This document shows, piece after piece, positions 1 through 64,000 of a DNA stretch of 64,000 nt. Within the stretch, counting starts at the first letter, position 1, and each line of letters starts with the position of its first letter. Source of the stretch: Candidatus Obscuribacterales bacterium. GTDB taxonomy: Bacteria > Cyanobacteriota > Vampirovibrionia > Obscuribacterales > Obscuribacteraceae. The notes beneath the pieces were generated by a model. The model ran no database searches, was not told the origin of the DNA, and saw only the letters and a list, made by a program, of their open reading frames with translations. The DNA is taken from positions 2,624,001 through 2,688,000 of the forward strand of contig CBDDIJ010000003.1 of assembly GCA_965228855.1 (NCBI GenBank), written 5' to 3'. Both the position numbers and the translations under genes were made by a program.

Positions 1-315
1 GACGGCTTTCATGTAAATCTCATCGATATCGGTTCGTTCTTCTCTGTCAACTTTGATGTTGATGAACTTGGCATTCATCACCATCGCAGTTTCAGAATCC
101 TCGAAAGATTCATGCTCCATCACGTGGCACCAGTGGCAGGCTGCGTAGCCTACCGAAAGCAGGATGGGACGTTGCTCGGCGCGTGCACGTTCCAGTGCTT
201 CAGCTCCCCACGGATACCAATCGACCGGATTATAAGCATGTTGCAAGAGATACGTACTGGTTTCGTTAATTAGCCTGTTAGGCTCACCGCGCTTTGTCTC
301 GGTTCCTGTAGCCAT
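1..315 (-). CDS. Thioredoxin-domain protein, YyaL/SSP411 family (5' part; runs off the window edge)
   Basis: Manual translation from ATG at 315: [37 protein letters not shown]...[18 protein letters not shown]...[19 protein letters not shown], the typical YyaL N-terminus; absent from the ORF track because it is truncated. Confidence 0.9.
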
Positions 316-319
316 TCTC

Positions 320-1066
320 TTAGTCTCCATGCTCCTTGATTGCATCCAGGAGTCCATCGTAAAGGTGAACGTTAGCGGCGAGAGTGTTGGTGAATCCAAA
401 CTCGACGGCCTCACGCGCATTATGTTTATCAATGAAATATTCAGCCAGTGCAAGCGACTCCTCACCGTGATCGCATTCCACGTTCACATGGTCGAACCAG
501 CGGTGGTCAGCCAGTTGAAATTTGCGAAAAGCAACTTGCATGGCTTTGAATTCTTCAATCGCCATAAGCTCGGTCGCGGTGATAGCACCGGCTGTGATGG
601 CAGGTCCGCGCATGTCCTTTATCGGTTTACCATCCTCGCCGGTGGGCTGGTAAAAATCGACGACTGTGCGCATGTACATTCGCACTCCGCACTTTACCAG
701 GCCTTCGTTTCGGATCATAGTATCAGATTCGATACCACCCATTTTGCAGACGCGATCGATCACATCGTGCAACTGACCTTCATGGCACCTGGTGTAGTCT
801 CCGTTTCCATATTCGTTCCGCACATTTTCCAATACGAAACCTACGGCCGGTTCCGGCATGTACGCAGCAGCACTCAATAACAAACGGCGCAACAACCCTG
901 CATGCATGTCATAGTTGACGAGCATCGCGGAAGCCTGCGCAGGCGTCAGCGGCTGCTCGTCGGCTCGATTCAATCGCTCGAACAATGGATGTTTCGCGCA
1001 GGGGTGCGAGGACGCTGTTTCTTTCAAATACGCTGCGCTAGTCGCAGCGACTCCGTTTAGCAACAT
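320..1066 (-). CDS. Heme-oxygenase-like diiron redox enzyme (CADD/PqqC/TenA-like fold)
   Basis: HPLF near the N-terminus; putative metal ligands [17 protein letters not shown] match the E/H/E/H/(D,E)/H pattern. Confidence 0.7.
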
Positions 1067-2133
1067 CCGTGCGTCTTACCGACCGGCTCTGGCTGTTGTT
1101 GCAGCTTTGCGGAGTCAGCGCCCTTTTTTTCCGGGGACCCTTCCTGCGGTTCTGCGTGAGCCGGAGCCTGTCCGTTCGCTTCGTCCTCCGCTTCTTCGTT
1201 CTCAAGCAACCATTGTGCTTCGAGCGCGGCACGGCAACCAGTTCCTGCTGCCGTAACCGCCTGCCTGTATTTCTGGTCGATACAGTCGCCCGCGGCAAAA
1301 ACGCCAGGGAACTTTGTCAGCACGCTACCTTCGTATTGCGTGATGATATAACCGGACTCGTTGAGTTCCAGCATCTCTTTGAACAAGTCGGTGTTCGGCT
1401 GGTGACCGATGGCGATGAAAACTCCGTCTGCATCGTGTTGGGAAACTTCACCGGTTTTGATGTTCTTGACCCGCACCCATTTAACTTCACCGGCTTCGAC
1501 TTCACCGATATCTTCGACAACGCAGTTGAGCAGATAATCAATCTTCTCGTTGCGCTTCATGCGATCCACCATGATCGCCGAAGCGCGGAATGTTTCACGC
1601 CTGTGAATCAAAGTGACGGACGATGCAAAACGGGTGAGGAACATGGCTTCCTCGATCGCCGTGTCTCCGCCGCCGACTACGAAAACCTTTTTGTCACGGA
1701 AAAAGAATCCGTCGCAAGTAGCGCAGGCCGAGACGCCATGACCCATGAGCTTCGATTCTGACTCCAGTCCTAGAAGTTTTGCCGAGGCGCCAGTGGTAAT
1801 GATGAGCGTCTGAGTGTGGATTTCCTGCTCGCTTGTTTTGATTACATAAGGGCGCTGCGACAAATCAACGGATTCGGCGTTGTCATAAATGAACTCTGTA
1901 CCGAATCTTTCAGCCTGTTTGTGCATGCGGGTCATCAGGTCAGGTCCCTGAATACCGTCGGGAAAGCCGGGAAAGTTTTCGACGTCAGTCGTAATAGTCA
2001 GCTGTCCACCAGCCTGCAGCCCCTCGATTACTAACGGATCCAGGTTGGCACGCGCGGCATAGATTGCTGCGGTCAGTCCGGCGGCGCCGGAACCGAGGAT
2101 GGTGACTTTTTTGTTTTTAGGTTTATTGGGCAT
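1057..2133 (-). CDS. trxB: Thioredoxin-disulfide reductase with an acidic C-terminal extension
   Basis: GSGAAG FAD motif, GGQL..TTDVENFPGF, CATCDG active site, GGGDTA NADPH motif; start moved to ATG 2133. Confidence 0.95.
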   Translation of the reverse strand: MPNKPKNKKVTILGSGAAGLTAAIYAARANLDPLVIEGLQAGGQLTITTDVENFPGFPDGIQGPDLMTRMHKQAERFGTEFIYDNAESVDLSQRPYVIKTSEQEIHTQTLIITTGASAKLLGLESESKLMGHGVSACATCDGFFFRDKKVFVVGGGDTAIEEAMFLTRFASSVTLIHRRETFRASAIMVDRMKRNEKIDYLLNCVVEDIGEVEAGEVKWVRVKNIKTGEVSQHDADGVFIAIGHQPNTDLFKEMLELNESGYIITQYEGSVLTKFPGVFAAGDCIDQKYRQAVTAAGTGCRAALEAQWLLENEEAEDEANGQAPAHAEPQEGSPEKKGADSAKLQQQPEPVGKTHGCC

Positions 2134-2275
2134 GAACGCTACCCCGACTGCGTTAAGGCGCTGGGACAAGATGACAAGTGAGCGACACTCGCTTAGACTC
2201 TCCATTTTAGGTGGAGAGACTGACTTAGAGCGGGAGATTCAAGATAACTTATCAATTTGGATCGCAGCTGATTTA

Positions 2276-3169
2276 TCAGCTATCAGCATCAACCGGACGC
2301 AATCCGAAAGGAAGTGAGAGTTTAATTTCATCAATCTTGGATAAAAGCTCTTGCTGCTTAGCAACCACGGTCTGAATAGTTTTCTCGGCCAGCGGTCCAC
2401 CTTCCTTCATCAACAAGAGGCGCACCCGCTCCAGGTCATTGATTTGACCAAGAGTTTGCTGAGCGGCAACCAGAGTAGGCGGTTCATGCCCGAAAAACTC
2501 GACAAGAATGTATCGCCAGGTCTTGATACTCAAGCGCAGAGCGTGCAATTCTTCAAGAGATGTGGCATTTGTGGCAAGATAACGAGTTTGGGCCTCGGTT
2601 TCCCTCAAGTATGACTCGATGGCGTCGCGCGGCCGGGCGCTGAACCGCCCGTCGTCTCGGTGTTTCTTCTTCAGTTTTTCCGCGCGTTTCTTCAAAAACT
2701 TGCTGAGGCTCTTCACTGCCTTTTCCATGTCGATGCGACTTAAAGCCGCGGTGGTCTCCTCTTCGACACGATTGCGCTGGTGCTGCCATTTTGCAAGAAT
2801 CTGCTCCGGAACGCCATATTCTTTGCCAGTGTTTAAATTCACGTCCCAATCGCGGACAGCGCCCAGAAGTTTATATCCCTTCTTGAGTTCAGCTCCCACC
2901 TTCTTTTTGTACGACTTAGTTTTGAAGCCCTCTTTGGAGAGCACATTCCATATCGAATACCAGCGCCGAAACGCCACACGCATGTTGTGGACGCGTTTTG
3001 CACTCTTGCTCTTTTTCTTCTTGTTTAGCTTCTTCGCGCTAATCCACAGCCTGTGGACGGCTTCTCCGGAAACTGCAATCTGGAAATCCAGGAAATTACT
3101 ATCCGAAAGCGCGGCGCTTTCCCCGCCCTTCGACGCCCCCTTGTCCCTGGCTTTTTCTTTGTCAACCAT
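2276..3169 (-). CDS. CHAD-domain (polyphosphate-binding) protein
   Basis: VHNMRVAFRR, LGAVRDWDV, LHALRLSIKTWRY, QQTLGQINDL motifs; very basic. Confidence 0.85.
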   Translation of the reverse strand: MVDKEKARDKGASKGGESAALSDSNFLDFQIAVSGEAVHRLWISAKKLNKKKKSKSAKRVHNMRVAFRRWYSIWNVLSKEGFKTKSYKKKVGAELKKGYKLLGAVRDWDVNLNTGKEYGVPEQILAKWQHQRNRVEEETTAALSRIDMEKAVKSLSKFLKKRAEKLKKKHRDDGRFSARPRDAIESYLRETEAQTRYLATNATSLEELHALRLSIKTWRYILVEFFGHEPPTLVAAQQTLGQINDLERVRLLLMKEGGPLAEKTIQTVVAKQQELLSKIDEIKLSLPFGLRPVDADS

Positions 3170-3248
3170 GCAATTGCGTTGCTCAAATCAAATCGCACAT
3201 TCGCCGTGCGGTTTCACTGCCGTCTCCGGCCAGTACAAGTATATAGAC

Positions 3249-4604
3249 TCAGCCGAGCAAGTCGGAAATTATTTCTCGCGATCGCTTGATGACAAGGTCG
3301 CCGCCACCACGCGCATAAACCGCCCGAGCCCGCTCAAATACCGAAGGCATGGTTATCTTTACATGCTGGGGCAAGTGATAAGGTTCGCGACAAAACCGCA
3401 CTAACGCTTTGCAAGTCTTATCCCAGGTGAATTCATTAGATAGTTGCAGTGAAGCTTCTGAATAGCCCGCTCGAATCTCTCTGTCTCCAGCCAGACGAAC
3501 GATCGCCTCGCACCACGCATCCTCATCCTTGTACGGCAGCGCCAGGCCGGCATGAGCTTTATCTATCATTTCGGAGAGCGGGTCACCGCCAGTGCTCAGC
3601 ACCGGAAGCCCGCACCAGAGGTAATCGAGAATGCGGGTTCTAAACGAATAACGTGTCTCAGGCAAATCGAAGTGGGATGAAACAGCTATATCCGCATCAA
3701 GTAAATAGTTCACGCGCTTTTCGTACGGAATCCAGCCCTCTTTGAAAAACACATGTTTTCCTGTCAGCCCCAGGCGTTCTGACAGTTCGATCGCATCTCG
3801 TGCCATCTTCATAATCGGTACTTTAGGATTGGGCGACTTCATTCCCATAAAGACAAGGCGCAAATTCGGCACGCGGTCTTTCGCCTTCGCCACTGCCTCA
3901 ATCACCGTTAGTGGATCGAACCAGTCCCAGATTCCGCCGCCCCATAATAAAACGACATCGTCGGGACCGATGGCGTCAATCTCTTCGCGAAGTCCCGGAC
4001 CGTTGCGCACGGGCGCAAGTGTTTCGCGCCCAAAAGGAACCACGTCAATCAACTTTCGCATGGAAGGATCGAAGTCATAAAGTACCGGAGTCAAGCGCCC
4101 AAGCGCACAATAGCGACCTATCCAGTAGTCGCGTTGAATTTCAGACGCGCATATCGAAAAATCAGCATTCAGCATATGCTGCTCCAGAACCTTGTGCATC
4201 AAACGGTAACTGGCATCAGCCGCCACTTTCTCGTTCTTATATTGCACGAGCACAGAAAAGAGATATGGATCGTAAAGGTCAACAACCAGGTATTTGCCCA
4301 GCTCAGCAAGTTTTGGAAAAGGCCGAAGCACATTAGATTGAATTATGAGAACGTCGTTGTCGAGCGCCTCTCGATACATCGTCTGCCGATTTGCGCCCGT
4401 CAAAATATTCACGCCGGTTATCGGTGCGAGCTGCTCTTCAACAGGCTGAGCGACCGGTGATGCAACCGTAACTGCAAATTCCCCGGCGAGTTGCTTTGCC
4501 ATCTCGACGGCACGAATAGCCGGTCCAGCCATCGAACGCGAAATCGGTTCGAGCGTTACGAGCATGATTTTGCGCTGCTTATTTTGCTGTGAAGTTAAAC
4601 TCAT
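3249..4604 (-). CDS. Glycosyltransferase family 4
   Basis: MAGPAIR, DLYDP, WGGGIWDWFDP, ETRYSFRTRILDYLWCGLPV (GT-B fold); start uncertain. Confidence 0.85.
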   Translation of the reverse strand: MSLTSQQNKQRKIMLVTLEPISRSMAGPAIRAVEMAKQLAGEFAVTVASPVAQPVEEQLAPITGVNILTGANRQTMYREALDNDVLIIQSNVLRPFPKLAELGKYLVVDLYDPYLFSVLVQYKNEKVAADASYRLMHKVLEQHMLNADFSICASEIQRDYWIGRYCALGRLTPVLYDFDPSMRKLIDVVPFGRETLAPVRNGPGLREEIDAIGPDDVVLLWGGGIWDWFDPLTVIEAVAKAKDRVPNLRLVFMGMKSPNPKVPIMKMARDAIELSERLGLTGKHVFFKEGWIPYEKRVNYLLDADIAVSSHFDLPETRYSFRTRILDYLWCGLPVLSTGGDPLSEMIDKAHAGLALPYKDEDAWCEAIVRLAGDREIRAGYSEASLQLSNEFTWDKTCKALVRFCREPYHLPQHVKITMPSVFERARAVYARGGGDLVIKRSREIISDLLG

Positions 4605-4847
4605 AATCGGATTGGCAACAGTTCCATATACACGGGAGGAAACTTTCCCGCGGACGGCCGCGCTACGGTGTTTTCTCGACCCGCGCGCGAGCAGGCCGGC
4701 GACCATTATATCCCTTTGGAAGGTCCCCTTAAGAAGTGCTCAATATGAGTTGTGACTTTTACCGTACAATACTGGGACCAATCGCGGATTCGGCAAGGAC
4801 CGAAGTAATGTGACCGCCACAGGCACAGAGAATAAACCGAGATCGAC

Positions 4848-5876
4848 GTGACCTCCGACAAGCTCATCAGTATCGTTATCCCGAATTGGAACGGCAAAAG
4901 ATTTCTTGCCGATTGTCTGGACTCGATCCGAAAGCAGACCCATAAGCAGATCGAAACAATCATCGTAGACAACGGCTCCAAAGACGGTTCCGTTGAGTTT
5001 CTCCGGGAACATTATCCGGAAGTGAAACTGATAACCTACGAGGTAAACACCGGCTTTGCTCCGGCGGTGAACGCGGGAATTCGCGCAGCCACCGGACACT
5101 ACATCTCACTACTTAACAATGACACCATCGTCGAGCCCCTCTGGGTCGAAGAGCTCGTCAAGGCCCTGGATGAACATCCCGAGGTCGGCTCCGTGGGCTG
5201 CAAGATGCTGTCCTATGAAGACCAGACCATCCTCGACGGCGTTGGCGACGGCTATCGACGCGGCGGCTTGCCCGGTCGAATCGGACACAGAGAAAAGGAC
5301 ATAGGACTTTTCGATAAACCGCGCTACATCTTGGGAGCGTGCGGCGGCGCGGCAATGTATCGCCGTGAGTTATTCGACGATATCGGTCTGTTCGACGATG
5401 ACTACTTTGCCTACCTGGAAGATGTCGATCTCGGACTTCGTGCACAGAGCGCAGGCTACAAGTGCCTTTACGTCCCCACCTCGGTCGTTTACCACCTCGG
5501 ATGCGGCACCACAGGCAGTGGCTACTCACCACTGGTGGTGAAACTTTCTTCGAGAAATAACTGGAATACGATTGTCAAAAACATTCCCATGCCTCTTCTC
5601 ATCAAGTTCTTGCCGCACATAATATACTGGCAGGCATTCTACCTCGCGGTTGTCACTCTGCGCGGCGGTCAGCTTTGGCCCTGGATGATTGGGACATTCC
5701 AGGCAGTCTGCATGCTGCCGAACATGCTGAAGAAACGAGCTGCAATAAACAAACGCAGATCGGTTCCGCTAGAATACATGGAATCCATCATAATCGAATC
5801 GGAGAACGACCTCGCCCAAGCACGAGCGCGGCTCTACGAACAAGCCCGAAAAGAAAAGAATTTGACTAAGAAATGA
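4848..5876 (+). CDS. Glycosyltransferase family 2
   Basis: SIVIPNWNG, VDNGSKDGS, LLNND, FAYLEDVDL. Confidence 0.92.
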   Translation: MTSDKLISIVIPNWNGKRFLADCLDSIRKQTHKQIETIIVDNGSKDGSVEFLREHYPEVKLITYEVNTGFAPAVNAGIRAATGHYISLLNNDTIVEPLWVEELVKALDEHPEVGSVGCKMLSYEDQTILDGVGDGYRRGGLPGRIGHREKDIGLFDKPRYILGACGGAAMYRRELFDDIGLFDDDYFAYLEDVDLGLRAQSAGYKCLYVPTSVVYHLGCGTTGSGYSPLVVKLSSRNNWNTIVKNIPMPLLIKFLPHIIYWQAFYLAVVTLRGGQLWPWMIGTFQAVCMLPNMLKKRAAINKRRSVPLEYMESIIIESENDLAQARARLYEQARKEKNLTKK

Positions 5877-6796
5877 AGATCTCAATCAACAAAGACAGTT
5901 CCGTACCCGTGCGGGATCAACTAGTGGAGCAGGTTTCACTCCAGATTGCCTCAGGTCTGTTAACGCCGAAAGAAAAACTTCCAAGTATTCGCGCTCTGGC
6001 AGCGAGATTAGGCATTCATTACAGCACCGTGACGGCAGCCTACAACCACCTTGCCGACGTGGGACTTCTCGATATTCGCCAGGGCAGCGGTGTTCGCGTA
6101 GCGAGTATAAACAACAGAGAGAATGAGCCAGCGGCAAAGTCAAACCTGGATTCGATGATTAACGATTTTCTGGCACGCGCTTCGGAAGCAGGCTTTGCGG
6201 CCGCCGATGTTATGAATGCGGTCGAGAAGTTGAAGGAGCGAAAACCGGTCCGGCGAATTCTGGCAGTAGATCGCAACGAAGACTTTCACAGGGTGCTGCT
6301 CACCGAGTTGAAGCCCCACTTCAAAATACCGGTCGAGGCCTGCACGGTTCAGGACATCATGGATAAGCCGGAGCAGATGGATGATTCCTTGATTCTCACC
6401 AGCCTCTATCACTTATTCACCTTCCAGGACAAAGTTAAGGACAGAACTCGCCTTGTGCCGTGCAATATAGAACCGGCCAGCCTGGAAATGGAAAAAATTG
6501 CCACGCTTCGCGCCGGCAGCCTTGTGCTTCTCGTCTCAGTCAGCGAGACCTTGATGAACATGGCGACAAAGCTGGTTGCCGCTCACCGCGGAGAGGAAAT
6601 CCCTGTTCGCTCCGTTCTCCTGAGCGACGAGAAAGAACTGAACTATATGGTCAATCATGCGAATTTGATTTTGTGTGACAGCCCCAGCGAGGATACCGTC
6701 CGAAAAATTGCGGACCCTAAAATTTTGCAGGTGTTCAAACTCTATCCGCCGTCTACCATAAAGCTCATTCAAGAGCGTTTGTCGAAATGGGGTTAG
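5873..6796 (+). CDS. GntR-family transcriptional regulator (PlmA/YtrA-like)
   Basis: N-terminal wHTH LPSIRALAARLGIHYSTVTAAYNHL; 4-nt overlap with the GT2 gene. Confidence 0.85.
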   Translation: MKISINKDSSVPVRDQLVEQVSLQIASGLLTPKEKLPSIRALAARLGIHYSTVTAAYNHLADVGLLDIRQGSGVRVASINNRENEPAAKSNLDSMINDFLARASEAGFAAADVMNAVEKLKERKPVRRILAVDRNEDFHRVLLTELKPHFKIPVEACTVQDIMDKPEQMDDSLILTSLYHLFTFQDKVKDRTRLVPCNIEPASLEMEKIATLRAGSLVLLVSVSETLMNMATKLVAAHRGEEIPVRSVLLSDEKELNYMVNHANLILCDSPSEDTVRKIADPKILQVFKLYPPSTIKLIQERLSKWG

Positions 6797-6890
6797 GACG
6801 TTTCAATTCACATCTTGTAAACTCCCATTCCCCAAACTTGCGTTTGCGCTCATAATTCAAACCTGGATTATTTTGTGGAGACAAACCCTT

Positions 6891-7319
6891 ATGAACATCG
6901 ACGGTTTGAAAGGCCTTCTCATTGCAGGCACGCTTCTATTCGCGACAACTCCGTTACCGGCAGAAGCGATCCCTGACAGCACGAAGCCGGCACGGCTGTG
7001 CGAGGAGAAATCGCCCGCCAAGTCCGAGGCTAAGGGCTGCGAGAAAAAAGCCGAAGGGTGCGGAAAAGCCGAAGGCGATTGCTGCAAGGCACCCAAGGTG
7101 AGCCAAAAACCTGATGATGAAGATTCGAGCACTACAGGTGGTAGCGGCGACGGTGACGGAGCCGGCACCACAGAAGGTGCTCCTGGTGAAGCTGCGCCCG
7201 GTGCGGCAGCCGGTTCGGACACGGCCGAGTCTCCCGCAGGTAGCACCGGTGGAGAGGCCGGAGCAACAGAAGGCAGTGAAGCTCCTCCCGCGCCGGCAGG
7301 AAAACCGGCAGACGACTAA
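6891..7319 (+). CDS. Secreted low-complexity protein with a Cys/Lys-rich segment
   Basis: GGAG RBS, signal peptide ending in AEA, downstream terminator. Confidence 0.65.
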   Translation: MNIDGLKGLLIAGTLLFATTPLPAEAIPDSTKPARLCEEKSPAKSEAKGCEKKAEGCGKAEGDCCKAPKVSQKPDDEDSSTTGGSGDGDGAGTTEGAPGEAAPGAAAGSDTAESPAGSTGGEAGATEGSEAPPAPAGKPADD

Positions 7320-7350
7320 CGGTTGCCCGGAAAGGTATAGATAAACAGAT

Positions 7351-7390
7351 AAGCGCATGGATTGTCAGGTCCATGCGCTTTCAATTTTCT
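7351..7390. terminator. Intrinsic terminator between convergent genes
   Basis: Perfect 11-bp stem AAGCGCATGGA / TCCATGCGCTT followed by a T-rich tract. Confidence 0.75.
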
Positions 7391-7439
7391 GTACACGCTT
7401 TGCGGTTTCGAACCCCAGTTTTGAAGCTGGAAACGTCCT

Positions 7440-8495
7440 CTATTTACGCGGCGTGACGCCCAGACCCGGCAGATCCCGAAGCTTCAGATAACCGTCTTCG
7501 TAAGTCGCACCGTGGAAAGGATCCGAGGCGAGCAGCATGGCACCGTCGAGATCGAGGTAGTCGACCAGCGGTGCGAGCTGAACAGCCGCACTTATGCCGA
7601 TGGAAGATTCAATCATGCAGCCGAACATGATCTGCATAGAATGAGCCCTGGCAGTGTGTATTACGCGAATCGCCTCAAGCAAGCCCCCCGTTTTTGCGAG
7701 CTTCACCACGACACCATCGACGCAACCAGCCAGTCTTGCGACATCGTTGGAAGTGGAGACACTCTCGTCGGCAAAGATAGGCACAATCGAGTTTTCCTTG
7801 ACGTATTTGAAGTCTTCCTTGTGCGCGTTTTTCGCTAACGGTTGTTCGATAAATTGCACACCATAGTCGTACAGGAACTCGGACATTTCGATAGCTTGCT
7901 TCGGTGTCCATGCGCAATTCGCATCGACTCGCAACGGAATTTCCGGAGCAATTTCGCGAATTGTTTCAATAATCTCACGGTCATACGTCGTGCCTTGCTT
8001 GACCTTCAGCATCTTATAGCCGGCTTCCACAGCCTCTCTGGTCTTTTTCTCCACCATCTCGATGCTGTCGATACCGATAGTAAAATCGGTCATGGGCGCT
8101 TTCAGTCCACTCAAACCAAGCATCTTGTAGGTTGGCTGACCAGCGACTTTTCCGGCGATATCATGCAGCGCCATCTCGACCGCTGATTTGGCGGAATGAT
8201 TTTTTGCTATGATTTTGTTCATTCGATCGGAGACTTCGGCAATCGCGAATGGGTCGTCGCCAAGTACGTTTGCGTCGCGAACCATGCCGAGAACTGCCAT
8301 GACGGTTTCTCTAGTTTCATCATGGTATTTTGCCGGCGCAGCTTCACCGTAACCAATATGGTCTCCGAATTTCAGCTTGACGAGTACGTTTTTAGAATCG
8401 ACAGATGTTCCGGACGAAATTCCAAACGGATGCGCAGTCGTAAGATCCAGCGCTTCGAATTCGAGTTCAATCGCTGTAGTTTTAGTGGCAGTCAC
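7440..8495 (-). CDS. Enolase-superfamily dipeptide epimerase / N-acyl-amino-acid racemase (YcjG/DgcA-like)
   Basis: GYGEAAP, KVK motif, RVDAN, IEQP, ADES, GCMIES, DLDG. Confidence 0.9.
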   Translation of the reverse strand: MTATKTTAIELEFEALDLTTAHPFGISSGTSVDSKNVLVKLKFGDHIGYGEAAPAKYHDETRETVMAVLGMVRDANVLGDDPFAIAEVSDRMNKIIAKNHSAKSAVEMALHDIAGKVAGQPTYKMLGLSGLKAPMTDFTIGIDSIEMVEKKTREAVEAGYKMLKVKQGTTYDREIIETIREIAPEIPLRVDANCAWTPKQAIEMSEFLYDYGVQFIEQPLAKNAHKEDFKYVKENSIVPIFADESVSTSNDVARLAGCVDGVVVKLAKTGGLLEAIRVIHTARAHSMQIMFGCMIESSIGISAAVQLAPLVDYLDLDGAMLLASDPFHGATYEDGYLKLRDLPGLGVTPRK

Positions 8496-8505
8496 GGTTT
8501 ACCCC

Positions 8506-9594
8506 TTATGTTTTGGAAGCGGTTTGAGCGCGATTCGCTTTTCGCGTTTTATGCAGCGCCTCGAGAGCATCAACTAGATTCTCGCAACCATAGCGAACCG
8601 GGTCCGTAGCAGGAAGTCCGGTATGACGGGCAGCCTCATCGACCAGTTTGCGAGCTTCTTCTTCCGGTAAACCGAAAGTGTTCACGCAGATGCCAATCAC
8701 CTTTGCGGGTCGAATGACGCTCGACATGAATTCATACATTTTGATGCAATCATTCAAATCAGCAATCGGCCACTGCCCTTCGTTGCCAATGGTTTTCAAC
8801 CCGGCTTTCGTACAAAGGACCATAGCCTCCGGCGCGCTGCCGTGCAATAAAGATAGCGTCACTCCCGAGTAACCCGGGTGATAGAGCGACCCCTGCCCTT
8901 CGACGAACAACATGTCGAGACCTGGCGAATCTTTCACGACCAGTTCTTCAATGGCTCCAGCCATGAAATCACCGATCACACGGTCGATCGCAATTCCAGA
9001 GCCGCAAATCATGATGCCAGTCTGACCGGTCGCCACGAATCCGGATTTATAACCGCGTTTAGTTGCCAATCGGTCCATCTCAATTGCAGCAGTCATCTTA
9101 CCGACCGAACAATCAACTCCTACTGTCAGAACGGTCAGCGGGTCCACTTTGGCGCCTAAACCATTGGCAATCGGCAATTTATCAGGCGGTTTTCTCAAAT
9201 CAATGAGCTTGCGACCCAGACGATTGGCAGCCTCGACGAACTCGGGATCGTCCTCGAGAAAGTCGTGCAGACCATTGATGACGTCGATTCCCAGTTCCAG
9301 CGCCGCGAGGATGTCCTGGCGCCAGGCTTCAGGCATTCTGCCACCTACGAAGGCGCAACCGAGCAGCATGGCGTCAGCTTCCAGCTGAGCAGCTTCGGCA
9401 ACCGTCGCCACTATCGGAATGCCCTCTCCAACACCGCAAACTTCTTTTGCAGTTTTTCCGGCATGTTGCCTGTCAACAACTGCGACGATTTTGCTAGGTC
9501 CGAATCGAATGACGCCCTCGGCGGTCTTGGAATGTCCGCCGCCAAATTCGTCTCTGGCGTATAAAATCAGTCGGGTCTGAGTTTCAACATGCAT
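8506..9594 (-). CDS. DUF1611 protein (DgcN-like N-acetyltransferase)
   Basis: KTAEGV, NGLH, GVDCSVGKMT, ATGQTG, VEGQGSLYHP, LLHGS motifs; adjacent to the epimerase as usual for this family. Confidence 0.88.
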   Translation of the reverse strand: MHVETQTRLILYARDEFGGGHSKTAEGVIRFGPSKIVAVVDRQHAGKTAKEVCGVGEGIPIVATVAEAAQLEADAMLLGCAFVGGRMPEAWRQDILAALELGIDVINGLHDFLEDDPEFVEAANRLGRKLIDLRKPPDKLPIANGLGAKVDPLTVLTVGVDCSVGKMTAAIEMDRLATKRGYKSGFVATGQTGIMICGSGIAIDRVIGDFMAGAIEELVVKDSPGLDMLFVEGQGSLYHPGYSGVTLSLLHGSAPEAMVLCTKAGLKTIGNEGQWPIADLNDCIKMYEFMSSVIRPAKVIGICVNTFGLPEEEARKLVDEAARHTGLPATDPVRYGCENLVDALEALHKTRKANRAQTASKT

Positions 9595-9869
9595 AAATTG
9601 ATTAACAACCTTCTCTAATTGGTTTATTTGTTTAAAGTTATGTGCAAATCCTTTTTGGAATTGCTTGAAGGAGGCGACGTAATGTCTCCTGTACCCTAAA
9701 ATTATAAGGGGAAGCCACGCTCCGCTGTCGCCTGGTTCTTGATAACAGAGTGTCCTTGACGACCTGGAAGCGTTAAGATTTCATCGTGGATTCGGGGCCA
9801 ACTCGAAATCCAAGGCACAATCTAGGTAAACCTCATTTCATTTACGAACCGTACTAAATCCAGGTGACT

Positions 9870-10703
9870 ATGGGCGACGAGTCTGAAAACAAAGAATCAC
9901 TAGACGCTGGTGAAGCAAGCCGCAAGGGCGGCAAGCAAGATAGAAGTTCTTCGGCGAAGGCTTTTTACCGCGCAATGTACGCAGGAGCCGAGCCCGACCC
10001 GGAGGACTATGGTATGTCAACGAAGGATGAGCCTGAGCAACGCGGCAACAGCGGACCTTGTCCAAACTGCACCCGCATTCAGCAAGACATGGAAGGCTTG
10101 GAGAAACGTACGCTCGAAGCTGAAAACCACTACAAGCGAATGGCCGCGGATTTCGAAAACTATCGAAAACGGGTAGCGCGTGAGAAAGAAGAATTCAGCG
10201 CCAACGGTATTCAAAGAGCGATCGAAGCGATACTTCCGGCTCTCGACGATATGGACATGGCGAAAACCAAACTTTCGGCAGACATGGATTCAAAAGCCAT
10301 GATGGAAAGTTTGAACATGGTTTATAACCGCTTTAATCGCTGCCTCGAACAAATTGGAATCAAACAGCTTGAAGTTATAGGCGAGATGTTCGATCCGGTT
10401 TATCACGAGCCGGTTCAACAGGTGCCCAGTAAAGCTGTTCCGGACGGCGCAGTGGTTCATCAGTTGCGTCCAGGCTACATGTTCGGCGACAAAGTTTTAC
10501 GACCGTCTCTCGTCAACGTTGCCACCTCAGATGGTGCCGAAGACATCGAAGAGGCTCCAGCTCAAGTCGATGAACCGGCATCCGAAGTTCCAGAGGATGA
10601 AGGAGAACCCGGTTCCCGCACTCAGGACTTGCCAATCGTAGACGTGACAGCTGACCTCGAAGCGAAAGTATTCGAAGACAAGGACGAAGAAGGTAACGAA
10701 TAG
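9870..10703 (+). CDS. grpE: Nucleotide exchange factor GrpE
   Basis: RMAADFENYRKR, FDPVYHE, GYMFGDKVLRPSLV; first gene of grpE-dnaK-dnaJ. Confidence 0.92.
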   Translation: MGDESENKESLDAGEASRKGGKQDRSSSAKAFYRAMYAGAEPDPEDYGMSTKDEPEQRGNSGPCPNCTRIQQDMEGLEKRTLEAENHYKRMAADFENYRKRVAREKEEFSANGIQRAIEAILPALDDMDMAKTKLSADMDSKAMMESLNMVYNRFNRCLEQIGIKQLEVIGEMFDPVYHEPVQQVPSKAVPDGAVVHQLRPGYMFGDKVLRPSLVNVATSDGAEDIEEAPAQVDEPASEVPEDEGEPGSRTQDLPIVDVTADLEAKVFEDKDEEGNE

Positions 10704-10736
10704 CCTCTTCAACAGTCCTAGAATCTCAGGTGGTCA

Positions 10737-12683
10737 ATGAGCAATAGCGACAGGATTATCGGCATCGACCTAGGTACAACACACTCCTGTGTTGCCATCA
10801 TGGAAGGCGGCAAGCCGGTAATTATTGAAAACGCAGAAGGAGCCAGAACGACTCCTTCAGTTGTTGCGTTTACAAAATCCGGAGACCGTCTGGTCGGTCA
10901 GGTAGCCAAAAGACAGTCAGTAACCAATCCATCCAAGACCTTACAGTCAATTAAACGTGAGATGGGCACCAACTATCGAGTCACCATAGATGGTGTCGCG
11001 CACAGCCCGGAGCAAGTTTCAGCCATGATCCTGCAGAAGCTTAAGGCTGATGCTGAGTCCTATTTGGGTGAAAAACTCTCGCGCGCGGTAATTACAGTAC
11101 CGGCATACTTCAATGATGCACAACGTCAGGCCACCCGCGATGCCGGACAGATAGCCGGTCTTGACGTGATGCGCATCATCAACGAGCCTACTGCCAGCGC
11201 GCTCGCGTACGGTCTGGATAAGCTGGACGACCAATCCGTAATTCTGGTTTTCGACCTTGGCGGCGGGACATTCGACGTCAGCATTCTGGAAATTACCGAA
11301 GGAGTTTTTGAAGTTAAGGCCACGAGCGGTAACAACAGACTGGGTGGCGATGACTTTGACCAGTGCATCATTGACTGGATGATCGGCGAATTTTTATCTC
11401 AAACTGGAATTGATGTTTCAAACGATTTGATTGCAGTTCAGCGGATAAAGGAAACTGCAGAGAAGGTAAAGATAGAACTTTCGACAGCCGTCGTTTCCGA
11501 CGTCCATTTGCCATTCCTGACAGCCAATGACACAGGTCCGCTGCACCTTGAATGCCAGCTGACACGCGCAAAGTTTAACGATTTGACCGCTCATCTCGTC
11601 GAAGAGTGCCTGGGTCCTCTCATTCAGGCTCTCGAAGACGCGCAGCTGGAGCCTGCCAGCATCGAACACATAATTCTGGTTGGCGGCTCGACCAGAATAC
11701 CGGCTGTTCAGGACATGATTCGCCGATTCTTTTCCAAGGAGCCTTCAAAGTCTGTAAACCCTGACGAAGCAGTAGCCATGGGCGCTGCAATCCAGGCCGG
11801 CATCCTCTCCGGTGATCTGAAAGAGGTTTTGCTTCTCGATGTTATCCCATTGTCACTTGGCATTGAAACGGCTGGAGAGCTGTTTACGCGTATTATCAAA
11901 CGCAATACGACGATACCCACCAGCCAGACGCAACTGTTTTCCACAACAGAAGATGGTCAGACGTCAGTTGAAGTCCACGTTCTTCAGGGCGAGCGCGAAA
12001 AAGCAAAAGACAATAAGTCACTGGCAAAGTTAAATTTGACTGGAATTCCTCCGGCACCTCGTGGCGTACCTAAAATCGAAGTAACCTTCGATATTGATGC
12101 AGACGGGATTTTGCAGTGCTCCGTTAAGGACCATGCCTCCGGAATCAAGCAATCCATCACCGTCCATAGAACGACAGGGCTCAACCCGGATGAAGTGGAA
12201 ACCTTGCGCAGAGAGGCTGAAGAGTTCGCAGAGCAGGACAGAATAGAGCGCGAACGAATCAGTGCGCGGGTCAAAGCAGATGCGATGTGCGCCGATGCTG
12301 AAAGAACGATCACAAAGTATGGTGACAGAGTTGAGAAGAGTATTGTGGACAAAGTCCGCCGGGCTATAGACAATGTAAAGGAGTCGCTGGCGAAAGACGA
12401 AACCGACGAGCTCAAATCGCTGGTTGCCGGTCTGGATGTCGCCCTCCTGGACTTCGGGCGTGTCATTCACACAGCGAAACCGACTCTTCGCGACACGAAG
12501 GCCAAGAAACGGACCACTGTCGAAACCATCGAACTCGGTGGTCTCAAGCACGGAGAGTCGGAACCAGTCGGAAATGGCAAACCGACGCAGGGAAGTGAAA
12601 CCTGCCCCAAATGCTCAAGCCCGCTCGAATCCGATGACGACGATGGACAGTCGTGCCCGAGCTGCTCGATGATCGAGCTGTAA
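10737..12683 (+). CDS. dnaK: Hsp70 chaperone DnaK with a C-terminal CxxC..CxxC tail
   Basis: [50 protein letters not shown]. Confidence 0.95.
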
Positions 12684-12760
12684 AAACAAAAGGATTGAGG
12701 GAATGAGCTGCTGGACAATTCAAATTCAGCGTGAGGAAACGGTCATTGGCTATAGGGAAC

Positions 12761-14068
12761 ATGTCTAGCAAGAAGGACTACTACGAAGTTATCGGCGTCG
12801 CGAAAGGCGCGACACAAGAAGAGATCAAAAAATCTTTTCGCAAACGCGCAAGAGAGCTTCACCCAGACAATAAAGACTCGGGAGATGAAAAGGCTTTCAA
12901 AGAACTCGCGGAAGCCTATGAAGTCCTTTCTGATGCGCAGAAAAGATCGGCGTACGACAGGTACGGACACGACGGCGTCAAGAGCGCTGGTCGCCGCTTT
13001 GACGACGTAGACTTCGGTCAATTCCAGGGCTTCGGCATGGACGACATCCTGGAAGCACTGTTCGGACAGGGTGTCCGTGGTGGCGGATTTGGTGGCGGCT
13101 TCGGCAGACAAGCCGGTCCTCAACAAGGTTCGCACCTCAAGTACGATTTGCAGATCGATTTTCTCGAAGCAGTCTTTGGCTGTGAGAAGAAACTTGAGAT
13201 AGCAGCTCTCGACGATTGCACAAGCTGCTTAGGAACGGGTGCTGCGCCCGGCAGCAACGTCTCGACTTGTGGAACCTGCAATGGTCAGGGGCAGGTCAAA
13301 GAGCTTGTGAACATGCTGTTTGTTCAAACCTATCAAATCACCACCTGCCCTCAGTGCCGAGGAAAGGGTAAGAAAGTTGACAAACCCTGCCGCGATTGTC
13401 GCGGCGAAGGTTTGACTCGCAAGAAAAAAGAATTCACACTGCCTGTTCCTGCTGGTATCGCCGACGGTAGCAGAATGCGCGTCGGGGGCCACGGCGATAA
13501 AGGACCGATAGGCGGTCCATTCGGCGATTTGTTTGTGGTTATCCATGTCAAGCCACACAAAGACTTTATTCGCGACGGCAACACCATCCATGTGAAACAA
13601 AACGTCAGTTATGCGATGGCCGCGCTAGGCGGAGAGCTTCTCGTTCCAACGGTCGAGGGCTCGAAAGTCATGAAGATACCCAGCGGTATCCAAACAGGAA
13701 CGCAGCTGGTAATGAAGGATCTTGGCGTCCCACCGCTGCAAGGACAGGGGCGACGTGGGGATCAAATAGTCCACATTCATGTCCAAACTCCGACGAAACT
13801 TTCGGCAGAAGAAAAAGAACTTTTCAAGACACTCGCCAGGATTACCGGTGAGTCTCTAACGGTTGAAGCCGAAAAGGAAACAATTGAAAACAGGGATTCG
13901 TCGGAAAAAAAAGCGAAGAAGGAAACTGAGAAGTCTTCCGACATCGAGCCGAATGCCAAAGGCAAAGGCAAAGGAAAGAAGAAAGCCGGCGCTACTGATG
14001 AAGAAGCCAAAGAAGATTCAATCCTGGATAAAATCGTCGATGCTTTTCGCCCGAAAAGCAGCGAATAA
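12761..14068 (+). CDS. dnaJ: Chaperone DnaJ (class A)
   Basis: J-domain with HPD, G/F-rich region, four CxxCxGxG repeats. Confidence 0.95.
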   Translation: MSSKKDYYEVIGVAKGATQEEIKKSFRKRARELHPDNKDSGDEKAFKELAEAYEVLSDAQKRSAYDRYGHDGVKSAGRRFDDVDFGQFQGFGMDDILEALFGQGVRGGGFGGGFGRQAGPQQGSHLKYDLQIDFLEAVFGCEKKLEIAALDDCTSCLGTGAAPGSNVSTCGTCNGQGQVKELVNMLFVQTYQITTCPQCRGKGKKVDKPCRDCRGEGLTRKKKEFTLPVPAGIADGSRMRVGGHGDKGPIGGPFGDLFVVIHVKPHKDFIRDGNTIHVKQNVSYAMAALGGELLVPTVEGSKVMKIPSGIQTGTQLVMKDLGVPPLQGQGRRGDQIVHIHVQTPTKLSAEEKELFKTLARITGESLTVEAEKETIENRDSSEKKAKKETEKSSDIEPNAKGKGKGKKKAGATDEEAKEDSILDKIVDAFRPKSSE

Positions 14069-15689
14069 GAAAAGATCCGGAGTAGAGAGAAACGCACCAT
14101 CTGCGGTGCTAGCTACGCTGGCCTTGCTGGCTTCGATTTCGGTCTCACTTACGGCGGCGCTCGTCTATGCGCCACCAGCCTGGGCTACCCGACCTCCGGA
14201 CGACCTCAAGGAGTCGATCAAGAAAACATTTCCGAACGCCCGAGTACGACTCGACGGCGTCATCGAGAAAACAGATGGAACACTCTATATTCCACTGATA
14301 CCAAAGACTGAAAACGCCAAGGCGGCACCGGGACTAGCGGCGAAGTATCCGGCTCAAGCCCCGGTGCTCTTCGCATTCTCGAACGGTTGGTACTATTTGA
14401 AACTCAGTGACAAAGAAGGTAAAAAGGTCCTTGCACTGCCTGTTTTAAAAGATGATGAGAAGAAAAAAATAGCTTCTTGCATGCTGCCTCCTGATTTAAT
14501 CGTGCCGCTAGACATGTTCGTTTCGCCTGAATTAAAAGCATCAATCGGAGAGGTGCGCGTTCCTGTTCTCGGCGGCGCCGCTCCAGCCTCAACAACAGTA
14601 GGAACCAAGCCAGCCACAGGGATAGAGACAAAAGCGACCGCAGGCAAATCGGGCACGACTAAAGCAGCAACCGGTAAACCGGGCACCGTTGTTAAGCCCG
14701 CAGGCAAACCGGCAACTACAAGCCCGGCCCCGACTTCGCCGGTTCCTGTCGCCCGAGCAGATGAGCAGCCCGTCGAAAGACAGGAAACCGCTAGAGCGGA
14801 TGGCTTGATTGCCGTCACGTCTCCACAAACGGGAAAGATCGCTCTGCTCAGTTCGTCGATGACAAAGCTGGGAGAACTGCCTACTGATGGTACTCCCGGA
14901 GGAATGGCTACAGCCGGAGGTAAGCTTTACATCGCAGATCAGACGAAAAACCGTATTTTGATAGTCGACCCGCAAAAGCGAGAGTTCGCAGGACAAATCG
15001 ATTTTCCGCCGGGAAGTTCTCCAAAAGACGTCGCAGCGCAGGCTGACGGAACATTCCTCTACGTCTCGGAATGCGCCGCGAACAAAATCGCTATTGTCGA
15101 GCTTGCCACTCAGAAAATATTGATGCACACTCTGGTGCCCGCTGGTCCGACCCGAATGGAAGTCGCGCCCAACGGCTACACTTTGCTGGTGCTCAACGTT
15201 CCGGCAGGAAAAGTTTCATTTATATCGACGCTGAACCAGAAACTTGTCGGCGTCGTCGGCGTAGGCGGCATGCCCAGTGACGTGATGATATCGAAAGACA
15301 GTCGCACGGCCTACGTGTCAAACCGATTATCGAACACAGTTTCAGTAATCGATGTGACGCAGAAAAGAGTATTGCGAACTTTGCCTACCGGCGAGGGACC
15401 GACAGGTATGGCGCTCAGCAAGGATGGCGCACGGCTTTTCGTCGCCAATGCCAAAGAAAATTCAATAAGCGTTTTTGATTTGAAATCAAACACGAAAATC
15501 AAAGATGTATCCTTGCCCATTGACGTAGAGTTTCCTTCCGATATTCTGCTCATGCCTGATGGACAGCGAATGCTTGTCACAAGCGCCGCTACTGATACCC
15601 TGGGAATGTTGAATGTGGAAACGCTCGAATTCGAAAAGCAACAGACCCTGGGATGCACTAGCGTGGATTTAATTTGGGTGCCGCAGTAG
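14040..15689 (+). CDS. Secreted YncE/YVTN beta-propeller repeat protein
   Basis: Signal peptide after ATG 14040; repeats such as YVSNRLSNTVSVID and FVANAKENSISVFD; Thr/Pro/Lys linker. Confidence 0.8.
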   Translation: MLFARKAANKKRSGVERNAPSAVLATLALLASISVSLTAALVYAPPAWATRPPDDLKESIKKTFPNARVRLDGVIEKTDGTLYIPLIPKTENAKAAPGLAAKYPAQAPVLFAFSNGWYYLKLSDKEGKKVLALPVLKDDEKKKIASCMLPPDLIVPLDMFVSPELKASIGEVRVPVLGGAAPASTTVGTKPATGIETKATAGKSGTTKAATGKPGTVVKPAGKPATTSPAPTSPVPVARADEQPVERQETARADGLIAVTSPQTGKIALLSSSMTKLGELPTDGTPGGMATAGGKLYIADQTKNRILIVDPQKREFAGQIDFPPGSSPKDVAAQADGTFLYVSECAANKIAIVELATQKILMHTLVPAGPTRMEVAPNGYTLLVLNVPAGKVSFISTLNQKLVGVVGVGGMPSDVMISKDSRTAYVSNRLSNTVSVIDVTQKRVLRTLPTGEGPTGMALSKDGARLFVANAKENSISVFDLKSNTKIKDVSLPIDVEFPSDILLMPDGQRMLVTSAATDTLGMLNVETLEFEKQQTLGCTSVDLIWVPQ

Positions 15690-15715
15690 CCAATTAACAA
15701 TCGAATCAATTTTCC

Positions 15716-15743
15716 TTGACGAAAAATTTTTGTCGTGGATAAT
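15716..15743 (+). promoter_or_regulatory. Sigma70-type promoter for the thrS leader
   Basis: TTGACG-16 nt-GATAAT, 7 nt upstream of the leader ATG. Confidence 0.6.
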
Positions 15744-15750
15744 CAGAATC

Positions 15751-15837
15751 ATGCACATAGATTTTCCGAGCTTCAAGACTGAGACAACGACGACACGAGT
15801 GCCGCATGCTTCGGGGCTGGTCATCAAGCGCTATTAA
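15751..15837 (+). CDS. Thr-rich attenuator leader peptide (28 aa)
   Basis: MHIDFPSFKTETTTTRVPHASGLVIKRY*; 5 Thr in 6 codons directly upstream of thrS. Confidence 0.8.
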   Translation: MHIDFPSFKTETTTTRVPHASGLVIKRY

Positions 15838-15863
15838 TTTTCCGATTAGTTTGATGCATAACA

Positions 15864-15897
15864 GCGAGCCCCAGGTAGTGCGGCTCGTTTTTTGTTT
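15864..15897 (+). terminator. Attenuator terminator hairpin of the thrS leader
   Basis: GCGAGCC..GGCTCGT stem plus TTTTTTGTTT; its 5' arm can pair instead with GGGGCT at 15813-15818. Confidence 0.8.
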
Positions 15898-15923
15898 CTG
15901 CCTTAAACTATGGAGATGGAAAA

Positions 15924-17837
15924 ATGTTATCGATAAACGAACAAGGTTTATTCAGCGACGAACCTGAGAGTCAAGACTTGAATCAAGATAAACTTGAAGA
16001 ACGGATTATGCGAATGCGACACAGCTGCGCTCATATACTGGCGCAAGCTGTGATCGAGAGATTCGCCGATGCAGGTGTCGTAAAACTGGGAGTAGGACCG
16101 GCGATTGCCGATGGCTTCTTTTACGATTTCGACTTACCTCGACCACTCCAAGACGATGATCTTGGGTGGATCGAGGATCGAATGAAACAGATTGTGCGCA
16201 AAGGTGCAGACTTCAAGCAGAGCACAGTGAGCGCCAAAAGCGCTCGGGAACTGTTTTCCAGCCAAGTCTATAAACTGGAATTGATTGAACTCATCGAGAG
16301 AGGTCTGGCAGACGATAATGGGGAACGTAGCACCTCCAACGGCAGTAAAGATAGGGAAGACTTTGCAGCCGTGCAAGGTTTCCAGCCAGGCGAAGGCGCA
16401 TATGATTGCCCGGTTTCGCTCTACCAGCATGACAAGTTTGTAGACCTTTGCAAAGGCCCACACGTCGGAAACACAAGCGATATCAATCCAGACGGTCTGA
16501 AGATTCTTCACTCGACTGGTTCTCACTGGCGCGGCGTTGAACAGAACCCGCTTATGACCCGCATCTATGGAACCGTGTTCCCATCGAAGGAAGAACTCGA
16601 TCAGCACTTGCATCGACTCGACGAAATCAAGCGTCGTGATCACCGCCGCATCGGAAAAAAACTCGAACTATTTCACTTCGATGATACCGCTAAGGGTATG
16701 CCGTACTGGCTACCGAATGGAATGAGAATGCTCAATGAACTCCTGGCATTCTGGCGAGATGCTCATGAGAAGCGGGGTTATGACGAAATTTCATCACCGA
16801 TTTTAAATGACAAGAAACTCTGGGAGATCTCGGGACACTGGGAGCACTACCAGGAAAATATGTTTGTGGTTGCACTCGGTGATGATACCGAATACGGTCT
16901 CAAGCCTATGAACTGTCCGAACGCGATGATAGTGTTCGGATTGAAATTGCGCAGCTATCGAGATTTGCCAATGCGGCTTGCAGACTGCGATATTCTTCAC
17001 AGACATGAGCGTTCCGGAACCTTGAACGGTTTATTTCGCGTGCAAAAATTTCAGCAAGATGATGCACACATCTTTGTGGCACCACATCAAATTGAGCAAG
17101 AGTTCGATAACATCCTGGACCTGGCGCAGGAGTTTTACTCCGTGTTTGACCTTTCGTTCTCATTTCGCCTTAGTTTGCGTCCGGATGATTTTATGGGAGA
17201 GTCATCAACCTGGGACGAAGCAGAAGCTGCGCTCAAGCGGATCTTAGACAACAGAGTCGGCGAAGGTAATTACGTTGTAGCGGAAAAAGAGGGCGCGTTT
17301 TACGGACCCAAAATCGATATTCTTATGAAGGATTCGCTCGGTCGAAAGTGGCAGATGGGCACCATCCAGTTGGACTTCCAGCTGCCCGCTCGCTTTGGTC
17401 TGACTTATACCGACAGCGATGGAAGCAAGAAAACTCCGGTCGTTATTCATCGAGTAATTTATGGTTCGATTGATAGATTCATCGGCGTCTTGCTGGAGCA
17501 TACTGCCGGAGACCTGCCCCTATGGCTAGCGCCTGTTCAGGTCGCCATTGTTCCGATCGCTGATAGACACATCGCTTACGCGGAGTTGGTTGGTGAAAAA
17601 CTGCGAGCGCAGCGACTGCGATTTAAGATCGATTCTGGCGCTGCGAGAATGAACCGGAAGATTAGAGATTGGGAATTAGTTAAAGTCCCTTACATCGTCG
17701 TCATCGGAGATCGAGAGCTTGAGCGCAGTTCGCTATCAGTGAGAACTCGCGACGGCGAAAATCACGGAGAGCTCTCGACCGACGAATTCATCCAGCACAT
17801 GAACGCAATCGTAAAAAATCGATCCAATCATCTGTGA
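15924..17837 (+). CDS. thrS: Threonine--tRNA ligase (no TGS domain; insertion in the editing domain)
   Basis: RHSCAH, DLCKGPH, RDHRRIG, KPMNCP, AFYGPKID, TIQLDF, IHRVIYGS. Confidence 0.96.
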   Translation: MLSINEQGLFSDEPESQDLNQDKLEERIMRMRHSCAHILAQAVIERFADAGVVKLGVGPAIADGFFYDFDLPRPLQDDDLGWIEDRMKQIVRKGADFKQSTVSAKSARELFSSQVYKLELIELIERGLADDNGERSTSNGSKDREDFAAVQGFQPGEGAYDCPVSLYQHDKFVDLCKGPHVGNTSDINPDGLKILHSTGSHWRGVEQNPLMTRIYGTVFPSKEELDQHLHRLDEIKRRDHRRIGKKLELFHFDDTAKGMPYWLPNGMRMLNELLAFWRDAHEKRGYDEISSPILNDKKLWEISGHWEHYQENMFVVALGDDTEYGLKPMNCPNAMIVFGLKLRSYRDLPMRLADCDILHRHERSGTLNGLFRVQKFQQDDAHIFVAPHQIEQEFDNILDLAQEFYSVFDLSFSFRLSLRPDDFMGESSTWDEAEAALKRILDNRVGEGNYVVAEKEGAFYGPKIDILMKDSLGRKWQMGTIQLDFQLPARFGLTYTDSDGSKKTPVVIHRVIYGSIDRFIGVLLEHTAGDLPLWLAPVQVAIVPIADRHIAYAELVGEKLRAQRLRFKIDSGAARMNRKIRDWELVKVPYIVVIGDRELERSSLSVRTRDGENHGELSTDEFIQHMNAIVKNRSNHL

Positions 17838-17847
17838 TAGTGTCGCG

Positions 17848-18645
17848 TCACTTGATGGTATCGACGAGCCGGCCAAAACCGATATTGTCGGATAAGGTCG
17901 GCTTGTCTATTTGCTTTTTGCGCTCTCCCGAGAAGGTTCCCTCCCAGTACCCGACCGGCTTGTTGTTGCCGTCCAGCATCAACCGCACGACACCTTTGCC
18001 GATGCCGTCGCGCCTATCCTGGTGCGTATTTGGTGGCAGTTGTTCCGGAGGGAAATGCACAACCGAAGAGGAGTCGAGAACGTTGATCGATACCAGCTTT
18101 TGCCCGTCTATTGTCTCAATGCGCTCCGGCTTATCGATCACGAACATAACGTGACCGGTGTTTCCACGACTGCCCGCCTGCTGTTTCTTCTCCCAGGCAA
18201 TCAAATCGCCCTGACGGAGGTCGGCAATGCTGCTCACTTTAATCCATCCTTCCTGCGGAATTGAGGAGCTCAATGAATTGAAAAATGTCGCGAAGGTTTT
18301 CGACTGAGGATAAGGGCGGTCAGGCTGAAGGTCATGGACTGTTTTGAACTGGGCTGGAGCAACGGCATTGATTACGTAACTGACGAAACCGGAGCAATCC
18401 GCATCCATACCAGAGACTCCATCCGCGCTCTGCCATTGCTGCTCCACAGGCAGTTTGTTGTGTTTGTAGTGGGTAGACTGGACGTTGTCGAATAGCCAAT
18501 TCGCTTTTGAAAATGCATGGGCAGATTTTTGACTGCCCGCAGTTGTTCGGAACTGCTGAGCCCAGAGAGGACTCTGGGCTAATCCGAGCCAGACAAGTGA
18601 TGCAATCACTATTCCGCAAAGCCCAAAGCGTTTGGTTCTGAGCAT
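17848..18645 (-). CDS. Secreted NlpC/P60-like cysteine hydrolase
   Basis: Signal peptide; DCSGFV, GDLIAW, GHVMFV. Confidence 0.6.
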   Translation of the reverse strand: MLRTKRFGLCGIVIASLVWLGLAQSPLWAQQFRTTAGSQKSAHAFSKANWLFDNVQSTHYKHNKLPVEQQWQSADGVSGMDADCSGFVSYVINAVAPAQFKTVHDLQPDRPYPQSKTFATFFNSLSSSIPQEGWIKVSSIADLRQGDLIAWEKKQQAGSRGNTGHVMFVIDKPERIETIDGQKLVSINVLDSSSVVHFPPEQLPPNTHQDRRDGIGKGVVRLMLDGNNKPVGYWEGTFSGERKKQIDKPTLSDNIGFGRLVDTIK

Positions 18646-18988
18646 AGGTCCTCTGTAACGTGAATCAATCTTGATAGAATCTTGATATCAAGTTAGCGAT
18701 TTAAGCAGAAAATTACAAGGCAACGCCACCTAAAGTTGCGCTATAGTCGACAACTGATAGGATATAAACTACAAGTCGGGTCTACGCTTACCCGGGATAG
18801 GCAGGACAGTAGTCACCAGTCCCGAAGTGGTGATGCACTTGCCTTGAGTCATCACCTTCGCGAATTTTGCTATAGATCCCGAAGAACGAATTGGGTCGAG
18901 TAGCGAAAGAAGTAGAACTTAGCTGTCGCAACTATGGCAACGAGGCTCGAAGCGTATGCTGGAATCCGACGTATCAGGGAATCTTATT

Positions 18989-19282
18989 ATGGCGCAGGAC
19001 GGTCAGGACGGCATTTGGGAAGTTCTCTTACGTTGTGCCAAAGAGCAAAGAAGCGAAGCTATGTTTCGGAAAGCCCTGCAAGTTGCAGAATTACATCACG
19101 GTCCGGACAGCGTACAAGTAGGCAGTGTCTGTGGCGAACTCGCGCAATACTACCGTGTCCATGGCGACGATGAAGCCGCCGAAAAACACGAGGAACGAGC
19201 AGAACAAATTCTTCGTAAGTTCGTGATGGAGAGGTCGGACGTGCTCGACGCATTCCGACTCGACGCTAATGAAGAAAGTTGA
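18989..19282 (+). CDS. Small TPR-like protein
   Basis: EAMFRKALQVAELHHGPDS..LAQYY..G..A TPR pattern. Confidence 0.6.
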   Translation: MAQDGQDGIWEVLLRCAKEQRSEAMFRKALQVAELHHGPDSVQVGSVCGELAQYYRVHGDDEAAEKHEERAEQILRKFVMERSDVLDAFRLDANEES

Positions 19283-19359
19283 GGATTGACTGTTAAGCAA
19301 GTTCAGCTTTGACTTGATTGGGATACCCTAGAATCGGTCATCTCCAATCCAGGTACTGC

Positions 19360-21831
19360 ATGAATTCGAATTATCGCACCGCAATATTGTTCGTCTGCGC
19401 TGTTATTGTTTTGTTCGCCGGAACAGCTCGAATTGTTCGCGCAGACGAAACCTACCAGACGCCCGCAAAAATCATTGCTGATCTGGTTCAGAAACCGCCA
19501 ACGCCGGCCGCTACACTTTCGTTCGACAAGAAACACATGCTGCTGTGCGACTTGCCGACGCTTCCAACAATCGCAGACATCTCGCAACCGGAATTACGTT
19601 TGGCCGGTTTCCGCATAAATCCTAAAACAACCGGAGAAAGCAAACCCACTTACTATACGGGTTTGTCCTACCTCGACATGTCAAATCCAGGCGCGAAGCT
19701 AGAGCCAATCAGGGGCTTACCGCAACCTGCGAAAATAAAACATATGAGCTGGTCGGCGGATTGCAAAACAGTCGCCTTCACCATCCTTGAAGACGACGCA
19801 TACAGACTATGGAAGCTCGACATTCCATCGAGACAAGCAAGCAAATTAATTGACGCACCACTCAATGCATTCGTGGGAAGCCCGATAGACTGGGCGTCGG
19901 ATGGCACATTGTACGTTCGACTGCTACCGGATGAAAGAGGCAGCCTTCCGGAAAAGGTTTCAGTCCCGCGTGGTCCCCTCGTGCAGGAGAATGACGGGAA
20001 GAAACGGCCGGCAAGGACGCAGCCGGATACTCTAAAGAACGCGCATGACGAGGCGCTTTTCGACTATTATTTAAAATCCCAAATTGCCCACGTTTTTCTG
20101 GATGGTCGCGTGGAAAAAATCGGAAGCGCCGACAACTACTCTGGAATAAATCCATCACCAGACGCGAAGCACTTGCTCGCAATCACAGTCCACAAGCCCT
20201 ATTCGTACAAGGTCACGATGGAACGTTTTCCTCACCGCATCGAGGTCTGGGATACAAAAGGGAATGTGGAAAAACTGCTTGCCGACAATCCGCTAATGGA
20301 AGAAGTTCCAATTGATTTCAACGCAGTGCCCAACTGCCCGCGCTCTTTCGACTGGCGCTCGGACACTGACGCTACGGTGACCTGGGTAGAAGCACGTGAC
20401 GGTGGAGACCCCAAAGTCAAAGCGGAGATTCGTGACGAAGTTCTGGCGCTCGCGGCGCCGTTTACCGCTAAACCGACCGCAATAGCGCACACTGCATTGC
20501 GCTACAGCGGCATTACATGGGGCGACGGTCAACTCGCCCTGTTGCGCGAATGGTGGTGGAATGATCGAAGAACGAAAACATCGATGTTCTCTCCGGATGA
20601 TCCGAAGAAACCGGTCCGCGTTGTATGGGACCGCTCTTACGAAGACAGATACAGCGATCCAGGCCGACCGGATACGAGAGTGAACTCAAGGCGACAGTCC
20701 GTTCTTCATGTCACCGCCCGCGGTGAATTCATTCTGACCGGAGACGGTGCGTCTCCTGAAGGCGATCGACCATTCTTAGACCTGTTCGACATCAAAACGT
20801 TTAAAACCAAACGACTATGGCGATCCGAAGCCCCATACTACGAGTATGCAGCAACTATGCTGAATGACGAAGGCACGCGCTTTCTGTCGCGCAGAGAATC
20901 TGTTTCTGAACAACCTCAATATTTCATCCGGGACCTGAACAAAAATTCCCTGACGCAAGTGACCAGATTTCCGAACCCAAATCCTGACATTTCCGGTCGA
21001 ATAGAGAAGAAACTTGTTCGATACAAACGAGCTGATGGTGTCGACCTTTCAGGCATCCTATACACCCCTCCTGGTTTTGAAGCTGGAAAATCAAAACCGA
21101 TTCCAATGCTCATGTGGGTTTATCCATCTGAATTTAAAACCAAAAGTGCCGCCTCGCAGGTACAAGATTCGCCATATCGCTTCGTTCGGCTGAGTCATTT
21201 CGGACCGGCATTTGCTCTTCTCATGGGCTTCTCCGTGCTAGACGATCCAGCGATGCCGATTGTCGGAGAGGGCAAAATTGAACCAAATGATACGTACGTA
21301 GAGCAACTGGTATCAGACGCCACCGCTGCAGTTGATGAAGTGGTGAAGCTAGGCGTAGCAGATAGAGACCGCATTGCCATCGCCGGGCACTCTTATGGAG
21401 CATTCACCGCTGCTAATTTGCTTGCCCATACGAATCTGTTTCGCGCCGGTATCGCCCGTAGTGGCGCGTTCAATCGCACGCTCACGCCGTTCGGTTTCCA
21501 ATCTGAAGAGCGGGCATTTTGGGACGCCAAGGACACCTACGTCAAAATGTCGCCCTTTACTCACGCCGACAAAATAGACGAGCCCCTCTTGCTGATCCAC
21601 GGCGAAAACGATGACAATTCGGGCACCTATCCGGTGCAGAGCGAGCGACTTTTCGAAGCGATGAAGGGTCTCGGCGGTCGAGTTCGCTGGGTTGTGCTGC
21701 CTAACGAAACGCATGGATACCGCGCTCGCGAATCCGTTCTGCACACACTAAAAGAAATGGCCGATTGGCTCAACAAGTACGTGGAGAATGCTCCGGCACG
21801 CGCCCAGGTTCAACAAAAAAACGAGGGATGA
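19360..21831 (+). CDS. S9 family serine peptidase (prolyl oligopeptidase / glutamyl peptidase-like), secreted
   Basis: Signal peptide; GHSYG nucleophile, IARSGAFNRTLTPFGFQ, HGENDDN, ETHGY. Confidence 0.9.
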   Translation: MNSNYRTAILFVCAVIVLFAGTARIVRADETYQTPAKIIADLVQKPPTPAATLSFDKKHMLLCDLPTLPTIADISQPELRLAGFRINPKTTGESKPTYYTGLSYLDMSNPGAKLEPIRGLPQPAKIKHMSWSADCKTVAFTILEDDAYRLWKLDIPSRQASKLIDAPLNAFVGSPIDWASDGTLYVRLLPDERGSLPEKVSVPRGPLVQENDGKKRPARTQPDTLKNAHDEALFDYYLKSQIAHVFLDGRVEKIGSADNYSGINPSPDAKHLLAITVHKPYSYKVTMERFPHRIEVWDTKGNVEKLLADNPLMEEVPIDFNAVPNCPRSFDWRSDTDATVTWVEARDGGDPKVKAEIRDEVLALAAPFTAKPTAIAHTALRYSGITWGDGQLALLREWWWNDRRTKTSMFSPDDPKKPVRVVWDRSYEDRYSDPGRPDTRVNSRRQSVLHVTARGEFILTGDGASPEGDRPFLDLFDIKTFKTKRLWRSEAPYYEYAATMLNDEGTRFLSRRESVSEQPQYFIRDLNKNSLTQVTRFPNPNPDISGRIEKKLVRYKRADGVDLSGILYTPPGFEAGKSKPIPMLMWVYPSEFKTKSAASQVQDSPYRFVRLSHFGPAFALLMGFSVLDDPAMPIVGEGKIEPNDTYVEQLVSDATAAVDEVVKLGVADRDRIAIAGHSYGAFTAANLLAHTNLFRAGIARSGAFNRTLTPFGFQSEERAFWDAKDTYVKMSPFTHADKIDEPLLLIHGENDDNSGTYPVQSERLFEAMKGLGGRVRWVVLPNETHGYRARESVLHTLKEMADWLNKYVENAPARAQVQQKNEG

Positions 21832-21835
21832 ACGA

Positions 21836-21851
21836 GCACCGCTAGCGGTGC
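21836..21851. terminator. Palindrome between convergent genes
   Basis: GCACCGCTAGCGGTGC perfect palindrome in the 23-bp gap; weak T-tails. Confidence 0.4.
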
Positions 21852-21854
21852 GTG

Positions 21855-24800
21855 TTAACCGCCGCCTTCGGCTCCCGTATACTGCGTATGTACCTTATTC
21901 AGGAAGCGAGTGATGCTTCCTTGATAAAGCAGGTCCACAGTTCCGACCGGACCGTTCCGTTGTTTAGCCACGATGATCTCAGCTTCTCCGCGACGGTCAG
22001 TCTCAGGATTGTAATATTCATCCCGATAGATAAACATCACAAGATCCGCGTCTTGCTCAATACTATTGTGCACAACGATATCATTAGCTACGAAATTATG
22101 GTGCTCATCGACGGTGAGATCATACACAGGCATCTCGCCGCAAGAGTCTATCGAAACGATCTCATCCCAGTAAATATCACTTTGAGCAAGAGCCGACAGC
22201 GCTGGGGAATCCAATGCCTTTGATATGCGCAACGCTCGCTCCCTGCTCAAGGAGCTCTTATAAAGAGAGGTACCACAATAGGACATTCCGATCCCTTGCT
22301 GAAACGCGCGTGTGGACTGCCCACTGGCTAGACGAGCTGGCTCAACAAGCGAATACCAGGTTTCACGAGGAATGAGATCACGATTTGTATTCGGCTTAAG
22401 CGCCTGCAAGTGATTAATTGACCTTTCCAGTACGGTCTGCCGCCTTGTGTCGCGCAAACCAATAAGCTGAAGGAACGTTAGCTGCTCAGGCTGTCCAGAG
22501 ATCGTAACGTGGAACTGATCCCTACCCTTGTTGTGCTGAGAAACGCAAACAATCCTCGCGTTAATGCCTAATCTCAACAGAAGCGACTGAACACCTCTCG
22601 CAAGTTCTGGGCTACTCGTAGCGTAGAAAATTCGCGGAGATGAATTTCTGTGGGAAATTGTACCGTCGGTAGACCAAAGGTAGCGAAGGAACACCGCAAT
22701 TAATGAGTTGGGCTGACAAAAAACTTGGTCTGGAATACGTTTTTCAGACGAGCGAAGATTAAAAATGCCGAGGCGATCCAACCATCTAGCTATCGGATTC
22801 CTTTTGCCATGAGTGAGCCGCTCAGCACTGGGTAAGTAGGTCTGGTACCAATTCCTTTCTCGCTTTATTCTGGGCTTGATTTGATCTCCAAAAATCTCAA
22901 CTGCTAAATTGGCCGCTTCAATGGCTAGGTCTTCATCTGCGCTTGTGTACTGGATCGCGTGCCGAGCCAGCGTGCAACCATCTCCGATGAGCAAACCGAG
23001 TAGTTTTAACTCGGCTGGTAGCATACTCGGAACCTCGACAGATGGTAGAGTTCGTGGCATCGCTAAACGCTCACCAACCTGCATCTCATCCAGTCGCTTC
23101 CAACCACTTATTGTTAGAAACTTATGATTCGCTGTCGCGGTAATCTTTCTATTTAGCCGCGTTGTTAGTTCGAAAACCGGCTTAACGCCCGTGCAAAAAG
23201 AATTTGTCACTTCGCGAGGTTCCAGTTTAAAGGTATCCACGTTGAGCGCCAAAACCTTGAACCCAGTCTTTCCTACAAGGCTATCAATGCGAACGTACTC
23301 GCCAGTGTCAGGTAAGAATATTTTGGTATCGCCGGATAAGCATCCGGATTCACGTAGGTCAGACAACATTGGTCGCTTGTTCTGACGAGCTTCCACCGCA
23401 CGGGAAAGCTGAGACAGAGCCAACACCGGGACATTCACCTCACGCGCGAGCTGCTTGAGTGAACGCGAGATTTCCGAAACTTCCTGCACCCGGTTGTCCG
23501 TAGCTTTTCTACCTTGCATGAGCTGGATGTAGTCGATGATGACCATGCCCAGCCCACCTTCAGCTTTCAAACGTCGGCACTTCGCGCGAATTTCCAATGC
23601 ATTACACAAAGCGGAGTCATCAATATAAATCGGCGATTCGCCTAAACGTCCCATCGATGTGGCCAGCTTCGTCCAATCGGAAGTGTGCATATGACCGGTT
23701 CTCAACCGGTTGGCATCGATCTCGGCGTCCGAGCAAAGCATACGCATAACCAGAGACTCTTTCGACATTTCCAGACTGAATATCGCAACAGGAACGTTAT
23801 TCTCAACGGCGGCAGCTCTAGCGAGGTTGAGAACCAGTGCGGTGTTGTGAACGCAAATATCGTTTGAAACAAAATTGTGCGTTTCTGGAATCGTTAAGTC
23901 GTAAATTTGTTTCGCTCCCATCGCGTCGATCGAAACAATCTCGTCCCAGTAGATGTCGCTTATCGAATCCGCATCATCGCTGTCGATCTCGCAGTATGGA
24001 GCCTTCAGTTCTTCCACACCGAAGATTCCTATTTTGCTCAAGAACTTCTGAATTGAATTCGGTTCGATAATGTCCAATTGGAAAGTTTGTTTTCGTCGGT
24101 CGACAAAACGCACTCTGCGATTCACCGCAGATAAAACGCCGAAACGCAAGAGTAGATGCTGAATCTGCTTGGCAGTTCGTTCATTGGACGTGACATATGC
24201 AATTTGCAAATCACCATCGTCATCGATAGAAACTCTGCTTGCTGAAGCAAAAAGACGATTGAGGAAAAGCGCAAGTTGTCTCTTCGGCAGAGTAAAAGCA
24301 GCCGACGGAATCTCAGTCACAGCGCCATTTACAGGCAGACCAACGCTTTCGCGCCAGTCCGACATCGGGTTGCTTCCCAACCACGTCGGTCGCGGGCTCA
24401 CATTTATTCCAGCATGACGTTCATAAGCGTCATAACCGGCAGCTCGCTTCAGCGCTTCCTTGCCTTGCAGCTCAGCCACTGCATCTTGGAAGTCCTTCTG
24501 CAGCATCGGGTTGAAGTTGGTGAAGCTTACCTGACCGCGGCGAAGCGATCCATCGCCGGCAAGAAGCGCCATCACTTTCACTTCGCAATCGCGCAGTTCC
24601 TTAGACCCAAAGATTGGAATTTGGCGTGGGATCGCGATCCTGTCGCCCACCTTGATTTGCTCAAGTCTGGTCCAGCCTGCACGAGTCAGGAACGGATGAG
24701 ACAAGGTAGTTTCGATACTCCGTCCTAAACGGGTAGTGACGCGGAAGACAGGTTTTATACCATCATCGACAAAATGGCTTGGCTGCACGATGCGCAATTT

Positions 24801-25571
24801 CAAATCATCACAGAGAGTGAGAAGATCGGCGCTGCCCGCTTTGAAAATTTCTTCAATTGTAGCGACTCGACCATCGCCGAGAACAATTTCCGAATCGAAC
24901 GCAAGGCATTTACCCATCGACGGACGGGCAGCGATAATGACCAGGTCGGAGGGCTGGAATCCCGCTGTCATGGCATCGAGGTCGTAAAACCCGGACGGCA
25001 CGCCTGATAGCGCATCGCGATTTTCATAACGCGCTTCGATCTGCTGGAACGAAGTTTCGACGATGTGCTTCACGTGCACAAGCTGTTGCATCTCACGCTT
25101 TTGCGCGAGTTGGAAAATCATATGCTCGGCGCGATCGAGCGCCACGTCGGCATCGGGTTCTTCATAACAGCTGCCCACAATTTCTGTTCCAGCTTTGATG
25201 AGCTGGCGCAAAATTGCTTTTTCTTGAACGACTTTGGAGTAATACTCCAGGTTGGCGGTGGTTGCGACCGACAGCGATAGGTCCGTGATGTACTGCCGTC
25301 CGCCGACCATATCGAGCTTGCCCTCATCGGACAAGAACTGAGATACGGTCACGATATCGATAGGTTCGCTGCTCTCGTACAAGTCGAGCATCGCCGCGTA
25401 AATGACCTGGTGAGCCTTGCGATAAAAATATTCGGCTTCCAGAAGGTCGACGATTCGCGACACGCCATCGCCACTGCACAGTAGCGCTCCCAACACCGCC
25501 TGCTCGGCTTCGAGCGACTGCGGAGGCAGCCGTTCGAGTGTAGATTCGCCACTAAGTTCGCCGTCCATCAA
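21855..25571 (-). CDS. dnaB: Replicative DNA helicase DnaB precursor with two inteins
   Basis: PPQSLEAEQAVLG, AARPSMGK|T, FSLEMS, IDYIQL, SDLRESG|SIEQDAD, KQRNGP. Confidence 0.97.
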   Translation of the reverse strand: MMDGELSGESTLERLPPQSLEAEQAVLGALLCSGDGVSRIVDLLEAEYFYRKAHQVIYAAMLDLYESSEPIDIVTVSQFLSDEGKLDMVGGRQYITDLSLSVATTANLEYYSKVVQEKAILRQLIKAGTEIVGSCYEEPDADVALDRAEHMIFQLAQKREMQQLVHVKHIVETSFQQIEARYENRDALSGVPSGFYDLDAMTAGFQPSDLVIIAARPSMGKCLAFDSEIVLGDGRVATIEEIFKAGSADLLTLCDDLKLRIVQPSHFVDDGIKPVFRVTTRLGRSIETTLSHPFLTRAGWTRLEQIKVGDRIAIPRQIPIFGSKELRDCEVKVMALLAGDGSLRRGQVSFTNFNPMLQKDFQDAVAELQGKEALKRAAGYDAYERHAGINVSPRPTWLGSNPMSDWRESVGLPVNGAVTEIPSAAFTLPKRQLALFLNRLFASASRVSIDDDGDLQIAYVTSNERTAKQIQHLLLRFGVLSAVNRRVRFVDRRKQTFQLDIIEPNSIQKFLSKIGIFGVEELKAPYCEIDSDDADSISDIYWDEIVSIDAMGAKQIYDLTIPETHNFVSNDICVHNTALVLNLARAAAVENNVPVAIFSLEMSKESLVMRMLCSDAEIDANRLRTGHMHTSDWTKLATSMGRLGESPIYIDDSALCNALEIRAKCRRLKAEGGLGMVIIDYIQLMQGRKATDNRVQEVSEISRSLKQLAREVNVPVLALSQLSRAVEARQNKRPMLSDLRESGCLSGDTKIFLPDTGEYVRIDSLVGKTGFKVLALNVDTFKLEPREVTNSFCTGVKPVFELTTRLNRKITATANHKFLTISGWKRLDEMQVGERLAMPRTLPSVEVPSMLPAELKLLGLLIGDGCTLARHAIQYTSADEDLAIEAANLAVEIFGDQIKPRIKRERNWYQTYLPSAERLTHGKRNPIARWLDRLGIFNLRSSEKRIPDQVFCQPNSLIAVFLRYLWSTDGTISHRNSSPRIFYATSSPELARGVQSLLLRLGINARIVCVSQHNKGRDQFHVTISGQPEQLTFLQLIGLRDTRRQTVLERSINHLQALKPNTNRDLIPRETWYSLVEPARLASGQSTRAFQQGIGMSYCGTSLYKSSLSRERALRISKALDSPALSALAQSDIYWDEIVSIDSCGEMPVYDLTVDEHHNFVANDIVVHNSIEQDADLVMFIYRDEYYNPETDRRGEAEIIVAKQRNGPVGTVDLLYQGSITRFLNKVHTQYTGAEGGG
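22065..23342 (-). mobile_element. Intein (426 aa) at the LRESG/SIEQD site with a LAGLIDADG homing endonuclease
   Basis: Starts CLSGDT, ends IVVHN followed by S; block B TANHKF; LLGLLIGDG and FLRYLWSTDG motifs. Confidence 0.95.
23844..24908 (-). mobile_element. Intein (355 aa) in the DnaB P-loop (GK/T) with a degenerate LAGLIDADG domain
   Basis: Starts CLAFDS, ends ICVHN followed by T; TLSHPF; MALLAGDG present, but the second motif reads FLNRLFASAS. Confidence 0.93.
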
Positions 25572-26042
25572 CTAACTCCTCGGTCCCTAAGGTGGTCTGC
25601 GAAATCGCGACCCAAGTTCAAATCGTTGGATAGAAACTGTTTGCGCTCCTGCAATAGCAAGACGCGCCGATATATGCATTGCATATAAACCAGCAACGTC
25701 TGAGGCAACTTCTCATGCGCCGGACTGGCTCTGCGTCTATATCGAGTTTTCACTTTGCTTACCTAATAGGATACAGAATCCCATGCCGAATCGGTACGAT
25801 CATTGCTCTAATGAATACGGCTCCAGGTCTATATTTTCGAGAACTAGAGAATATCGACAAGAGAGGCAAAAGATATCTTCAATAAGTTAAAACACAATCT
25901 GAAGGTTCATTCCACGGCAAAACAGAGACGTGCGCCGTTTCCGCTCCAGGAACGGAAAGAAGAGACGGAACGAGCATTCCCGATATGAATTCTAATATGG
26001 ACTCTTTTTTATAAAAGACTAGAGACTGCGGTCGCAACCGTT

Positions 26043-27857
26043 CTAATCTTCCTCGAGCGAGGACGTGTCGCCCGTCGGCAAACCAAGCTCCCAAGCCTTT
26101 AACAGACGGCGCATAATTTTGCCTGAACGCGTTTTCGGAAGACTTTCCTTAACTTCGATTTCGCGGGGATAGGCATGTGCAGCCAACTGACGCTTAGTGT
26201 GTTCTCGAATGCTTTCCAGCAACTCATCGCTCGCGGAGAAACCGTTAGCGAGGACGACGAACGCCTTAATAATCTCACCGCGCTCCTTGTCCGGCTTTCC
26301 GATAACACCGGCTTCCGCAACCGCTTCGTGCTCAACCAGGGCAGACTCGACCTCGAACGGTCCGACGCGGTGTCCGGCAGTGTTGATCACGTCATCTGCG
26401 CGCCCGACAAACCAGAAGTAGCCGTCTTCGTCTTTCCAGGCATTATCGCCGCTAAAGTACCATCCCGGGATCTTGAAATACTCGTCGAACTTTTCCTTGT
26501 TGCGCCAGATCCGGCGAAGCATCGACGGCCAGCCCGGTTTCACAACCAGTCGTCCCAGTTTACCGGCTTCCACTTCCTCACCGTCATCATCAACTACTGC
26601 GGCGTAAACGCCTGGAAGCGGTTTACCCATCGATCCAGGTTTAACAGACATGCACGGAATGTTCGCAATCAACTGCATGCCGGTTTCCGTCTGCCACCAG
26701 TTATCGTGAATCGGAAGACCATAGACTTTCATTCCCCAGCGTACGACTTCCGGGTTCAGCGGCTCCCCTACGCTCAAAATATGTCGCAGACTTTCCAGAC
26801 TGTTGCGAAAAACCACATCATCGCCCGCTTTCATCAACATACGCAAAGCGGTCGGCGCCGTGTACCAGACAGTGACCTTCAAACGGTCGATCACTTTGTA
26901 CCAGCTATCGGCGTCGAACCGGCCTTCGTATGAAACGACCGAAGCGCCATTTGACCAGGGACCGAAGATACCATATACGGTGCCCGTGACCCAACCAGGG
27001 TCAGCCGTGCACCAATAGACATCATCATCTTTGAGGTCCAGAACCCATTTTGACGTCATGTGGTGCCCAATAATGTCATTGTGCACGTGAACGACGCCTT
27101 TCGGTTTTCCTGTCGTACCAGATGTGTAGAGCAGATACAGAGGGTCTTCGACATCAGTTCTTTCGCACTCGAATTTGTCCGATTGCTTCGAGACCAGCTC
27201 ATCATAGGTATATTCGCGTTCTTTCAGTTTCGACTTATCACCGTCAACAACGATGGTGTACTGCAAGTCAGGCAGGTCATGCATGATTCCATCAAGCTTC
27301 GGCTTCAACTCCGGATTGGTGATGATGACAATTGCACCACTGTCCTGAAGTCTGTCACGCAGAGCGTCAGGTCCGAATGCCGAGAAGAGAGGACCGGCAA
27401 TTGCTCCAACTTTCGCAATCGCTACTGTAGAAATGTAGAGTTCCGGTACACGCGGGAGGAAAACGAAGACTCGATCGCCTTTTTTGACGCCGAGTTCCTT
27501 CAGAGCGTTAGCCATTCTGTTCGACTCTTCGTAGATGTCTTGGAAGGTGAACTTCTCGAGATTGTTTTTAGCGTCGATAGCGTACAGAGCGACTTTGTTT
27601 CGCTTTCCATCGTGCATATGCCTATCGACAGCGTTGTAGGCAGCGTTCAGTTTGGAGCCGGTAAACCAGGTGAGTTCCTTGCGAGCGTCCTGCCAATCAA
27701 AAGAGGCATATTCGCTCTCGTAATTTTGTAGATTCGGACTGACCGGAAACTTTTTGATTATTTCTTTGCGCACACCAGGTGTCTGGCCATCTTGCTCGAG
27801 GCTGGGCTCTTCCGCACTTTTGCCTTTTGATTTGCCGGGGCTGTCAACCAGTTTCAT
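26043..27857 (-). CDS. acsA: Acetate--CoA ligase
   Basis: YTSGTTGKPKG, WCTADPGW, DNWWQTETG, LPKTRSGKIMRR; GGAGG RBS before ATG 27857. Confidence 0.93.
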   Translation of the reverse strand: MKLVDSPGKSKGKSAEEPSLEQDGQTPGVRKEIIKKFPVSPNLQNYESEYASFDWQDARKELTWFTGSKLNAAYNAVDRHMHDGKRNKVALYAIDAKNNLEKFTFQDIYEESNRMANALKELGVKKGDRVFVFLPRVPELYISTVAIAKVGAIAGPLFSAFGPDALRDRLQDSGAIVIITNPELKPKLDGIMHDLPDLQYTIVVDGDKSKLKEREYTYDELVSKQSDKFECERTDVEDPLYLLYTSGTTGKPKGVVHVHNDIIGHHMTSKWVLDLKDDDVYWCTADPGWVTGTVYGIFGPWSNGASVVSYEGRFDADSWYKVIDRLKVTVWYTAPTALRMLMKAGDDVVFRNSLESLRHILSVGEPLNPEVVRWGMKVYGLPIHDNWWQTETGMQLIANIPCMSVKPGSMGKPLPGVYAAVVDDDGEEVEAGKLGRLVVKPGWPSMLRRIWRNKEKFDEYFKIPGWYFSGDNAWKDEDGYFWFVGRADDVINTAGHRVGPFEVESALVEHEAVAEAGVIGKPDKERGEIIKAFVVLANGFSASDELLESIREHTKRQLAAHAYPREIEVKESLPKTRSGKIMRRLLKAWELGLPTGDTSSLEED

Positions 27858-28136
27858 CTCTACCTCCAGAACACTCAAATTCGATGACTTTCAGATACCG
27901 CGACGCCTTTCTAACCGACCAGGAGAACTCCTTGGCAAGAAATCCGTGCCGAGCAGCGCCTTATAAGTCGCTCGCGCACATAAGAACTGTATAGTCTATC
28001 GCCTTTCCAGCCCTTCTGTATCTTCCAATTCCAGGCTTGAATAGGATTAAGAAAAGCTGCGACCGTTTTGACACGTCAAAATCCGACCCCTGATGGGGTA
28101 AATTATTGATGTACGCGAGAATCTCGGGAGCTACTC

Positions 28137-28757
28137 ATGACAGCCAACTGGACGAACTACAAGATGCAGGCGATCAAGGCGCAGCAAAACCGCAATCTTG
28201 ACGAAGCCGAGCGCATGTGGACCGATGCCCTCAAGGAAGCCGAGAAGTTCGGCGAAAAAGACGGGCGTTTCGTCACCTCCGTGGACAATCTCGCTGCCGT
28301 GCTCTGGCAAAACGAAAAATTCGACAGAGCAGAGCCTCACTTTAAGAAAGCATTGATCATTAGAGAACGCACTTTCCCGCATGACCACGAGGATGTGGCC
28401 ACTTGCTGCAATAATCTCGCGTGCGTTTTATTCAAACGAGAAAAATACAAAGAAGCCGAAGAACTCTACATCCGCACTCTCAACGTGCGCGAAAAGCAGG
28501 ACGGGAAAAACAGCAAGGGGGTCGCAAACTGCCTGTATCAGCTAGGCATGGTGTTCCACGCGCAAAACCGCTACGAGAAGGCCGAGGACTATTACAAACA
28601 GGCGCTCGATATTAAAAACAAGATCTACGGTCCGGACCACGTAGAACTCGTGCATTTGCTGAAGAACTACGCACACCTTTTGAGAAAAACAAACCGCGAA
28701 CCCACAGCAGTTCAGATGGAACAGTTCGCGAAAACTATTGAAGATAAACAGAGATAG
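28137..28757 (+). CDS. Tetratricopeptide repeat protein
   Basis: Repeated NNLA..Y.EAE.LY..AL (kinesin-light-chain-type) TPRs. Confidence 0.9.
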   Translation: MTANWTNYKMQAIKAQQNRNLDEAERMWTDALKEAEKFGEKDGRFVTSVDNLAAVLWQNEKFDRAEPHFKKALIIRERTFPHDHEDVATCCNNLACVLFKREKYKEAEELYIRTLNVREKQDGKNSKGVANCLYQLGMVFHAQNRYEKAEDYYKQALDIKNKIYGPDHVELVHLLKNYAHLLRKTNREPTAVQMEQFAKTIEDKQR

Positions 28758-28842
28758 CGGTCACGTTTCAATTGTCGTGATCTGACATGAAGCCAGTTTT
28801 CGCGCCGGCTATGCTATCAACTCGTACTCGCCCGGTTTTAAA

Positions 28843-31800
28843 CTAGAGCCAATGGCTATATTGCAGTCCAGCTGAAACCAAGCAGATACCGATCGCTATG
28901 TAGGCAAACATTCTGAAACCGCGGTTGGTGGCATTGTCTGCCTCCTGCCCAGGTCCGACCATGAGAGAACGCCAGAAGCAAAAGAAAGCCATAATTGCCA
29001 TCGTGATCGGCAGCGAATGGTAGAGAACAAAAATTGGCAATTGCTGATTCTTTGCAATCCAAACTTTCGTAGGTCGCTCCGGCGGGACAGCTGCGGTCGC
29101 GCTCTTCGCAGCCTGGGCAATCTTGCAATTACTCATATCTTTTCCGCCCATCGAGCCGAGCGTGACAACCTGCCCCCCATCTCGAAGACGGAAGAAATTG
29201 CCGTTTCGATCCGCGCCTCTGACGAAAAAGCCGACGCCCTTAGCTACCCCGGCTGTAGAATCGACAATTGCGTAGCCACGAACTTCTCCTCTCGTGAAAT
29301 TGTCCTCTCCAAGGATAAGTGAGCCGTTCTGCAGCATAGAGATAAGCTCCTGCCGATTCCCGCGACTCTCCGGAAGCACCTGCAGTTTCAAAAATCCGGA
29401 TTGGCCGGTGAATGGGTTTGCGTACATATAAGCCTGCGACTGAAGCTGGGCGGCTTTGGTCGGATATCCCTGTCCGGCAGCCGCGAACGCCGCTCCGGCA
29501 GAGGCAAACTTAGCCATTTTTTCTACAACGAGAAAGTCAGGCGCTTTTCTATCGAAAAGAATGGTGCCCGTGTCGGTGATCATTCCCTCGGGGACATGAT
29601 TGAACCAGATCTGTTTCTCCATCAATGAATCAACCGCCTGCATAGCGATTGTCGACCAACTTCCGTCGTAAATCACATATGGAGCGGTAATAGCACTCGG
29701 ACCATCAACCAGCGTGCAACTAGTCGTTCCAACGGCAAGTCGCATAGAAGTATCCGGGCTGGCGTAAACCTCGGCATTTGCCTGCGCCGCACCTGCGCCG
29801 GTGAGCACCTGTCCGGTCGCAGGCGGAGGCGCCTTTGAAGCGGTCAGGGAGATAAACACATAACCGCCAACAAATAAAATTACCAGCACCACCACTGGTA
29901 TCAGATATTCTTTTAGTGCTCTAACATTGGATACGAAATCTTCACTCTTCGATGCGGCAGCGCGAGCGGTTTTCACCTTTTTGACCGGCGCATCCTTGGA
30001 CGGTTGTCCAGGATGGAAACCGGACTCTTCACCCATATCCTCATACTCGACAGGCTCGTATGCAATTGGCGGAGCCTTCCTGCGACCCGTATCGAATTGC
30101 TTCTCAGGCGCGGTCGGCAGGGTTACGCCCTCGTGCCAGCCAGAGTCGGAAGCACTGTTATTGGGTCTGAATGCAGGGGGCATCGAAGGTGGCTCTGCTT
30201 CAACTCCCTGAGCCTGAGCTTTCAAATCCGCCACCTTTTGAGCAAGGTGATCGAGATACGGGTCCGGCTTATTCCGCCTGCCGCTCTCGGAAAACGAGTC
30301 CTGTCCTGGTGGTGCACCTAGGGGTGCGCCGACTGAAGATTGCAAGCCGCCAGCGCTCGAGCCTCTCATCTCCGGCTGATTGAGAGCCGGCGAGCTGGCA
30401 TCCGGAAATCGAGGAGGTCCATCCATGCGACCTTCAAAAGGTCGCGGCTCTGTATTCGGCGCCTCGAAGGGGCGAAATTCACTGTTGCCGCCACGAGGAA
30501 AGCTCGGTTGCAAGCCGGGACTCGGAGGAACGGGAGTTGGACGAATGGGCGGTTCTGAAGCCGAGCCGCCAAACGGATTGGACAACTGCTGAGCATCAGG
30601 AGAGGACGGAAATCCAGTGGGACCAGAGAAATTTTGAGGCGGCATGCTTTGCGGTGGCATGTTCGGCGGTGGCATGCTTTGCTGCGGCATGCTTTGCTGC
30701 GGCATGTTCGGCGGCGGCATGTTCTGCGGGGGTGATGGTGGGTTCTGAGCTGCAGCCGAAACGGGCAGCGGAGTGTATCCCGGCGGAGGAGCGTATCCAG
30801 GCGGGGGAGTGTATCCCGGTGGAGGCACAAGAGGTGTCGAGGGGCGCGGAGGAGAACCATTCATCGGCGGGTGCGCCTGAGTATTTGGCGGAACGGGCAT
30901 GCTACCGTTAGCAGGGACACCTTGATAGGGCATCGTATTCGGTGGCATGCCGGCATTGCCCGATGGTGTTACCGGTGGTGCGTCGAACAGACCAAGTTCG
31001 TTTAACAACTGAGCGCCAACAGAACGGATACCAGGGTCTTGAGCGCCGCTGGTATCAAATGGTGCACTCTGCACGGAAACAGAGCCATTATTACCAAATG
31101 GACTGCCTGGAGGATGCTCTCCTCCTCCCCGGTTGAACGGATCATTCAAAGTTTGTGGATCGCTGCCTGAGCCGGGCGAATTCTGAGGCGCCTGCATATC
31201 CGCCCACGACGTACTCTCCAGCCCCTCAAGAATATTCTCGTCCACGGTCGGCAACATCATGTGCGGCGGCAGAGCGGCTTTTGCCGGTTGTTGCAGGCCT
31301 GGAACTTGCGGCGGACCCGCCATCGATGGCATCGACGGCATTGCTGGTGCCGGCGGCATTGACGGCGGAAACATGGACGGCGGGCCAGGAGACATGGCTG
31401 GCGGAGCCATGGGTGGGCCGTTCTGCATTTCAGTCGGCATAGACGGTGGAGCCCCGGAGGGCATGTTCTGCATCATGGGCGGAGCAGCGGGCATGGCTGG
31501 CGGCGGCGCCATGGAGGGCGGCACCATCGACGGCGGATGTTCAACAGGTGCTGAACCTGGCATTCCTGGATAATTCGGCATAGGCGGAAGAGGAGGAGGG
31601 GGAGCCTTTTCCAACACGCCGACGGGTTCCGGAACTTTGATTACCGGACTGTTAACGGTGTTCTCTTTCCAGGCCTGGGCGGCTCGTTTGTTCTCCTCCA
31701 TGCGCTCAAGCAGAACTTCGTATCGCCCCTGCAGTTGCATTGCGAGCTGATGGTTCGGCGGCAAATGCTGTTTTGCGGTAGCGATCGCGAATTCATAAGT

Positions 31801-32166
31801 GGAGCGAGCCTCAACGAAAGAACCGACAAGCTCCTGTGTTCGGGCAATTTTAAACATCAAGTTGATGACGTCAGGATCGCTGTCACCTAACATTCCACGG
31901 GCGATCTGGCAGAGCCGTTCGTAAAGAGGCAGGCAATCTCGAAAGGCGTTCATTTGATAGAGTGCATCTGCCAGACGCTGAACGACCAGCACCGTATCCG
32001 GATGATTCGGTCCCAAACGCCCCTCGGTCATGCCAACCAGGTACTGATAAATTGACGCAGCTTCCTCGAATCGCCCTTCCATGCAGAGCGCATCGGCTTG
32101 AGCCAGCATTAGTCTCAAGTCTGTCCCCTGTTGTTGCGACTCGGTTTGGTTCATGTTGTCGGGCAA
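28843..32166 (-). CDS. Membrane protein: N-terminal TPRs, long Pro/Met/Ser-rich linker, TM helix, exported domain, C-terminal TM pair
   Basis: LGPNHPDT-type TPRs; hydrophobic segments YLIPVVVLVILFVGGYVF, LPITMAIMAFFCFW, MFAYIAIGICLV. Confidence 0.8.
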   Translation of the reverse strand: MPDNMNQTESQQQGTDLRLMLAQADALCMEGRFEEAASIYQYLVGMTEGRLGPNHPDTVLVVQRLADALYQMNAFRDCLPLYERLCQIARGMLGDSDPDVINLMFKIARTQELVGSFVEARSTYEFAIATAKQHLPPNHQLAMQLQGRYEVLLERMEENKRAAQAWKENTVNSPVIKVPEPVGVLEKAPPPPLPPMPNYPGMPGSAPVEHPPSMVPPSMAPPPAMPAAPPMMQNMPSGAPPSMPTEMQNGPPMAPPAMSPGPPSMFPPSMPPAPAMPSMPSMAGPPQVPGLQQPAKAALPPHMMLPTVDENILEGLESTSWADMQAPQNSPGSGSDPQTLNDPFNRGGGEHPPGSPFGNNGSVSVQSAPFDTSGAQDPGIRSVGAQLLNELGLFDAPPVTPSGNAGMPPNTMPYQGVPANGSMPVPPNTQAHPPMNGSPPRPSTPLVPPPGYTPPPGYAPPPGYTPLPVSAAAQNPPSPPQNMPPPNMPQQSMPQQSMPPPNMPPQSMPPQNFSGPTGFPSSPDAQQLSNPFGGSASEPPIRPTPVPPSPGLQPSFPRGGNSEFRPFEAPNTEPRPFEGRMDGPPRFPDASSPALNQPEMRGSSAGGLQSSVGAPLGAPPGQDSFSESGRRNKPDPYLDHLAQKVADLKAQAQGVEAEPPSMPPAFRPNNSASDSGWHEGVTLPTAPEKQFDTGRRKAPPIAYEPVEYEDMGEESGFHPGQPSKDAPVKKVKTARAAASKSEDFVSNVRALKEYLIPVVVLVILFVGGYVFISLTASKAPPPATGQVLTGAGAAQANAEVYASPDTSMRLAVGTTSCTLVDGPSAITAPYVIYDGSWSTIAMQAVDSLMEKQIWFNHVPEGMITDTGTILFDRKAPDFLVVEKMAKFASAGAAFAAAGQGYPTKAAQLQSQAYMYANPFTGQSGFLKLQVLPESRGNRQELISMLQNGSLILGEDNFTRGEVRGYAIVDSTAGVAKGVGFFVRGADRNGNFFRLRDGGQVVTLGSMGGKDMSNCKIAQAAKSATAAVPPERPTKVWIAKNQQLPIFVLYHSLPITMAIMAFFCFWRSLMVGPGQEADNATNRGFRMFAYIAIGICLVSAGLQYSHWL
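30638..30824 (-). repeat. Intragenic tandem repeats (15-nt MPxxx x6; 18-nt PPPGYx x3)
   Basis: GGCGGCATGCTTTGC-like units and GGAGTGTATCCCGG-like units. Confidence 0.8.
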
Positions 32167-32298
32167 ACTTTCTCAGTGGTCATTAAATCTTAAATACCCG
32201 AAAAACGAATTTTGAACTTGATTAGTTACGCATAGCTTCCAATAAATCTATTTATTTATGTGATACTCTCTGAGTCCTCCGACCATTGAGGTGCTCAT

Positions 32299-32646
32299 AT
32301 GTCTCTAGATTGGGTTTATCACCGCCCCGGTTGAGTGTCCTGCACAAGGGCTCAAGAGTTTCTTGAGCGAAAGAAGATTGATACAGTCGAGCAGGTCAAC
32401 GCCAAACAAACGAAATTCGGACTGGACGAAGCGGTCGAACTCGCTTCAAAGGTCAAAGAGTTGTATGTTTTGAAGGGAACGAAAGTTGTTCATGTCGACC
32501 TCAAGAAAGAAAAGCCGAGTCGGGAAGAGCTCGGCAAGCTGCTGCTTGGTCCGACAGGCAATCTGCGTGCGCCCACGATTATTCAAGGCGATACTCTTCT
32601 CGTAGGCTTCAACCAGGAGACCTACGAAAAGGTTTTGCACGAATAA
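32299..32646 (+). CDS. ArsC/Spx-like selenoprotein (UxxC), 115 aa, TGA at 32332-32334 read as Sec
   Basis: GAGGTG RBS, ATG 32299, MSLDWVYHRPG-TGA-VSCTRAQEFL...LLGPTGNLRAPT..LVGFN; the TGA sits at the first Cys position of the thioredoxin-fold CxxC. Confidence 0.85.
32350..32368 (+). promoter_or_regulatory. Putative bacterial SECIS hairpin
   Basis: GCTCAAGA-GTT-TCTTGAGC perfect 8-bp stem; loop starts with G, 23 nt after the TGA. Confidence 0.7.
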
Positions 32647-32677
32647 GTTCAAAAGACACTGATAGCAAATATGGTGC

Positions 32678-34327
32678 CTAGATAACGGCACCATCAAGAT
32701 AGACCATCAGCTCTTCCATGCTGCGATAGCGTGTGTTGGCTTCTTTCCGCAACGCCTTCATCACGATGCCGTTGAGAATGGCGGGAAGATGCATGCCGAT
32801 CGGTGTAGAGGCAATGTTCGGCACCTCGCAATTGACGTGCTGGAACATCACCTCCATGACGTCCTTTCCGACGAAGGGAGGGCGTCCGGTCAAAGTTTCG
32901 TACATCAAGCATCCCATCGAATAAATATCGGCTCTTTTGTCGAGAACATGACCGCGACACTGTTCGGGGCTCATGTAGAGCGGACTTCCGATCACCAGAC
33001 CCATCTCGGTTTTAACCGCATTCGAATTGTCCGGACGCACCAGTTTAGCAACGCCGAAATCAGCAATCTTGACGCGCAGGTCCAGCGTACCATAGCCAGA
33101 AACCAGGACATTACTGGGTTTCAGATCACGATGCACGATTCCGGATCTGTGAGCAAATCCCAAACCGAGACATATCTGTTTAAACATCTCCACCGCCAGT
33201 GGTGCAGGCACAGCGCCCTCATGATCGATGATTTCGCGCAATGTAGGACCATCGACGAATTCCTGAATCATAAATGCAGTGCCATCACTGGCGACACCAA
33301 AATCAATGACTCGAATGACATTGGGATGTTCGAGCGAATTGGCAGCAGCTGCCTCCTGACGGAATCTTTGCAGCAGGTCCAGATCGGGCATGAGTTCCGG
33401 GTGCATTACCTTGATAGCGGCCAGTCTGTTCATGAATCGGTGGCGCGCTTTGTAGACCGTTCCACCAGAGCCGGAGCCGAGAACGGAGAGAATTTCGTAG
33501 CGCTCGGCAAATGTCGTGCCGACCATTTTGTCGTCTTTGGTTTCTGCTCCATCGAACGGACAGATGTCGGAATCCGGAGGCAATTTAGCTTTGCAGCGCG
33601 AGCAGATTCTTGCAAGTTGGTGATCCGTAGTAATCCGGCGCGGCCGGTCTTTGACCTTAGGCATAGACTCCGCGGCTTCGGAGGTATTTGCTATCTTGTG
33701 CAAAACTCGTCGCGTATAAGCGTGAACCTTGTTGATAGGAATGCCGAGTTGCTCTGAAATGTCCTCAATTGGCGAGCCTTCAAGGACACTGTAGAGCACG
33801 CTCATCTCGGTTCCACTAAGCTGATAATTTTGCGAAGTGACTTCCGGATCGACTCTTCGCAAGGTGCGCAAGAGGCGATTAGCCACAGTGTCGTCCAACC
33901 AGGTGTGACCGTCGCTGACGGTTTTCATAGCGGTTATCAGCGTCTCCCGCGACACATCCTTAAGACAATAGCCATCTGCACCAGCTTCGAGTGCTGGAAA
34001 GACATATTCGTCCTCGCCGTGGCTACTCAGGACGAGAATTCGGGTATTGGGAAGAGCCGCCTTAATCTTGCGGGTCGCAACTATGCCGTCGAATCCGGGC
34101 AAAGCGATATCCATCAATACGAGACTGGGCCTGGTAGCAATTGCCTGCTCAACTGCACTGGGACCATCGCCGGCCTCCGCTACCATCTCTATATCAGACA
34201 TTCCTTGAAAGGATAACTTAAGACCGAGGCGAAGAACCTCTTGATCCTCAACCAGCAGGACTCTCATCGGCGAGCCGTCACTCACGTCTGAACTCGGTGG
34301 AGCGAACCCTTGATGAATTATCGACAT
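32678..34327 (-). CDS. Fusion of receiver domain, LuxR-type HTH, Zn-ribbon-like motif and Hanks Ser/Thr kinase
   Basis: LLVED..LMD..LSS..CLK; LSGTEMSVL HTH; CSRC..CPFDG; GSGSGG, AIK, HRDLKPSN, DFG, YMSPE. Confidence 0.9.
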   Translation of the reverse strand: MSIIHQGFAPPSSDVSDGSPMRVLLVEDQEVLRLGLKLSFQGMSDIEMVAEAGDGPSAVEQAIATRPSLVLMDIALPGFDGIVATRKIKAALPNTRILVLSSHGEDEYVFPALEAGADGYCLKDVSRETLITAMKTVSDGHTWLDDTVANRLLRTLRRVDPEVTSQNYQLSGTEMSVLYSVLEGSPIEDISEQLGIPINKVHAYTRRVLHKIANTSEAAESMPKVKDRPRRITTDHQLARICSRCKAKLPPDSDICPFDGAETKDDKMVGTTFAERYEILSVLGSGSGGTVYKARHRFMNRLAAIKVMHPELMPDLDLLQRFRQEAAAANSLEHPNVIRVIDFGVASDGTAFMIQEFVDGPTLREIIDHEGAVPAPLAVEMFKQICLGLGFAHRSGIVHRDLKPSNVLVSGYGTLDLRVKIADFGVAKLVRPDNSNAVKTEMGLVIGSPLYMSPEQCRGHVLDKRADIYSMGCLMYETLTGRPPFVGKDVMEVMFQHVNCEVPNIASTPIGMHLPAILNGIVMKALRKEANTRYRSMEELMVYLDGAVI

Positions 34328-34444
34328 AGCTACTCCCGGCTTGCGGCGCGTTTTTCAGGATGCCGTCAGGTGATTCCAGCAAGCCTTACTCTATTAATAG
34401 CGGAAACACACGGCCGGGCACATCGCGCGAATGACTGACTTAAG

Positions 34445-34481
34445 AAAAATGACCCGGCCACCCATATGGGTGATCGAGCCA
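34445..34481 (-). terminator. Intrinsic terminator
   Basis: Minus strand TGGCTCGATCACCC-ATAT-GGGTGGCCGGGTCA-TTTTT. Confidence 0.6.
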
Positions 34482-34524
34482 CTTGAAGACCGATCTGTGC
34501 GCCGCTAGCGGCAATGCAACTTTC

Positions 34525-34791
34525 TTACTTAGCTGCTTCCGAAGCTTCGGGCTTGTCGAAGTGTTTGTCGTCCGTCAAAAATCCCAGGACGAAACCGAAG
34601 AACGCTCCGGCAACCCCACCCCAAATCGCGCCGCCCACAAAGTTATAGACAGGTTCAACACTCTGAGGCTGCGGCCAGAATTTTATAATCTCAAAAGACC
34701 CGCCCGTCACAAGGGCGCCGCCGATTGCCATTACGATCATCGCTGCGATCGGGAGAGTCAATCCTGACTGAGTCACGGTTTTCTTGGTCAT
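34525..34791 (-). CDS. Small two-TM membrane protein
   Basis: Two Gly-rich hydrophobic helices; GAGG RBS. Confidence 0.7.
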   Translation of the reverse strand: MTKKTVTQSGLTLPIAAMIVMAIGGALVTGGSFEIIKFWPQPQSVEPVYNFVGGAIWGGVAGAFFGFVLGFLTDDKHFDKPEASEAAK

Positions 34792-34892
34792 TGCTTCCTC
34801 AATATGCGGTCTCGCCGCGTTTCTTAGACAGACTTAACGCTGAAGAACACTTCAAACGACGCCAGTATAACACCCATGAAAACTGCGCTTCG

Positions 34893-35432
34893 TTAATCAG
34901 ATTTCGGAAGCAATAAAAGTGCAACGCCGGCAATCGTCTTGGCATCCCGAATTTTGCCACCCAGGACCAGTTGCCAGGCTTCTTTCAGACTGATGTCCAT
35001 CACGTCGGTGTGTTCATCGATGTCCAGATTTTTACCTACGAAAGTCAGGTCGCTCGCCCCGTACAAATAGAGAATTTCATTGCAAAACCCGGGAGCGGAG
35101 AACATTTTCGAAAGATCTTTCCATTCCTTCGCTTCGAACCCGGTTTCCTCTGTGAGCTCTCGACGGGCTGCCGGAAAGGGGTCTTCGCCCTTCTCAATGC
35201 GCCCGGCCGGCAATTCAATCAATTCTTCGTCGATAGAGTAGCGATACTGCCGGATGAGAAGAATGCGATCTTCCGCAGGCTGCGCCGCGATTACAACCCC
35301 TCCGTTGTGTTCGACCACTTCGCGCTCGACTTCGATTCCTTCATTAATTAGCTTGTCGATCCGGAGGTTGATTATGCCGCCCTCATGGACTCTTTCGGTG
35401 TCGATACAATGGTCTCGTGTAAACAGTGTCAC
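34893..35432 (-). CDS. NUDIX hydrolase (ADP-ribose pyrophosphatase NudF-like)
   Basis: QYRY, ELPAG..E..AARRELTEETG, SAPGF, DAKT. Confidence 0.9.
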   Translation of the reverse strand: MTLFTRDHCIDTERVHEGGIINLRIDKLINEGIEVEREVVEHNGGVVIAAQPAEDRILLIRQYRYSIDEELIELPAGRIEKGEDPFPAARRELTEETGFEAKEWKDLSKMFSAPGFCNEILYLYGASDLTFVGKNLDIDEHTDVMDISLKEAWQLVLGGKIRDAKTIAGVALLLLPKSD

Positions 35433-35508
35433 GCAAAAATCTCCTCAATTGGACAATCAGTTTACATGCCGGAAGGCGACTGCGCTATCATGATCGCAGC
35501 AGATCGTT

Positions 35509-36846
35509 ATGAACTACAACGAATCAATTGCCTACATCGAAAGCCTGATACCGACGCTCGAGCGACCAACTCTTGCGCGCATGCAATCGTACATGCAGGA
35601 CGAAGGCGGTATCCAGGACAAGATCAAATGTTTTCACGTGGGCGGAACTAACGGTAAAGGTTCCACTGCCACCATACTTGATGCCGTTTTAAACTCCATG
35701 GGCTTGAAGGTTGGAAAGTTCACCGGACCGCACATCATGCGGTTCAACGAACGTTTCTCTATCAACGGTCAATCTATCTCGGACGACTCGTTTGCAAAAA
35801 CCGCCAGCAGCGTCCGCGAAAAATCAGAAGCTTTCGGCAGACGCCATGAGGATCTGGGAAGACTGACATGGTTTGAATTCTTGACGGCAATGGCTTTCTC
35901 GTTCTTCTGGGAAAACCATGTCGACTGCGCCGTTCTCGAAGTCGGATTGGGCGGGAGATTCGACGCTACGAATGTAGCAAACAACGTCCAGTCAACCGTA
36001 ATTACGAACGTAGATCTGGATCACATGCATATTTTGGGTGACACAGTTTCCAAAATCGCCTTTGAAAAGGCAGGCATAATGAGGAAAGGCGTTCCCGTGA
36101 TTACTACGGCCAGAGGAGACGCATTGCTCGAGCTGAAAGCCAGGGCTCGCGAAGTCGGTACGTATCTGGTAGAAGTCGAGCGGGAAAGGCCGGATTTCAT
36201 CAGCCTCGAAGAAGAAGCAAACATAGTTTCAGCACTTTCGGAACTGTCACTGACCGGACCGCACCAACAACGCAACGCTCGCATGGCCGTCACTGCAGCT
36301 TTAGCATCACCGCTTGGTGCCGGCAATCGAAGCTTTCTCGATAATCTCTCCGATTGTTTGCATCAAGTTTACTTTCCTGGACGCATGCAGGTTTTACCAG
36401 AGCAGAACATTCTTATGGATGGTGCCCATAACCCGGCGGGCGCAGCAGCTCTTCGACGAGCACTGGAGGAACGAGCGCCGGACAAAAACCATTGTTTCGT
36501 TCTCGGTTTATTCGGCAACAAAGACGCTCCAGCGTATCTGCAACAGTTGCTAAGGAAAGGTGATCGCGTCGTTGCCGTGGAAGCAGAGGGAAGACGAGCC
36601 ACGTATCCAAAGGAACAGATAGCCGCATGCTGCGAGGAACTCGGTATCCATGCAACCCAGGCAAAGTCGATGGACGAGGCGTTGAAGTGGGCTCGCGCTG
36701 AAAGGTTTTCAAACGAAATAATCGTCACTGGGTCGTTTGCAATCTTGAAAGAAATGATGTTGCATCTCGGCTGGAAGTCAGTCGAAGATGGTCGCGACTC
36801 GATGGTAATCCGGCAGGTCTCGAAACCCCGACCAATAACATCCTGA
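35509..36846 (+). CDS. folC: Folylpolyglutamate/dihydrofolate synthase
   Basis: HVGGTNGKGST, LEVGLGGRFDATN, IAFEKAGI, DGAHNP, TGS. Confidence 0.95.
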   Translation: MNYNESIAYIESLIPTLERPTLARMQSYMQDEGGIQDKIKCFHVGGTNGKGSTATILDAVLNSMGLKVGKFTGPHIMRFNERFSINGQSISDDSFAKTASSVREKSEAFGRRHEDLGRLTWFEFLTAMAFSFFWENHVDCAVLEVGLGGRFDATNVANNVQSTVITNVDLDHMHILGDTVSKIAFEKAGIMRKGVPVITTARGDALLELKARAREVGTYLVEVERERPDFISLEEEANIVSALSELSLTGPHQQRNARMAVTAALASPLGAGNRSFLDNLSDCLHQVYFPGRMQVLPEQNILMDGAHNPAGAAALRRALEERAPDKNHCFVLGLFGNKDAPAYLQQLLRKGDRVVAVEAEGRRATYPKEQIAACCEELGIHATQAKSMDEALKWARAERFSNEIIVTGSFAILKEMMLHLGWKSVEDGRDSMVIRQVSKPRPITS

Positions 36847-36942
36847 CAGTCCTAAAAAGCTCAAAAAGCTCTGAACTTCTCTGAAACTCCGCATGTCTTT
36901 GGTAGAATGCGATGGCTATCGTTTAGACAGCGGTGATATATC

Positions 36943-38685
36943 TTGCCCGAAAAACAAACAACCCATGCTCTGCAAGGTCACGTAAAGCACCAGGGACTAC
37001 CGGTTTCCGGCGTCACGGTCCGAGTGTTTTCAGCCTACTCGGTCGCTATGTCAGGCTCAATGCGGTCTGACCCTCCAATTGCCGAGGCGACGACCGGCAG
37101 CAAGGGCGAATACTCGTTTCAGCTGCCGAACGGCAACTACGTCGTAGAATTCATTCCCAGCTCGCGCACCCGATTCTTGAAGGAGCGAGCAAGCGACGTT
37201 GAGCTTTACAACAATGTCACCTGCAACATCGCGCTTACAACCGGACAGCTGCTCACGGGCTCAGTCACGACAAATAACGGCAAGAAGCTCAAGGATAGCC
37301 AGGTTGTAGCTCTGGGTATCGAACCGACACCGTACTCGGCGACCAGCCCGATCGCTCAAGACGGTACGTTCACACTCGTTTTACCCAGAGGCAAATTTCA
37401 CATCGCATCTCGACACGAGTCGGACGACGCCGGAAACACTGAGTTCAAAGGAGAAAACGGCTCCTTCTCCTATCCATACATCTGCACACAAGTGCAGGTC
37501 GTTGACCTGGTGGTCGATGGCGAGCTGGATTTGACGCTTCCGGAACTCGTGTTGTTCAAAGGTGAAATTCATGATGTTTTCGGTCAGCCGATCCACGGTG
37601 CAACAATTAGGTTTCACCCCATAATCGGTTCTGAACAACTGGTCGTTCGTGAATTGAGTTTAAATGCTCAATGCAAGAGCGATCTGGACGGCTGCTTCAA
37701 GATCTGGCTAGAGCAGGGCACCTATGAGCTTGAAATTATTCCTGTTGCCTCCGCCACTCATTTCGGTTTGAAAGAAACAAACATTCGAGTTCAGAGCGAC
37801 ATCTCGCGAAAGTTTGTCCTTGAAGAAGGGCATAAACTGCAGGGACTCGTTACCTTCAAAGACGAACCGCTCGGTAGTTGTTTTGTTCACGTTCAGGATG
37901 TGGACGGCAATAAGGAGTTCATGGCGAAAACCGACGAAGATGGCAAGTTCCAGCTCGGAGTGCCGCGCGGCGACTATAAGATCGTGGTTGTGGCCAATCC
38001 GAAGAGCGCGCCGACTGTCACTATAGATGGTGCCGAACACGCCGGCATCGCACCCTGGGCAAAAATTATCACCGTAGAAGGCGATATGAAGATACCGGTC
38101 GATCTCCGCTCCGGGACTGCGTTACGAGGAAGAGTCCGCGATGACTCCGGTCAAGCTAGAGCGGGAATGAAAATTTCTGTTTTTCCTGACAACAAAAAAG
38201 CATTGAATGCTGATACCGCAAACTGGAATCTCGCTATCGCTCATTCTGTAACTGACGCGGACGGCAGATATTCTATTTTCTTATCGCCGGATTCCTATTT
38301 CATTGTGGTTCACAAAGATTTCGAAAACGCCACACGGATTGAAGTGGCAGCCGAGCCGGTAAACCTGGATATCACCTGGCATGGCTGGTGTCAGATCAAA
38401 TTCGAAGTGATAGGCGATGACGGAGCACGCGTGCCGCGCTGCAAAATGGAGTACTACCCTTACGGAGAGCGCGAAGACGACCTTGCAGAATCGGCGAATC
38501 TGCCTCGAGGCTATGTGTTGACGGATGAAGATGGACGCTGTCAGGTGACGATACCGCAAGGCGTTTATACCTTCAAATTCAACCCGCCAAGTTCAGGCTC
38601 ATATGAGCCAAAAGATATCCGCCAGCTTTCGATTAGCTCAGATATCAGCCGCAAACTCGTGCTCGGCTTGAAAAACCGGTCTTGA
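36943..38685 (+). CDS. Carboxypeptidase-regulatory-like (transthyretin-fold) repeat protein
   Basis: About six repeats of G.V..G.P..TD.DG.F...L..G.Y; no obvious signal peptide. Confidence 0.75.
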   Translation: MPEKQTTHALQGHVKHQGLPVSGVTVRVFSAYSVAMSGSMRSDPPIAEATTGSKGEYSFQLPNGNYVVEFIPSSRTRFLKERASDVELYNNVTCNIALTTGQLLTGSVTTNNGKKLKDSQVVALGIEPTPYSATSPIAQDGTFTLVLPRGKFHIASRHESDDAGNTEFKGENGSFSYPYICTQVQVVDLVVDGELDLTLPELVLFKGEIHDVFGQPIHGATIRFHPIIGSEQLVVRELSLNAQCKSDLDGCFKIWLEQGTYELEIIPVASATHFGLKETNIRVQSDISRKFVLEEGHKLQGLVTFKDEPLGSCFVHVQDVDGNKEFMAKTDEDGKFQLGVPRGDYKIVVVANPKSAPTVTIDGAEHAGIAPWAKIITVEGDMKIPVDLRSGTALRGRVRDDSGQARAGMKISVFPDNKKALNADTANWNLAIAHSVTDADGRYSIFLSPDSYFIVVHKDFENATRIEVAAEPVNLDITWHGWCQIKFEVIGDDGARVPRCKMEYYPYGEREDDLAESANLPRGYVLTDEDGRCQVTIPQGVYTFKFNPPSSGSYEPKDIRQLSISSDISRKLVLGLKNRS

Positions 38686-38854
38686 TTTGCGAAGACGGTT
38701 TGCGCGGGCCGCTTTACGAAATACTGTCCTAAGTTATAGAGTAGGATCGTAAGCTGATCGAACTTGCGATATTATTCAAGTCGGACAAACTTCATTTTTC
38801 GGAATCTCTCACTTAGTACACCAGTCCTATATACACCTCATAGAGGGCGCATCG

Positions 38855-39460
38855 GTGGTTGACAACTTCCAGAAGAGAAAGCGGCCCAAGGTACCTACAA
38901 GTCCCTGGGATATTCTGGTTGCGTCCGTTGAGCAGTCAATGGATCAGGGCAAGTGGGACGAGTCCGAGTACCTGGCGCTCTCAGCCCTGGAAGAAGCGGA
39001 GTGTTTTGAACCCGACGACCGGCGGCTCGGCATCACGCTAGAACTTCTTTCCGAAATTTACTACATGACCCAAGAGTATTATCGAGGCGCGCCCGTCATC
39101 AGGCGTTTGCTTCAGATGTATATTCGCTGTCTGGGTCCGGACCATCTGGATACAGGCACGGTCACGCACAACGCAGCCATGCTTTACCACTCCTGGGCGA
39201 AGTATGACGAAGCTGAACCGTTTTATGTTCAGGCGCTTCGCATCAAGAAAAACCGCTTGGGACGCGCCCACCCGCAAGTGATGACCCTTCTCGGTCATTA
39301 CATACAACTTCTGTACCAAACAAATCGCGTCAAAGAAGCCGAGGAACTGAAAGCGACAGCGATCGCAGTTTCCTCCGGACGCTTCACGCGTTCCGGTCAG
39401 TGGAAAGCAATGCCACCCCCGCAAGACGCAGCCCTCGCCGGCAAGAAAGACGAAGAGTAG
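38855..39460 (+). CDS. Tetratricopeptide repeat protein
   Basis: LGPDHLDT..NAA.LY..YDEAEPFY.QAL. Confidence 0.85.
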   Translation: MVDNFQKRKRPKVPTSPWDILVASVEQSMDQGKWDESEYLALSALEEAECFEPDDRRLGITLELLSEIYYMTQEYYRGAPVIRRLLQMYIRCLGPDHLDTGTVTHNAAMLYHSWAKYDEAEPFYVQALRIKKNRLGRAHPQVMTLLGHYIQLLYQTNRVKEAEELKATAIAVSSGRFTRSGQWKAMPPPQDAALAGKKDEE

Positions 39461-39473
39461 GAAGAAAAAAATG

Positions 39474-39784
39474 TCCTACTATAATTTCTAAGAGCTGACA
39501 AGCCCCGAGAGTGCCTCAGAACAAACGTTTCGGGCTCACCTTCTTTCTTCGAGGCCGCTCTTGTCTATCAGGCAATGACGGAATTTGGGAAATCCGGCAT
39601 TCTGTCGTAGACAGCCCCTCCTACTACATTTCCTAAACACCCCTTCCTACTATATTTCCTAAGAAGTAACGAATCCCGAGAGTGAATCAGGACAATCGTT
39701 TAAGGATTCTCTGACTTCCTCGACGGAGTTGTTGTCTATCAGGCGATGCCGGAATTTGGAAAATCCGGCATTCTGTCGTAGACA
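39474..39784. repeat. Two diverged 140-nt direct repeats (39474-39613; 39645-39784)
   Basis: Both start TCCTACTATA and end TTGTCTATCAGGC.ATG.CGGAATTTGG.AAATCCGGCATTCTGTCGTAGACA; partial head copy at 39619-39636. Confidence 0.9.
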
Positions 39785-40145
39785 CTTACGGATCCGACCT
39801 CCCAGCGGACTACGTTTGACTGGCAAGTGTGCAGGAGATGATCATCTTTGCATCGATTTCGGATCGGATTTCTGCACATTCGAACCTCAGTCACCGATTA
39901 GGCGAACCGCAGTCGCCGATTAAGCGAACCAAAGTCGCCAATTTCGGATTTCAGATGCCGGAATTTGCTAATCCGGCATTCTGACGTAGTCACTTACGAA
40001 TCCGACCTCTCAGCGGACTACGTTTGACTGGCAAGTGTGCAGGAGATGATCATCTTTGCATCGATTTCGGATCGGATTTCTGCACATTCGAACCTCAGTC
40101 GCCGATTAGGCGAACCAAAGTCGCCAATTAGTCGCCGATTAAGCG
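39746..40145. repeat. Two near-identical ~163-nt direct repeats (39746-39908; 39955-40116) with 22-nt AGTCGCCGATTA.GCGAACC sub-repeats
   Basis: Directly visible sequence identity, period 209 nt. Confidence 0.92.
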
Positions 40146-41491
40146 TTCACACCACGCTCGCGAGAGATGCGACGAACATCAGACTGAACTTTGCGGCGGT
40201 AATCGCCGTGGATGTTGCGCCTGTCTTTGCCCCATTTGCCTTCTTCGGGAATACTCTCGACTTGAAATTTCAAGTTCTTGACCGTGTGACCCATTCCGAT
40301 TGCATCCGATGCACCTTGCGAAAGATCAATGACGCGGCTGTGAACTTTCTCGCCGCTACCGTCCGGACGCTCAACTTTTCGGCCGGCGAAGGGACCATGA
40401 TCGGTAACGACCACGCGAATTTCTCTGCCGTTATCAGGGTTAGTCACTTTCAGCACTGTGCCGAAAGGGAATTCTCTGCTGGCTGCAGTCAACTCGTACT
40501 TGTTGAACGGCAGTCCTGATGCCGTTTCACGTCCACTCCTGTACATAGAGGTCGTCCCCTCGAATCGATCCCCTTCGTTGTATCTCTTCAGAAACGGGCT
40601 TTTGAAGGCGCCTTCGGGTTTCTCACGAGAGGGACTAGAGTCATCGCTTCTTGGTTCTGGATTGACAGTCGGCTCTGGATTTATATCCGGTCGCCGCTCA
40701 GGCTTAGGCGCAGGTTCCTCCCGACGACGCGGAGCCGGCTTTTCATCCCGCTCTCGGCGAGGACGCTTATGTTCGGGTTGAGCGCTTGGCTCGAATTCCG
40801 CCGAGATCAAACGCTCGCGAATGCGATTGCGAAGACCCTCGTCTTGAATTGAATTTAAAACCTTTTCGACGTTTTGTTGCGTCAAAAGCGCGTCTCCGCG
40901 GCTCAGAACGTTACCATCACCATGTTCAGGATTAGATTTCCATTCTGATTTCAGAGCATTCGTAAAAGCCTTCTTCTCCTCATGACTAAAACCGTCGCCG
41001 AGAAGACGCGATGCAACCTGGTGATAGCCTTCTTTTTTACGAACCTTCGCAGCATCGAGTGTGTTGGTCTTCAGTTCGGTTGCCACCGCTGCCGGTGCGT
41101 CCTCCGGCTTCACAACTTCCGGTGCGGCGGCCCGCGCATCTCCCGGATCGGCTTCTCTGGGCGGCGTGGCTTTCTTTCCGGGCTCATCGGTGGAACCGGC
41201 TATGACATTGCCTTTCTCATCAGTTACGGCGACATCCGGCAGCGTGATCCCATCTCTTTTCGCGAACGCACCCATGATGTCCACAGGTTTGCCAGCAGCA
41301 AGATCAGCGACCGAGTTCGAGTCGAATTCCGGCAGTTTTCCAGTCGGGCCGAGTTCGCAGCGAGGGTCGTATTTGAAAACATCTTTGACTTGAGCAGGGT
41401 CGGAAAGGTCGACTCCAAGATTGGTTGCGCCACTTTTGGGCGTGTTTACCTCAGCGACACCGTCGCTGTGCTTCTGCACTTCAGATCCCAT
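40139..41491 (-). CDS. RlpA-like (DPBB) lytic transglycosylase domain protein with a long N-terminal region
   Basis: ETASG..F...ELTAASREFPFGTVLKVTN..VTDHGPF..RVIDLS. Confidence 0.85.
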   Translation of the reverse strand: MGSEVQKHSDGVAEVNTPKSGATNLGVDLSDPAQVKDVFKYDPRCELGPTGKLPEFDSNSVADLAAGKPVDIMGAFAKRDGITLPDVAVTDEKGNVIAGSTDEPGKKATPPREADPGDARAAAPEVVKPEDAPAAVATELKTNTLDAAKVRKKEGYHQVASRLLGDGFSHEEKKAFTNALKSEWKSNPEHGDGNVLSRGDALLTQQNVEKVLNSIQDEGLRNRIRERLISAEFEPSAQPEHKRPRRERDEKPAPRRREEPAPKPERRPDINPEPTVNPEPRSDDSSPSREKPEGAFKSPFLKRYNEGDRFEGTTSMYRSGRETASGLPFNKYELTAASREFPFGTVLKVTNPDNGREIRVVVTDHGPFAGRKVERPDGSGEKVHSRVIDLSQGASDAIGMGHTVKNLKFQVESIPEEGKWGKDRRNIHGDYRRKVQSDVRRISRERGVNA

Positions 41492-41644
41492 AAGGGTGAG
41501 ACCTCAATATTCATGGTAAGGGGGGTCGGGCACCATTTAAGATACCAACCCATCGTTACGGCCCCGTGACATAAGCAGAGCGCAAGCTTCCTGAAACCAG
41601 AGCCTGTCCCTTTCTCCCCGTATTCTTACGGCTCCGACAGCTTG

Positions 41645-41677
41645 AACAAACGAAAAACCCGGGCAACAGCCCAGGTT
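41645..41677 (-). terminator. Intrinsic terminator downstream of the rpoB-paralog gene cluster
   Basis: Minus strand AACCTGGGC-TGTT-GCCCGGGTT-TTTCGTTTGTT. Confidence 0.7.
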
Positions 41678-41881
41678 CTTCTCTACCCCTCAGTGATTAA
41701 GTCTTCGATACCCCAACCATTTCGAATCGGTTTAAAACCGAATCGAATCTTGGTCCAGGTCCGCACACGCGACGAGTCCCTTACCTCATCGCATATGCAA
41801 ATTCCTTCAGGTGCGCTTTACTGCACATTTTTTACTGGTTCAAATCGAAATTCGCTTTGATATTTATTTGAGCCTGTTCTG

Positions 41882-42688
41882 CTACGCAGTGATTGCGTGC
41901 GGCGTAACCGGCACAACACCTGCTGCAGGAACGAACGTGCCTTCCGTAACATTGTCCGCCGTTTGTGGGAACAAGTTGAGAGTGCGACACTCGGCATTCT
42001 GCCATTGCGCGCTAATCATGCCCTTCTTGTAGAGTTCTTGGTGAGTTGCGAAGAAGCAATATTTTGCCAAACTCGAATTCGACATTTGAGCGATCTTCGC
42101 TTGCAGAGCGGCTTGCGACTCATCGTCTCTAGTGACGATTAGAAGCATTTCGCAGCCTGCCTCGACTATTGACTTTTCCAGACCTGCAAGAGTTGCATCA
42201 TCGCAATCAGGATTGTTCGCGATTCCGATATCATATGCGATACCATTGCATTGGAATGAAACCTTTGCGTCCAGGTGGAATTTCGCTTTGTCTTCGCCTT
42301 TCACCGTCGACCATTTGATGTCAGAGGCTTTGCCTTCGTTCTTCGCGATTAGATAAAGCATCCGGATGTTGGCGACTTCGAGGTGATGACGCTGCCAATT
42401 CGCATCGAAGCGATCGGTATCATCTTGCTCTTTGCCGGAGACGCTCTTAGCCATCGGAGACAGCATGTATACGAGCGGTTTGGTCGGCGTCGTCCACCAC
42501 GGCAACTTGGTTCCGTGACGGTGACAGAGAAGATAATCGAGATAAAAGAGTTTTCTGAGACGATCTCTGATCAAGACTGGTTTGTCTTCTTCAGTGATGA
42601 ACCACGAAATATGTTTTTCCAACAAAACTTCGTGCTCATCTATCAAATTGAAGATGAGATGGTCTCTGTCATTGAGCTGAATAGCCAT
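41882..42688 (-). CDS. Replication-relaxation (Replic_Relax)-like wHTH protein with a degenerate C-terminal domain
   Basis: LNDRD..I..LI.EH.VL...RDRLRKL...YL...P.VY.LS...RHHLEVANIR resembles the family pattern; recognised by eye. Confidence 0.55.
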   Translation of the reverse strand: MAIQLNDRDHLIFNLIDEHEVLLEKHISWFITEEDKPVLIRDRLRKLFYLDYLLCHRHGTKLPWWTTPTKPLVYMLSPMAKSVSGKEQDDTDRFDANWQRHHLEVANIRMLYLIAKNEGKASDIKWSTVKGEDKAKFHLDAKVSFQCNGIAYDIGIANNPDCDDATLAGLEKSIVEAGCEMLLIVTRDDESQAALQAKIAQMSNSSLAKYCFFATHQELYKKGMISAQWQNAECRTLNLFPQTADNVTEGTFVPAAGVVPVTPHAITA

Positions 42689-42747
42689 TACTGCCTCGCT
42701 GGGGGTGTTTTTTTTCTGAAGGGTTTTACTGAGTGGTTTAAAAAAAA

Positions 42748-43515
42748 CTAGCGGGTAGGTACTTGTCCGCCAACGCGTTTGATTTCTTCGATAGAAGGAT
42801 TGCCTTTTACGTATTGCTGCAGAGCGTCTGTCTGCTGTCTCATGTGGACGTGATATTTCATTCTCAAATCAGTGTCCAGAGCATAAATCCGCTTGTTGAG
42901 TTCTTTCAAACCCTTCGCTCTGTTGTGAATCGAGTCCAACCCTTCTTCTAACTCCTCCATAGTTTTCGCTGCGGGTCTGGGTTTTATCAGGTCCTCGTAT
43001 ACCGATGCTGAGTCCGCGTACCAATCGGCTACTAAGTTGACATAGTCTCTTATGTCGGTGGTGCCGGGTGGGAACTCTAACTTTCGGAGAACACCAGCGA
43101 GATATCTGTACTTCACAGCAACTTTCTTCGCGGTGTCTGTCCACTGCTGAACGCGCTCTGCCTCTTGATTGAAACCGCGGGTGAGGATCGCGGATTCACC
43201 TTGAGTTTTGCTGTAGCAGAAAACTGTCTGGTCGAAATTTTCGAACCATCTAACTACAGGATCATTGGGATTTGACATCATCGCCAATGCGCCCTGTTTG
43301 CCGAGCGGGTTCTCGGGAACCTCGGTGGCTTTGCGAATTCTTTCTTTGGCGGCAGCCGCTTCGCGAGCACCGCTATCAGAGTTGAATTCATCGTGCATCG
43401 GCTGGGCAGCTACTGCTGCGAAACCGAATGAGCTTGCTGTCAGCACCACGGCTGCAACTAATGCTGCTGCCACCTTCTTAGTTTTGATGCTGTCGTTGCG
43501 TACGCTCATTTCCAC
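42748..43515 (-). CDS. Hypothetical secreted alpha-helical protein
   Basis: KKVAAALVAAVVLTASS..AAVAA signal peptide. Confidence 0.7.
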   Translation of the reverse strand: MEMSVRNDSIKTKKVAAALVAAVVLTASSFGFAAVAAQPMHDEFNSDSGAREAAAAKERIRKATEVPENPLGKQGALAMMSNPNDPVVRWFENFDQTVFCYSKTQGESAILTRGFNQEAERVQQWTDTAKKVAVKYRYLAGVLRKLEFPPGTTDIRDYVNLVADWYADSASVYEDLIKPRPAAKTMEELEEGLDSIHNRAKGLKELNKRIYALDTDLRMKYHVHMRQQTDALQQYVKGNPSIEEIKRVGGQVPTR

Positions 43516-43612
43516 TTTCCGTTTGTGCTTCCAGTCGACATACTTATTTGTATAACGAGTGTCGAACTTTATCTATGTTGTATTCACGTACTTGGCAGCG
43601 GTTTTCCGCTCT

Positions 43613-44578
43613 TTAATGTCCGTACAGTGGATCAACTGGTACGCCACTTCTGCCATTGCTACCGCTCGCTCCAGGTGTTGCCGGAGTATTCGGTCTCGAC
43701 ATGAATGCGTCTTGAACTTGTGATGGAGCCGGTCTCGATACGTTTTGCGCCGGCGTGTCGCTGTTGGCGTTATACGTATTCATTTGAACGATCTTCCAGA
43801 TAGTGTATGCGGAGAGGAGAAGCATCATCCCTGCGGCCGCGCCGAATACTCTGGAACCTCCATATGGATTACCCATGACCATCGAGTAGGCAGCCATCGA
43901 CATGAAGATCGTGGCACTGACTACACCGAGGATAACGAGATAACGCGAGAAGGTCCAAACCGTCGGAAGCGGATGGTCTGGAGTGTAGCCGTAAATGCTA
44001 TTGTGGTCCGGCTTCGGATAACCGTTGCCAGGCGCATCACTATCGATGAATTTGCGTCCGCCATTGTTGGTCGCTTGTGGATACGGAGCAAGAGCTTCGT
44101 TAATTTGTTCCATTTGCGCATCAGTCGCGGTAGCTTCAATTGTTTGTTCGCCCGAACGCATATTGACTCCGAGAATGCCCTCGATTTGACTGATGGCGTC
44201 GTTGCTCAAAGTGTCGGGACGAATTGTGGTGACCTGTCTTTCGCCGCGCGCTCCGTTGTGAAATACACGGACGGTGCTGCGGTCGCGACCTTCACCTGTT
44301 GGAAAACTGTGACCGGGAGTGGCATCAGAGGTTCCAGACGGAACATTCTGGGCGCCGCCCGCATCACCAGGGGTGACTGCAGGAGGCGCGGTGCCGTCGC
44401 CGACCGGTGGTGGCGCAGGTGGTGCGAACTGAGCATTAGCGGAGACCGAAAAACCGACGGAGAAGAGCACGGCAACCGCGAGGGCTAAAACGCTTCTCGT
44501 CAGGCTGTCCTTGTTTCTCATCTTCACTTGCATGTCCTTCGTGTCCTCGTAAAATAACTTGTTCGTTTCCTGTCTCAC
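43613..44578 (-). CDS. Exported/membrane protein with a C-terminal two-helix T4SS-pilin (VirB2/TrbC)-like segment
   Basis: Signal peptide (SANA|Q); YLVILGVVSATIFMSMAAYSMVMG-NPYGGSR-VFGAAAGMMLLLSAYTIW; abuts the rpoB-like stop; true start may be an ATG slightly inside. Confidence 0.55.
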   Translation of the reverse strand: MRQETNKLFYEDTKDMQVKMRNKDSLTRSVLALAVAVLFSVGFSVSANAQFAPPAPPPVGDGTAPPAVTPGDAGGAQNVPSGTSDATPGHSFPTGEGRDRSTVRVFHNGARGERQVTTIRPDTLSNDAISQIEGILGVNMRSGEQTIEATATDAQMEQINEALAPYPQATNNGGRKFIDSDAPGNGYPKPDHNSIYGYTPDHPLPTVWTFSRYLVILGVVSATIFMSMAAYSMVMGNPYGGSRVFGAAAGMMLLLSAYTIWKIVQMNTYNANSDTPAQNVSRPAPSQVQDAFMSRPNTPATPGASGSNGRSGVPVDPLYGH

Positions 44579-47500
44579 TTATCGGTCCGGAGTCGATCCA
44601 CCATCATTGCCGCTGGTGTCGGTTCCAACATGAACTTTTTGAGGTGCTCGTGTGATTGTCATCAGCTCTTGAGCGAGGTTCTGCAATTCACTCAGCGAAG
44701 GGAAGTCGAATAATGGATCTTCCTTGCTGTCGAGCTCCGGTGCTATCAGACTGGACAGCTCAGCAGACGGCGCCGGCTTGGTTTCTTCAACGATTGAGAT
44801 TTTAAGGTCATCATCGTCAGGTCCAAAGAAGCTGTCACCGAGGATGGTGTCAACGAAGTCGTCAACACTTTTTGTACCTGCGGGACTGACTTCTTGCTCA
44901 CTACCCTGGAGATTTGCTGGCTCATCAATGTCATCAATCAAAGACTCCTGTGTGCTGAGTTCGAACTGTGGTTTTCTTCCGTTTCTGCCATTTGTCATGG
45001 ATGTGATCATCGGCAGTCTAGGTGCTCGTACAACTGGCTCGTAGTCGCCACCCGGAATTTCGAGAATCTTCTGACCTTCCGCATTTTCGAGCATGTGAAC
45101 AGAGGACACTTGCAAGGTTTCTTCCAGTGTCGCGTCCTCCGGAAGCGCGATTCTCGAACAGGTTCTGTCGGGCACTGGTTCGAAACTGTCGACCACTCTT
45201 CCGAGCGTGACTTCAAGACCGAGACCGCGAATCTCGCAGCAGAGTCCGTCGAAAGCCGCGGTACGGCTGCCGTTTTGAACATTCTTGCCCTGCACCATAT
45301 CGGTGTAAGCCTGGTGTCTGCCCTGGATGTCGTCGGCTTTGATGGTCATCATCTCGTGAAGGATGTTTGCCGCACCATAAGCTTGAACAGCCCATACTTC
45401 CATTTCGCCCATGCGCTGACCGCCGTGGTTGGCTTTTCCGCCGACCGGCTGTTGAGTGACCGCGGCGTAAGGACCGCCGAGACCGCAACGAGCGTTGACT
45501 TTGTGGAGAACCAACTGGTTCAACTTGAGCATGTACTGGCGTCCGACAAGAACTGGTCTGTCGATTTTTTCACCGGTTCTGCCGTCGGTCAGAATGACTT
45601 TGCCGTCTTCGCCGAACCACTCGTAGCCTGGAGTCTTACGAACTTCAGCCAGTGCTTCCTTGACCAATCTATATGAAGCGTCATCACTGAGAGATTCATC
45701 GAATTGGTGAATGCGGTAATAGCGATTGAGAATATCGGAATAAAGTCCGAGCTGAGTGTCGAACACCTGACCGACGTTCATACGGGACGGTACGCCGAGG
45801 GAGTTGAGCACCAGGTCGACCGGAGTACCGTCGGGAAGGAAAGGCATATCTTCATCGGGAACAATGTTCGCGACGATACCTTTGTTTCCGTGACGTCCAG
45901 CCAGTTTGTCGCCAACTTCAACAGGGCACATTCTTGCGATCAGAACTTCGATTTCGCAGATCACACCAGCTTTCATTTCAGGTGTGGTTTCCGGCGTGAA
46001 GATGCGAACGTCGATTACGCGACCGCCCGAACCATGTGGAACTCTCAAGCTGCTATCGCCCATTTCTTCAGCGACCTTTCCGAAGATTGCCTGAAGCAAT
46101 TCTTCTTCGGAGCTCAATGCGCGATGCTCTTTAGGTGTCAGTTTCGAAACAAGCACATCGCCGGCTTCAACATAAGCGCCGATTTTTGCGATACCACGCT
46201 CATCGAGATGCTCGAGATCTTTGGATGAAACGTTGGGCAATTCCGGTGTGAGAATTTCAGGTCCTCTCAAAGTTTGATAAACGTTGAGCGAATGTTTCTC
46301 GATTTCGATGTGGGTGAGTTTTTGATCGCGAACGAGACCACGACGGACGACGATAGCATCCTCATAGTTGTATCCGCCCCACGGCATGAACGCGATTAAT
46401 AGGTTTCGGCCCAGAGCCAATTCACCTTTGTCGATGCCAGGTCCGTCTGCGATGATTTCGCCGGCTTCAACTTTTTGTCCGAGCGAAACCGATGGACGTT
46501 GGTCGAGAATCGTATTCTGGTTGGTGCGATCGAAACGAGTGAGATTGTAAGCGCGCTTCTCACCGGAAGCTTGCGTGATCTCAATGTTCTGTCCGCTCAC
46601 TTGAGTGACGGTGCCACCACGACGAGCAGTGATCGAATGTCCGGACGAACGAGCCACGATTTTTTCCATGCCCGTTCCAACACGTGGGCGCTCAGGGCGC
46701 ACCAGCGGTAGAGTTTGGCGCATCATCCCGCCACCCATCAGGGCGCGTCCCGTATCATCGTGCTCGAGGAATGGGATCAAACCTGAACCAACTGAGAGGA
46801 AACCTTGCGGCGTGATCCCCATCATGTCGACCTGCTCGGGAGTTACCTCGATGAGGCTTTCTCCGCGACGAGCTGCGACCAGCGGTCCGAGAATTTTGCC
46901 ATCAACACAACGAGTGTCAGGCGGTGCAAGAGTGTATTTCTTATCGTCGGATGGTGTGAGGAATTGCACTTCATCAAGCAAGTAGCCATTCTTCACTTTG
47001 CGATAAGGCACGGTCAAGAAACCATCATCATCGATACGGCAGTAGCTGGCGAGGTACGAAACCATACCGCAGTTCTTACCTTCAGGCGATTCTACGAGAC
47101 AGACCCGACCGATTTGCGACGGGTGAACGTCACGCATTTCGACAGGTGCTGCGTTCGGATCGATACCGCCAGGTCCGAAGGATGTGATTCTTCTTCTGTG
47201 CGAAAGTTCCGAAAGAGGATTTTGTTGATCGAGATACTGAACGAGCGGGTTGCCCGAGAAGTATTTAGTGATTGCGTTGGAGAAAGGTCTCGTGTCGATC
47301 AAATCGTTAGGACTGCCGATCTCTTCGTCTTCGTTGAGTTCGAGTTTCATCTTGATCGAACGGGTCATCTGACCGAGAGCCGGGCGAACAGCTTTGAGCA
47401 TTGTCTCGCCAACACCACGAAGGTGTCTGTTTTCCAGGGAGTCGATGTGATCGATAAAACCCATATCTGAAGGAAGACCGAGAAGATACTCGATTGCTGC

Positions 47501-48370
47501 CATCAAATCGGAAGGGCTGAGTTGCTTGTTCTCGCCATCCAAACCCAGTTTGCGGTTGAAACGGCTGCGTCCAAGTTTGCCGAGGCTATAACGACGCTTG
47601 TCGAACAGTTCACCAAGTGCGGTATTACCTGCACCGGAACCGCCGCCGCCGTCCGGCTTCCAGCCTCTGCCTACGACAGAGAGAGCTTCAGCCTGGGTGA
47701 TTTCTTTCCACTCGATGCGGCTGCGATCGAGAAGTTTTCCGAGACGTTTTTGGATATCTTGTGCGTCAAAGCCCATTGCGGTCAGAAGCGTGGTGCATGC
47801 AATCCACGAACGCTTCGGAAGTTTGACTCTGCACTTAGAACGGCTAGCTTTACCAGGAGTGACTTGCGGATCGATTACGAGTTCGAATGCGATAGGCGCG
47901 CCTTGCTCTGCAAGCATCAGACCTTTGTAGGTGTTGCCTGCCGGTTGGCTGAAGTAGATGCCGGGAGCGCGGACGAGTTGACCGAGGACAACGCGTTCCG
48001 ATCCGTTGATGACGAATGTACCGCGGTCGGTGATGACGGGCATGTCTGCGATGTAGCATTTCGACTTGCGCAGTTCACCAGTTACGGTATCACGCAACCA
48101 TGCTTCCATCATCAGACGACGAGCGTGAGTCATGTTGGTCTTTCGAGCTTGCTCTGCGGAATTCGGATATCCGGAATCCGGAGCATAGTCTTCGAACCAC
48201 CATTTGACTTTGCCATCTGGTCCGACAAAAGTAAGTTCAAATCTGGGGGAGAGGTCACTCGAGATGGGCGAGATTTCAGCGAAGAGATTACCAATTGTCT
48301 CTTCGAGGAAACGCCGATAAGAACGTCTCGGGAACTCTGCCAAATCTGGTGCTTGGAAAAAGAAACTCAT
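44579..48370 (-). CDS. rpoB: Divergent DNA-directed RNA polymerase beta-subunit paralog with a ~200-aa acidic C-terminal extension
   Basis: GTFVINGSERV, GPGG, ESPEG, LIPFLEHDD, GYNYEDA, GDKLAGRHGNKG, GVPSRMNVGQ, GGQRMGEMEVWA; no rplL or rpoC adjacent. Confidence 0.93.
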   Translation of the reverse strand: MSFFFQAPDLAEFPRRSYRRFLEETIGNLFAEISPISSDLSPRFELTFVGPDGKVKWWFEDYAPDSGYPNSAEQARKTNMTHARRLMMEAWLRDTVTGELRKSKCYIADMPVITDRGTFVINGSERVVLGQLVRAPGIYFSQPAGNTYKGLMLAEQGAPIAFELVIDPQVTPGKASRSKCRVKLPKRSWIACTTLLTAMGFDAQDIQKRLGKLLDRSRIEWKEITQAEALSVVGRGWKPDGGGGSGAGNTALGELFDKRRYSLGKLGRSRFNRKLGLDGENKQLSPSDLMAAIEYLLGLPSDMGFIDHIDSLENRHLRGVGETMLKAVRPALGQMTRSIKMKLELNEDEEIGSPNDLIDTRPFSNAITKYFSGNPLVQYLDQQNPLSELSHRRRITSFGPGGIDPNAAPVEMRDVHPSQIGRVCLVESPEGKNCGMVSYLASYCRIDDDGFLTVPYRKVKNGYLLDEVQFLTPSDDKKYTLAPPDTRCVDGKILGPLVAARRGESLIEVTPEQVDMMGITPQGFLSVGSGLIPFLEHDDTGRALMGGGMMRQTLPLVRPERPRVGTGMEKIVARSSGHSITARRGGTVTQVSGQNIEITQASGEKRAYNLTRFDRTNQNTILDQRPSVSLGQKVEAGEIIADGPGIDKGELALGRNLLIAFMPWGGYNYEDAIVVRRGLVRDQKLTHIEIEKHSLNVYQTLRGPEILTPELPNVSSKDLEHLDERGIAKIGAYVEAGDVLVSKLTPKEHRALSSEEELLQAIFGKVAEEMGDSSLRVPHGSGGRVIDVRIFTPETTPEMKAGVICEIEVLIARMCPVEVGDKLAGRHGNKGIVANIVPDEDMPFLPDGTPVDLVLNSLGVPSRMNVGQVFDTQLGLYSDILNRYYRIHQFDESLSDDASYRLVKEALAEVRKTPGYEWFGEDGKVILTDGRTGEKIDRPVLVGRQYMLKLNQLVLHKVNARCGLGGPYAAVTQQPVGGKANHGGQRMGEMEVWAVQAYGAANILHEMMTIKADDIQGRHQAYTDMVQGKNVQNGSRTAAFDGLCCEIRGLGLEVTLGRVVDSFEPVPDRTCSRIALPEDATLEETLQVSSVHMLENAEGQKILEIPGGDYEPVVRAPRLPMITSMTNGRNGRKPQFELSTQESLIDDIDEPANLQGSEQEVSPAGTKSVDDFVDTILGDSFFGPDDDDLKISIVEETKPAPSAELSSLIAPELDSKEDPLFDFPSLSELQNLAQELMTITRAPQKVHVGTDTSGNDGGSTPDR

Positions 48371-50808
48371 TAGTTGCCACCAGCCTTAGCGTCTTCCGTG
48401 TTGGTTGTAGTTCCGTCGTTATTAGACATTACTGACCTTTTGTGAGTAGCTAGAGCCCGCGCCAAGTCATCGGCGTAGGTCTTGATTCCTGGCTTCAATG
48501 CACTTGCTATTCTGAATTCGGTGACTGCTTCGCTTATTCTTCCTGCTGCCATCAGGTTGACGGCTAGTCGGTGGTGATTTGAAGCATTCTCCAGGTCTGT
48601 CGCTACCACATCTCTTAAAATTGCCACCGCCGCCATATGATCTTTTCGAGATTCGGCTTGGGTCACTTCGATGAGCTTTGGGTCTTCCTGAGTGGTTGCG
48701 GAACCCGTCCCAGTTGGAACATTTCCATTATCGTTACCGGGAGCCCCGCCGTAAATGGTGGAATCCACCTGTCCAGTGGGAATACTACGTACTCCATTTT
48801 CGGCTCCCATCGGCTGGGCATTTCCGGGTTGAACAGCTACCTGGTTCGGAGCAAAATTTTGTTGAGGTCGAAAACTGGCCGCAGTCGGAGCGACACCACC
48901 GCCAGGAGCTCCCTCGTAAACGCCTTTGTTCATCTGTGGCGGCACGCCGAAGTTGTTGGTCGCCATCTGCGACGCGCCGAAACTTTGCGGTGCAACACCA
49001 CCTTGCGGATTCACTCCAGTGGGCGCCATACCGTTTGGAACCATCCCGTTTGGAACCATACCGTTGGGAGCCACGCCTGTCATCATCGGAGATTGAACTG
49101 GTGCACGGTTCTGCATGTTCATGGGCGAACCCATCTGCATACCGGGTTGGGGCATCCCTTGCGGAGGCATACCCTGTTGCATCTGCTGCGGCATACCCAT
49201 GGGAGCGCCCATATGCATGCCTGGCGCCATGCCCTGCGACATGTTTTGAGGCATGCCCGTTGACATGTTTTGCGGCATTCCTTGTGGCATTTGCTGAGGT
49301 ATATGCTGCGGAGGACGCTGAGTCATTTGCGGCGGCATTGCGGCGCCGCCAGGTTTAGATCCTGAATTCTGCATCTCCTTCATACGGGCTGCAGCTTCTT
49401 TGTTTTTCTCCGGGTCTATCAGAACGCATGTGAGATAAGCCTGGTGTGCGCCTTTGTAATCGCCGACAGCTTCCAGACACTCTCCCAGAAGAAACTGATA
49501 ACGCGCATTGCGAGGCTCAATCATGACAGCCTGAGACACTTCAGCCAGTGCCTCTTTGCGCAGTCCTTGCGAGAACAAAGTCTCGGCGGCTTTCTTATGC
49601 TTCTCCGCTCGGCCGTGTTGATATGATTTTTGCAGACTGGCTCTGCCGTCGGCCAGTCCGGGATGGTTGGCATTTATGACTTCCAGTTTCTTATACTCAG
49701 CTTCGGCACCGGCATAGTCGCCAGTCAACTGGAGAGCGCCTGCGTACCCGAGGTGGAAGTCCGGGTTCAGCGGATTCTTCGCTACTTGCTTGCGCCATAT
49801 CTCAACCAGTTGAGAGCCGGCCAGAGCATCAGTGTCGTCGAGAATGACGGCTTTGCGAAGCAATGCAGCTGCGCCTGTTTCATCTTTCTGGAGTAGCTTC
49901 ATGATGCCGAGCTGACGTTGTGCCGGTCCGTAGTTGGGATCTTTGACTGCCGCCTGCTGGTAGCATTGCAACGCTTGCCCTGTCTGTCCCCAGCGGTACT
50001 GCAAGTCTCCGAATTTCACGTAAACTTTTGCCGACGGGTCAATCTCCATCGCCTGTTTGTACTCGACGTAAGCGCCTTCGAGGTCATTAGCGTTGATGAG
50101 CTGATCGCCTATGCCAAGTCGAGCATCTGCATCGACCGGGTCAATGCCTTGCTTCTCGAGCGCCGAAGAAAGTCCTTTGACCGCCCGAGCGTTGGAATAC
50201 TCAGCGAACAGCGCCTTTCTGTACATGGTTGCGGCGCCTGCCGAATCACCGACCTTCGCTTTGTAGTCGGCGAATGCTGTGCGCGCAGCGCTCAGATTCA
50301 GCTTGTACTGTTTGTTCGTGGGGTCGTACTGCACGGCTTTCTCGTGCATCGCGATGGCGTCGACCCATTTGCCTTGAGAACCAAAAGCGACACCCTGGTT
50401 GTTGAACTCAATGGCATCGGATTTGTATTTCGCATACGTCTCGGTACGCTTCTTGTCGGCTTTTTCACGAGCCGCTTCTGCCTCTTTCTTGGCGAGTTCA
50501 GCGTCTGCAGCCTTTTTGGCTTCGTCTTCTTTCTGCTGTTTCTCGAGATCACGATAATCAGGTCGTCTCTTGAAACGGCTGAGCGCAGGTGCATGGTACT
50601 GCGCGTCGTTTTCAAAATCTTTTTCACCGCGGCTCGACTGAGTGTCAGCGCTGGCGCGCGGTAGCGGTTTTGCGTTTAGCTTCGTAGCACTGGCTGCTTG
50701 AGAGCAAGAGAGTGAGAGAGTTAACGCCAGAAGAACGAGTGTGAGGGGTTTGCTATACATCAACATTGGAAAAAGAACGGGAGGTTTTGAGGGGTAGTTA
50801 GTCGGCAA
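48370..50808 (-). CDS. Secreted TPR protein with a Gln/Pro/Met/Gly-rich linker
   Basis: Signal peptide, many TPRs; TAATG stop/start overlap with the rpoB-like gene. Confidence 0.85.
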   Translation of the reverse strand: MPTNYPSKPPVLFPMLMYSKPLTLVLLALTLSLSCSQAASATKLNAKPLPRASADTQSSRGEKDFENDAQYHAPALSRFKRRPDYRDLEKQQKEDEAKKAADAELAKKEAEAAREKADKKRTETYAKYKSDAIEFNNQGVAFGSQGKWVDAIAMHEKAVQYDPTNKQYKLNLSAARTAFADYKAKVGDSAGAATMYRKALFAEYSNARAVKGLSSALEKQGIDPVDADARLGIGDQLINANDLEGAYVEYKQAMEIDPSAKVYVKFGDLQYRWGQTGQALQCYQQAAVKDPNYGPAQRQLGIMKLLQKDETGAAALLRKAVILDDTDALAGSQLVEIWRKQVAKNPLNPDFHLGYAGALQLTGDYAGAEAEYKKLEVINANHPGLADGRASLQKSYQHGRAEKHKKAAETLFSQGLRKEALAEVSQAVMIEPRNARYQFLLGECLEAVGDYKGAHQAYLTCVLIDPEKNKEAAARMKEMQNSGSKPGGAAMPPQMTQRPPQHIPQQMPQGMPQNMSTGMPQNMSQGMAPGMHMGAPMGMPQQMQQGMPPQGMPQPGMQMGSPMNMQNRAPVQSPMMTGVAPNGMVPNGMVPNGMAPTGVNPQGGVAPQSFGASQMATNNFGVPPQMNKGVYEGAPGGGVAPTAASFRPQQNFAPNQVAVQPGNAQPMGAENGVRSIPTGQVDSTIYGGAPGNDNGNVPTGTGSATTQEDPKLIEVTQAESRKDHMAAVAILRDVVATDLENASNHHRLAVNLMAAGRISEAVTEFRIASALKPGIKTYADDLARALATHKRSVMSNNDGTTTNTEDAKAGGN

Positions 50809-51007
50809 ACTCGCAACCTCGCTCGGTTCGCCGAATGTGAGCCCAGCTTAAGGTTATACGACGGCATAGTCCATTGGGGGATATCCCACCCCCTTCGTAA
50901 ATCTCCCACAATTCACATTAAAATTGCGAAGCCGCAACGCAAGTGAATTCCGACAGACGTTTTCAAAACCGAAAAATTTTACGGACGATTCGCCCACCTT
51001 ATAAATG

Positions 51008-52198
51008 TTATTCATCGTCGCTTTCTTCTGAATCATAGTCATCGTCATCTTCACGATAGCCGCCCAGTCCGACGCCGACCAGTTTCGTCTCGCCTTTCAC
51101 CTTCTTGAGCTCTTGTGGCGGATAGCCGCAGTATTCTTCCATGTAGTTGGCGAGGTCAGTTGAATGCGTTGTCAGCCAAATCTGAGTGGTTTCAGAAGCG
51201 GTGGCTAGCAATCTGGCGAGTGGTTCATACAAACTTGGATGAATACTTGTTTCCGGTTCATTTATTGCAAGAAGAGACGGCGGTGTCTTGCTGAAGATAG
51301 CGGCCAGCAAACAGAGATACTGGAGGGTGCCGTCGGAAAGTTCGTGCGCGTCGAGCGGTCGTTCCAGACCGGGCATGGTCATTCGCAATTTCAAGCCCGC
51401 GTTGGATAAACCTATCTGCAAGTCGCTTTCGGGAAACGCATCTTTTAGTGCTTTAAAAAGCTTCGGTGCGTCGCCGTACTCGATGATGGTTGCAAGAGCT
51501 GAAACGAAATCGCTGCCGTCATGCGCCATAATGTCGGTGCGAACGGCAATTTGAGGTCGGCGCAATGGCGAACTCTTGTCTGTTCTGAAGTGATGGTAAA
51601 AACGCCAGTTGAGAAGTTCGAGCCGGAGCATCGACAACTCCGGGAATTTAAGCGGATCTCTGACGCCGGTAAAAATCGACTCGTTGGGCGCGACGCGCAT
51701 CGAGTAATCGCTGTTCTGTTTTTCAACAACATCGCGAACGCTTACCTCCATACCCTTGCGTTTCAAAAGCATTGACTTGGAGCCATTTTTCAAACGAAAC
51801 AGTTTCTCACTTTTAATTTCGACATCATTTCGAAATATCGTGTTGCCGGCGCCGTGAACTAAAACGCGACCCATCTCGGCATAACCCGTTCGATAATCGC
51901 CAGACACGTAGCCACACTCGAGATCGTATTGCAGGTCATCGACCTTTACCGAAAGTGTCATTGAAATTGGGTCTTTCTTGGAATAAGCGCCGCACCACAA
52001 TGACGAGTCCATGCCGCCTTCTTCACCTATAGAGCGTGCAAACTGACCGCTGGCGATGGTCGACATAAGATATAGTGCGCGATAGAGATTGCTTTTGCCG
52101 CAACCGTTCGGTCCGACAAAAACGTTGACTGGATTGAGTTTCAACCAGATGTCTTTGACCGAGCGATAGTGTTTGATTTGAAAATCTTTGAGCGCCAC
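51008..52198 (-). CDS. ABC/SMC-like AAA ATPase (COG4637-like), copy 2
   Basis: GPNGCGKSN, WRFYHHFRTD, LSDGT, NEPETSIHP, TTHS. Confidence 0.88.
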   Translation of the reverse strand: MALKDFQIKHYRSVKDIWLKLNPVNVFVGPNGCGKSNLYRALYLMSTIASGQFARSIGEEGGMDSSLWCGAYSKKDPISMTLSVKVDDLQYDLECGYVSGDYRTGYAEMGRVLVHGAGNTIFRNDVEIKSEKLFRLKNGSKSMLLKRKGMEVSVRDVVEKQNSDYSMRVAPNESIFTGVRDPLKFPELSMLRLELLNWRFYHHFRTDKSSPLRRPQIAVRTDIMAHDGSDFVSALATIIEYGDAPKLFKALKDAFPESDLQIGLSNAGLKLRMTMPGLERPLDAHELSDGTLQYLCLLAAIFSKTPPSLLAINEPETSIHPSLYEPLARLLATASETTQIWLTTHSTDLANYMEEYCGYPPQELKKVKGETKLVGVGLGGYREDDDDYDSEESDDE

Positions 52199-52201
52199 CG
52201 G

Positions 52202-53401
52202 CTAGTCCTCCGGCTCGTTTTTCTTCAACGCGGCACGATAAGCCCGTACCGCAGCCGCGTCGTCATCCTCGACTTCGGCTCTGGCACTGCGAACCTCTTC
52301 GCCCCTGATCACAGTTTCACCTGCAACTTTTTCCAGCTCGATAATTTTGCAATTGCCCTGCGCCTTAACGTGTTGAGCCAATTCGGAGGAATGAGTTGTG
52401 ATAAGCAGTTGCGAGCGCCTTGATGCTGCAACTATCAATTCAGCAAGCGGCTGAGCGAGGTCCACATGCATGCTGGTCTCCGGTTCGTTGAAAACCATAA
52501 AGGATGCGGGTCTCGGTGTCAGCAATGCAGCAAGCAAACACAGGTATTGCAAAGTTCCATCGGACAATTCCCGAGCGTGAAGAGGACGAGCAAGTCCGGG
52601 ATATTCCATGTATAAGCACAATTCACCATCATCTTCAACGATTGAAACAGACGCACCCGGAAATGCCCGGTCGACAAATTGATCGAACTCTTGCGCACTG
52701 CCTATGGTGCGAATCGTGGCTACCACAGCAGCAAGATCGCTGGCATCATGGCTCAAAATCGGCGTCATCGAGGCGAGTTGGTTTCTCCTCACAGGTGATT
52801 GCAAGTCGGTTCTAAAATCGTGGTAGAAGCGCCAGTCGGCAAAAAGCATGCGAAGAGAAGAGAGCTCAGGAAATTTTTCTGGCTCTCGAAGTTCAGACAA
52901 GACGCTTTCGTTCTTCAACAACTTCACCGGGTAGTCGACAGTACGTCCCTCCAGATTCTTTGCTCGAACAGAATTTCCTTTCCTGCTAAACAGTGCGATT
53001 GGTTTTTCTCCAGTCAACTCAACGGTCTCGACTTTGATATCCGGGTCGTCTTTGAACAGGCGCAGCCCCTCGCCGAATTGACCGTCGCTCGGACGCTCGC
53101 TAATAGCGATTCTTCCAAATTCCATTTCGTATTGGAGCTTATCAAATTTGATCGCGAGACGCGTTCTATGGTCATCTGAAACATGGCGATGTCCCGCCCA
53201 TGAAAGTGAGGGGACGCCCCCTTCCTCGGCGACTCTTCGAGCAAATTGCCCATGAGCAGCGCTTCCTAGAAGTTGAATAGCTTGGTAGATGTTGCTTTTG
53301 CCACAACCGTTCGGCCCGACCAGAATAGTTATGCCGCCGAGTTTCAGTTGAAACTCCCGCAAAGAGCGATAACCGCTGATTTCAATTTCGCGAATTTGCA
53401 T
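52202..53401 (-). CDS. ABC/SMC-like AAA ATPase (COG4637-like), copy 1
   Basis: GPNGCGKSN, WRFYHDFRTD, LSDGT, NEPETSMH, TTHS. Confidence 0.88.
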   Translation of the reverse strand: MQIREIEISGYRSLREFQLKLGGITILVGPNGCGKSNIYQAIQLLGSAAHGQFARRVAEEGGVPSLSWAGHRHVSDDHRTRLAIKFDKLQYEMEFGRIAISERPSDGQFGEGLRLFKDDPDIKVETVELTGEKPIALFSRKGNSVRAKNLEGRTVDYPVKLLKNESVLSELREPEKFPELSSLRMLFADWRFYHDFRTDLQSPVRRNQLASMTPILSHDASDLAAVVATIRTIGSAQEFDQFVDRAFPGASVSIVEDDGELCLYMEYPGLARPLHARELSDGTLQYLCLLAALLTPRPASFMVFNEPETSMHVDLAQPLAELIVAASRRSQLLITTHSSELAQHVKAQGNCKIIELEKVAGETVIRGEEVRSARAEVEDDDAAAVRAYRAALKKNEPED

Positions 53402-53439
53402 CCAAGATACTCGCAGTTGTCGGCTTTGTGGAACAGAAC

Positions 53440-54870
53440 CTAGGTCCCGTCGTGTTCGGCGGGTCCGGTAATCATGTTGAATCGCGGCGTGTATAGGTGA
53501 TTGTCACTCACGATACACGCGGACAAATTATTATGCACTCCCGGATTGGCTAGAGCCATGAGACCGAACGCGAAAAGCAGGATGGATACAAGCGATACGA
53601 AAGCCTTAAACATTACTCCGATATCACTATAAGTCACAAAGAAAATTGATGCGAAAAAAACAACCATCATCGAACAAGGAATTACTTTCATCAGGTGCCG
53701 AATTGAAGATCGACGAAACGACACGCGCGCGCCGTCAACATCGGTGACTCGAAGCCTGAACACGCTCTTTCCGAGCGTAGACTCCTTAGGCGAGCTCTCC
53801 ATGAGTGCGTGATACATCCAGTTAATCGTCACCACTACTAGTACCGCAAGGGTAAAGCCAAGTTCCGGATTCGACAGAGGCGCAGCCAGAAGGCTGGTTG
53901 AAAACGGCTGAGTCGTAAGTTTCGCAACTATCAGCGGAATGCTCAAGATTGCCAATGCAGGGGCAAAGCAGACGAACAGAGCGTCCAGAAATCCGATACC
54001 GAACGTCGCTAAAATGAGCGGTTGCCATTGACTCATCTCGAACGGCGCGTGCGAAGCGTTTGCACCAGATGCGATATCAATGGCATTGGCTACGACGAAC
54101 AGAAAAAACGCGCTTAAACAGCCTACTACAAAGCCATCGATTACCTGAGCTATTATTCGTTGAGGCGGCCGCGCAGGCAACCACTCGCTCATTTGCGCGC
54201 GGTGAGCCTGCAACTGGAGCGAGGTCATTCGATCCTTTTCGGACATATCGTCCAGACGAAGTTTTTCATAGACCTTGCTACGCTCAGCGAAAAGCTCGAT
54301 CATCTCGGATTTAGATGCCATGCCGATCGCCGTCGTGTAATCGATGATCGCCTTGTCGTCTTGCCCGATCAAATGATAGGCGCGCGCCCTGCGTCGCACT
54401 AGTTCAACTAACAACCCACGATCTAATTTCGGTCCGATGGTTGCAGTGGCAAACTCGATAATCTTGTCGTAGTCGCCCAACTCACGGTAGGCTTCGACGA
54501 GTCGAAAACAATCGTAGTAATACCAGCGCCGAGACGGATCGATTTCGATGGCTCGCTCAATATCGGCGGCCACTCCAGTGAAGTTTCCTAACTCGAAAAA
54601 TGCCCAGGCGCGAAGAGCAAAAGCGCCGGAATCGGCCGGAGCCAGATCGATTTTCGCGCTGCAATCGTCGACGGCACCATCAAGGTCTTCCATGCACAGT
54701 CTTGCGTATGCTCGCAATCCGTAGTTGAACGCTTCGCCAGGGTCCATCTCAATTCCGCGCGTCATGCACTTCTCCGCTTCCTTGAAACGCAAAAGCACGA
54801 CGTTGATCAAACCGCCAACTCCGTATAAGTATGCTCGTAAACTTCGTAACCCCTGCCGCATAAAATCCAC
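53440..54870 (-). CDS. TPR plus RDD-family membrane protein
   Basis: N-terminal TPRs; RIIAQVID, Y.ALMESS...TLGK..FRLRVTD..G..VSF.RS.IR. Confidence 0.85.
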   Translation of the reverse strand: MDFMRQGLRSLRAYLYGVGGLINVVLLRFKEAEKCMTRGIEMDPGEAFNYGLRAYARLCMEDLDGAVDDCSAKIDLAPADSGAFALRAWAFFELGNFTGVAADIERAIEIDPSRRWYYYDCFRLVEAYRELGDYDKIIEFATATIGPKLDRGLLVELVRRRARAYHLIGQDDKAIIDYTTAIGMASKSEMIELFAERSKVYEKLRLDDMSEKDRMTSLQLQAHRAQMSEWLPARPPQRIIAQVIDGFVVGCLSAFFLFVVANAIDIASGANASHAPFEMSQWQPLILATFGIGFLDALFVCFAPALAILSIPLIVAKLTTQPFSTSLLAAPLSNPELGFTLAVLVVVTINWMYHALMESSPKESTLGKSVFRLRVTDVDGARVSFRRSSIRHLMKVIPCSMMVVFFASIFFVTYSDIGVMFKAFVSLVSILLFAFGLMALANPGVHNNLSACIVSDNHLYTPRFNMITGPAEHDGT

Positions 54871-55236
54871 AACCGGACATGCCTGCAGTTTATATGCACC
54901 GATCGTCGGCTTGGTTAACCGAGAGGCCAGTCAAGTGCAAAGGTCGAAAGGCGGTCTGCTCACAATTGCAGATGTTTATAGTTTTATCTGCCTGTTAATT
55001 TCGGGAGACTAAGTGGGTATGGCGGAAGAGTGAAATATCATGCGCCTGTTGACGTTCGGGCAACTAACCATTAACCTTGCATAATAAAGCTCTTCTGGTT
55101 AGGGGTTCGCTCTTTTCTCTACCATTGCTAAAATGAAAGCGAACCGGTTGGCAGTTTAACGCTAGTTATCCACTTCAACTCCAATCGTATATAACTTAGT
55201 ACGGAACGGCACTTTAGAAAAAAATCGGAGAGGGCT

Positions 55237-56100
55237 TTGGACCCAGGATTACAACCAATGTCAAGCGGACCACCTCAGAGACCTCCTTCAGTCTTTAGAC
55301 CACGAACGGTCCTGTGTGAGCGGCACGAACTCATCCGATTCGGCTTGAGACGCGTGGTATCAGAAGTAGTTGAGATCGTCGGTGAAGCATCGGACGGAAT
55401 GGCCGCGACAGAACTGATTCGTCGCATGCGCCCGGATTTCATCATAATGGACGTCGACCTCGACGTTCTCAACGGCGTAGAAGTCTGCCGCAGAGTAGCG
55501 CAAGAATTGCCGAACTCACACGTCCTGGTTCTCACAGATTCGTATCACGCCACCAAGTATCACAACCAGCTGATTCGCGCAGGCTCGCGGGGATTCTGCC
55601 TTAAGAGTTCAGGTCCGAGAACCTTGTTCGAAGCGATTGAACAGGTCACGCGCGGATTGCCCTACTGTGATCCCAAGATTACGCAACTGGTCAAGCAACA
55701 ACCGACGACCAGTATGCCGAACAGCAATCTCACCGATCGCGAAATCGAAGTTCTCATTCGTCTTGACTTGAGAAACAAGGAAATTGCAGAGGAGCTTGAC
55801 ATGAAGCTCCGCACTGTAGAAAAACACATCGAGTGCATCCTGGCAAAGCTCAAGGTTCCGACTAGAACGGCAGCAGCACTTAAAGCCGTGCAATTGGGAT
55901 ACGTTCTATTACCCAAGATGCCGGGTCGCGATCCGGTCACAGGCATCAGCCACGAGCAAACAGTGGCAGAGCTGCAAGCGGAGCTGGCAATTGCCAACGA
56001 GCACCTGAAGGCACTCTTGAGACAGAATGAACTTCTGAAAGAAGCTTTGAACGACAAATTAAGACGTCCTCAGCAGCCACCGCGACCGGAAAACGAGTAA
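55237..56100 (+). CDS. NarL/LuxR-family response regulator with a C-terminal coiled coil
   Basis: IIMDVDL, CLKS, LTDREIEVL..NKEIAEEL..TVEKH..KL. Confidence 0.88.
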   Translation: MDPGLQPMSSGPPQRPPSVFRPRTVLCERHELIRFGLRRVVSEVVEIVGEASDGMAATELIRRMRPDFIIMDVDLDVLNGVEVCRRVAQELPNSHVLVLTDSYHATKYHNQLIRAGSRGFCLKSSGPRTLFEAIEQVTRGLPYCDPKITQLVKQQPTTSMPNSNLTDREIEVLIRLDLRNKEIAEELDMKLRTVEKHIECILAKLKVPTRTAAALKAVQLGYVLLPKMPGRDPVTGISHEQTVAELQAELAIANEHLKALLRQNELLKEALNDKLRRPQQPPRPENE

Positions 56101-56150
56101 GTTCGTTTAAGTCGGAATGAAACGCTTCAGTCAGACTCACTCATCACGTT

Positions 56151-56642
56151 TCATTCGCACTCGCTCAGAAGCGCCTGTTGTTGGCGCTCTATCTCAGCGC
56201 TCATTTCTTCGGATACGAGCATGTCGTTCATTGAATATCCATCAACTTGCCCACTCACCTCGTAATCGATCAAATTGACCATGTTCAAACCGATTGCACT
56301 GATATAAGCCGGATTTGAAGTTTTTCGATAATCGATATAGTGTGCAAGAGCGCACATGAACTCCATCAGACTGGGGATGTAGCGAATTTTTCGAGTTGGG
56401 TCCCGATAGAGTAAACCGTCAAGCTCTTCCAGCTGCTCATCCAGCTGATCGGTGTCTTCATCCAGGCTATCGAGGATGTGCAAAACCAGCTCGCGCTCTT
56501 GCTCTGTGCATTCGTTCTGGATCGCACCTCTCGCCTCGAGGTGCAGACCGCGAAGCGTATTTAAAGCGAACTGAGAACGCGCCTCAGCGGAAGCAGCTTC
56601 CGCAGCTTGTTTTATCCACTCTTCGTACTCGGTGTAATTCAT
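56151..56642 (-). CDS. Hypothetical acidic protein
   Basis: Open frame with protein-like composition; no motif recognised. Confidence 0.6.
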   Translation of the reverse strand: MNYTEYEEWIKQAAEAASAEARSQFALNTLRGLHLEARGAIQNECTEQERELVLHILDSLDEDTDQLDEQLEELDGLLYRDPTRKIRYIPSLMEFMCALAHYIDYRKTSNPAYISAIGLNMVNLIDYEVSGQVDGYSMNDMLVSEEMSAEIERQQQALLSECE

Positions 56643-56861
56643 TACTTTCAGACAACGGAAACGCACTCAAGACGCCGCAGATTCGTGAACTTCTGGTTTT
56701 CTTTGTACCGTTTCATCGCGTTGTTTAAACGGATAAGCCCGCAGGGTCCGGTAATTCGCGCTTGCAAGTCTCCTGGCGCAGACAGGCTTAAACAAACCCC
56801 CTTTGCGCCTACTGACATTTCTGATAAGCTCACGGGCTTTGCTCTATACCGGTCAACTCCC

Positions 56862-57821
56862 GTGCAAAACCCAGCAGAGAAAACTTTTGTCGCAATCGCT
56901 CTCGCCATGACTCTGGCGATGACACCACTTGCGGTGCAGGCTCACGCCACCGACTCCGGTTCGGACAAAAACACCGCAGCGCAGGCGAAGAAGAAAGAAA
57001 CTCCGCCATTTCCGATTGGAAACAAAGTAAGTCGCACGGTTCAAACCGTGACCGGTGTCAACTGGCTAACCGGCGTCGTTGCGGGCAAAGTGGCTGGGGC
57101 TGTAATTCGCCATAAAGTCGGCGGCAAAGTGAAAGTCAAAGTGAAGACGTATTCGTTCACTGACCTGTGTGCCGGAAAGATCAAAGCGGTCGATGTGAAA
57201 CTCGCAAACCCGCAGGTGGAAGGCATAGAGCTGGGCAACATAGATGTCTCGGCACAAAATCCCGTATGGTTCAGCCCCTGGAAGGGGAAGAACAAAAAGC
57301 GAGGTTTGAATAATCCGGTCAACATTGTCGTAAAAGGTGATCTAAGCCAAGATGAAGTGGCCAAGGCACTTGCGAGTCAGGAAATTACAAAGGCTATTCG
57401 AGGTTTCAAACTCGATCTGCCAGGTCTGGGCGACCAGGAGTTGGAAGTTTTAGATCCGAAAGTAGACATCGAAAATCGAGTAGTAAAAATCAACGGGACT
57501 CTCGTAACACGAGGCGCAAACAAAGACACCGGGGTTCCGATAACAATTTCGGCGACTCCAAAGCTGGTGGCAAACAACGAAGTATTTCTGGAGAACATGA
57601 AGGTCGATTCGCCTTACATAGTCGAGCCGGAAAAATTCGCACAGTTTATGTCAGACCTGCTCAATCCTATCGTCCGCTTCTCTAGATACGATCGGAAAAC
57701 CCATGCCTTCAGGCTCTTTGCGCTCAACGTCGAAGACGACGTCGTTAAGGGCGAAGGAAATCTGTTACTGGTACCCAAAGACTATAAGCCACAAGTGGCA
57801 AAGACGGCGCCGTCGCTGTAG
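56862..57821 (+). CDS. DUF2993/LmeA-like exported protein
   Basis: Signal peptide (AHA); VKVKT.S..DL.AGKI.AV pattern; start uncertain. Confidence 0.6.
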   Translation: MQNPAEKTFVAIALAMTLAMTPLAVQAHATDSGSDKNTAAQAKKKETPPFPIGNKVSRTVQTVTGVNWLTGVVAGKVAGAVIRHKVGGKVKVKVKTYSFTDLCAGKIKAVDVKLANPQVEGIELGNIDVSAQNPVWFSPWKGKNKKRGLNNPVNIVVKGDLSQDEVAKALASQEITKAIRGFKLDLPGLGDQELEVLDPKVDIENRVVKINGTLVTRGANKDTGVPITISATPKLVANNEVFLENMKVDSPYIVEPEKFAQFMSDLLNPIVRFSRYDRKTHAFRLFALNVEDDVVKGEGNLLLVPKDYKPQVAKTAPSL

Positions 57822-57958
57822 TCTTGAAGCGTTAGATAACAGCCGGTTAAATCGAGTTGCCAAGACAAACAAGATTCGATAAATAGGCTACAGAAAGCAG
57901 ATATGATGAGTTCATGCATCATCTGGTTGGATTATTGAACTAGAAACTGGAGCAACAG

Positions 57959-58555
57959 ATGAATAAATCGAGATCAGGATTAAAGGTGGCCCAGTCCAGC
58001 CTGTCAAAAGGAATCGCCACGTGCCTGACACTTGCAATTGCAGCGTCGTCGCTCAGCTCATGCGGTTTCTTTCCACTGGGAAATGGCGGTGGACCGCGCG
58101 CGATGAAGAGCGTAACGGCAGAACCCTATGTTCCACGCGGTAAGGATTTGAAGGTATTTTTCGTTCGCGAAGCAAACAACCAACTAGATATTGTTCCTAT
58201 CTCCCGCCCGAAGTACAGCAGCGACGCGCTCACGGGAGCTATCGAGGAATTGCTTCAGGGACCGGATAACAGCGAGGTATCTAAGGGAGTCGGCACCGAA
58301 ATTCCGAGAGGAACGATTCTGCTTGGTATCAAACGTAGTGGCGACAATATTGAACTGAATCTGTCGAAGAGATTTGCTGCCAGTGCCGGTCCAACATCGA
58401 TGGAGACTCGGCTGGAGCAGCTCTCGCGCACAGTAAAGGCAGTTGAAGGCGACGTTGATGTCTACGTTAACATTGAAGGCGAACGCCTTACAGCGACCAG
58501 CGCTGACGGTTTAGAGATCGCACAACCGATCAATCAGCAACCGGAGTTCAACTAA
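57959..58555 (+). CDS. GerMN-domain lipoprotein
   Basis: Lipobox LSSC; AIEELLQGP, TEIPRGT.LL, NLS..F, QL..T, IEGE. Confidence 0.85.
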   Translation: MNKSRSGLKVAQSSLSKGIATCLTLAIAASSLSSCGFFPLGNGGGPRAMKSVTAEPYVPRGKDLKVFFVREANNQLDIVPISRPKYSSDALTGAIEELLQGPDNSEVSKGVGTEIPRGTILLGIKRSGDNIELNLSKRFAASAGPTSMETRLEQLSRTVKAVEGDVDVYVNIEGERLTATSADGLEIAQPINQQPEFN

Positions 58556-58712
58556 AAGCGACAAATCGCCGACTTATGGGTTATTCTATAAGTCAGGGGA
58601 TGAAACCCCGCGTAAAGGTCCGTAACACGAAGCGCTCTCGACGGCTCCGGAGGCGACCCCTCTGGTATGATCAGTGATTCGTGTGCCAAAGTTATCAATT
58701 GGAAGTTCAGTC

Positions 58713-58937
58713 ATGAAAGAAGGCATTCATCCTAAATACTTTGACGTCGTAGCAACTTGCGTCTGCGGCGGGGAAGTTCAGTTGGGCTCGACCCAACAGA
58801 ACATCAGAGTAGAAATCTGCAGCTCCTGCCACCCGTTCTACACCGGTCAGCAAAAGATTGTTGACACGGAAGGACGCGTTGATAGATTCGTCAAGCGCTA
58901 CTCCAAAGTCAAAAAAGAAGAAGCAAAAGTTAAATAA
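58713..58937 (+). CDS. rpmE: 50S ribosomal protein L31 (Zn-binding type)
   Basis: MKEGIHPKY..CVCG..EICSSCHPFYTG..GRVDRF. Confidence 0.97.
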   Translation: MKEGIHPKYFDVVATCVCGGEVQLGSTQQNIRVEICSSCHPFYTGQQKIVDTEGRVDRFVKRYSKVKKEEAKVK

Positions 58938-58970
58938 GCTCCGTCTTATTTACACTGCATTCAGGCTTCT

Positions 58971-59011
58971 GAAACCTGGCAAGCTACCTTGCCGGGTTTC
59001 TGTTCTTTTTT
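58971..59011 (+). terminator. Intrinsic terminator after rpmE
   Basis: GAAACCTGGCAAG-CTAC-CTTGCCGGGTTTC followed by TGTTCTTTTTT. Confidence 0.8.
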
Positions 59012-59119
59012 AAAACAACGACAAACGCCAATCGCGGGCTATACTTGTTCGGATAGGATGCCGGAAAATCCTCGCCCTCGGTGCGGCGGATTCGCCGGAA
59101 GATAAGGACGAGGTGCCGA

Positions 59120-59863
59120 ATGCTCGCACAACGAAATAAGCTTGAAGTCAAAGACCGCCTAATTGTTGCTCTCGATGTTTCTTCAGTCGATGAAGCCAAA
59201 AAAATAGTCACCGATCTTAAAGACCATGTAGGCATGTTCAAAATGGGTTTGGAACTCTATACTCACGCGGGTCTGGAGCTGTTTGAACTTATGCGATCGG
59301 AGGGCATCAAGGTCTTCTTCGACGGCAAATTCCACGATATTCCGAACACCGCAGCCCAGGCGTCGCGCAACATTACCCGTCAGGGTGTCTCAATGTTCAA
59401 TGTTCATGCCACCGGCGGCAGTGCGATGATGAAAGCGGCAGTTGAAGCCAGCGCGGAGGCTGCAAAAGAGAAAGACTTCGAACGACCCTATCTAATAGCA
59501 GTTACGGTTTTGACAAGCATGGGTCCTGAAACCGTTCGCGACGAACTCAAAGTGAACGATGAGGTTTTGAACTACGTCACCCATCTAGCCAAGTTGACTA
59601 AGCAGAGTGGCCTCGATGGAGTGGTGGCATCAGCAAGAGAAGCGGCATCGATTCGCAAAGCGTGCGGCGATGACTTCTTAATAGTAACTCCAGGAATCCG
59701 CCCGCAATGGGCGGCGACGAACGATCAGAATCGTATCGTCACGCCGGCACAAGCACTGAAAGATGGTGCGGACTTCCTGGTAATCGGAAGACCGATCACC
59801 GCAGCAAGTGACAGAAAGTCTGCGGCGCAAAAGGTTCTCGAAGAGATGAGCAGCGCATTCTAA
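59120..59863 (+). CDS. pyrF: Orotidine-5'-phosphate decarboxylase
   Basis: LIVALD, DGKFHDIPNT, AVTVLTS, VTPGIR, VIGRPIT. Confidence 0.96.
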   Translation: MLAQRNKLEVKDRLIVALDVSSVDEAKKIVTDLKDHVGMFKMGLELYTHAGLELFELMRSEGIKVFFDGKFHDIPNTAAQASRNITRQGVSMFNVHATGGSAMMKAAVEASAEAAKEKDFERPYLIAVTVLTSMGPETVRDELKVNDEVLNYVTHLAKLTKQSGLDGVVASAREAASIRKACGDDFLIVTPGIRPQWAATNDQNRIVTPAQALKDGADFLVIGRPITAASDRKSAAQKVLEEMSSAF

Positions 59864-59876
59864 AAGGCTAACCGGT

Positions 59877-62324
59877 TCAAACTAGTTCCGAACTGCCTTC
59901 GTCGAAGAAATCGTTTATCTCATTGCGAAGCTCTTCCACATTCTGGTGCCTGGCCTCAAGCGACATCGCAGTGGCGCGAGCGACCAGCAAATCCATATTG
60001 TCGGAAACAGCCTCGTTGATTCGCTTCGGATGAGAGACGCTGATAGGCTCAGGCTCCGTCGCCGTCAACAGATAATGCAACGTTGCTCCGAGTGAATACA
60101 AATCGCTTTGTGCAACGGGAGTTCCGCGAAATTGTTCCGGAGGGAGATAGGCGTGCTTGCCGACGACGGTGCCAGTCGCAGTCGAGTCGGTTTGCTGCGC
60201 CACATTAAAGTCGACAAGTTTCAACTTACCATCAGGACGCAAAATTAGATTATCAGGTGTAAAGTCTCGATGCACCACCGGCGGTTCTAAGCCATGCAAG
60301 TATTTGAGCATAGTGCACATCTGTTTAGCAAGCCCTAAGACCTGTTTCTCCGACAGGGCACCCTGCTCTTCAACAATCTGCTTGAGAGATTTTCCTTCGA
60401 TATGCTCAAGCACCAGATAACTTCGATGGTCCTCAACGAAAAAATCGAGAAGTTTTACAATTTGATCGTGATCGAGTTGCTTGAGAATCCGTGCCTCGTT
60501 CTCAAAGCGCTCCAGTGCCTGTCTTCGTACAGATACTTCGACGTAGACGGGCAGGATAAACTCTTTTAAAACGACAGTGCCTTTGGCATGCAAATCGTTG
60601 GCGAGATAAGCAGTTCCCTGACCACCAACGCCGAGCTGACCGAGAACTTCAAATCGCTTATCCTGCAGAGAAGCGCCATCCGACAGCGGTTTAAACCTCT
60701 CACGCTTTGGAGGAGCGGCCAGCGCCTGCAACCACAATTCCGTATAGCTATGGTCAGCCGGTCGCTGTAGTATTTGCAAAACGGAGGCATCTCGTTCAAC
60801 GCCTGGTGCGTAGCGCTCGATGGCTTTCAAAATCCGCTCCCTATCATCGACTTGCATGACGGACGAAAGCTTAATTTTGACGTTTCGATCTGCACCTTTA
60901 TCACCGCCTGCATCGAACAGCAAACACTGATCCGCAGGAGATGTTTTTCCTTTTGGCATGAACAACCGGATTTTGTGGAACGCACTCCACTTGATGTAGT
61001 CTCCGTTTACATCGATAATCGAATGGCGCCAGAGATACCGAATTCCTTTTGCGCTGAATCCGATATGAGTAGGTTTCAGCAAGTAAAGGAACCCACCAAT
61101 TCCGCAAATTCCAAGTAGGAATGTTTGAAAAACGTTCAAGAAGTTGATAGTAGGTCCGGAGCTGGCAGCAGTGGCCGCTGCTGTTGCGACTCCTGGAACA
61201 TGAGTCAGATTATCGAGACACCACTGTGGCGCTCCGACAAGAAAAAATATCGCCACCGTAGCAATCAAAAACATCAATTTCTTATTACTGCGCTCTTTCA
61301 TTCTATGCTTAAACCAGCGCTCCCAATCTGCAAAGGCGCGGTAACGAACGATCATGTCGTCGTCTGAAACCTTTGGAGGAGAATTTTTCGCTCGTTCGGA
61401 ATAAATACGAAAATCTCGGTCGAGCATCGCAGCTGCGACTATTCGTCGTTTCAACAAATAGAAACCAAGGTACTGGGCGACGATAAATACGAGGGCGAAA
61501 ACCACCGAATATACGTTCGGATCGACCAGAAATGTACTTCGAGTGAGAGCGCCATTAAAACGGGAAAGAGTAAACGTGATGATACTCGAGCCGATGACTA
61601 CAATCGGACTGAGATTGAACAATAGACCGATTCCAAAATGCTTAATCCAGGCGGGAACACCACTGTCGACGCCATGCCGTTTTTCAATTTGACTCAAAGT
61701 AATCGACGAGGAAATCGGCCACTTCCACTGGTAAATCGTATACGCGACCAGCAAGAGGGCCCAAACAGCAAGCGGAAAGTATCCGAGTGACGGAGGCATG
61801 TTGAACATTCTAATCGGAAGCATCACGAGAGCGAATATCAACATCGCGTAAACAGGCACAGGAGCCATGTTCAAAATCCTGAGCGGTTTGATATTGGTCG
61901 CACCATGAACATCGACCATCGCCCGCGCCGTCCGATAGCTAGCAAACGTCCAGTAGAAGTACGAAAAGATGATCATAGCAAAGGGGTCATTGCAACCTGC
62001 GATGAAAAAGATGATTGCTGGTAGAAGCGTCGGCAGCCTTTTCAGAGCCTTAAACTTTGACTCATTTGGGTCGACCTTATTTTCCCCTGATTTCTCGCTC
62101 ACCAAACCCAGCAGTTCATCGCCGGTCGCGTCCGTCGTCTGTTCTTTTGCACTGACGTTCGAAACTGCAGCTAACGGTTCAGTAATCGATGATACCGCTG
62201 ATGATATCAAACGCTCTTCTTCCGGGTCGGAAACCTTGAGCTTAATCCCTGGTTCTGCATTGGCAATCAGTTCTGGATTCAATCCCTCACGAGCCTTCTC
62301 CGGTTCGTGATTAAAATCACTCAT
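59877..62324 (-). CDS. Multi-TM membrane Ser/Thr kinase (atypical HRDFTPDN/DFN)
   Basis: Several TM helices, then GVGGQG, VLKE, HRDFTPDN, YLPPEQ; ATGAGTGA overlap with the upstream gene. Confidence 0.88.
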   Translation of the reverse strand: MSDFNHEPEKAREGLNPELIANAEPGIKLKVSDPEEERLISSAVSSITEPLAAVSNVSAKEQTTDATGDELLGLVSEKSGENKVDPNESKFKALKRLPTLLPAIIFFIAGCNDPFAMIIFSYFYWTFASYRTARAMVDVHGATNIKPLRILNMAPVPVYAMLIFALVMLPIRMFNMPPSLGYFPLAVWALLLVAYTIYQWKWPISSSITLSQIEKRHGVDSGVPAWIKHFGIGLLFNLSPIVVIGSSIITFTLSRFNGALTRSTFLVDPNVYSVVFALVFIVAQYLGFYLLKRRIVAAAMLDRDFRIYSERAKNSPPKVSDDDMIVRYRAFADWERWFKHRMKERSNKKLMFLIATVAIFFLVGAPQWCLDNLTHVPGVATAAATAASSGPTINFLNVFQTFLLGICGIGGFLYLLKPTHIGFSAKGIRYLWRHSIIDVNGDYIKWSAFHKIRLFMPKGKTSPADQCLLFDAGGDKGADRNVKIKLSSVMQVDDRERILKAIERYAPGVERDASVLQILQRPADHSYTELWLQALAAPPKRERFKPLSDGASLQDKRFEVLGQLGVGGQGTAYLANDLHAKGTVVLKEFILPVYVEVSVRRQALERFENEARILKQLDHDQIVKLLDFFVEDHRSYLVLEHIEGKSLKQIVEEQGALSEKQVLGLAKQMCTMLKYLHGLEPPVVHRDFTPDNLILRPDGKLKLVDFNVAQQTDSTATGTVVGKHAYLPPEQFRGTPVAQSDLYSLGATLHYLLTATEPEPISVSHPKRINEAVSDNMDLLVARATAMSLEARHQNVEELRNEINDFFDEGSSELV

Positions 62325-63795
62325 GCGGAGCACCTCCTGAAACCAGGTCTCCGGCATCATCAGCGGACACCGAACCCGGAGACGACTCAGGCTCCTCGAT
62401 CTTTAAATTTTGGAGTTGCTCCAGAAGCGCGGTTGCCGATTCAAAACGATCTTCCGGTTCAAATTCCGTGAGTTTGGCGACAAGGTTGTCGAAGCTTTGA
62501 GAAACTTCGGGTAAAGCCTTCTTCGGATGCGCCACCGAAAGTGGTGTCGGGTCACGACCGACCAGCATATAAAAAAGCGAGCAACCAAGAGAATACAAGT
62601 CACTTTGCTGAGTAGCTTTTCCTCTCAACTGCTCTGGCGGCATATAAGCCTGCTTTCCGACCAGTGTGCCGGTAGCCTGACCTATAAACTCATTAGCGAC
62701 GCCGAAGTCGATTAAGACAACTTCTCCGTCGTTACGCAGTACCAAGTTATCCGGCGTCAAATCTCGGTGAATAATTGGCGGTTCTTGCGCATGCAAGTAT
62801 TCAACGATGCTAGATATCTGCTCCGCCCATGTGAGAACCTGGTCCTGCTTCTGAGGACCATTCTGTTTCACATACTGGCGCAAGTCCTGACCGTGAACGT
62901 ATTCCAAAAGCAAGTAATGCCGCCCGGCTTCAACGAAGTGGTCGAGCACGCGAGCAATATTGCCGTGCTGGAGGCGCATCAGAAGTTTCGCCTCTCGAAC
63001 GATTCTATCCTCAGCACGCTTCTTCGACTCTTCATCTGCATTCGGCGGAATCACCGCTTCCTTTACCACAACGATATCCAGATTGTTCAGTTGGGCTTGA
63101 TAGATCGCGGAGAGACCGCCAAAAGCAAGCTGCTTCGTAATTTTGAGTGCACCATCACGAAGCACCGCATCCGGTTCTAGAGGAACAAACGACGTAGCGT
63201 TGAAACGCCTGCTCAATTCCTCTTCCCACATCTGGGTGTGACTGAGTTGATTGACGCCTCGAATCTCATTCTGCAAGCGGGTTTGATAATCTATGAGCAG
63301 AGGCGAACGATTGCAGTTAGTCCCCCAAAGTTCAATCGCCAACAAAAGTTGCTCTCTATCACCGGTATCGATGCCACCAAGATTAATACCAACGTTTCCA
63401 GAGTCAAAGGTCAAAAACAGTTTGCCTTCAGGGTCAGAATTGTCAGAAAGCAGTGTTGCGTCCTTGAGCTCAGCCCACGAGCGGTTTCGTCGCATATTCA
63501 AGAACGGCATGAAGAACAACGGAAAAATTATGCCGTCTTTTGAAACGTAGAGCTTATCATCCTCAGTAACGGCAGTTAAAATCAAGCCCAGAAGATTGAC
63601 AGTGAGCAAGCCGAAACAGATTATCAGCGTAGCGACGGATGTAGCAATATGAGGGTTTCGATAAACGTAACCAATGAAGAGCCCAAGAAGAATCGGTGCG
63701 AGCAAGCCCCACACGGGGAACAACGCGCACATAACACCGAAGCCAGCGCGCGTGGGTGCGGTCTTGTACCGGACAGAAAGCTCAAGCTCCGCCAT
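62317..63795 (-). CDS. Two-TM membrane Ser/Thr kinase (HRDLTPDN)
   Basis: Two TM helices; VVKE, HRDLTPDN, DFG, YMPPEQ. Confidence 0.88.
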   Translation of the reverse strand: MAELELSVRYKTAPTRAGFGVMCALFPVWGLLAPILLGLFIGYVYRNPHIATSVATLIICFGLLTVNLLGLILTAVTEDDKLYVSKDGIIFPLFFMPFLNMRRNRSWAELKDATLLSDNSDPEGKLFLTFDSGNVGINLGGIDTGDREQLLLAIELWGTNCNRSPLLIDYQTRLQNEIRGVNQLSHTQMWEEELSRRFNATSFVPLEPDAVLRDGALKITKQLAFGGLSAIYQAQLNNLDIVVVKEAVIPPNADEESKKRAEDRIVREAKLLMRLQHGNIARVLDHFVEAGRHYLLLEYVHGQDLRQYVKQNGPQKQDQVLTWAEQISSIVEYLHAQEPPIIHRDLTPDNLVLRNDGEVVLIDFGVANEFIGQATGTLVGKQAYMPPEQLRGKATQQSDLYSLGCSLFYMLVGRDPTPLSVAHPKKALPEVSQSFDNLVAKLTEFEPEDRFESATALLEQLQNLKIEEPESSPGSVSADDAGDLVSGGAPHE

Positions 63796-64000
63796 TTACT
63801 CTAAAGCCTACAACCAGATGATGATCACGTTTCCACTGATCGAATACCCGTCCGGTTGCTCATTTAACCCCACTGGAGGCGCCTTCAGTAATAAATCTCC
63901 AAGTCCGTGTAGCTTGCAGGAAACCTGTGGAACGTTAACAGAACAGGTTTACACGTTCAAACCTACTTTGCGGATCCAACATGGCTGAGATAATCATCGA

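Follow-up and report, generated by a model that had tools for sequence, protein, structure and literature searches.

A conserved five-gene cassette of Obscuribacterales encodes a divergent RNA polymerase beta subunit, with an apparent tie to a chromosomal conjugation-type T4SS

Why should a second RNA polymerase beta subunit be encoded in a run of genes for envelope, pilin-like and DNA-processing-like proteins? The locus that raises this question lies in a 64,000-nucleotide stretch of DNA (the window) from a Candidatus Obscuribacterales bacterium; its features are collected in Table 1.

Table 1. Features of the cassette and its surroundings (positions in the window)
Feature	Position	Strand	Basis or remark
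Gene 1, TPR protein	48370..50808	(-)	Pfam TPR matches, hydrophobic N-terminus
Gene 2, rpoB2, divergent full-length RNA polymerase beta subunit, 1263 aa	44579..48370	(-)	NF001616, TIGR02013, Pfam
Gene 3, pilin-like, 321 aa	43613..44578	(-)	alignment, hairpin HMM
Gene 4, predicted secreted helical-bundle protein	42748..43515	(-)	structure model, pLDDT 76
Gene 5, Replic_Relax (MOBC)-derived cytoplasmic protein	41882..42688	(-)	HMM, alignment, fold search
Intrinsic-terminator-like hairpin	41644..41688 (hairpin at 41652-41681)	(-)	end of cassette
Predicted sigma-70-type promoter	50845..50873	(-)	conserved in upstream alignments; promoter role inferred
Tandem operator-like motif	50873..50909	(-)	upstream of TPR gene; also before T4SS ATPase sub-operon
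NarL/LuxR-type response regulator, candidate activator	55237..56100	(+)	Pfam Response_reg + GerE

The five genes are co-oriented on the minus strand. The stop of the TPR gene overlaps the start of the rpoB-like gene in the sequence TAATG, the gene 3 reading frame abuts the rpoB-like stop, the other two intergenic gaps measure 97 and 59 nt, and the cassette ends in a terminator-like hairpin of -24.9 kcal/mol (z -4.4), a stability reached in 0/200 shuffles. This layout had been described in an earlier note made from the sequence alone and is confirmed here, as is the conservation of synteny that the note had put forward as a check. Among the best 80 of 92 loci retrieved by gene 5, rpoB2 was present in every one of the 70 that extend 3 kb or more upstream, and the five genes occurred in identical order in 63 of the 64 that extend 9 kb or more, the single exception lacking gene 3. 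In 58 of 63 loci the TPR gene overlaps rpoB2, and in the remaining five the two are 0-3 nt apart. This arrangement is far beyond chance, and the five genes are kept together as a conserved, operon-like unit. The cassette is almost universal in Obscuribacterales and was not found in the 171 other Vampirovibrionia examined; gene 5 is found in 76/77 members of the window's family and in 0/171 from other orders. An RlpA-like gene, which the note had placed just beyond the cassette, was downstream in just 3 of the 70 loci with at least 2.5 kb of downstream sequence and is an incidental neighbour, not a member. A generic promoter scan gave no signal above chance.

RpoB2 scores above the curated cut-offs of NF001616 (1054.9 bits vs 896) and TIGR02013 (1008 vs 801), and six Rpb2 domains (1, 2, 45, 3, 6 and 7) are recognized by Pfam, five of them above cut-off and domain 1 below. 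Housekeeping rpoB (G000:C5:142266-146150), to which it has 42% identity, sits on contig C5 upstream of rpoC1 and rpoC2, a position that rpoB2 does not share. The gene is under purifying selection (dN/dS 0.056-0.066 in three same-genus pairs for rpoB2), and mean identity among the rpoB2 paralogues is 78%. One each of rpoA, rpoC1, rpoC2 and the NADFDGD motif was found in the genome, and a search of it for a hidden second alpha or beta-prime found none; with a single copy of each, RpoB2 would have to share both. In a FastTree phylogeny the rpoB2 paralogues form one clade (support 1.0, stem 1.16) that falls outside the phylum at support 0.69, a placement probably due to long-branch attraction. With the query used, no relative was found in viral contigs, the distant member P0130 matched nothing in a metagenome scan, and the open-access literature searched gave no description of this paralogue.

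We compared 68 distinct RpoB2 sequences at residue sets that were picked after the data had been seen; as the sequences are also related, the p value for enriched loss given below overstates the case. E813, D814, Q688 and R1106 are taken as active-site residues, and the roles of H1237, K1065 and K1073 are documented. Twelve of the 13 active-site residues are kept (1/13 lost), and E813, D814, K1065, K1073, R1106, Q688 and R678 are invariant across the 68 paralogues; the exception is H1237Q, present in 68/68. H1237 is described as a contact to the primer phosphate (10.1101/2021.04.06.438613). All seven alpha contacts are kept (0/7 lost), with D1084 and G1215 invariant throughout, as are the +2G pocket residues R151, D446 and R451. 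Losses are depleted at the active site and the alpha contacts and enriched in the non-template-strand, CRE, gate-loop and fork-loop-2 set, where 16 of 22 residues are lost, against 169/475 elsewhere (p 0.001). The bubble contacts carry W183P, D199P, R540P and R542A, and the gate loop is replaced by a glycine-rich one; a W183A substitution is reported to make open complexes about fivefold less stable while not slowing elongation (PMC4499132). Loss is not enriched at the sigma-contact residues of the flap tip and switch-3 (17/42, p 0.74). Over the whole chain 185/497 invariant positions are lost, and general divergence may account for some of the pattern. Ninety-nine residues common to E. coli through Vampirovibrionia are fixed as different in RpoB2, H1237 included, and the C-terminal beta-prime interface has E1279Q, P1320T, E1321A and S1322A; H1237Q and these interface changes could impair initiation or assembly.

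Among the other cassette members, gene 1 has a predicted signal peptide and a linker rich in Pro, Gln and Met; its true start is probably close to 50763. Gene 3, far longer than a pilin, comprises a predicted signal peptide, a Pro-rich PxGDG segment, a soluble domain and a C-terminal two-helix hydrophobic hairpin. The hairpin gives some substance to its earlier description as pilin-like, but any homology to pilins appears weak: a hairpin HMM matched only the nine pilin-like ORFs among 529 T4SS-locus ORFs, at E 0.002-0.009, and the 138-aa T4SS-cluster proteins weakly matched by gene 3 themselves have no Pfam pilin match. Atlas leads to a TrbC/T4SS pilin (0.76-0.80) fell below the bar, and neither the window protein nor 17 members had a Pfam match. 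The model of gene 4 matched generic helical bundles only (best Z 9.6) and showed no T4SS-specific fold, Foldseek found no match at E 0.001, and an Atlas search gave no leads. Two weak paralogues of gene 4 are present in the genome.

For gene 5 the predicted likeness to Replic_Relax proteins was upheld in homology and fold, but not in the nuclease ExD motif, which is lost, nor in the Pfam score. A gene 5 HMM matched only six VirD4-adjacent Replic_Relax proteins among the 529 T4SS-locus ORFs (E to 8e-11), the VirD4-adjacent protein aligned with gene 5 at full length over 237 columns (E 2e-4), and two of the family's three outside matches among 1.84 billion entries were to PF13814 (E 5e-6 and 6e-4). 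Nuclease-fold chains ranked top in a fold search, with a middling score (Z 7.0-7.4), and Foldseek returned no match at E 0.001. The PF13814 gathering score was not reached: the window protein had no Pfam match, member P0125 scored 20 bits vs 25.3, and one of 17 members matched PF13814 at E 0.004. The hyper-conserved N-terminal region is likely a winged-helix DNA-binding domain, and the protein has a PD-(D/E)xK-like fold. Taking the PF13814 catalytic motif to be D...E-x-(D/E), D140 is present in 60/77 sequences, and G155-I156-A157 stands where the T4SS copy has EID/EMD, the glycine being found in 61/77. By these comparisons gene 5 is an ExD-less paralogue of the MOBC relaxase-family gene beside the chromosomal VirD4. 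Complex prediction for gene 5 with RpoB2 residues 1-750 scored 0.05, a value read neither as support nor as contradiction.

PF13814 is described as a PD-(D/E)xK family, often HTH-fused (PMC3424549), and as equal to MOBC, which is paired with VirD4 (PMC5357655). The parts of such conjugative and mobilisable MOBC-VirD4-VirB4 elements are present in a core T4SS cluster (G000:C3:3042915-3065575) with VirB4, VirD4 and the relaxase-family gene from which gene 5 derives; unlike MOBC relaxases, gene 5 does not adjoin virD4. VirB4 and VirD4 lie about 370 kb from the cassette. VirB4-like matches were found at C3:3.05 Mb, at C2:2.0 Mb and on C4, and VirD4-like matches at C3:3.045 Mb, at C2:1.84 Mb, on C4 and, weakly, at C3:2.56 Mb; none of either kind lies in the window. 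VirD4 has a distribution nearly equal to that of the cassette (74/77 in the window's family and 0/171 in other orders at E 1e-40). Across the genomes fetched the order of the T4SS cluster is conserved, the relaxase gene was not adjacent to virD4 in 3/9 fetched clusters, and no integrase was noted in the fetched stretches. T4SS genes were found where rpoB2 was not in G025 (94% complete), G026 (88%) and G020 (85%). G020 keeps gene 3 alone in a different context; a co-loss of cassette and T4SS in this genome was considered and set aside, as its T4SS cluster runs off the contig end.

The tandem motif consists of two degenerate boxes, TGGGA-N4-(T/C)(A/C)C(G/C)A, with a spacing of about 20 bp, and precedes the TPR gene in 55/65 loci but none of 65 control windows. 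Only three sites occur in the 8.2 Mb genome: before the cassette, before a DUF2225-virB3-like-virB4-virD4-relaxase sub-operon, and before a 78-aa gene with a GAF kinase. The pattern gave 42 matches in 20 of 41 genomes and the reversed pattern none; 30 of the 42 were fetched, and these stand before the TPR gene in 12 cases, the T4SS sub-operon in 10, the 78-aa gene in six and another T4SS-cluster gene in one, with one left unassigned. With a matrix trained only on cassette promoters, the second-best site of the whole genome was the T4SS promoter (22.7), and a shuffled 2.6 Mb contig gave nothing above 18; a combined matrix, partly trained on T4SS promoters, does not count as independent support. 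The predicted promoter reads TGGACT (TAGACT in most relatives), 17 nt, TAAGCT, and its -35 element abuts the proximal box. The NarL/LuxR-type regulator is 81-96% identical across relatives and occurs in 74/77 of the window's family, 1/2 of the sister family and 0/171 others; in 43 loci it is the TPR gene's immediate divergent neighbour, and here RDD and AAA genes are inserted between the two. In itself the cassette is no T4SS operon, but it has ties to one. The earlier note had suggested a domesticated conjugative or contact-dependent, for example predatory, system: the conjugation link survives in the core VirB4/VirD4 system, the near-equal distribution and the common motif, although the cassette holds no secretion system itself, and nothing was found pointing to predation.

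We propose, with a probability of roughly 45%, that RpoB2 belongs to an alternative RNA polymerase core which is induced for DNA transfer and whose template is probably single-stranded or already opened DNA. The five genes are kept together, rpoB2 under purifying selection, and the motif that they have in common with the T4SS sub-operon and the 78-aa gene/GAF kinase very likely places all of them under joint regulation. The divergent NarL-type regulator would, on a somewhat favourable estimate, bind the boxes beside the -35 element and activate them. RpoB2 would then probably join the only alpha and beta-prime available in an active core, likely displacing the normal beta in some cores when the chromosomal conjugation-type system is switched on. 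Much more tentatively, this core would open ordinary promoters poorly, because its non-template-strand contacts are lost, and act on transferred or relaxase-processed DNA, making early transcripts or primers; gene 5 would likely be a DNA-targeting factor, and genes 1, 3 and 4 likely envelope accessories of the transfer apparatus. A conjugation-dedicated polymerase throughout the order, in which a swapped-in RpoB2 makes the housekeeping enzyme a single-stranded-DNA transcriptase or primase, aimed by a domesticated, nuclease-dead relaxase and induced jointly with the chromosomal DNA-exchange machine by one two-component system, seems somewhat unlikely.

At Frpo of the F plasmid, RNA polymerase is reported to act on transferred single-stranded DNA in conjugation (PMC9849209). 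In that case a hairpin is read by the host's usual holoenzyme and no dedicated subunit takes part, unlike what we propose for RpoB2. Plant Pol IV and Pol V have duplicated core subunits with diverged DNA-handling surfaces, serve a special pathway and share their other subunits. An RpoB2 polymerase would, if real, be a bacterial counterpart by analogy only, as the plant enzymes are eukaryotic, have both large subunits replaced and act in RNA silencing.

An active alternative core might instead serve a mating or differentiation programme by transcribing from its ordinary double-stranded promoters, re-tuning transcription with specificity from a sigma factor or gene 5. This would suit the invariant active site and +2G pocket, the lack of enriched loss at the sigma-contact regions, the 19 sigma-70 region 2 matches in the genome and the precedent of actinomycete rpoB(R), described as a global switch (PMC5431353). 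We nevertheless consider it unlikely: conserved contacts to the bubble are removed by W183P, D199P, R540P/R542A and the glycine-rich gate loop, the cassette has no sigma gene, and the motif has just three targets, with promoters that look sigma-70-type and would be read by the normal enzyme. It is improbable that RpoB2 is a decoy that binds alpha and beta-prime to damp housekeeping transcription in mating or dormancy, or that binds nucleic acid without catalysis; the fully kept alpha contacts and the 99 fixed differences, H1237 among them, would agree with this, but a decoy would be unlikely to keep 12/13 active-site residues and the whole K1065-K1073 motif. Delivery of RpoB2 by the T4SS into a recipient or prey, whose RNA polymerase it would re-fit or poison, is suggested by the motif common to cassette and virB4-virD4, by the coupling of rpoB2 to a predicted secreted TPR gene and by the T4SS use proposed for a predatory relative (PMC4451040). 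We regard it as quite improbable, since the paralogues lack effector-like variability, being strongly constrained by purifying selection and high in mean identity, the system of V. chlorellavorus is T-type and partly plasmid-borne, and a search of other orders at E 1e-40 did not find this VirD4.

Duplicated beta genes are known from actinomycetes (Nonomuraea gerenzanensis rpoB(S)/rpoB(R) and Nocardia farcinica rpoB2), in which, as here, two beta genes accompany one beta-prime, so that two RNA polymerase forms are possible; like RpoB2, the duplicates carry changes in the fork/rifamycin region. To our knowledge, known rpoB duplicates are near-identical variants. For rpoB(R), five substitutions and a six-residue deletion are described, with H526N central (PMC5431353), whereas RpoB2 is far more diverged, retains H526, D516 and Q513 in 68/68, and is found nearly order-wide in a cassette that also holds relaxase-derived and pilin-like genes. 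That RpoB2 is a rifamycin-resistance spare of this kind is highly improbable: the pocket has the fixed changes V146L, Q510P, S512V, S531T, L533F, I572V and S574Y, but change there is not enriched (9/17, p 0.2), and order-wide retention and the common motif would be left unexplained.

Bacteria are thought to alter transcription through the exchange of sigma factors on one core enzyme. An order-wide, deeply diverged beta subunit with a conjugation-linked motif would show regulation through exchange of a core subunit. RpoB2 would also be a natural variant in which the active site is kept and promoter-opening contacts are dropped, and it could be studied in vitro without culturing the organism. 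The cassette further suggests that a DNA-transfer programme, with a candidate regulator and operator, is conserved on the chromosome of Obscuribacterales, which belong to a sister group of the photosynthetic cyanobacteria that has received little study.

Re-reading of the open reading frames bore out the five co-oriented genes described in the earlier note, with the TAATG overlap of the TPR gene (gene 1) and rpoB2 and with gene 3 abutting; the remaining intergenic gaps are 97 and 59 nt, and after the cassette the reported hairpin is also present. The TPR protein encoded by gene 1 is predicted to carry a signal peptide, and overlap of its gene with rpoB2 in 58/63 loci suggests that the two are translationally coupled. 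Synteny was conserved among 80 related loci selected by a gene 5 match (mostly labelled Candidatus Obscuribacterales or Melainabacteria, with several MAGs otherwise labelled): the five-gene order was found in 63 of the 64 whose upstream DNA is long enough to show it, and rpoB2 in 70/70 having at least 3 kb upstream. Twenty loci selected by rpoB2 instead had the same arrangement wherever the contig extends that far. The RlpA gene, previously listed as a neighbour, occurs in only 3/70 loci. In G004 and G018 (loci L022 and L023) rpoB2 reads as two ORFs, through either sequencing error or a genuine frameshift, and G013 carries two cassettes (contigs C21 and C50), possibly a binning artefact given its 8% contamination.

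Gene 5 was detected in 76/77 genomes of the window's family and in 0/171 genomes of other Vampirovibrionia orders; of the sister-family genomes, G027 has it, and neither G025 nor G026 gave a match. For rpoB2, the C-terminal half was matched at a minimum of 77% in 89/107 genomes of the order (counted by hand) and in 36/39 of those of high quality; in two of the three high-quality misses (G006 and G226) gene 5 lies at most 2.5 kb from the contig start. Among the matches listed for 150 further genomes of the phylum, none to rpoB2 exceeded 51% (seven matches lie outside these), and the double rpoB matches listed were two halves of one gene.

The cassette is not itself a T4SS operon, as the virB4/virD4 cluster lies elsewhere on the chromosome (see table). 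That cluster comprises pilin-like genes, a large membrane gene, DUF2225, virB3-like (named solely from position and size), virB4, virD4 and Replic_Relax, and the gene order is kept in nine other fetched genomes (one split, three without an adjacent relaxase gene). Its VirD4 was found at E 1e-40 in 74/77 genomes of the family, 2/2 of the sister family and 0/171 of the other orders, a profile like that of gene 5. Its 138-aa pilin-like protein is 79-94% identical across genomes. VirB4/VirD4-like matches also occur on the 182 kb contig C4 of the window's genome (G000).

Coordinates of the cassette and associated features
Feature	Location	Content or remark
Cassette	window 41882-50808 (-)	five genes
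rpoB2	window 44579-48370 (-)
Hairpin	window 41644-41688	after cassette
RpoB2 C-terminus	window 44579-45200	conserved extension (about residues 1060-1150) and acidic tail; long acidic tail likewise on housekeeping RpoB of order
Insertion between regulator and cassette	window 51008-54870	two AAA_21 ATPase genes, TPR-RDD gene; G000 and some close relatives
Regulator	window 55237-56100 (+)	NarL/LuxR type
T4SS cluster (L136, L137)	G000:C3:3042915-3065575	~370 kb from cassette
Variant box pair	G000:C3 upstream of 3065575	TGGGA-N4-CCGCA-like, then TACGT, before first T4SS-cluster gene; several genomes
Second VirB4 cluster (L139, L140)	G000:C2:1983354-2007731	DUF2225, large membrane genes, TrbI-like gene, TPR genes; no strong match to shared upstream motif
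Mobilisation module	G000:C2:1833968-1837611	relaxase-like and coupling-protein genes
Third motif target (L212)	G000:C5:110583-112541	78-aa protein, then GAF-HATPase kinase

A conserved element absent from the earlier note precedes the cassette: a pair of TGGGA-N4 boxes, spaced 20 bp apart, is followed by TAGAC(T) and, after about 17 nt, by TAAGCT. The tandem pattern was present in 55/65 loci compared with 0/65 control windows, the remaining 10 having a single box or near variant. With a matrix built from cassette promoters only, the DUF2225-virB4-virD4 promoter ranked second in the G000 genome, and a box was recovered upstream of the orthologous T4SS gene in 6/9 other genomes (8/9 by eye). A strict pattern gave 42 matches in 20/41 genomes, every one in the window's family, and the reversed pattern gave none. 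Of the 30 matches fetched, 12 stand before the cassette, 10 before the T4SS sub-operon and 6 before a conserved 78-aa gene, 28 in all. In G000 a GAF histidine kinase gene comes after this last gene; the 78-aa product is 88-100% identical in close relatives, with a weak match to RuvX. Across the order the NarL-type regulator is 81-96% identical; its gene stands directly divergent to the cassette in 43 loci, and its distribution matches that of the cassette/T4SS system. We infer that the regulator binds the boxes, with the GAF-HATPase kinase as its candidate partner. Judged from these sequences, the regulatory link between cassette and T4SS is well supported.

Gene 5, previously called Replic_Relax-like, descends by profile and alignment from MOBC relaxases, but does not itself qualify as a family member. 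A profile search of 1.84 billion sequences reached two PF13814 proteins, and gene 5 aligns end to end with G000's own Replic_Relax protein adjoining virD4, in which D...EID is kept whereas gene 5 has lost ExD. Two papers place PF13814 in the PD-(D/E)xK family (PMC3424549) and equate it with MOBC, paired with VirD4 (PMC5357655). The C-terminal part of gene 5 has a fold like PD-(D/E)xK nucleases at middling Z, the N-terminal structure model is poor, and mean column conservation is 91% over residues 1-76 and 51% over residues 121-240. Gene 3, previously called pilin-like, has a hairpin that matches the cluster's 138-aa pilin-like protein (9/9), but weakly. Its N-terminal PxGDG segment is common to the first two T4SS-cluster genes (E to 1.5e-9). 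Outside the cassette, gene 3 homologs stand alone adjoining efflux genes (G020:C18, L176) or downstream of T4SS-like membrane genes (G008:C4, L177). Gene 4 encodes a predicted secreted helical bundle, for which structure comparison gave no telling match.

RpoB2 scores above curated RpoB cut-offs and is by family a beta subunit, though not a housekeeping one. It shares 42% identity with the housekeeping copy, encoded upstream of rpoC1 and rpoC2; a single copy each of rpoA, rpoC1, rpoC2 and the NADFDGD motif was found in the genome, and no further alpha or beta-prime genes. The paralogs form a single clade on a long stem, and the closest solved structures are 8syi, 8h3v and 8gzg, which we take to be cyanobacterial. 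The actinomycete rpoB(R), defined by five substitutions and H526N (PMC5431353), was ruled out as a counterpart; RpoB2 differs in its 42% identity and keeps H526. The alignment comprised 68 distinct but related paralog sequences, some of them sharing a genome, together with 21 housekeeping copies and that of E. coli. The paralogs kept 269 of 499 housekeeping-invariant positions, another residue was fixed at 135 (in 90% or more of the paralogs), and 453 columns were invariant among paralogs; dN/dS was 0.056-0.066 in three pairs (housekeeping pairs 0.03-0.045). These values mark a burst of substitution in rpoB2 after which new constraint set in, rather than decay.

Residues kept in RpoB2 include E813, D814, K1065, K1073, R1106, Q688, R678, R529, H526, D446, D1084 and G1215; replacements include W183P, D199P, R540P, R542A, V547M, S531T, R903Q and H1237Q, and the gate loop is replaced and glycine-rich. 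In residue sets picked after the data were seen, losses were 1/13 for the active site, 0/7 for alpha contacts and 16/22 for non-template contacts (p 0.001), against a background of 185/497 across invariant positions; the rifamycin pocket (9/17) and flap tip plus switch 3 (17/42) were not enriched. In one study W183 was shown to stack on the non-template base at +1, and with W183A open complexes had a half-life of 49 s instead of 257 s, elongation not being slowed (PMC4499132).

Catalytic face kept without non-template grip would favour work on already open DNA, and our best reading as a whole (probability roughly 0.45) is that an RpoB2 core does so in a transfer programme. Once activated by a signal, the regulator would switch on the cassette and transfer ATPases via the normal sigma-70 enzyme; RpoB2 would then likely compete for alpha and beta-prime, and its core would work by preference on pre-opened DNA (transferred single strands, for instance, or relaxase-processed DNA), to which gene 5 would guide it by binding DNA. 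RNA polymerase acts on transferred single strands at Frpo (PMC9849209).

Against this reading, T4SS genes are present and rpoB2 was not detected in G020, G025 and G026 (85-94% complete), and H1237Q, like the changes in the C-terminal interface, could leave the enzyme crippled. The sigma-contact surfaces also show no special alteration, a point that favours RpoB2 as an alternative core serving ordinary promoters, which we nevertheless hold to be doubtful. That RpoB2 acts as a decoy is improbable, that it is delivered cargo still more so, and a role in resistance is the least probable of all. The job assigned here to RpoB2 is inferred.

No description of the rpoB2 paralog was found in the open-access literature; the Vampirovibrio T4SS is T-type and partly plasmid-borne (PMC4451040). 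The cassette system is real and conserved and apparently undescribed, and the MOBC-VirD4-VirB4 cluster, a core feature of the order, has the look of a DNA-transfer system that has been domesticated.

Follow-up and report, generated by a model that had tools for sequence, protein, structure and literature searches.

The locus described here raises the question of what a bacterium does with a second, strongly diverged gene for the beta subunit of its RNA polymerase. The prevailing view is that a bacterium has a single core RNA polymerase and diversifies its transcription through sigma factors; the exceptions known to us are close duplicates. The gene, here called rpoB2, was found on the minus strand at 44579..48370 of the window, a 64,000-nucleotide stretch of the genome of a Candidatus Obscuribacterales bacterium whose family belongs to the non-photosynthetic relatives of cyanobacteria. 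It forms a single uninterrupted frame of 1263 amino acids, as the first-pass annotation of this DNA had reported, and that observation of an intact, divergent second rpoB is confirmed. Membership in RpoB is supported by the complete set of five RpoB Pfam domains in proper order and by scores of 1055 and 1008 against the NCBIfam rpoB models, above the curated cut-offs of 896 and 801, respectively. The earlier description of the protein as RpoB-like over its full length holds for residues 1-1058, to which the alignment is restricted, and not for the remainder, an acidic tail of a kind also found in the housekeeping RpoB of the same genome. All eight sequence motifs quoted in that description are present, and the quoted residue changes are fixed family-wide except for HDDTG and DHIDS, which are local variants of the paralog consensus HDDANRALMGGGMMRQ and DNIDSLENRH. 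The reported lack of an adjacent rplL or rpoC was likewise confirmed, the flanking genes encoding a tetratricopeptide repeat (TPR) protein and a membrane protein; the missing rplL is not diagnostic, since the housekeeping rpoB also has no rplL directly upstream (ORFs of at least 110 aa considered).

It had been left open whether rpoB2 might be the only rpoB of the genome, a fast-evolving housekeeping gene in a rearranged locus. A canonical rpoB-rpoC1-rpoC2 locus is present on another contig (C5), its beta gene product being 43% identical to that of rpoB2, so rpoB2 is neither single-copy nor directly upstream of rpoC, as a housekeeping rpoB would be. The genome holds one rpoC1, one rpoC2 and one rpoA; a profile search of its frames for a second beta-prime returned RpoC1 and RpoC2 only, and the NADFDGD motif occurs a single time in these frames. 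The diverged rpoC paralog that the first-pass annotation had suggested looking for was found neither here nor in any of 85 genomes of the order, 82 of which have exactly one RpoC1 match and none two, and a diverged second beta-prime was rejected. That rpoB2 belongs to a multisubunit RNA polymerase of a phage or mobile element, paired there with a beta-prime-like subunit of its own, was also rejected, given the absence of a second beta-prime, the fixed chromosomal neighbourhood and the lack of a close phage match. Sigma70 region-2 matches in the genome number 19.

The host family, which is likely Obscuribacteraceae, is represented by 83 genomes, and 77 of these carry an rpoB2 ortholog (68-100% identity); a sample of 120 genomes from elsewhere in the phylum yielded none. 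Their dN/dS is 0.019-0.094 (15 pairs), compared with 0.010-0.052 for the canonical gene; purifying selection thus acts on the gene throughout the family, as had been proposed, and relatives have kept it intact rather than losing it or letting it decay. That the gene is an artefact, be it contig contamination, part of a prophage or a duplicate in decay, might be suspected from the genome contamination estimate of 5.8% and from the split or frameshifted copies in four of 41 loci (G004, G016, G018 and G061), in which assembly error and decay are indistinguishable. This explanation is already refuted by the family-wide presence together with the dN/dS, and its probability is negligible: rpoB2 lies on a 3.76-Mb contig with the only rpoA, amid housekeeping genes, the GC content is level across the whole window, the branching among the paralogs largely follows that among the canonical copies, and the best matches in phage collections are ordinary rpoB genes, about 40% identical. 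In phylogenetic trees the paralog branches at the base of the Cyanobacteriota, and its stem is very long, at 1.7-3.5 changes per site. Placing the paralog as sister to the family's own rpoB (p 0.28) or to Cyanobacteriia (p 0.20) was not rejected in approximately unbiased (AU) tests; a grouping with Bacillota/Chthonomonas was (p 0.005). Diagnostic residues are uninformative on origin, with 1/7 order-specific and 9/24 outgroup-specific ones matched. Among the best 120 of 7996 scored clusters, 106 lie at 70-93% identity and the next at 44%, with no paralog-canonical intermediates in the gap between 70% and 44%. A possible second partial rpoB, at 51% identity, was noticed in genome G164. Under the best reading, rpoB2 encodes a second beta subunit, beta2, that is ancient and was inherited vertically. 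This alternative beta likely joins the single alpha and beta-prime to form a second polymerase, which is induced together with a type IV secretion system (T4SS); judged from sequence, we give this reading as a whole a probability of roughly 0.6.

The substitution pattern bears on whether such a subunit could work. Among 39 aligned paralogs (E. coli numbering), R678, M681, Q688, E813, D814 and R1106, which we take to be active-site or RNA-end residues, are kept in 39/39, as are K1065 and K1073. The ninth such residue checked, H1237, which has been described as contacting the primer phosphate together with K1065 and K1073 (10.1101/2021.04.06.438613), is Q in all 39. Conservation of universal columns is uneven, with 31/38 kept in 1051-1150, 4/11 in 351-400 and 25/57 in 451-550, and of the 396 near-universal columns 88 are replaced and fixed in the paralogs and 63 further ones vary. 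Also replaced are D1240, D1241, H1244, E1279, L1291 and P1320-E1321-S1322, and because of these replacements and H1237Q, neither activity nor the fit to beta-prime is guaranteed. Beta2 might thus assemble and be catalytically weak or dead, drawing off alpha, beta-prime or sigma factors as a decoy or sink and damping housekeeping transcription when the secretion programme starts. The fixed H1237Q, R540P, D1241H and H1244N, a two-residue insert before switch 3 and the loss of many DNA contacts agree with this idea, which nevertheless appears unlikely, as eight active-site residues are invariant in all of the 39 diverged paralogs, in which no region is better kept than the barrel; a decoy would presumably not be expected to keep these residues. 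Changes in contacts to promoter DNA and the non-template strand are fixed in the paralogs (W183P, R371K, R540P and R542A), the Mfd docking motif has changed from IKE to LRK, and the flap tip carries the charge changes K900E, R903Q, E908K and K909V, its hydrophobic residues L901, L902 and F906 being kept in 39/39. W183A has been reported to destabilise promoter complexes and not to slow elongation (PMC4499132), and R542A to reduce pausing (PMC6336406).

Second rpoB copies in actinomycetes are close to the main copy. Those described, rpoB(R) in Nonomuraea gerenzanensis and rpoB2 in Nocardia, resemble the present case in that two beta genes stand side by side in one genome, and in the reported accounts they are credited with resistance and, in Nonomuraea, also with a global transcriptional switch (PMC5431353, PMC10719064), acting via substitutions in the rifamycin cluster, chiefly H526N (PMC5431353). 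Beta2 differs from them in its 43% identity, in H526, which is kept in 39/39, in chain-wide changes, in being retained family-wide, and in standing in a separate operon with a promoter box common to the T4SS operon; it is not a close paralog with rifamycin-cluster changes and H526N. That beta2 is kept in reserve as a subunit resistant to antibiotics that target the polymerase is improbable. Antibiotic-pocket positions do carry fixed changes, namely V146L, Q510P, S512V, F514Y, S531T, L533F and I572V at presumed rifamycin-pocket positions and E1279Q, L1291M and S1322A in what we take to be the switch region, yet H526, D516, Q513 and R529 are kept, the changes are scattered along the whole chain, and the operon and its T4SS-common promoter would be left without an explanation; any resistance may be a by-product. 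Beta2 shares with the housekeeping RpoB of Cyanobacteriota its domain order, compact architecture and fold, the best fold match of its structure model being a cyanobacterial beta, and the position of a 7-residue insert is common to beta2, Obscuribacterales and three other Vampirovibrionia; it differs from that RpoB in the 88 replaced columns, the lack of a linked rpoC and the long stem.

The description of rpoB2 as an orphan has to be abandoned, as it is the second gene of a five-gene operon on the minus strand that is conserved in 38-39 of the 41 paralog loci. The first gene encodes a TPR protein of 798 aa with a signal-peptide-like N-terminus (48370..50766; 39/41 loci), and its stop overlaps the rpoB2 start in TAATG. 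Downstream of rpoB2 lie genes for a conserved 306-aa protein with a signal-like N-terminus, a Pro/Gly region and two hydrophobic helices (43613..44533; 38/41) and for a conserved 251-aa protein with a signal-like N-terminus and no family (42748..43503; 39/41), whose Atlas matches are all below 0.9. The 306-aa protein matched no Pfam family, so that an identity as VirB2/TrbC pilin was rejected; its profile weakly matches two secreted T4SS-cluster proteins (E 1e-6 to 5e-8) in a low-complexity region. The last gene (41882..42688; 39/41) encodes a protein combining a winged helix with a restriction-endonuclease-like fold, whose model (pLDDT 84) matches wHTH and FokI/BamHI-type folds and which occurs in 31/32 family genomes and in 0/118 other genomes of the class. 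It has no Pfam match above cut-off, including to Replic_Relax (PF13814); an Atlas score of 0.94 to a Replic_Relax cluster and a profile that weakly reached two PF13814 proteins point to a distant relationship with that family, and the protein is a candidate DNA-binding partner. A NarL/LuxR-type response regulator assigned by Pfam (55237..56100, plus strand), usually divergent from the operon, adjoins it in 33/41 loci at 82-96% identity. The exported or membrane-bound look of three of the four operon partners counts against the preferred reading, such proteins being ill suited as polymerase cofactors.

The operon promoter (50845..50908, minus strand) is anchored by a box in 38/38 loci. Its layout consists of a distal TGGGA-N4-TACG, a proximal quasi-palindrome TGGGA-N4-[T/C]CCCA (38/38 rpoB2 operon loci) that lies 20-21 nt downstream and overlaps a -35-like hexamer, and a -10-like TAAGCT, from which an activator-dependent, sigma70-type promoter is predicted, with the element roles inferred. 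The 8-mer CCCCAATA occurs in 22/27 loci, against at most 5 in 50 shuffles. The promoter box, TGGGAATATTCCCA, is a candidate target of the response regulator or the winged-helix protein, the former being a candidate binder. With a matrix trained solely on rpoB2-operon promoters, the promoter of a T4SS operon ranked second genome-wide, and the box stands upstream of this conserved chromosomal operon in 12/20 relatives, against 32/4076 background windows; it is absent from canonical rpoB upstream regions (0/41). Two findings count against the preferred reading: 5/20 T4SS upstream regions have no box even at two mismatches, and in the sister family the T4SS is present in two of three genomes, in neither of which a paralog was found. 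One box pattern was composed after the T4SS site had been seen and so is not independent; its matches at the T4SS site were confined to this genome and the nearest relative. Perfect boxes number six in the genome, all six outside the long ORFs that cover 78% of it, and are the only clearly non-random genome-wide sites; a genome-wide regulon based on one-mismatch sites (47 outside and 88 inside long ORFs, background-like) was rejected. The common box suggests that the Obscuribacterales, an order about which little is known, have a regulon and a secretion system that have yet to be described.

A shared promoter box would also be expected if beta2 were itself cargo of the T4SS, which would pass it into a cell serving as prey, host or recipient, be it a cyanobacterium, a plastid or some other bacterium, there to join and poison or redirect the resident polymerase. 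The cyanobacterial type of its architecture is compatible with this, and a T4SS has been proposed, though not demonstrated, to serve the related predator Vampirovibrio as its organ of attack (PMC4451040). A helix motif specific to the paralogs, FPSLSEL..LA, lies in the beta2 tail at about residues 1230-1243; it is present in 33/39 paralogs and, under a stricter pattern, in 0/41 canonical copies, and could be a docking signal. No other protein of the genome matches it significantly, and a shared secretion signal was rejected. The dN/dS, near the housekeeping level, is presumably unlike that of an arms-race effector, and no predatory lifestyle for the family was found among the papers that a literature search listed. 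The VirB4-like gene is unmatched in 87 other class genomes (E<=1e-30), so this T4SS is probably not the Vampirovibrio system. Cargo is an unlikely role for beta2.

In the preferred reading of beta2 as a polymerase subunit, a transcription factor, possibly the neighbouring NarL-type regulator or the winged-helix protein of the operon, would bind TGGGA-N4-TCCCA boxes and co-induce the rpoB2 and T4SS operons, and beta2 would assemble with alpha2 and RpoC1/RpoC2 and take the place of the housekeeping subunit in part of the cellular RNA polymerase pool. The resulting enzyme would be catalytically active without the non-template-strand contacts, the Mfd docking motif and the usual flap-tip charges; owing to these losses it would differ in the promoters that it opens, favour other sigma factors or depend on a helper, and would pause less, and it may run a contact or secretion-phase programme. 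Plant Pol IV and Pol V are specialised polymerases made via a duplicated catalytic-core subunit with an extra docking tail, the rest being shared, and beta2 resembles them in being such a duplicate with an extra tail, although Pol IV/V are eukaryotic. More tentatively, the family may run two polymerases by a beta swap as a bacterial counterpart of Pol IV/V, the second having given up its hold on the non-template strand and on Mfd and being dedicated to the T4SS programme, where it could transcribe or prime secretion-linked, possibly single-stranded DNA or be injected into prey to take over its polymerase. Francisella alpha1/alpha2 are likewise divergent duplicates of a core polymerase subunit, there genus-wide, with both copies studied as a heterodimer within one enzyme (PMC3294249); each polymerase contains just one beta, so that two different betas mean two types of enzyme, unlike that heterodimer. 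A literature search found no description of this second beta subunit and no bacterial example of a second beta at such divergence. A 43%-identical beta under strong selection in about thirty genera would, if true, amount to a second control layer at the catalytic core, and the rpoB2 copies provide a natural mutant set for the otherwise near-invariant W183, R540, R542 and H1237. Both copies are annotated merely as 'RNA polymerase subunit beta', an identical annotation that can mislead rpoB-based trees and counts for the group.

The divergent RpoB-like gene at 44579-48370 (minus strand), here called rpoB2, is an open frame of 1263 codons, which bears out the full-length, uninterrupted ORF of the first-pass annotation, and all the motifs quoted there lie in this frame. 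Its product has the five RpoB Pfam domains in the right order and exceeds the NCBIfam rpoB cut-offs, while a single-chain model of residues 1-1130 (mean pLDDT 70, moderate confidence) finds its best predicted structural match in cyanobacterial beta subunits. The window has the content of an ordinary chromosome (dnaK, thrS, dnaB, folC and pyrF-like genes, level GC), and we give practically no credence to rpoB2 being an artefact. Elsewhere in the window, a 1238-aa DnaB helicase (21855-25571) has intein and LAGLIDADG matches, with Pfam stretch counts suggesting two inteins; contigs from two runs end or branch at 39570-39900, a short repeated element or an assembly break; and 40139-41491, just 3' of the rpoB2 operon, encodes an RlpA-like double-psi barrel protein whose N-terminus is long and of low complexity, with no signal peptide evident.

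There are exactly two RpoB-like genes in the host genome. The canonical copy, on contig C5, retains the usual motifs, is followed by rpoC1 and rpoC2 and is 43% identical to rpoB2 across 1065 residues, which rules out that rpoB2 is the genome's only rpoB. No diverged rpoC paralog, for which the first-pass annotation had proposed a search, was found in the host genome by beta-prime profile search, where NADFDGD occurs once, nor was a second RpoC1 in 85 genomes of the order (one match in 82, zero in three, two in none). There is a single rpoA, about 60 kb from rpoB2 on the same contig; its product (L218:2578-3672) appears to be extended at the N-terminus by about 50 residues rich in Met, Ser and Gly. 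The family's housekeeping RpoB (L001:14267-18151) carries an acidic C-terminal tail of up to about 200 residues, missing from most other Cyanobacteriota aligned.

Among the matches listed in an order-wide search (38 weaker ones lie outside them), rpoB2 is present at 69% identity or more in at least 77 of the 83 family genomes, host included. In two genomes without a match (G006, G050) a contig starts with three downstream operon genes, and in a third (G085) the operon promoter sits 3 kb from the contig start. One of three sister-family genomes has rpoB2, on a 4.5-kb contig that is possibly misbinned. Across 120 genomes sampled from the rest of the phylum no match exceeded 54% identity, 7 of them giving no match of any kind, and among the best 120 of 7996 protein-database clusters, 106 are 70-93% identical to rpoB2 and the next is at 44%. 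The purifying selection proposed earlier is upheld by core-region dN/dS of 0.019-0.094, versus 0.010-0.052 for canonical rpoB, in 15 hand-chosen pairs with partly saturated dS; the orthologs are thus neither absent nor generally decayed, although rpoB2 is split or frameshifted in 4 of 41 loci, which weighs against an intact gene under selection. The genome G013 (contamination 8%) has two operon copies (L142, L135; dN/dS 0.09 between them) and may be a mixed bin.

In 41 relatives' loci the gene order is TPR, rpoB2, membrane protein, exported-looking helical protein and winged-helix protein, each partner being present in 38 or 39, with most absences at contig ends. The last gene, found in 31/32 family genomes and 0/118 others of the class, is predicted to combine a winged helix with a domain resembling restriction nucleases; it is distantly related to Replic_Relax proteins, without Pfam membership. 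In 33 loci a NarL-type response regulator is encoded upstream in the opposite orientation; between it and the operon, a tandem pair of AAA_21 (AbiEii-like) ATPases (51008-53401) occurs only in the host's own genus among the loci compared.

In both trees the paralogs form a single clade whose stem, 1.7-3.5 changes per site long, attaches at the base of Cyanobacteriota, a placement of the kind that long branches often give wrongly. Sisterhood with either the family's own rpoB (p 0.28) or Cyanobacteriia (p 0.20) is compatible with AU tests, which reject grouping with Bacillota/Chthonomonas (p 0.005). A 7-residue insert near residue 60, at a position common only to Obscuribacterales and 3/6 other Vampirovibrionia, tentatively favours a duplication within the class and, after it, a phase of rapid divergence.

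In an alignment of 39 paralogs, 41 canonical copies of the order and 36 outgroups, 396 columns are at least 95% conserved in non-paralogs, of which the paralogs keep 245, fix another residue in 88 and vary in 63. All 39 retain R678, M681, Q688, E813, D814, K1065, K1073 and R1106 (E. coli numbering), which we take to bind metal, NTP and the RNA end; that beta2, the rpoB2 product, is a non-catalytic decoy seems to us improbable. H1237, which with K1065 and K1073 contacts the primer phosphate (10.1101/2021.04.06.438613), has been replaced by Q throughout the 39. Contacts to the non-template strand and the fork are substituted (W183P, D199P, R371K, R540P, R542A), and the G-pocket residues R151, D446 and R451 retained; in E. 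coli, W183A does not slow elongation but makes the half-life of promoter complexes about five times shorter (PMC4499132), and with R542A consensus pausing drops by half (PMC6336406). The IKE motif, to which Mfd binds (10.1101/728246), has become LRK. The host genome encodes Mfd and gave no separate CarD match. At the flap tip, presumably the binding site for sigma region 4, the hydrophobic face is retained and charges are altered (K900E, R903Q, E908K, K909V). By our own assignment, the rifamycin pocket differs at seven positions and the switch pocket at three, with H526 and D516 unchanged; a stand-by subunit for antibiotic exposure appears slightly less probable still than a decoy. The pattern is that of a conserved engine with remodelled DNA- and factor-facing surfaces.

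Duplicated rpoB genes with regulatory effect have been described in Nonomuraea and Nocardia, where H526N-type changes are central (PMC5431353, PMC10719064); rpoB2, in contrast, retains H526. Francisella has two alpha subunits (PMC3294249). Our literature search, covering the main texts of mostly open papers, found no description of the paralog, operon or motif, and rpoB2 goes unmentioned in the available parts of rpoB studies covering this group (10.1101/2020.02.28.969766, 10.64898/2026.08.25.746930). We conclude that rpoB2 is a real and conserved gene, apparently undescribed.

Upstream of the TPR gene, GGGA-N4-[T/C]CCCA occurs in 38/38 loci examined, usually with a second half-box about 21 bases 5' and a TAAGCT-like hexamer 18-20 bases 3'; the host's promoter, with all three, lies at 50845-50908. 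A matrix trained solely on rpoB2-operon promoters, own genus excluded, ranked this operon first in the host genome and second a site 129 bases 5' of a chromosomal type IV secretion (T4SS) operon (DUF2225-like, VirB4-like ATPase, small membrane protein, VirD4-like coupling protein, true Replic_Relax). TGGGA-N4-TCCCA, often tandem, occurs in the 260 bases before this operon in 12 of 20 relatives at up to one mismatch and 15 at up to two, counts that overstate independence because the genomes are kin, four of one genus; host upstream windows give 32/4076 and 306/4076, and canonical rpoB 0/41 and 2/41. The VirB4-like gene is found in 21/21 family, 2/2 sister-family and 0/87 other genomes (E<=1e-30). 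These matches suggest that the two operons may be co-regulated through the box. One-mismatch boxes in the host are mostly background; the six perfect ones (C2:2072014, C2:2223429, C5:274880, C5:644606, C5:723140, C5:1396728), none of them within a long ORF and each 35-150 bases 5' of a gene, several of these genes without known family, likely mark an undescribed regulon.

Alongside the second copy, its distribution and selection, its residue changes, operon and common promoter, all seen at sequence level, we infer with a probability of about 0.6 that beta2 is induced together with the T4SS, assembles with the genome's single set of alpha and beta-prime and forms an active enzyme with targets of its own, one that differs in how it opens promoters, prefers sigma factors, pauses and responds to Mfd. 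Export of beta2 into another cell is about as improbable as the decoy; the Vampirovibrio T4SS has been proposed, from genome annotation, as an attack organ (PMC4451040). Should beta2 turn out to form a second polymerase with a dedicated role, or to be exported, rpoB2 would be categorically new.

A second, order-wide T4SS-like cluster (C2:1984000-2007800) has a VirB4-like paralog (about 32% identity), a DUF2225-like gene, TPR genes and genes for two very large proteins that are membrane-bound or secreted, with no VirD4 seen in the part read. The chromosomal T4SS-like cluster at C3:3042900-3065600, with VirB4-like, VirD4-like and Replic_Relax genes, has a VirB4-like gene 74-80% identical across the order and not found in other Vampirovibrionia searched, and also contains a 1899-aa membrane protein and two near-identical small pilin-like genes.
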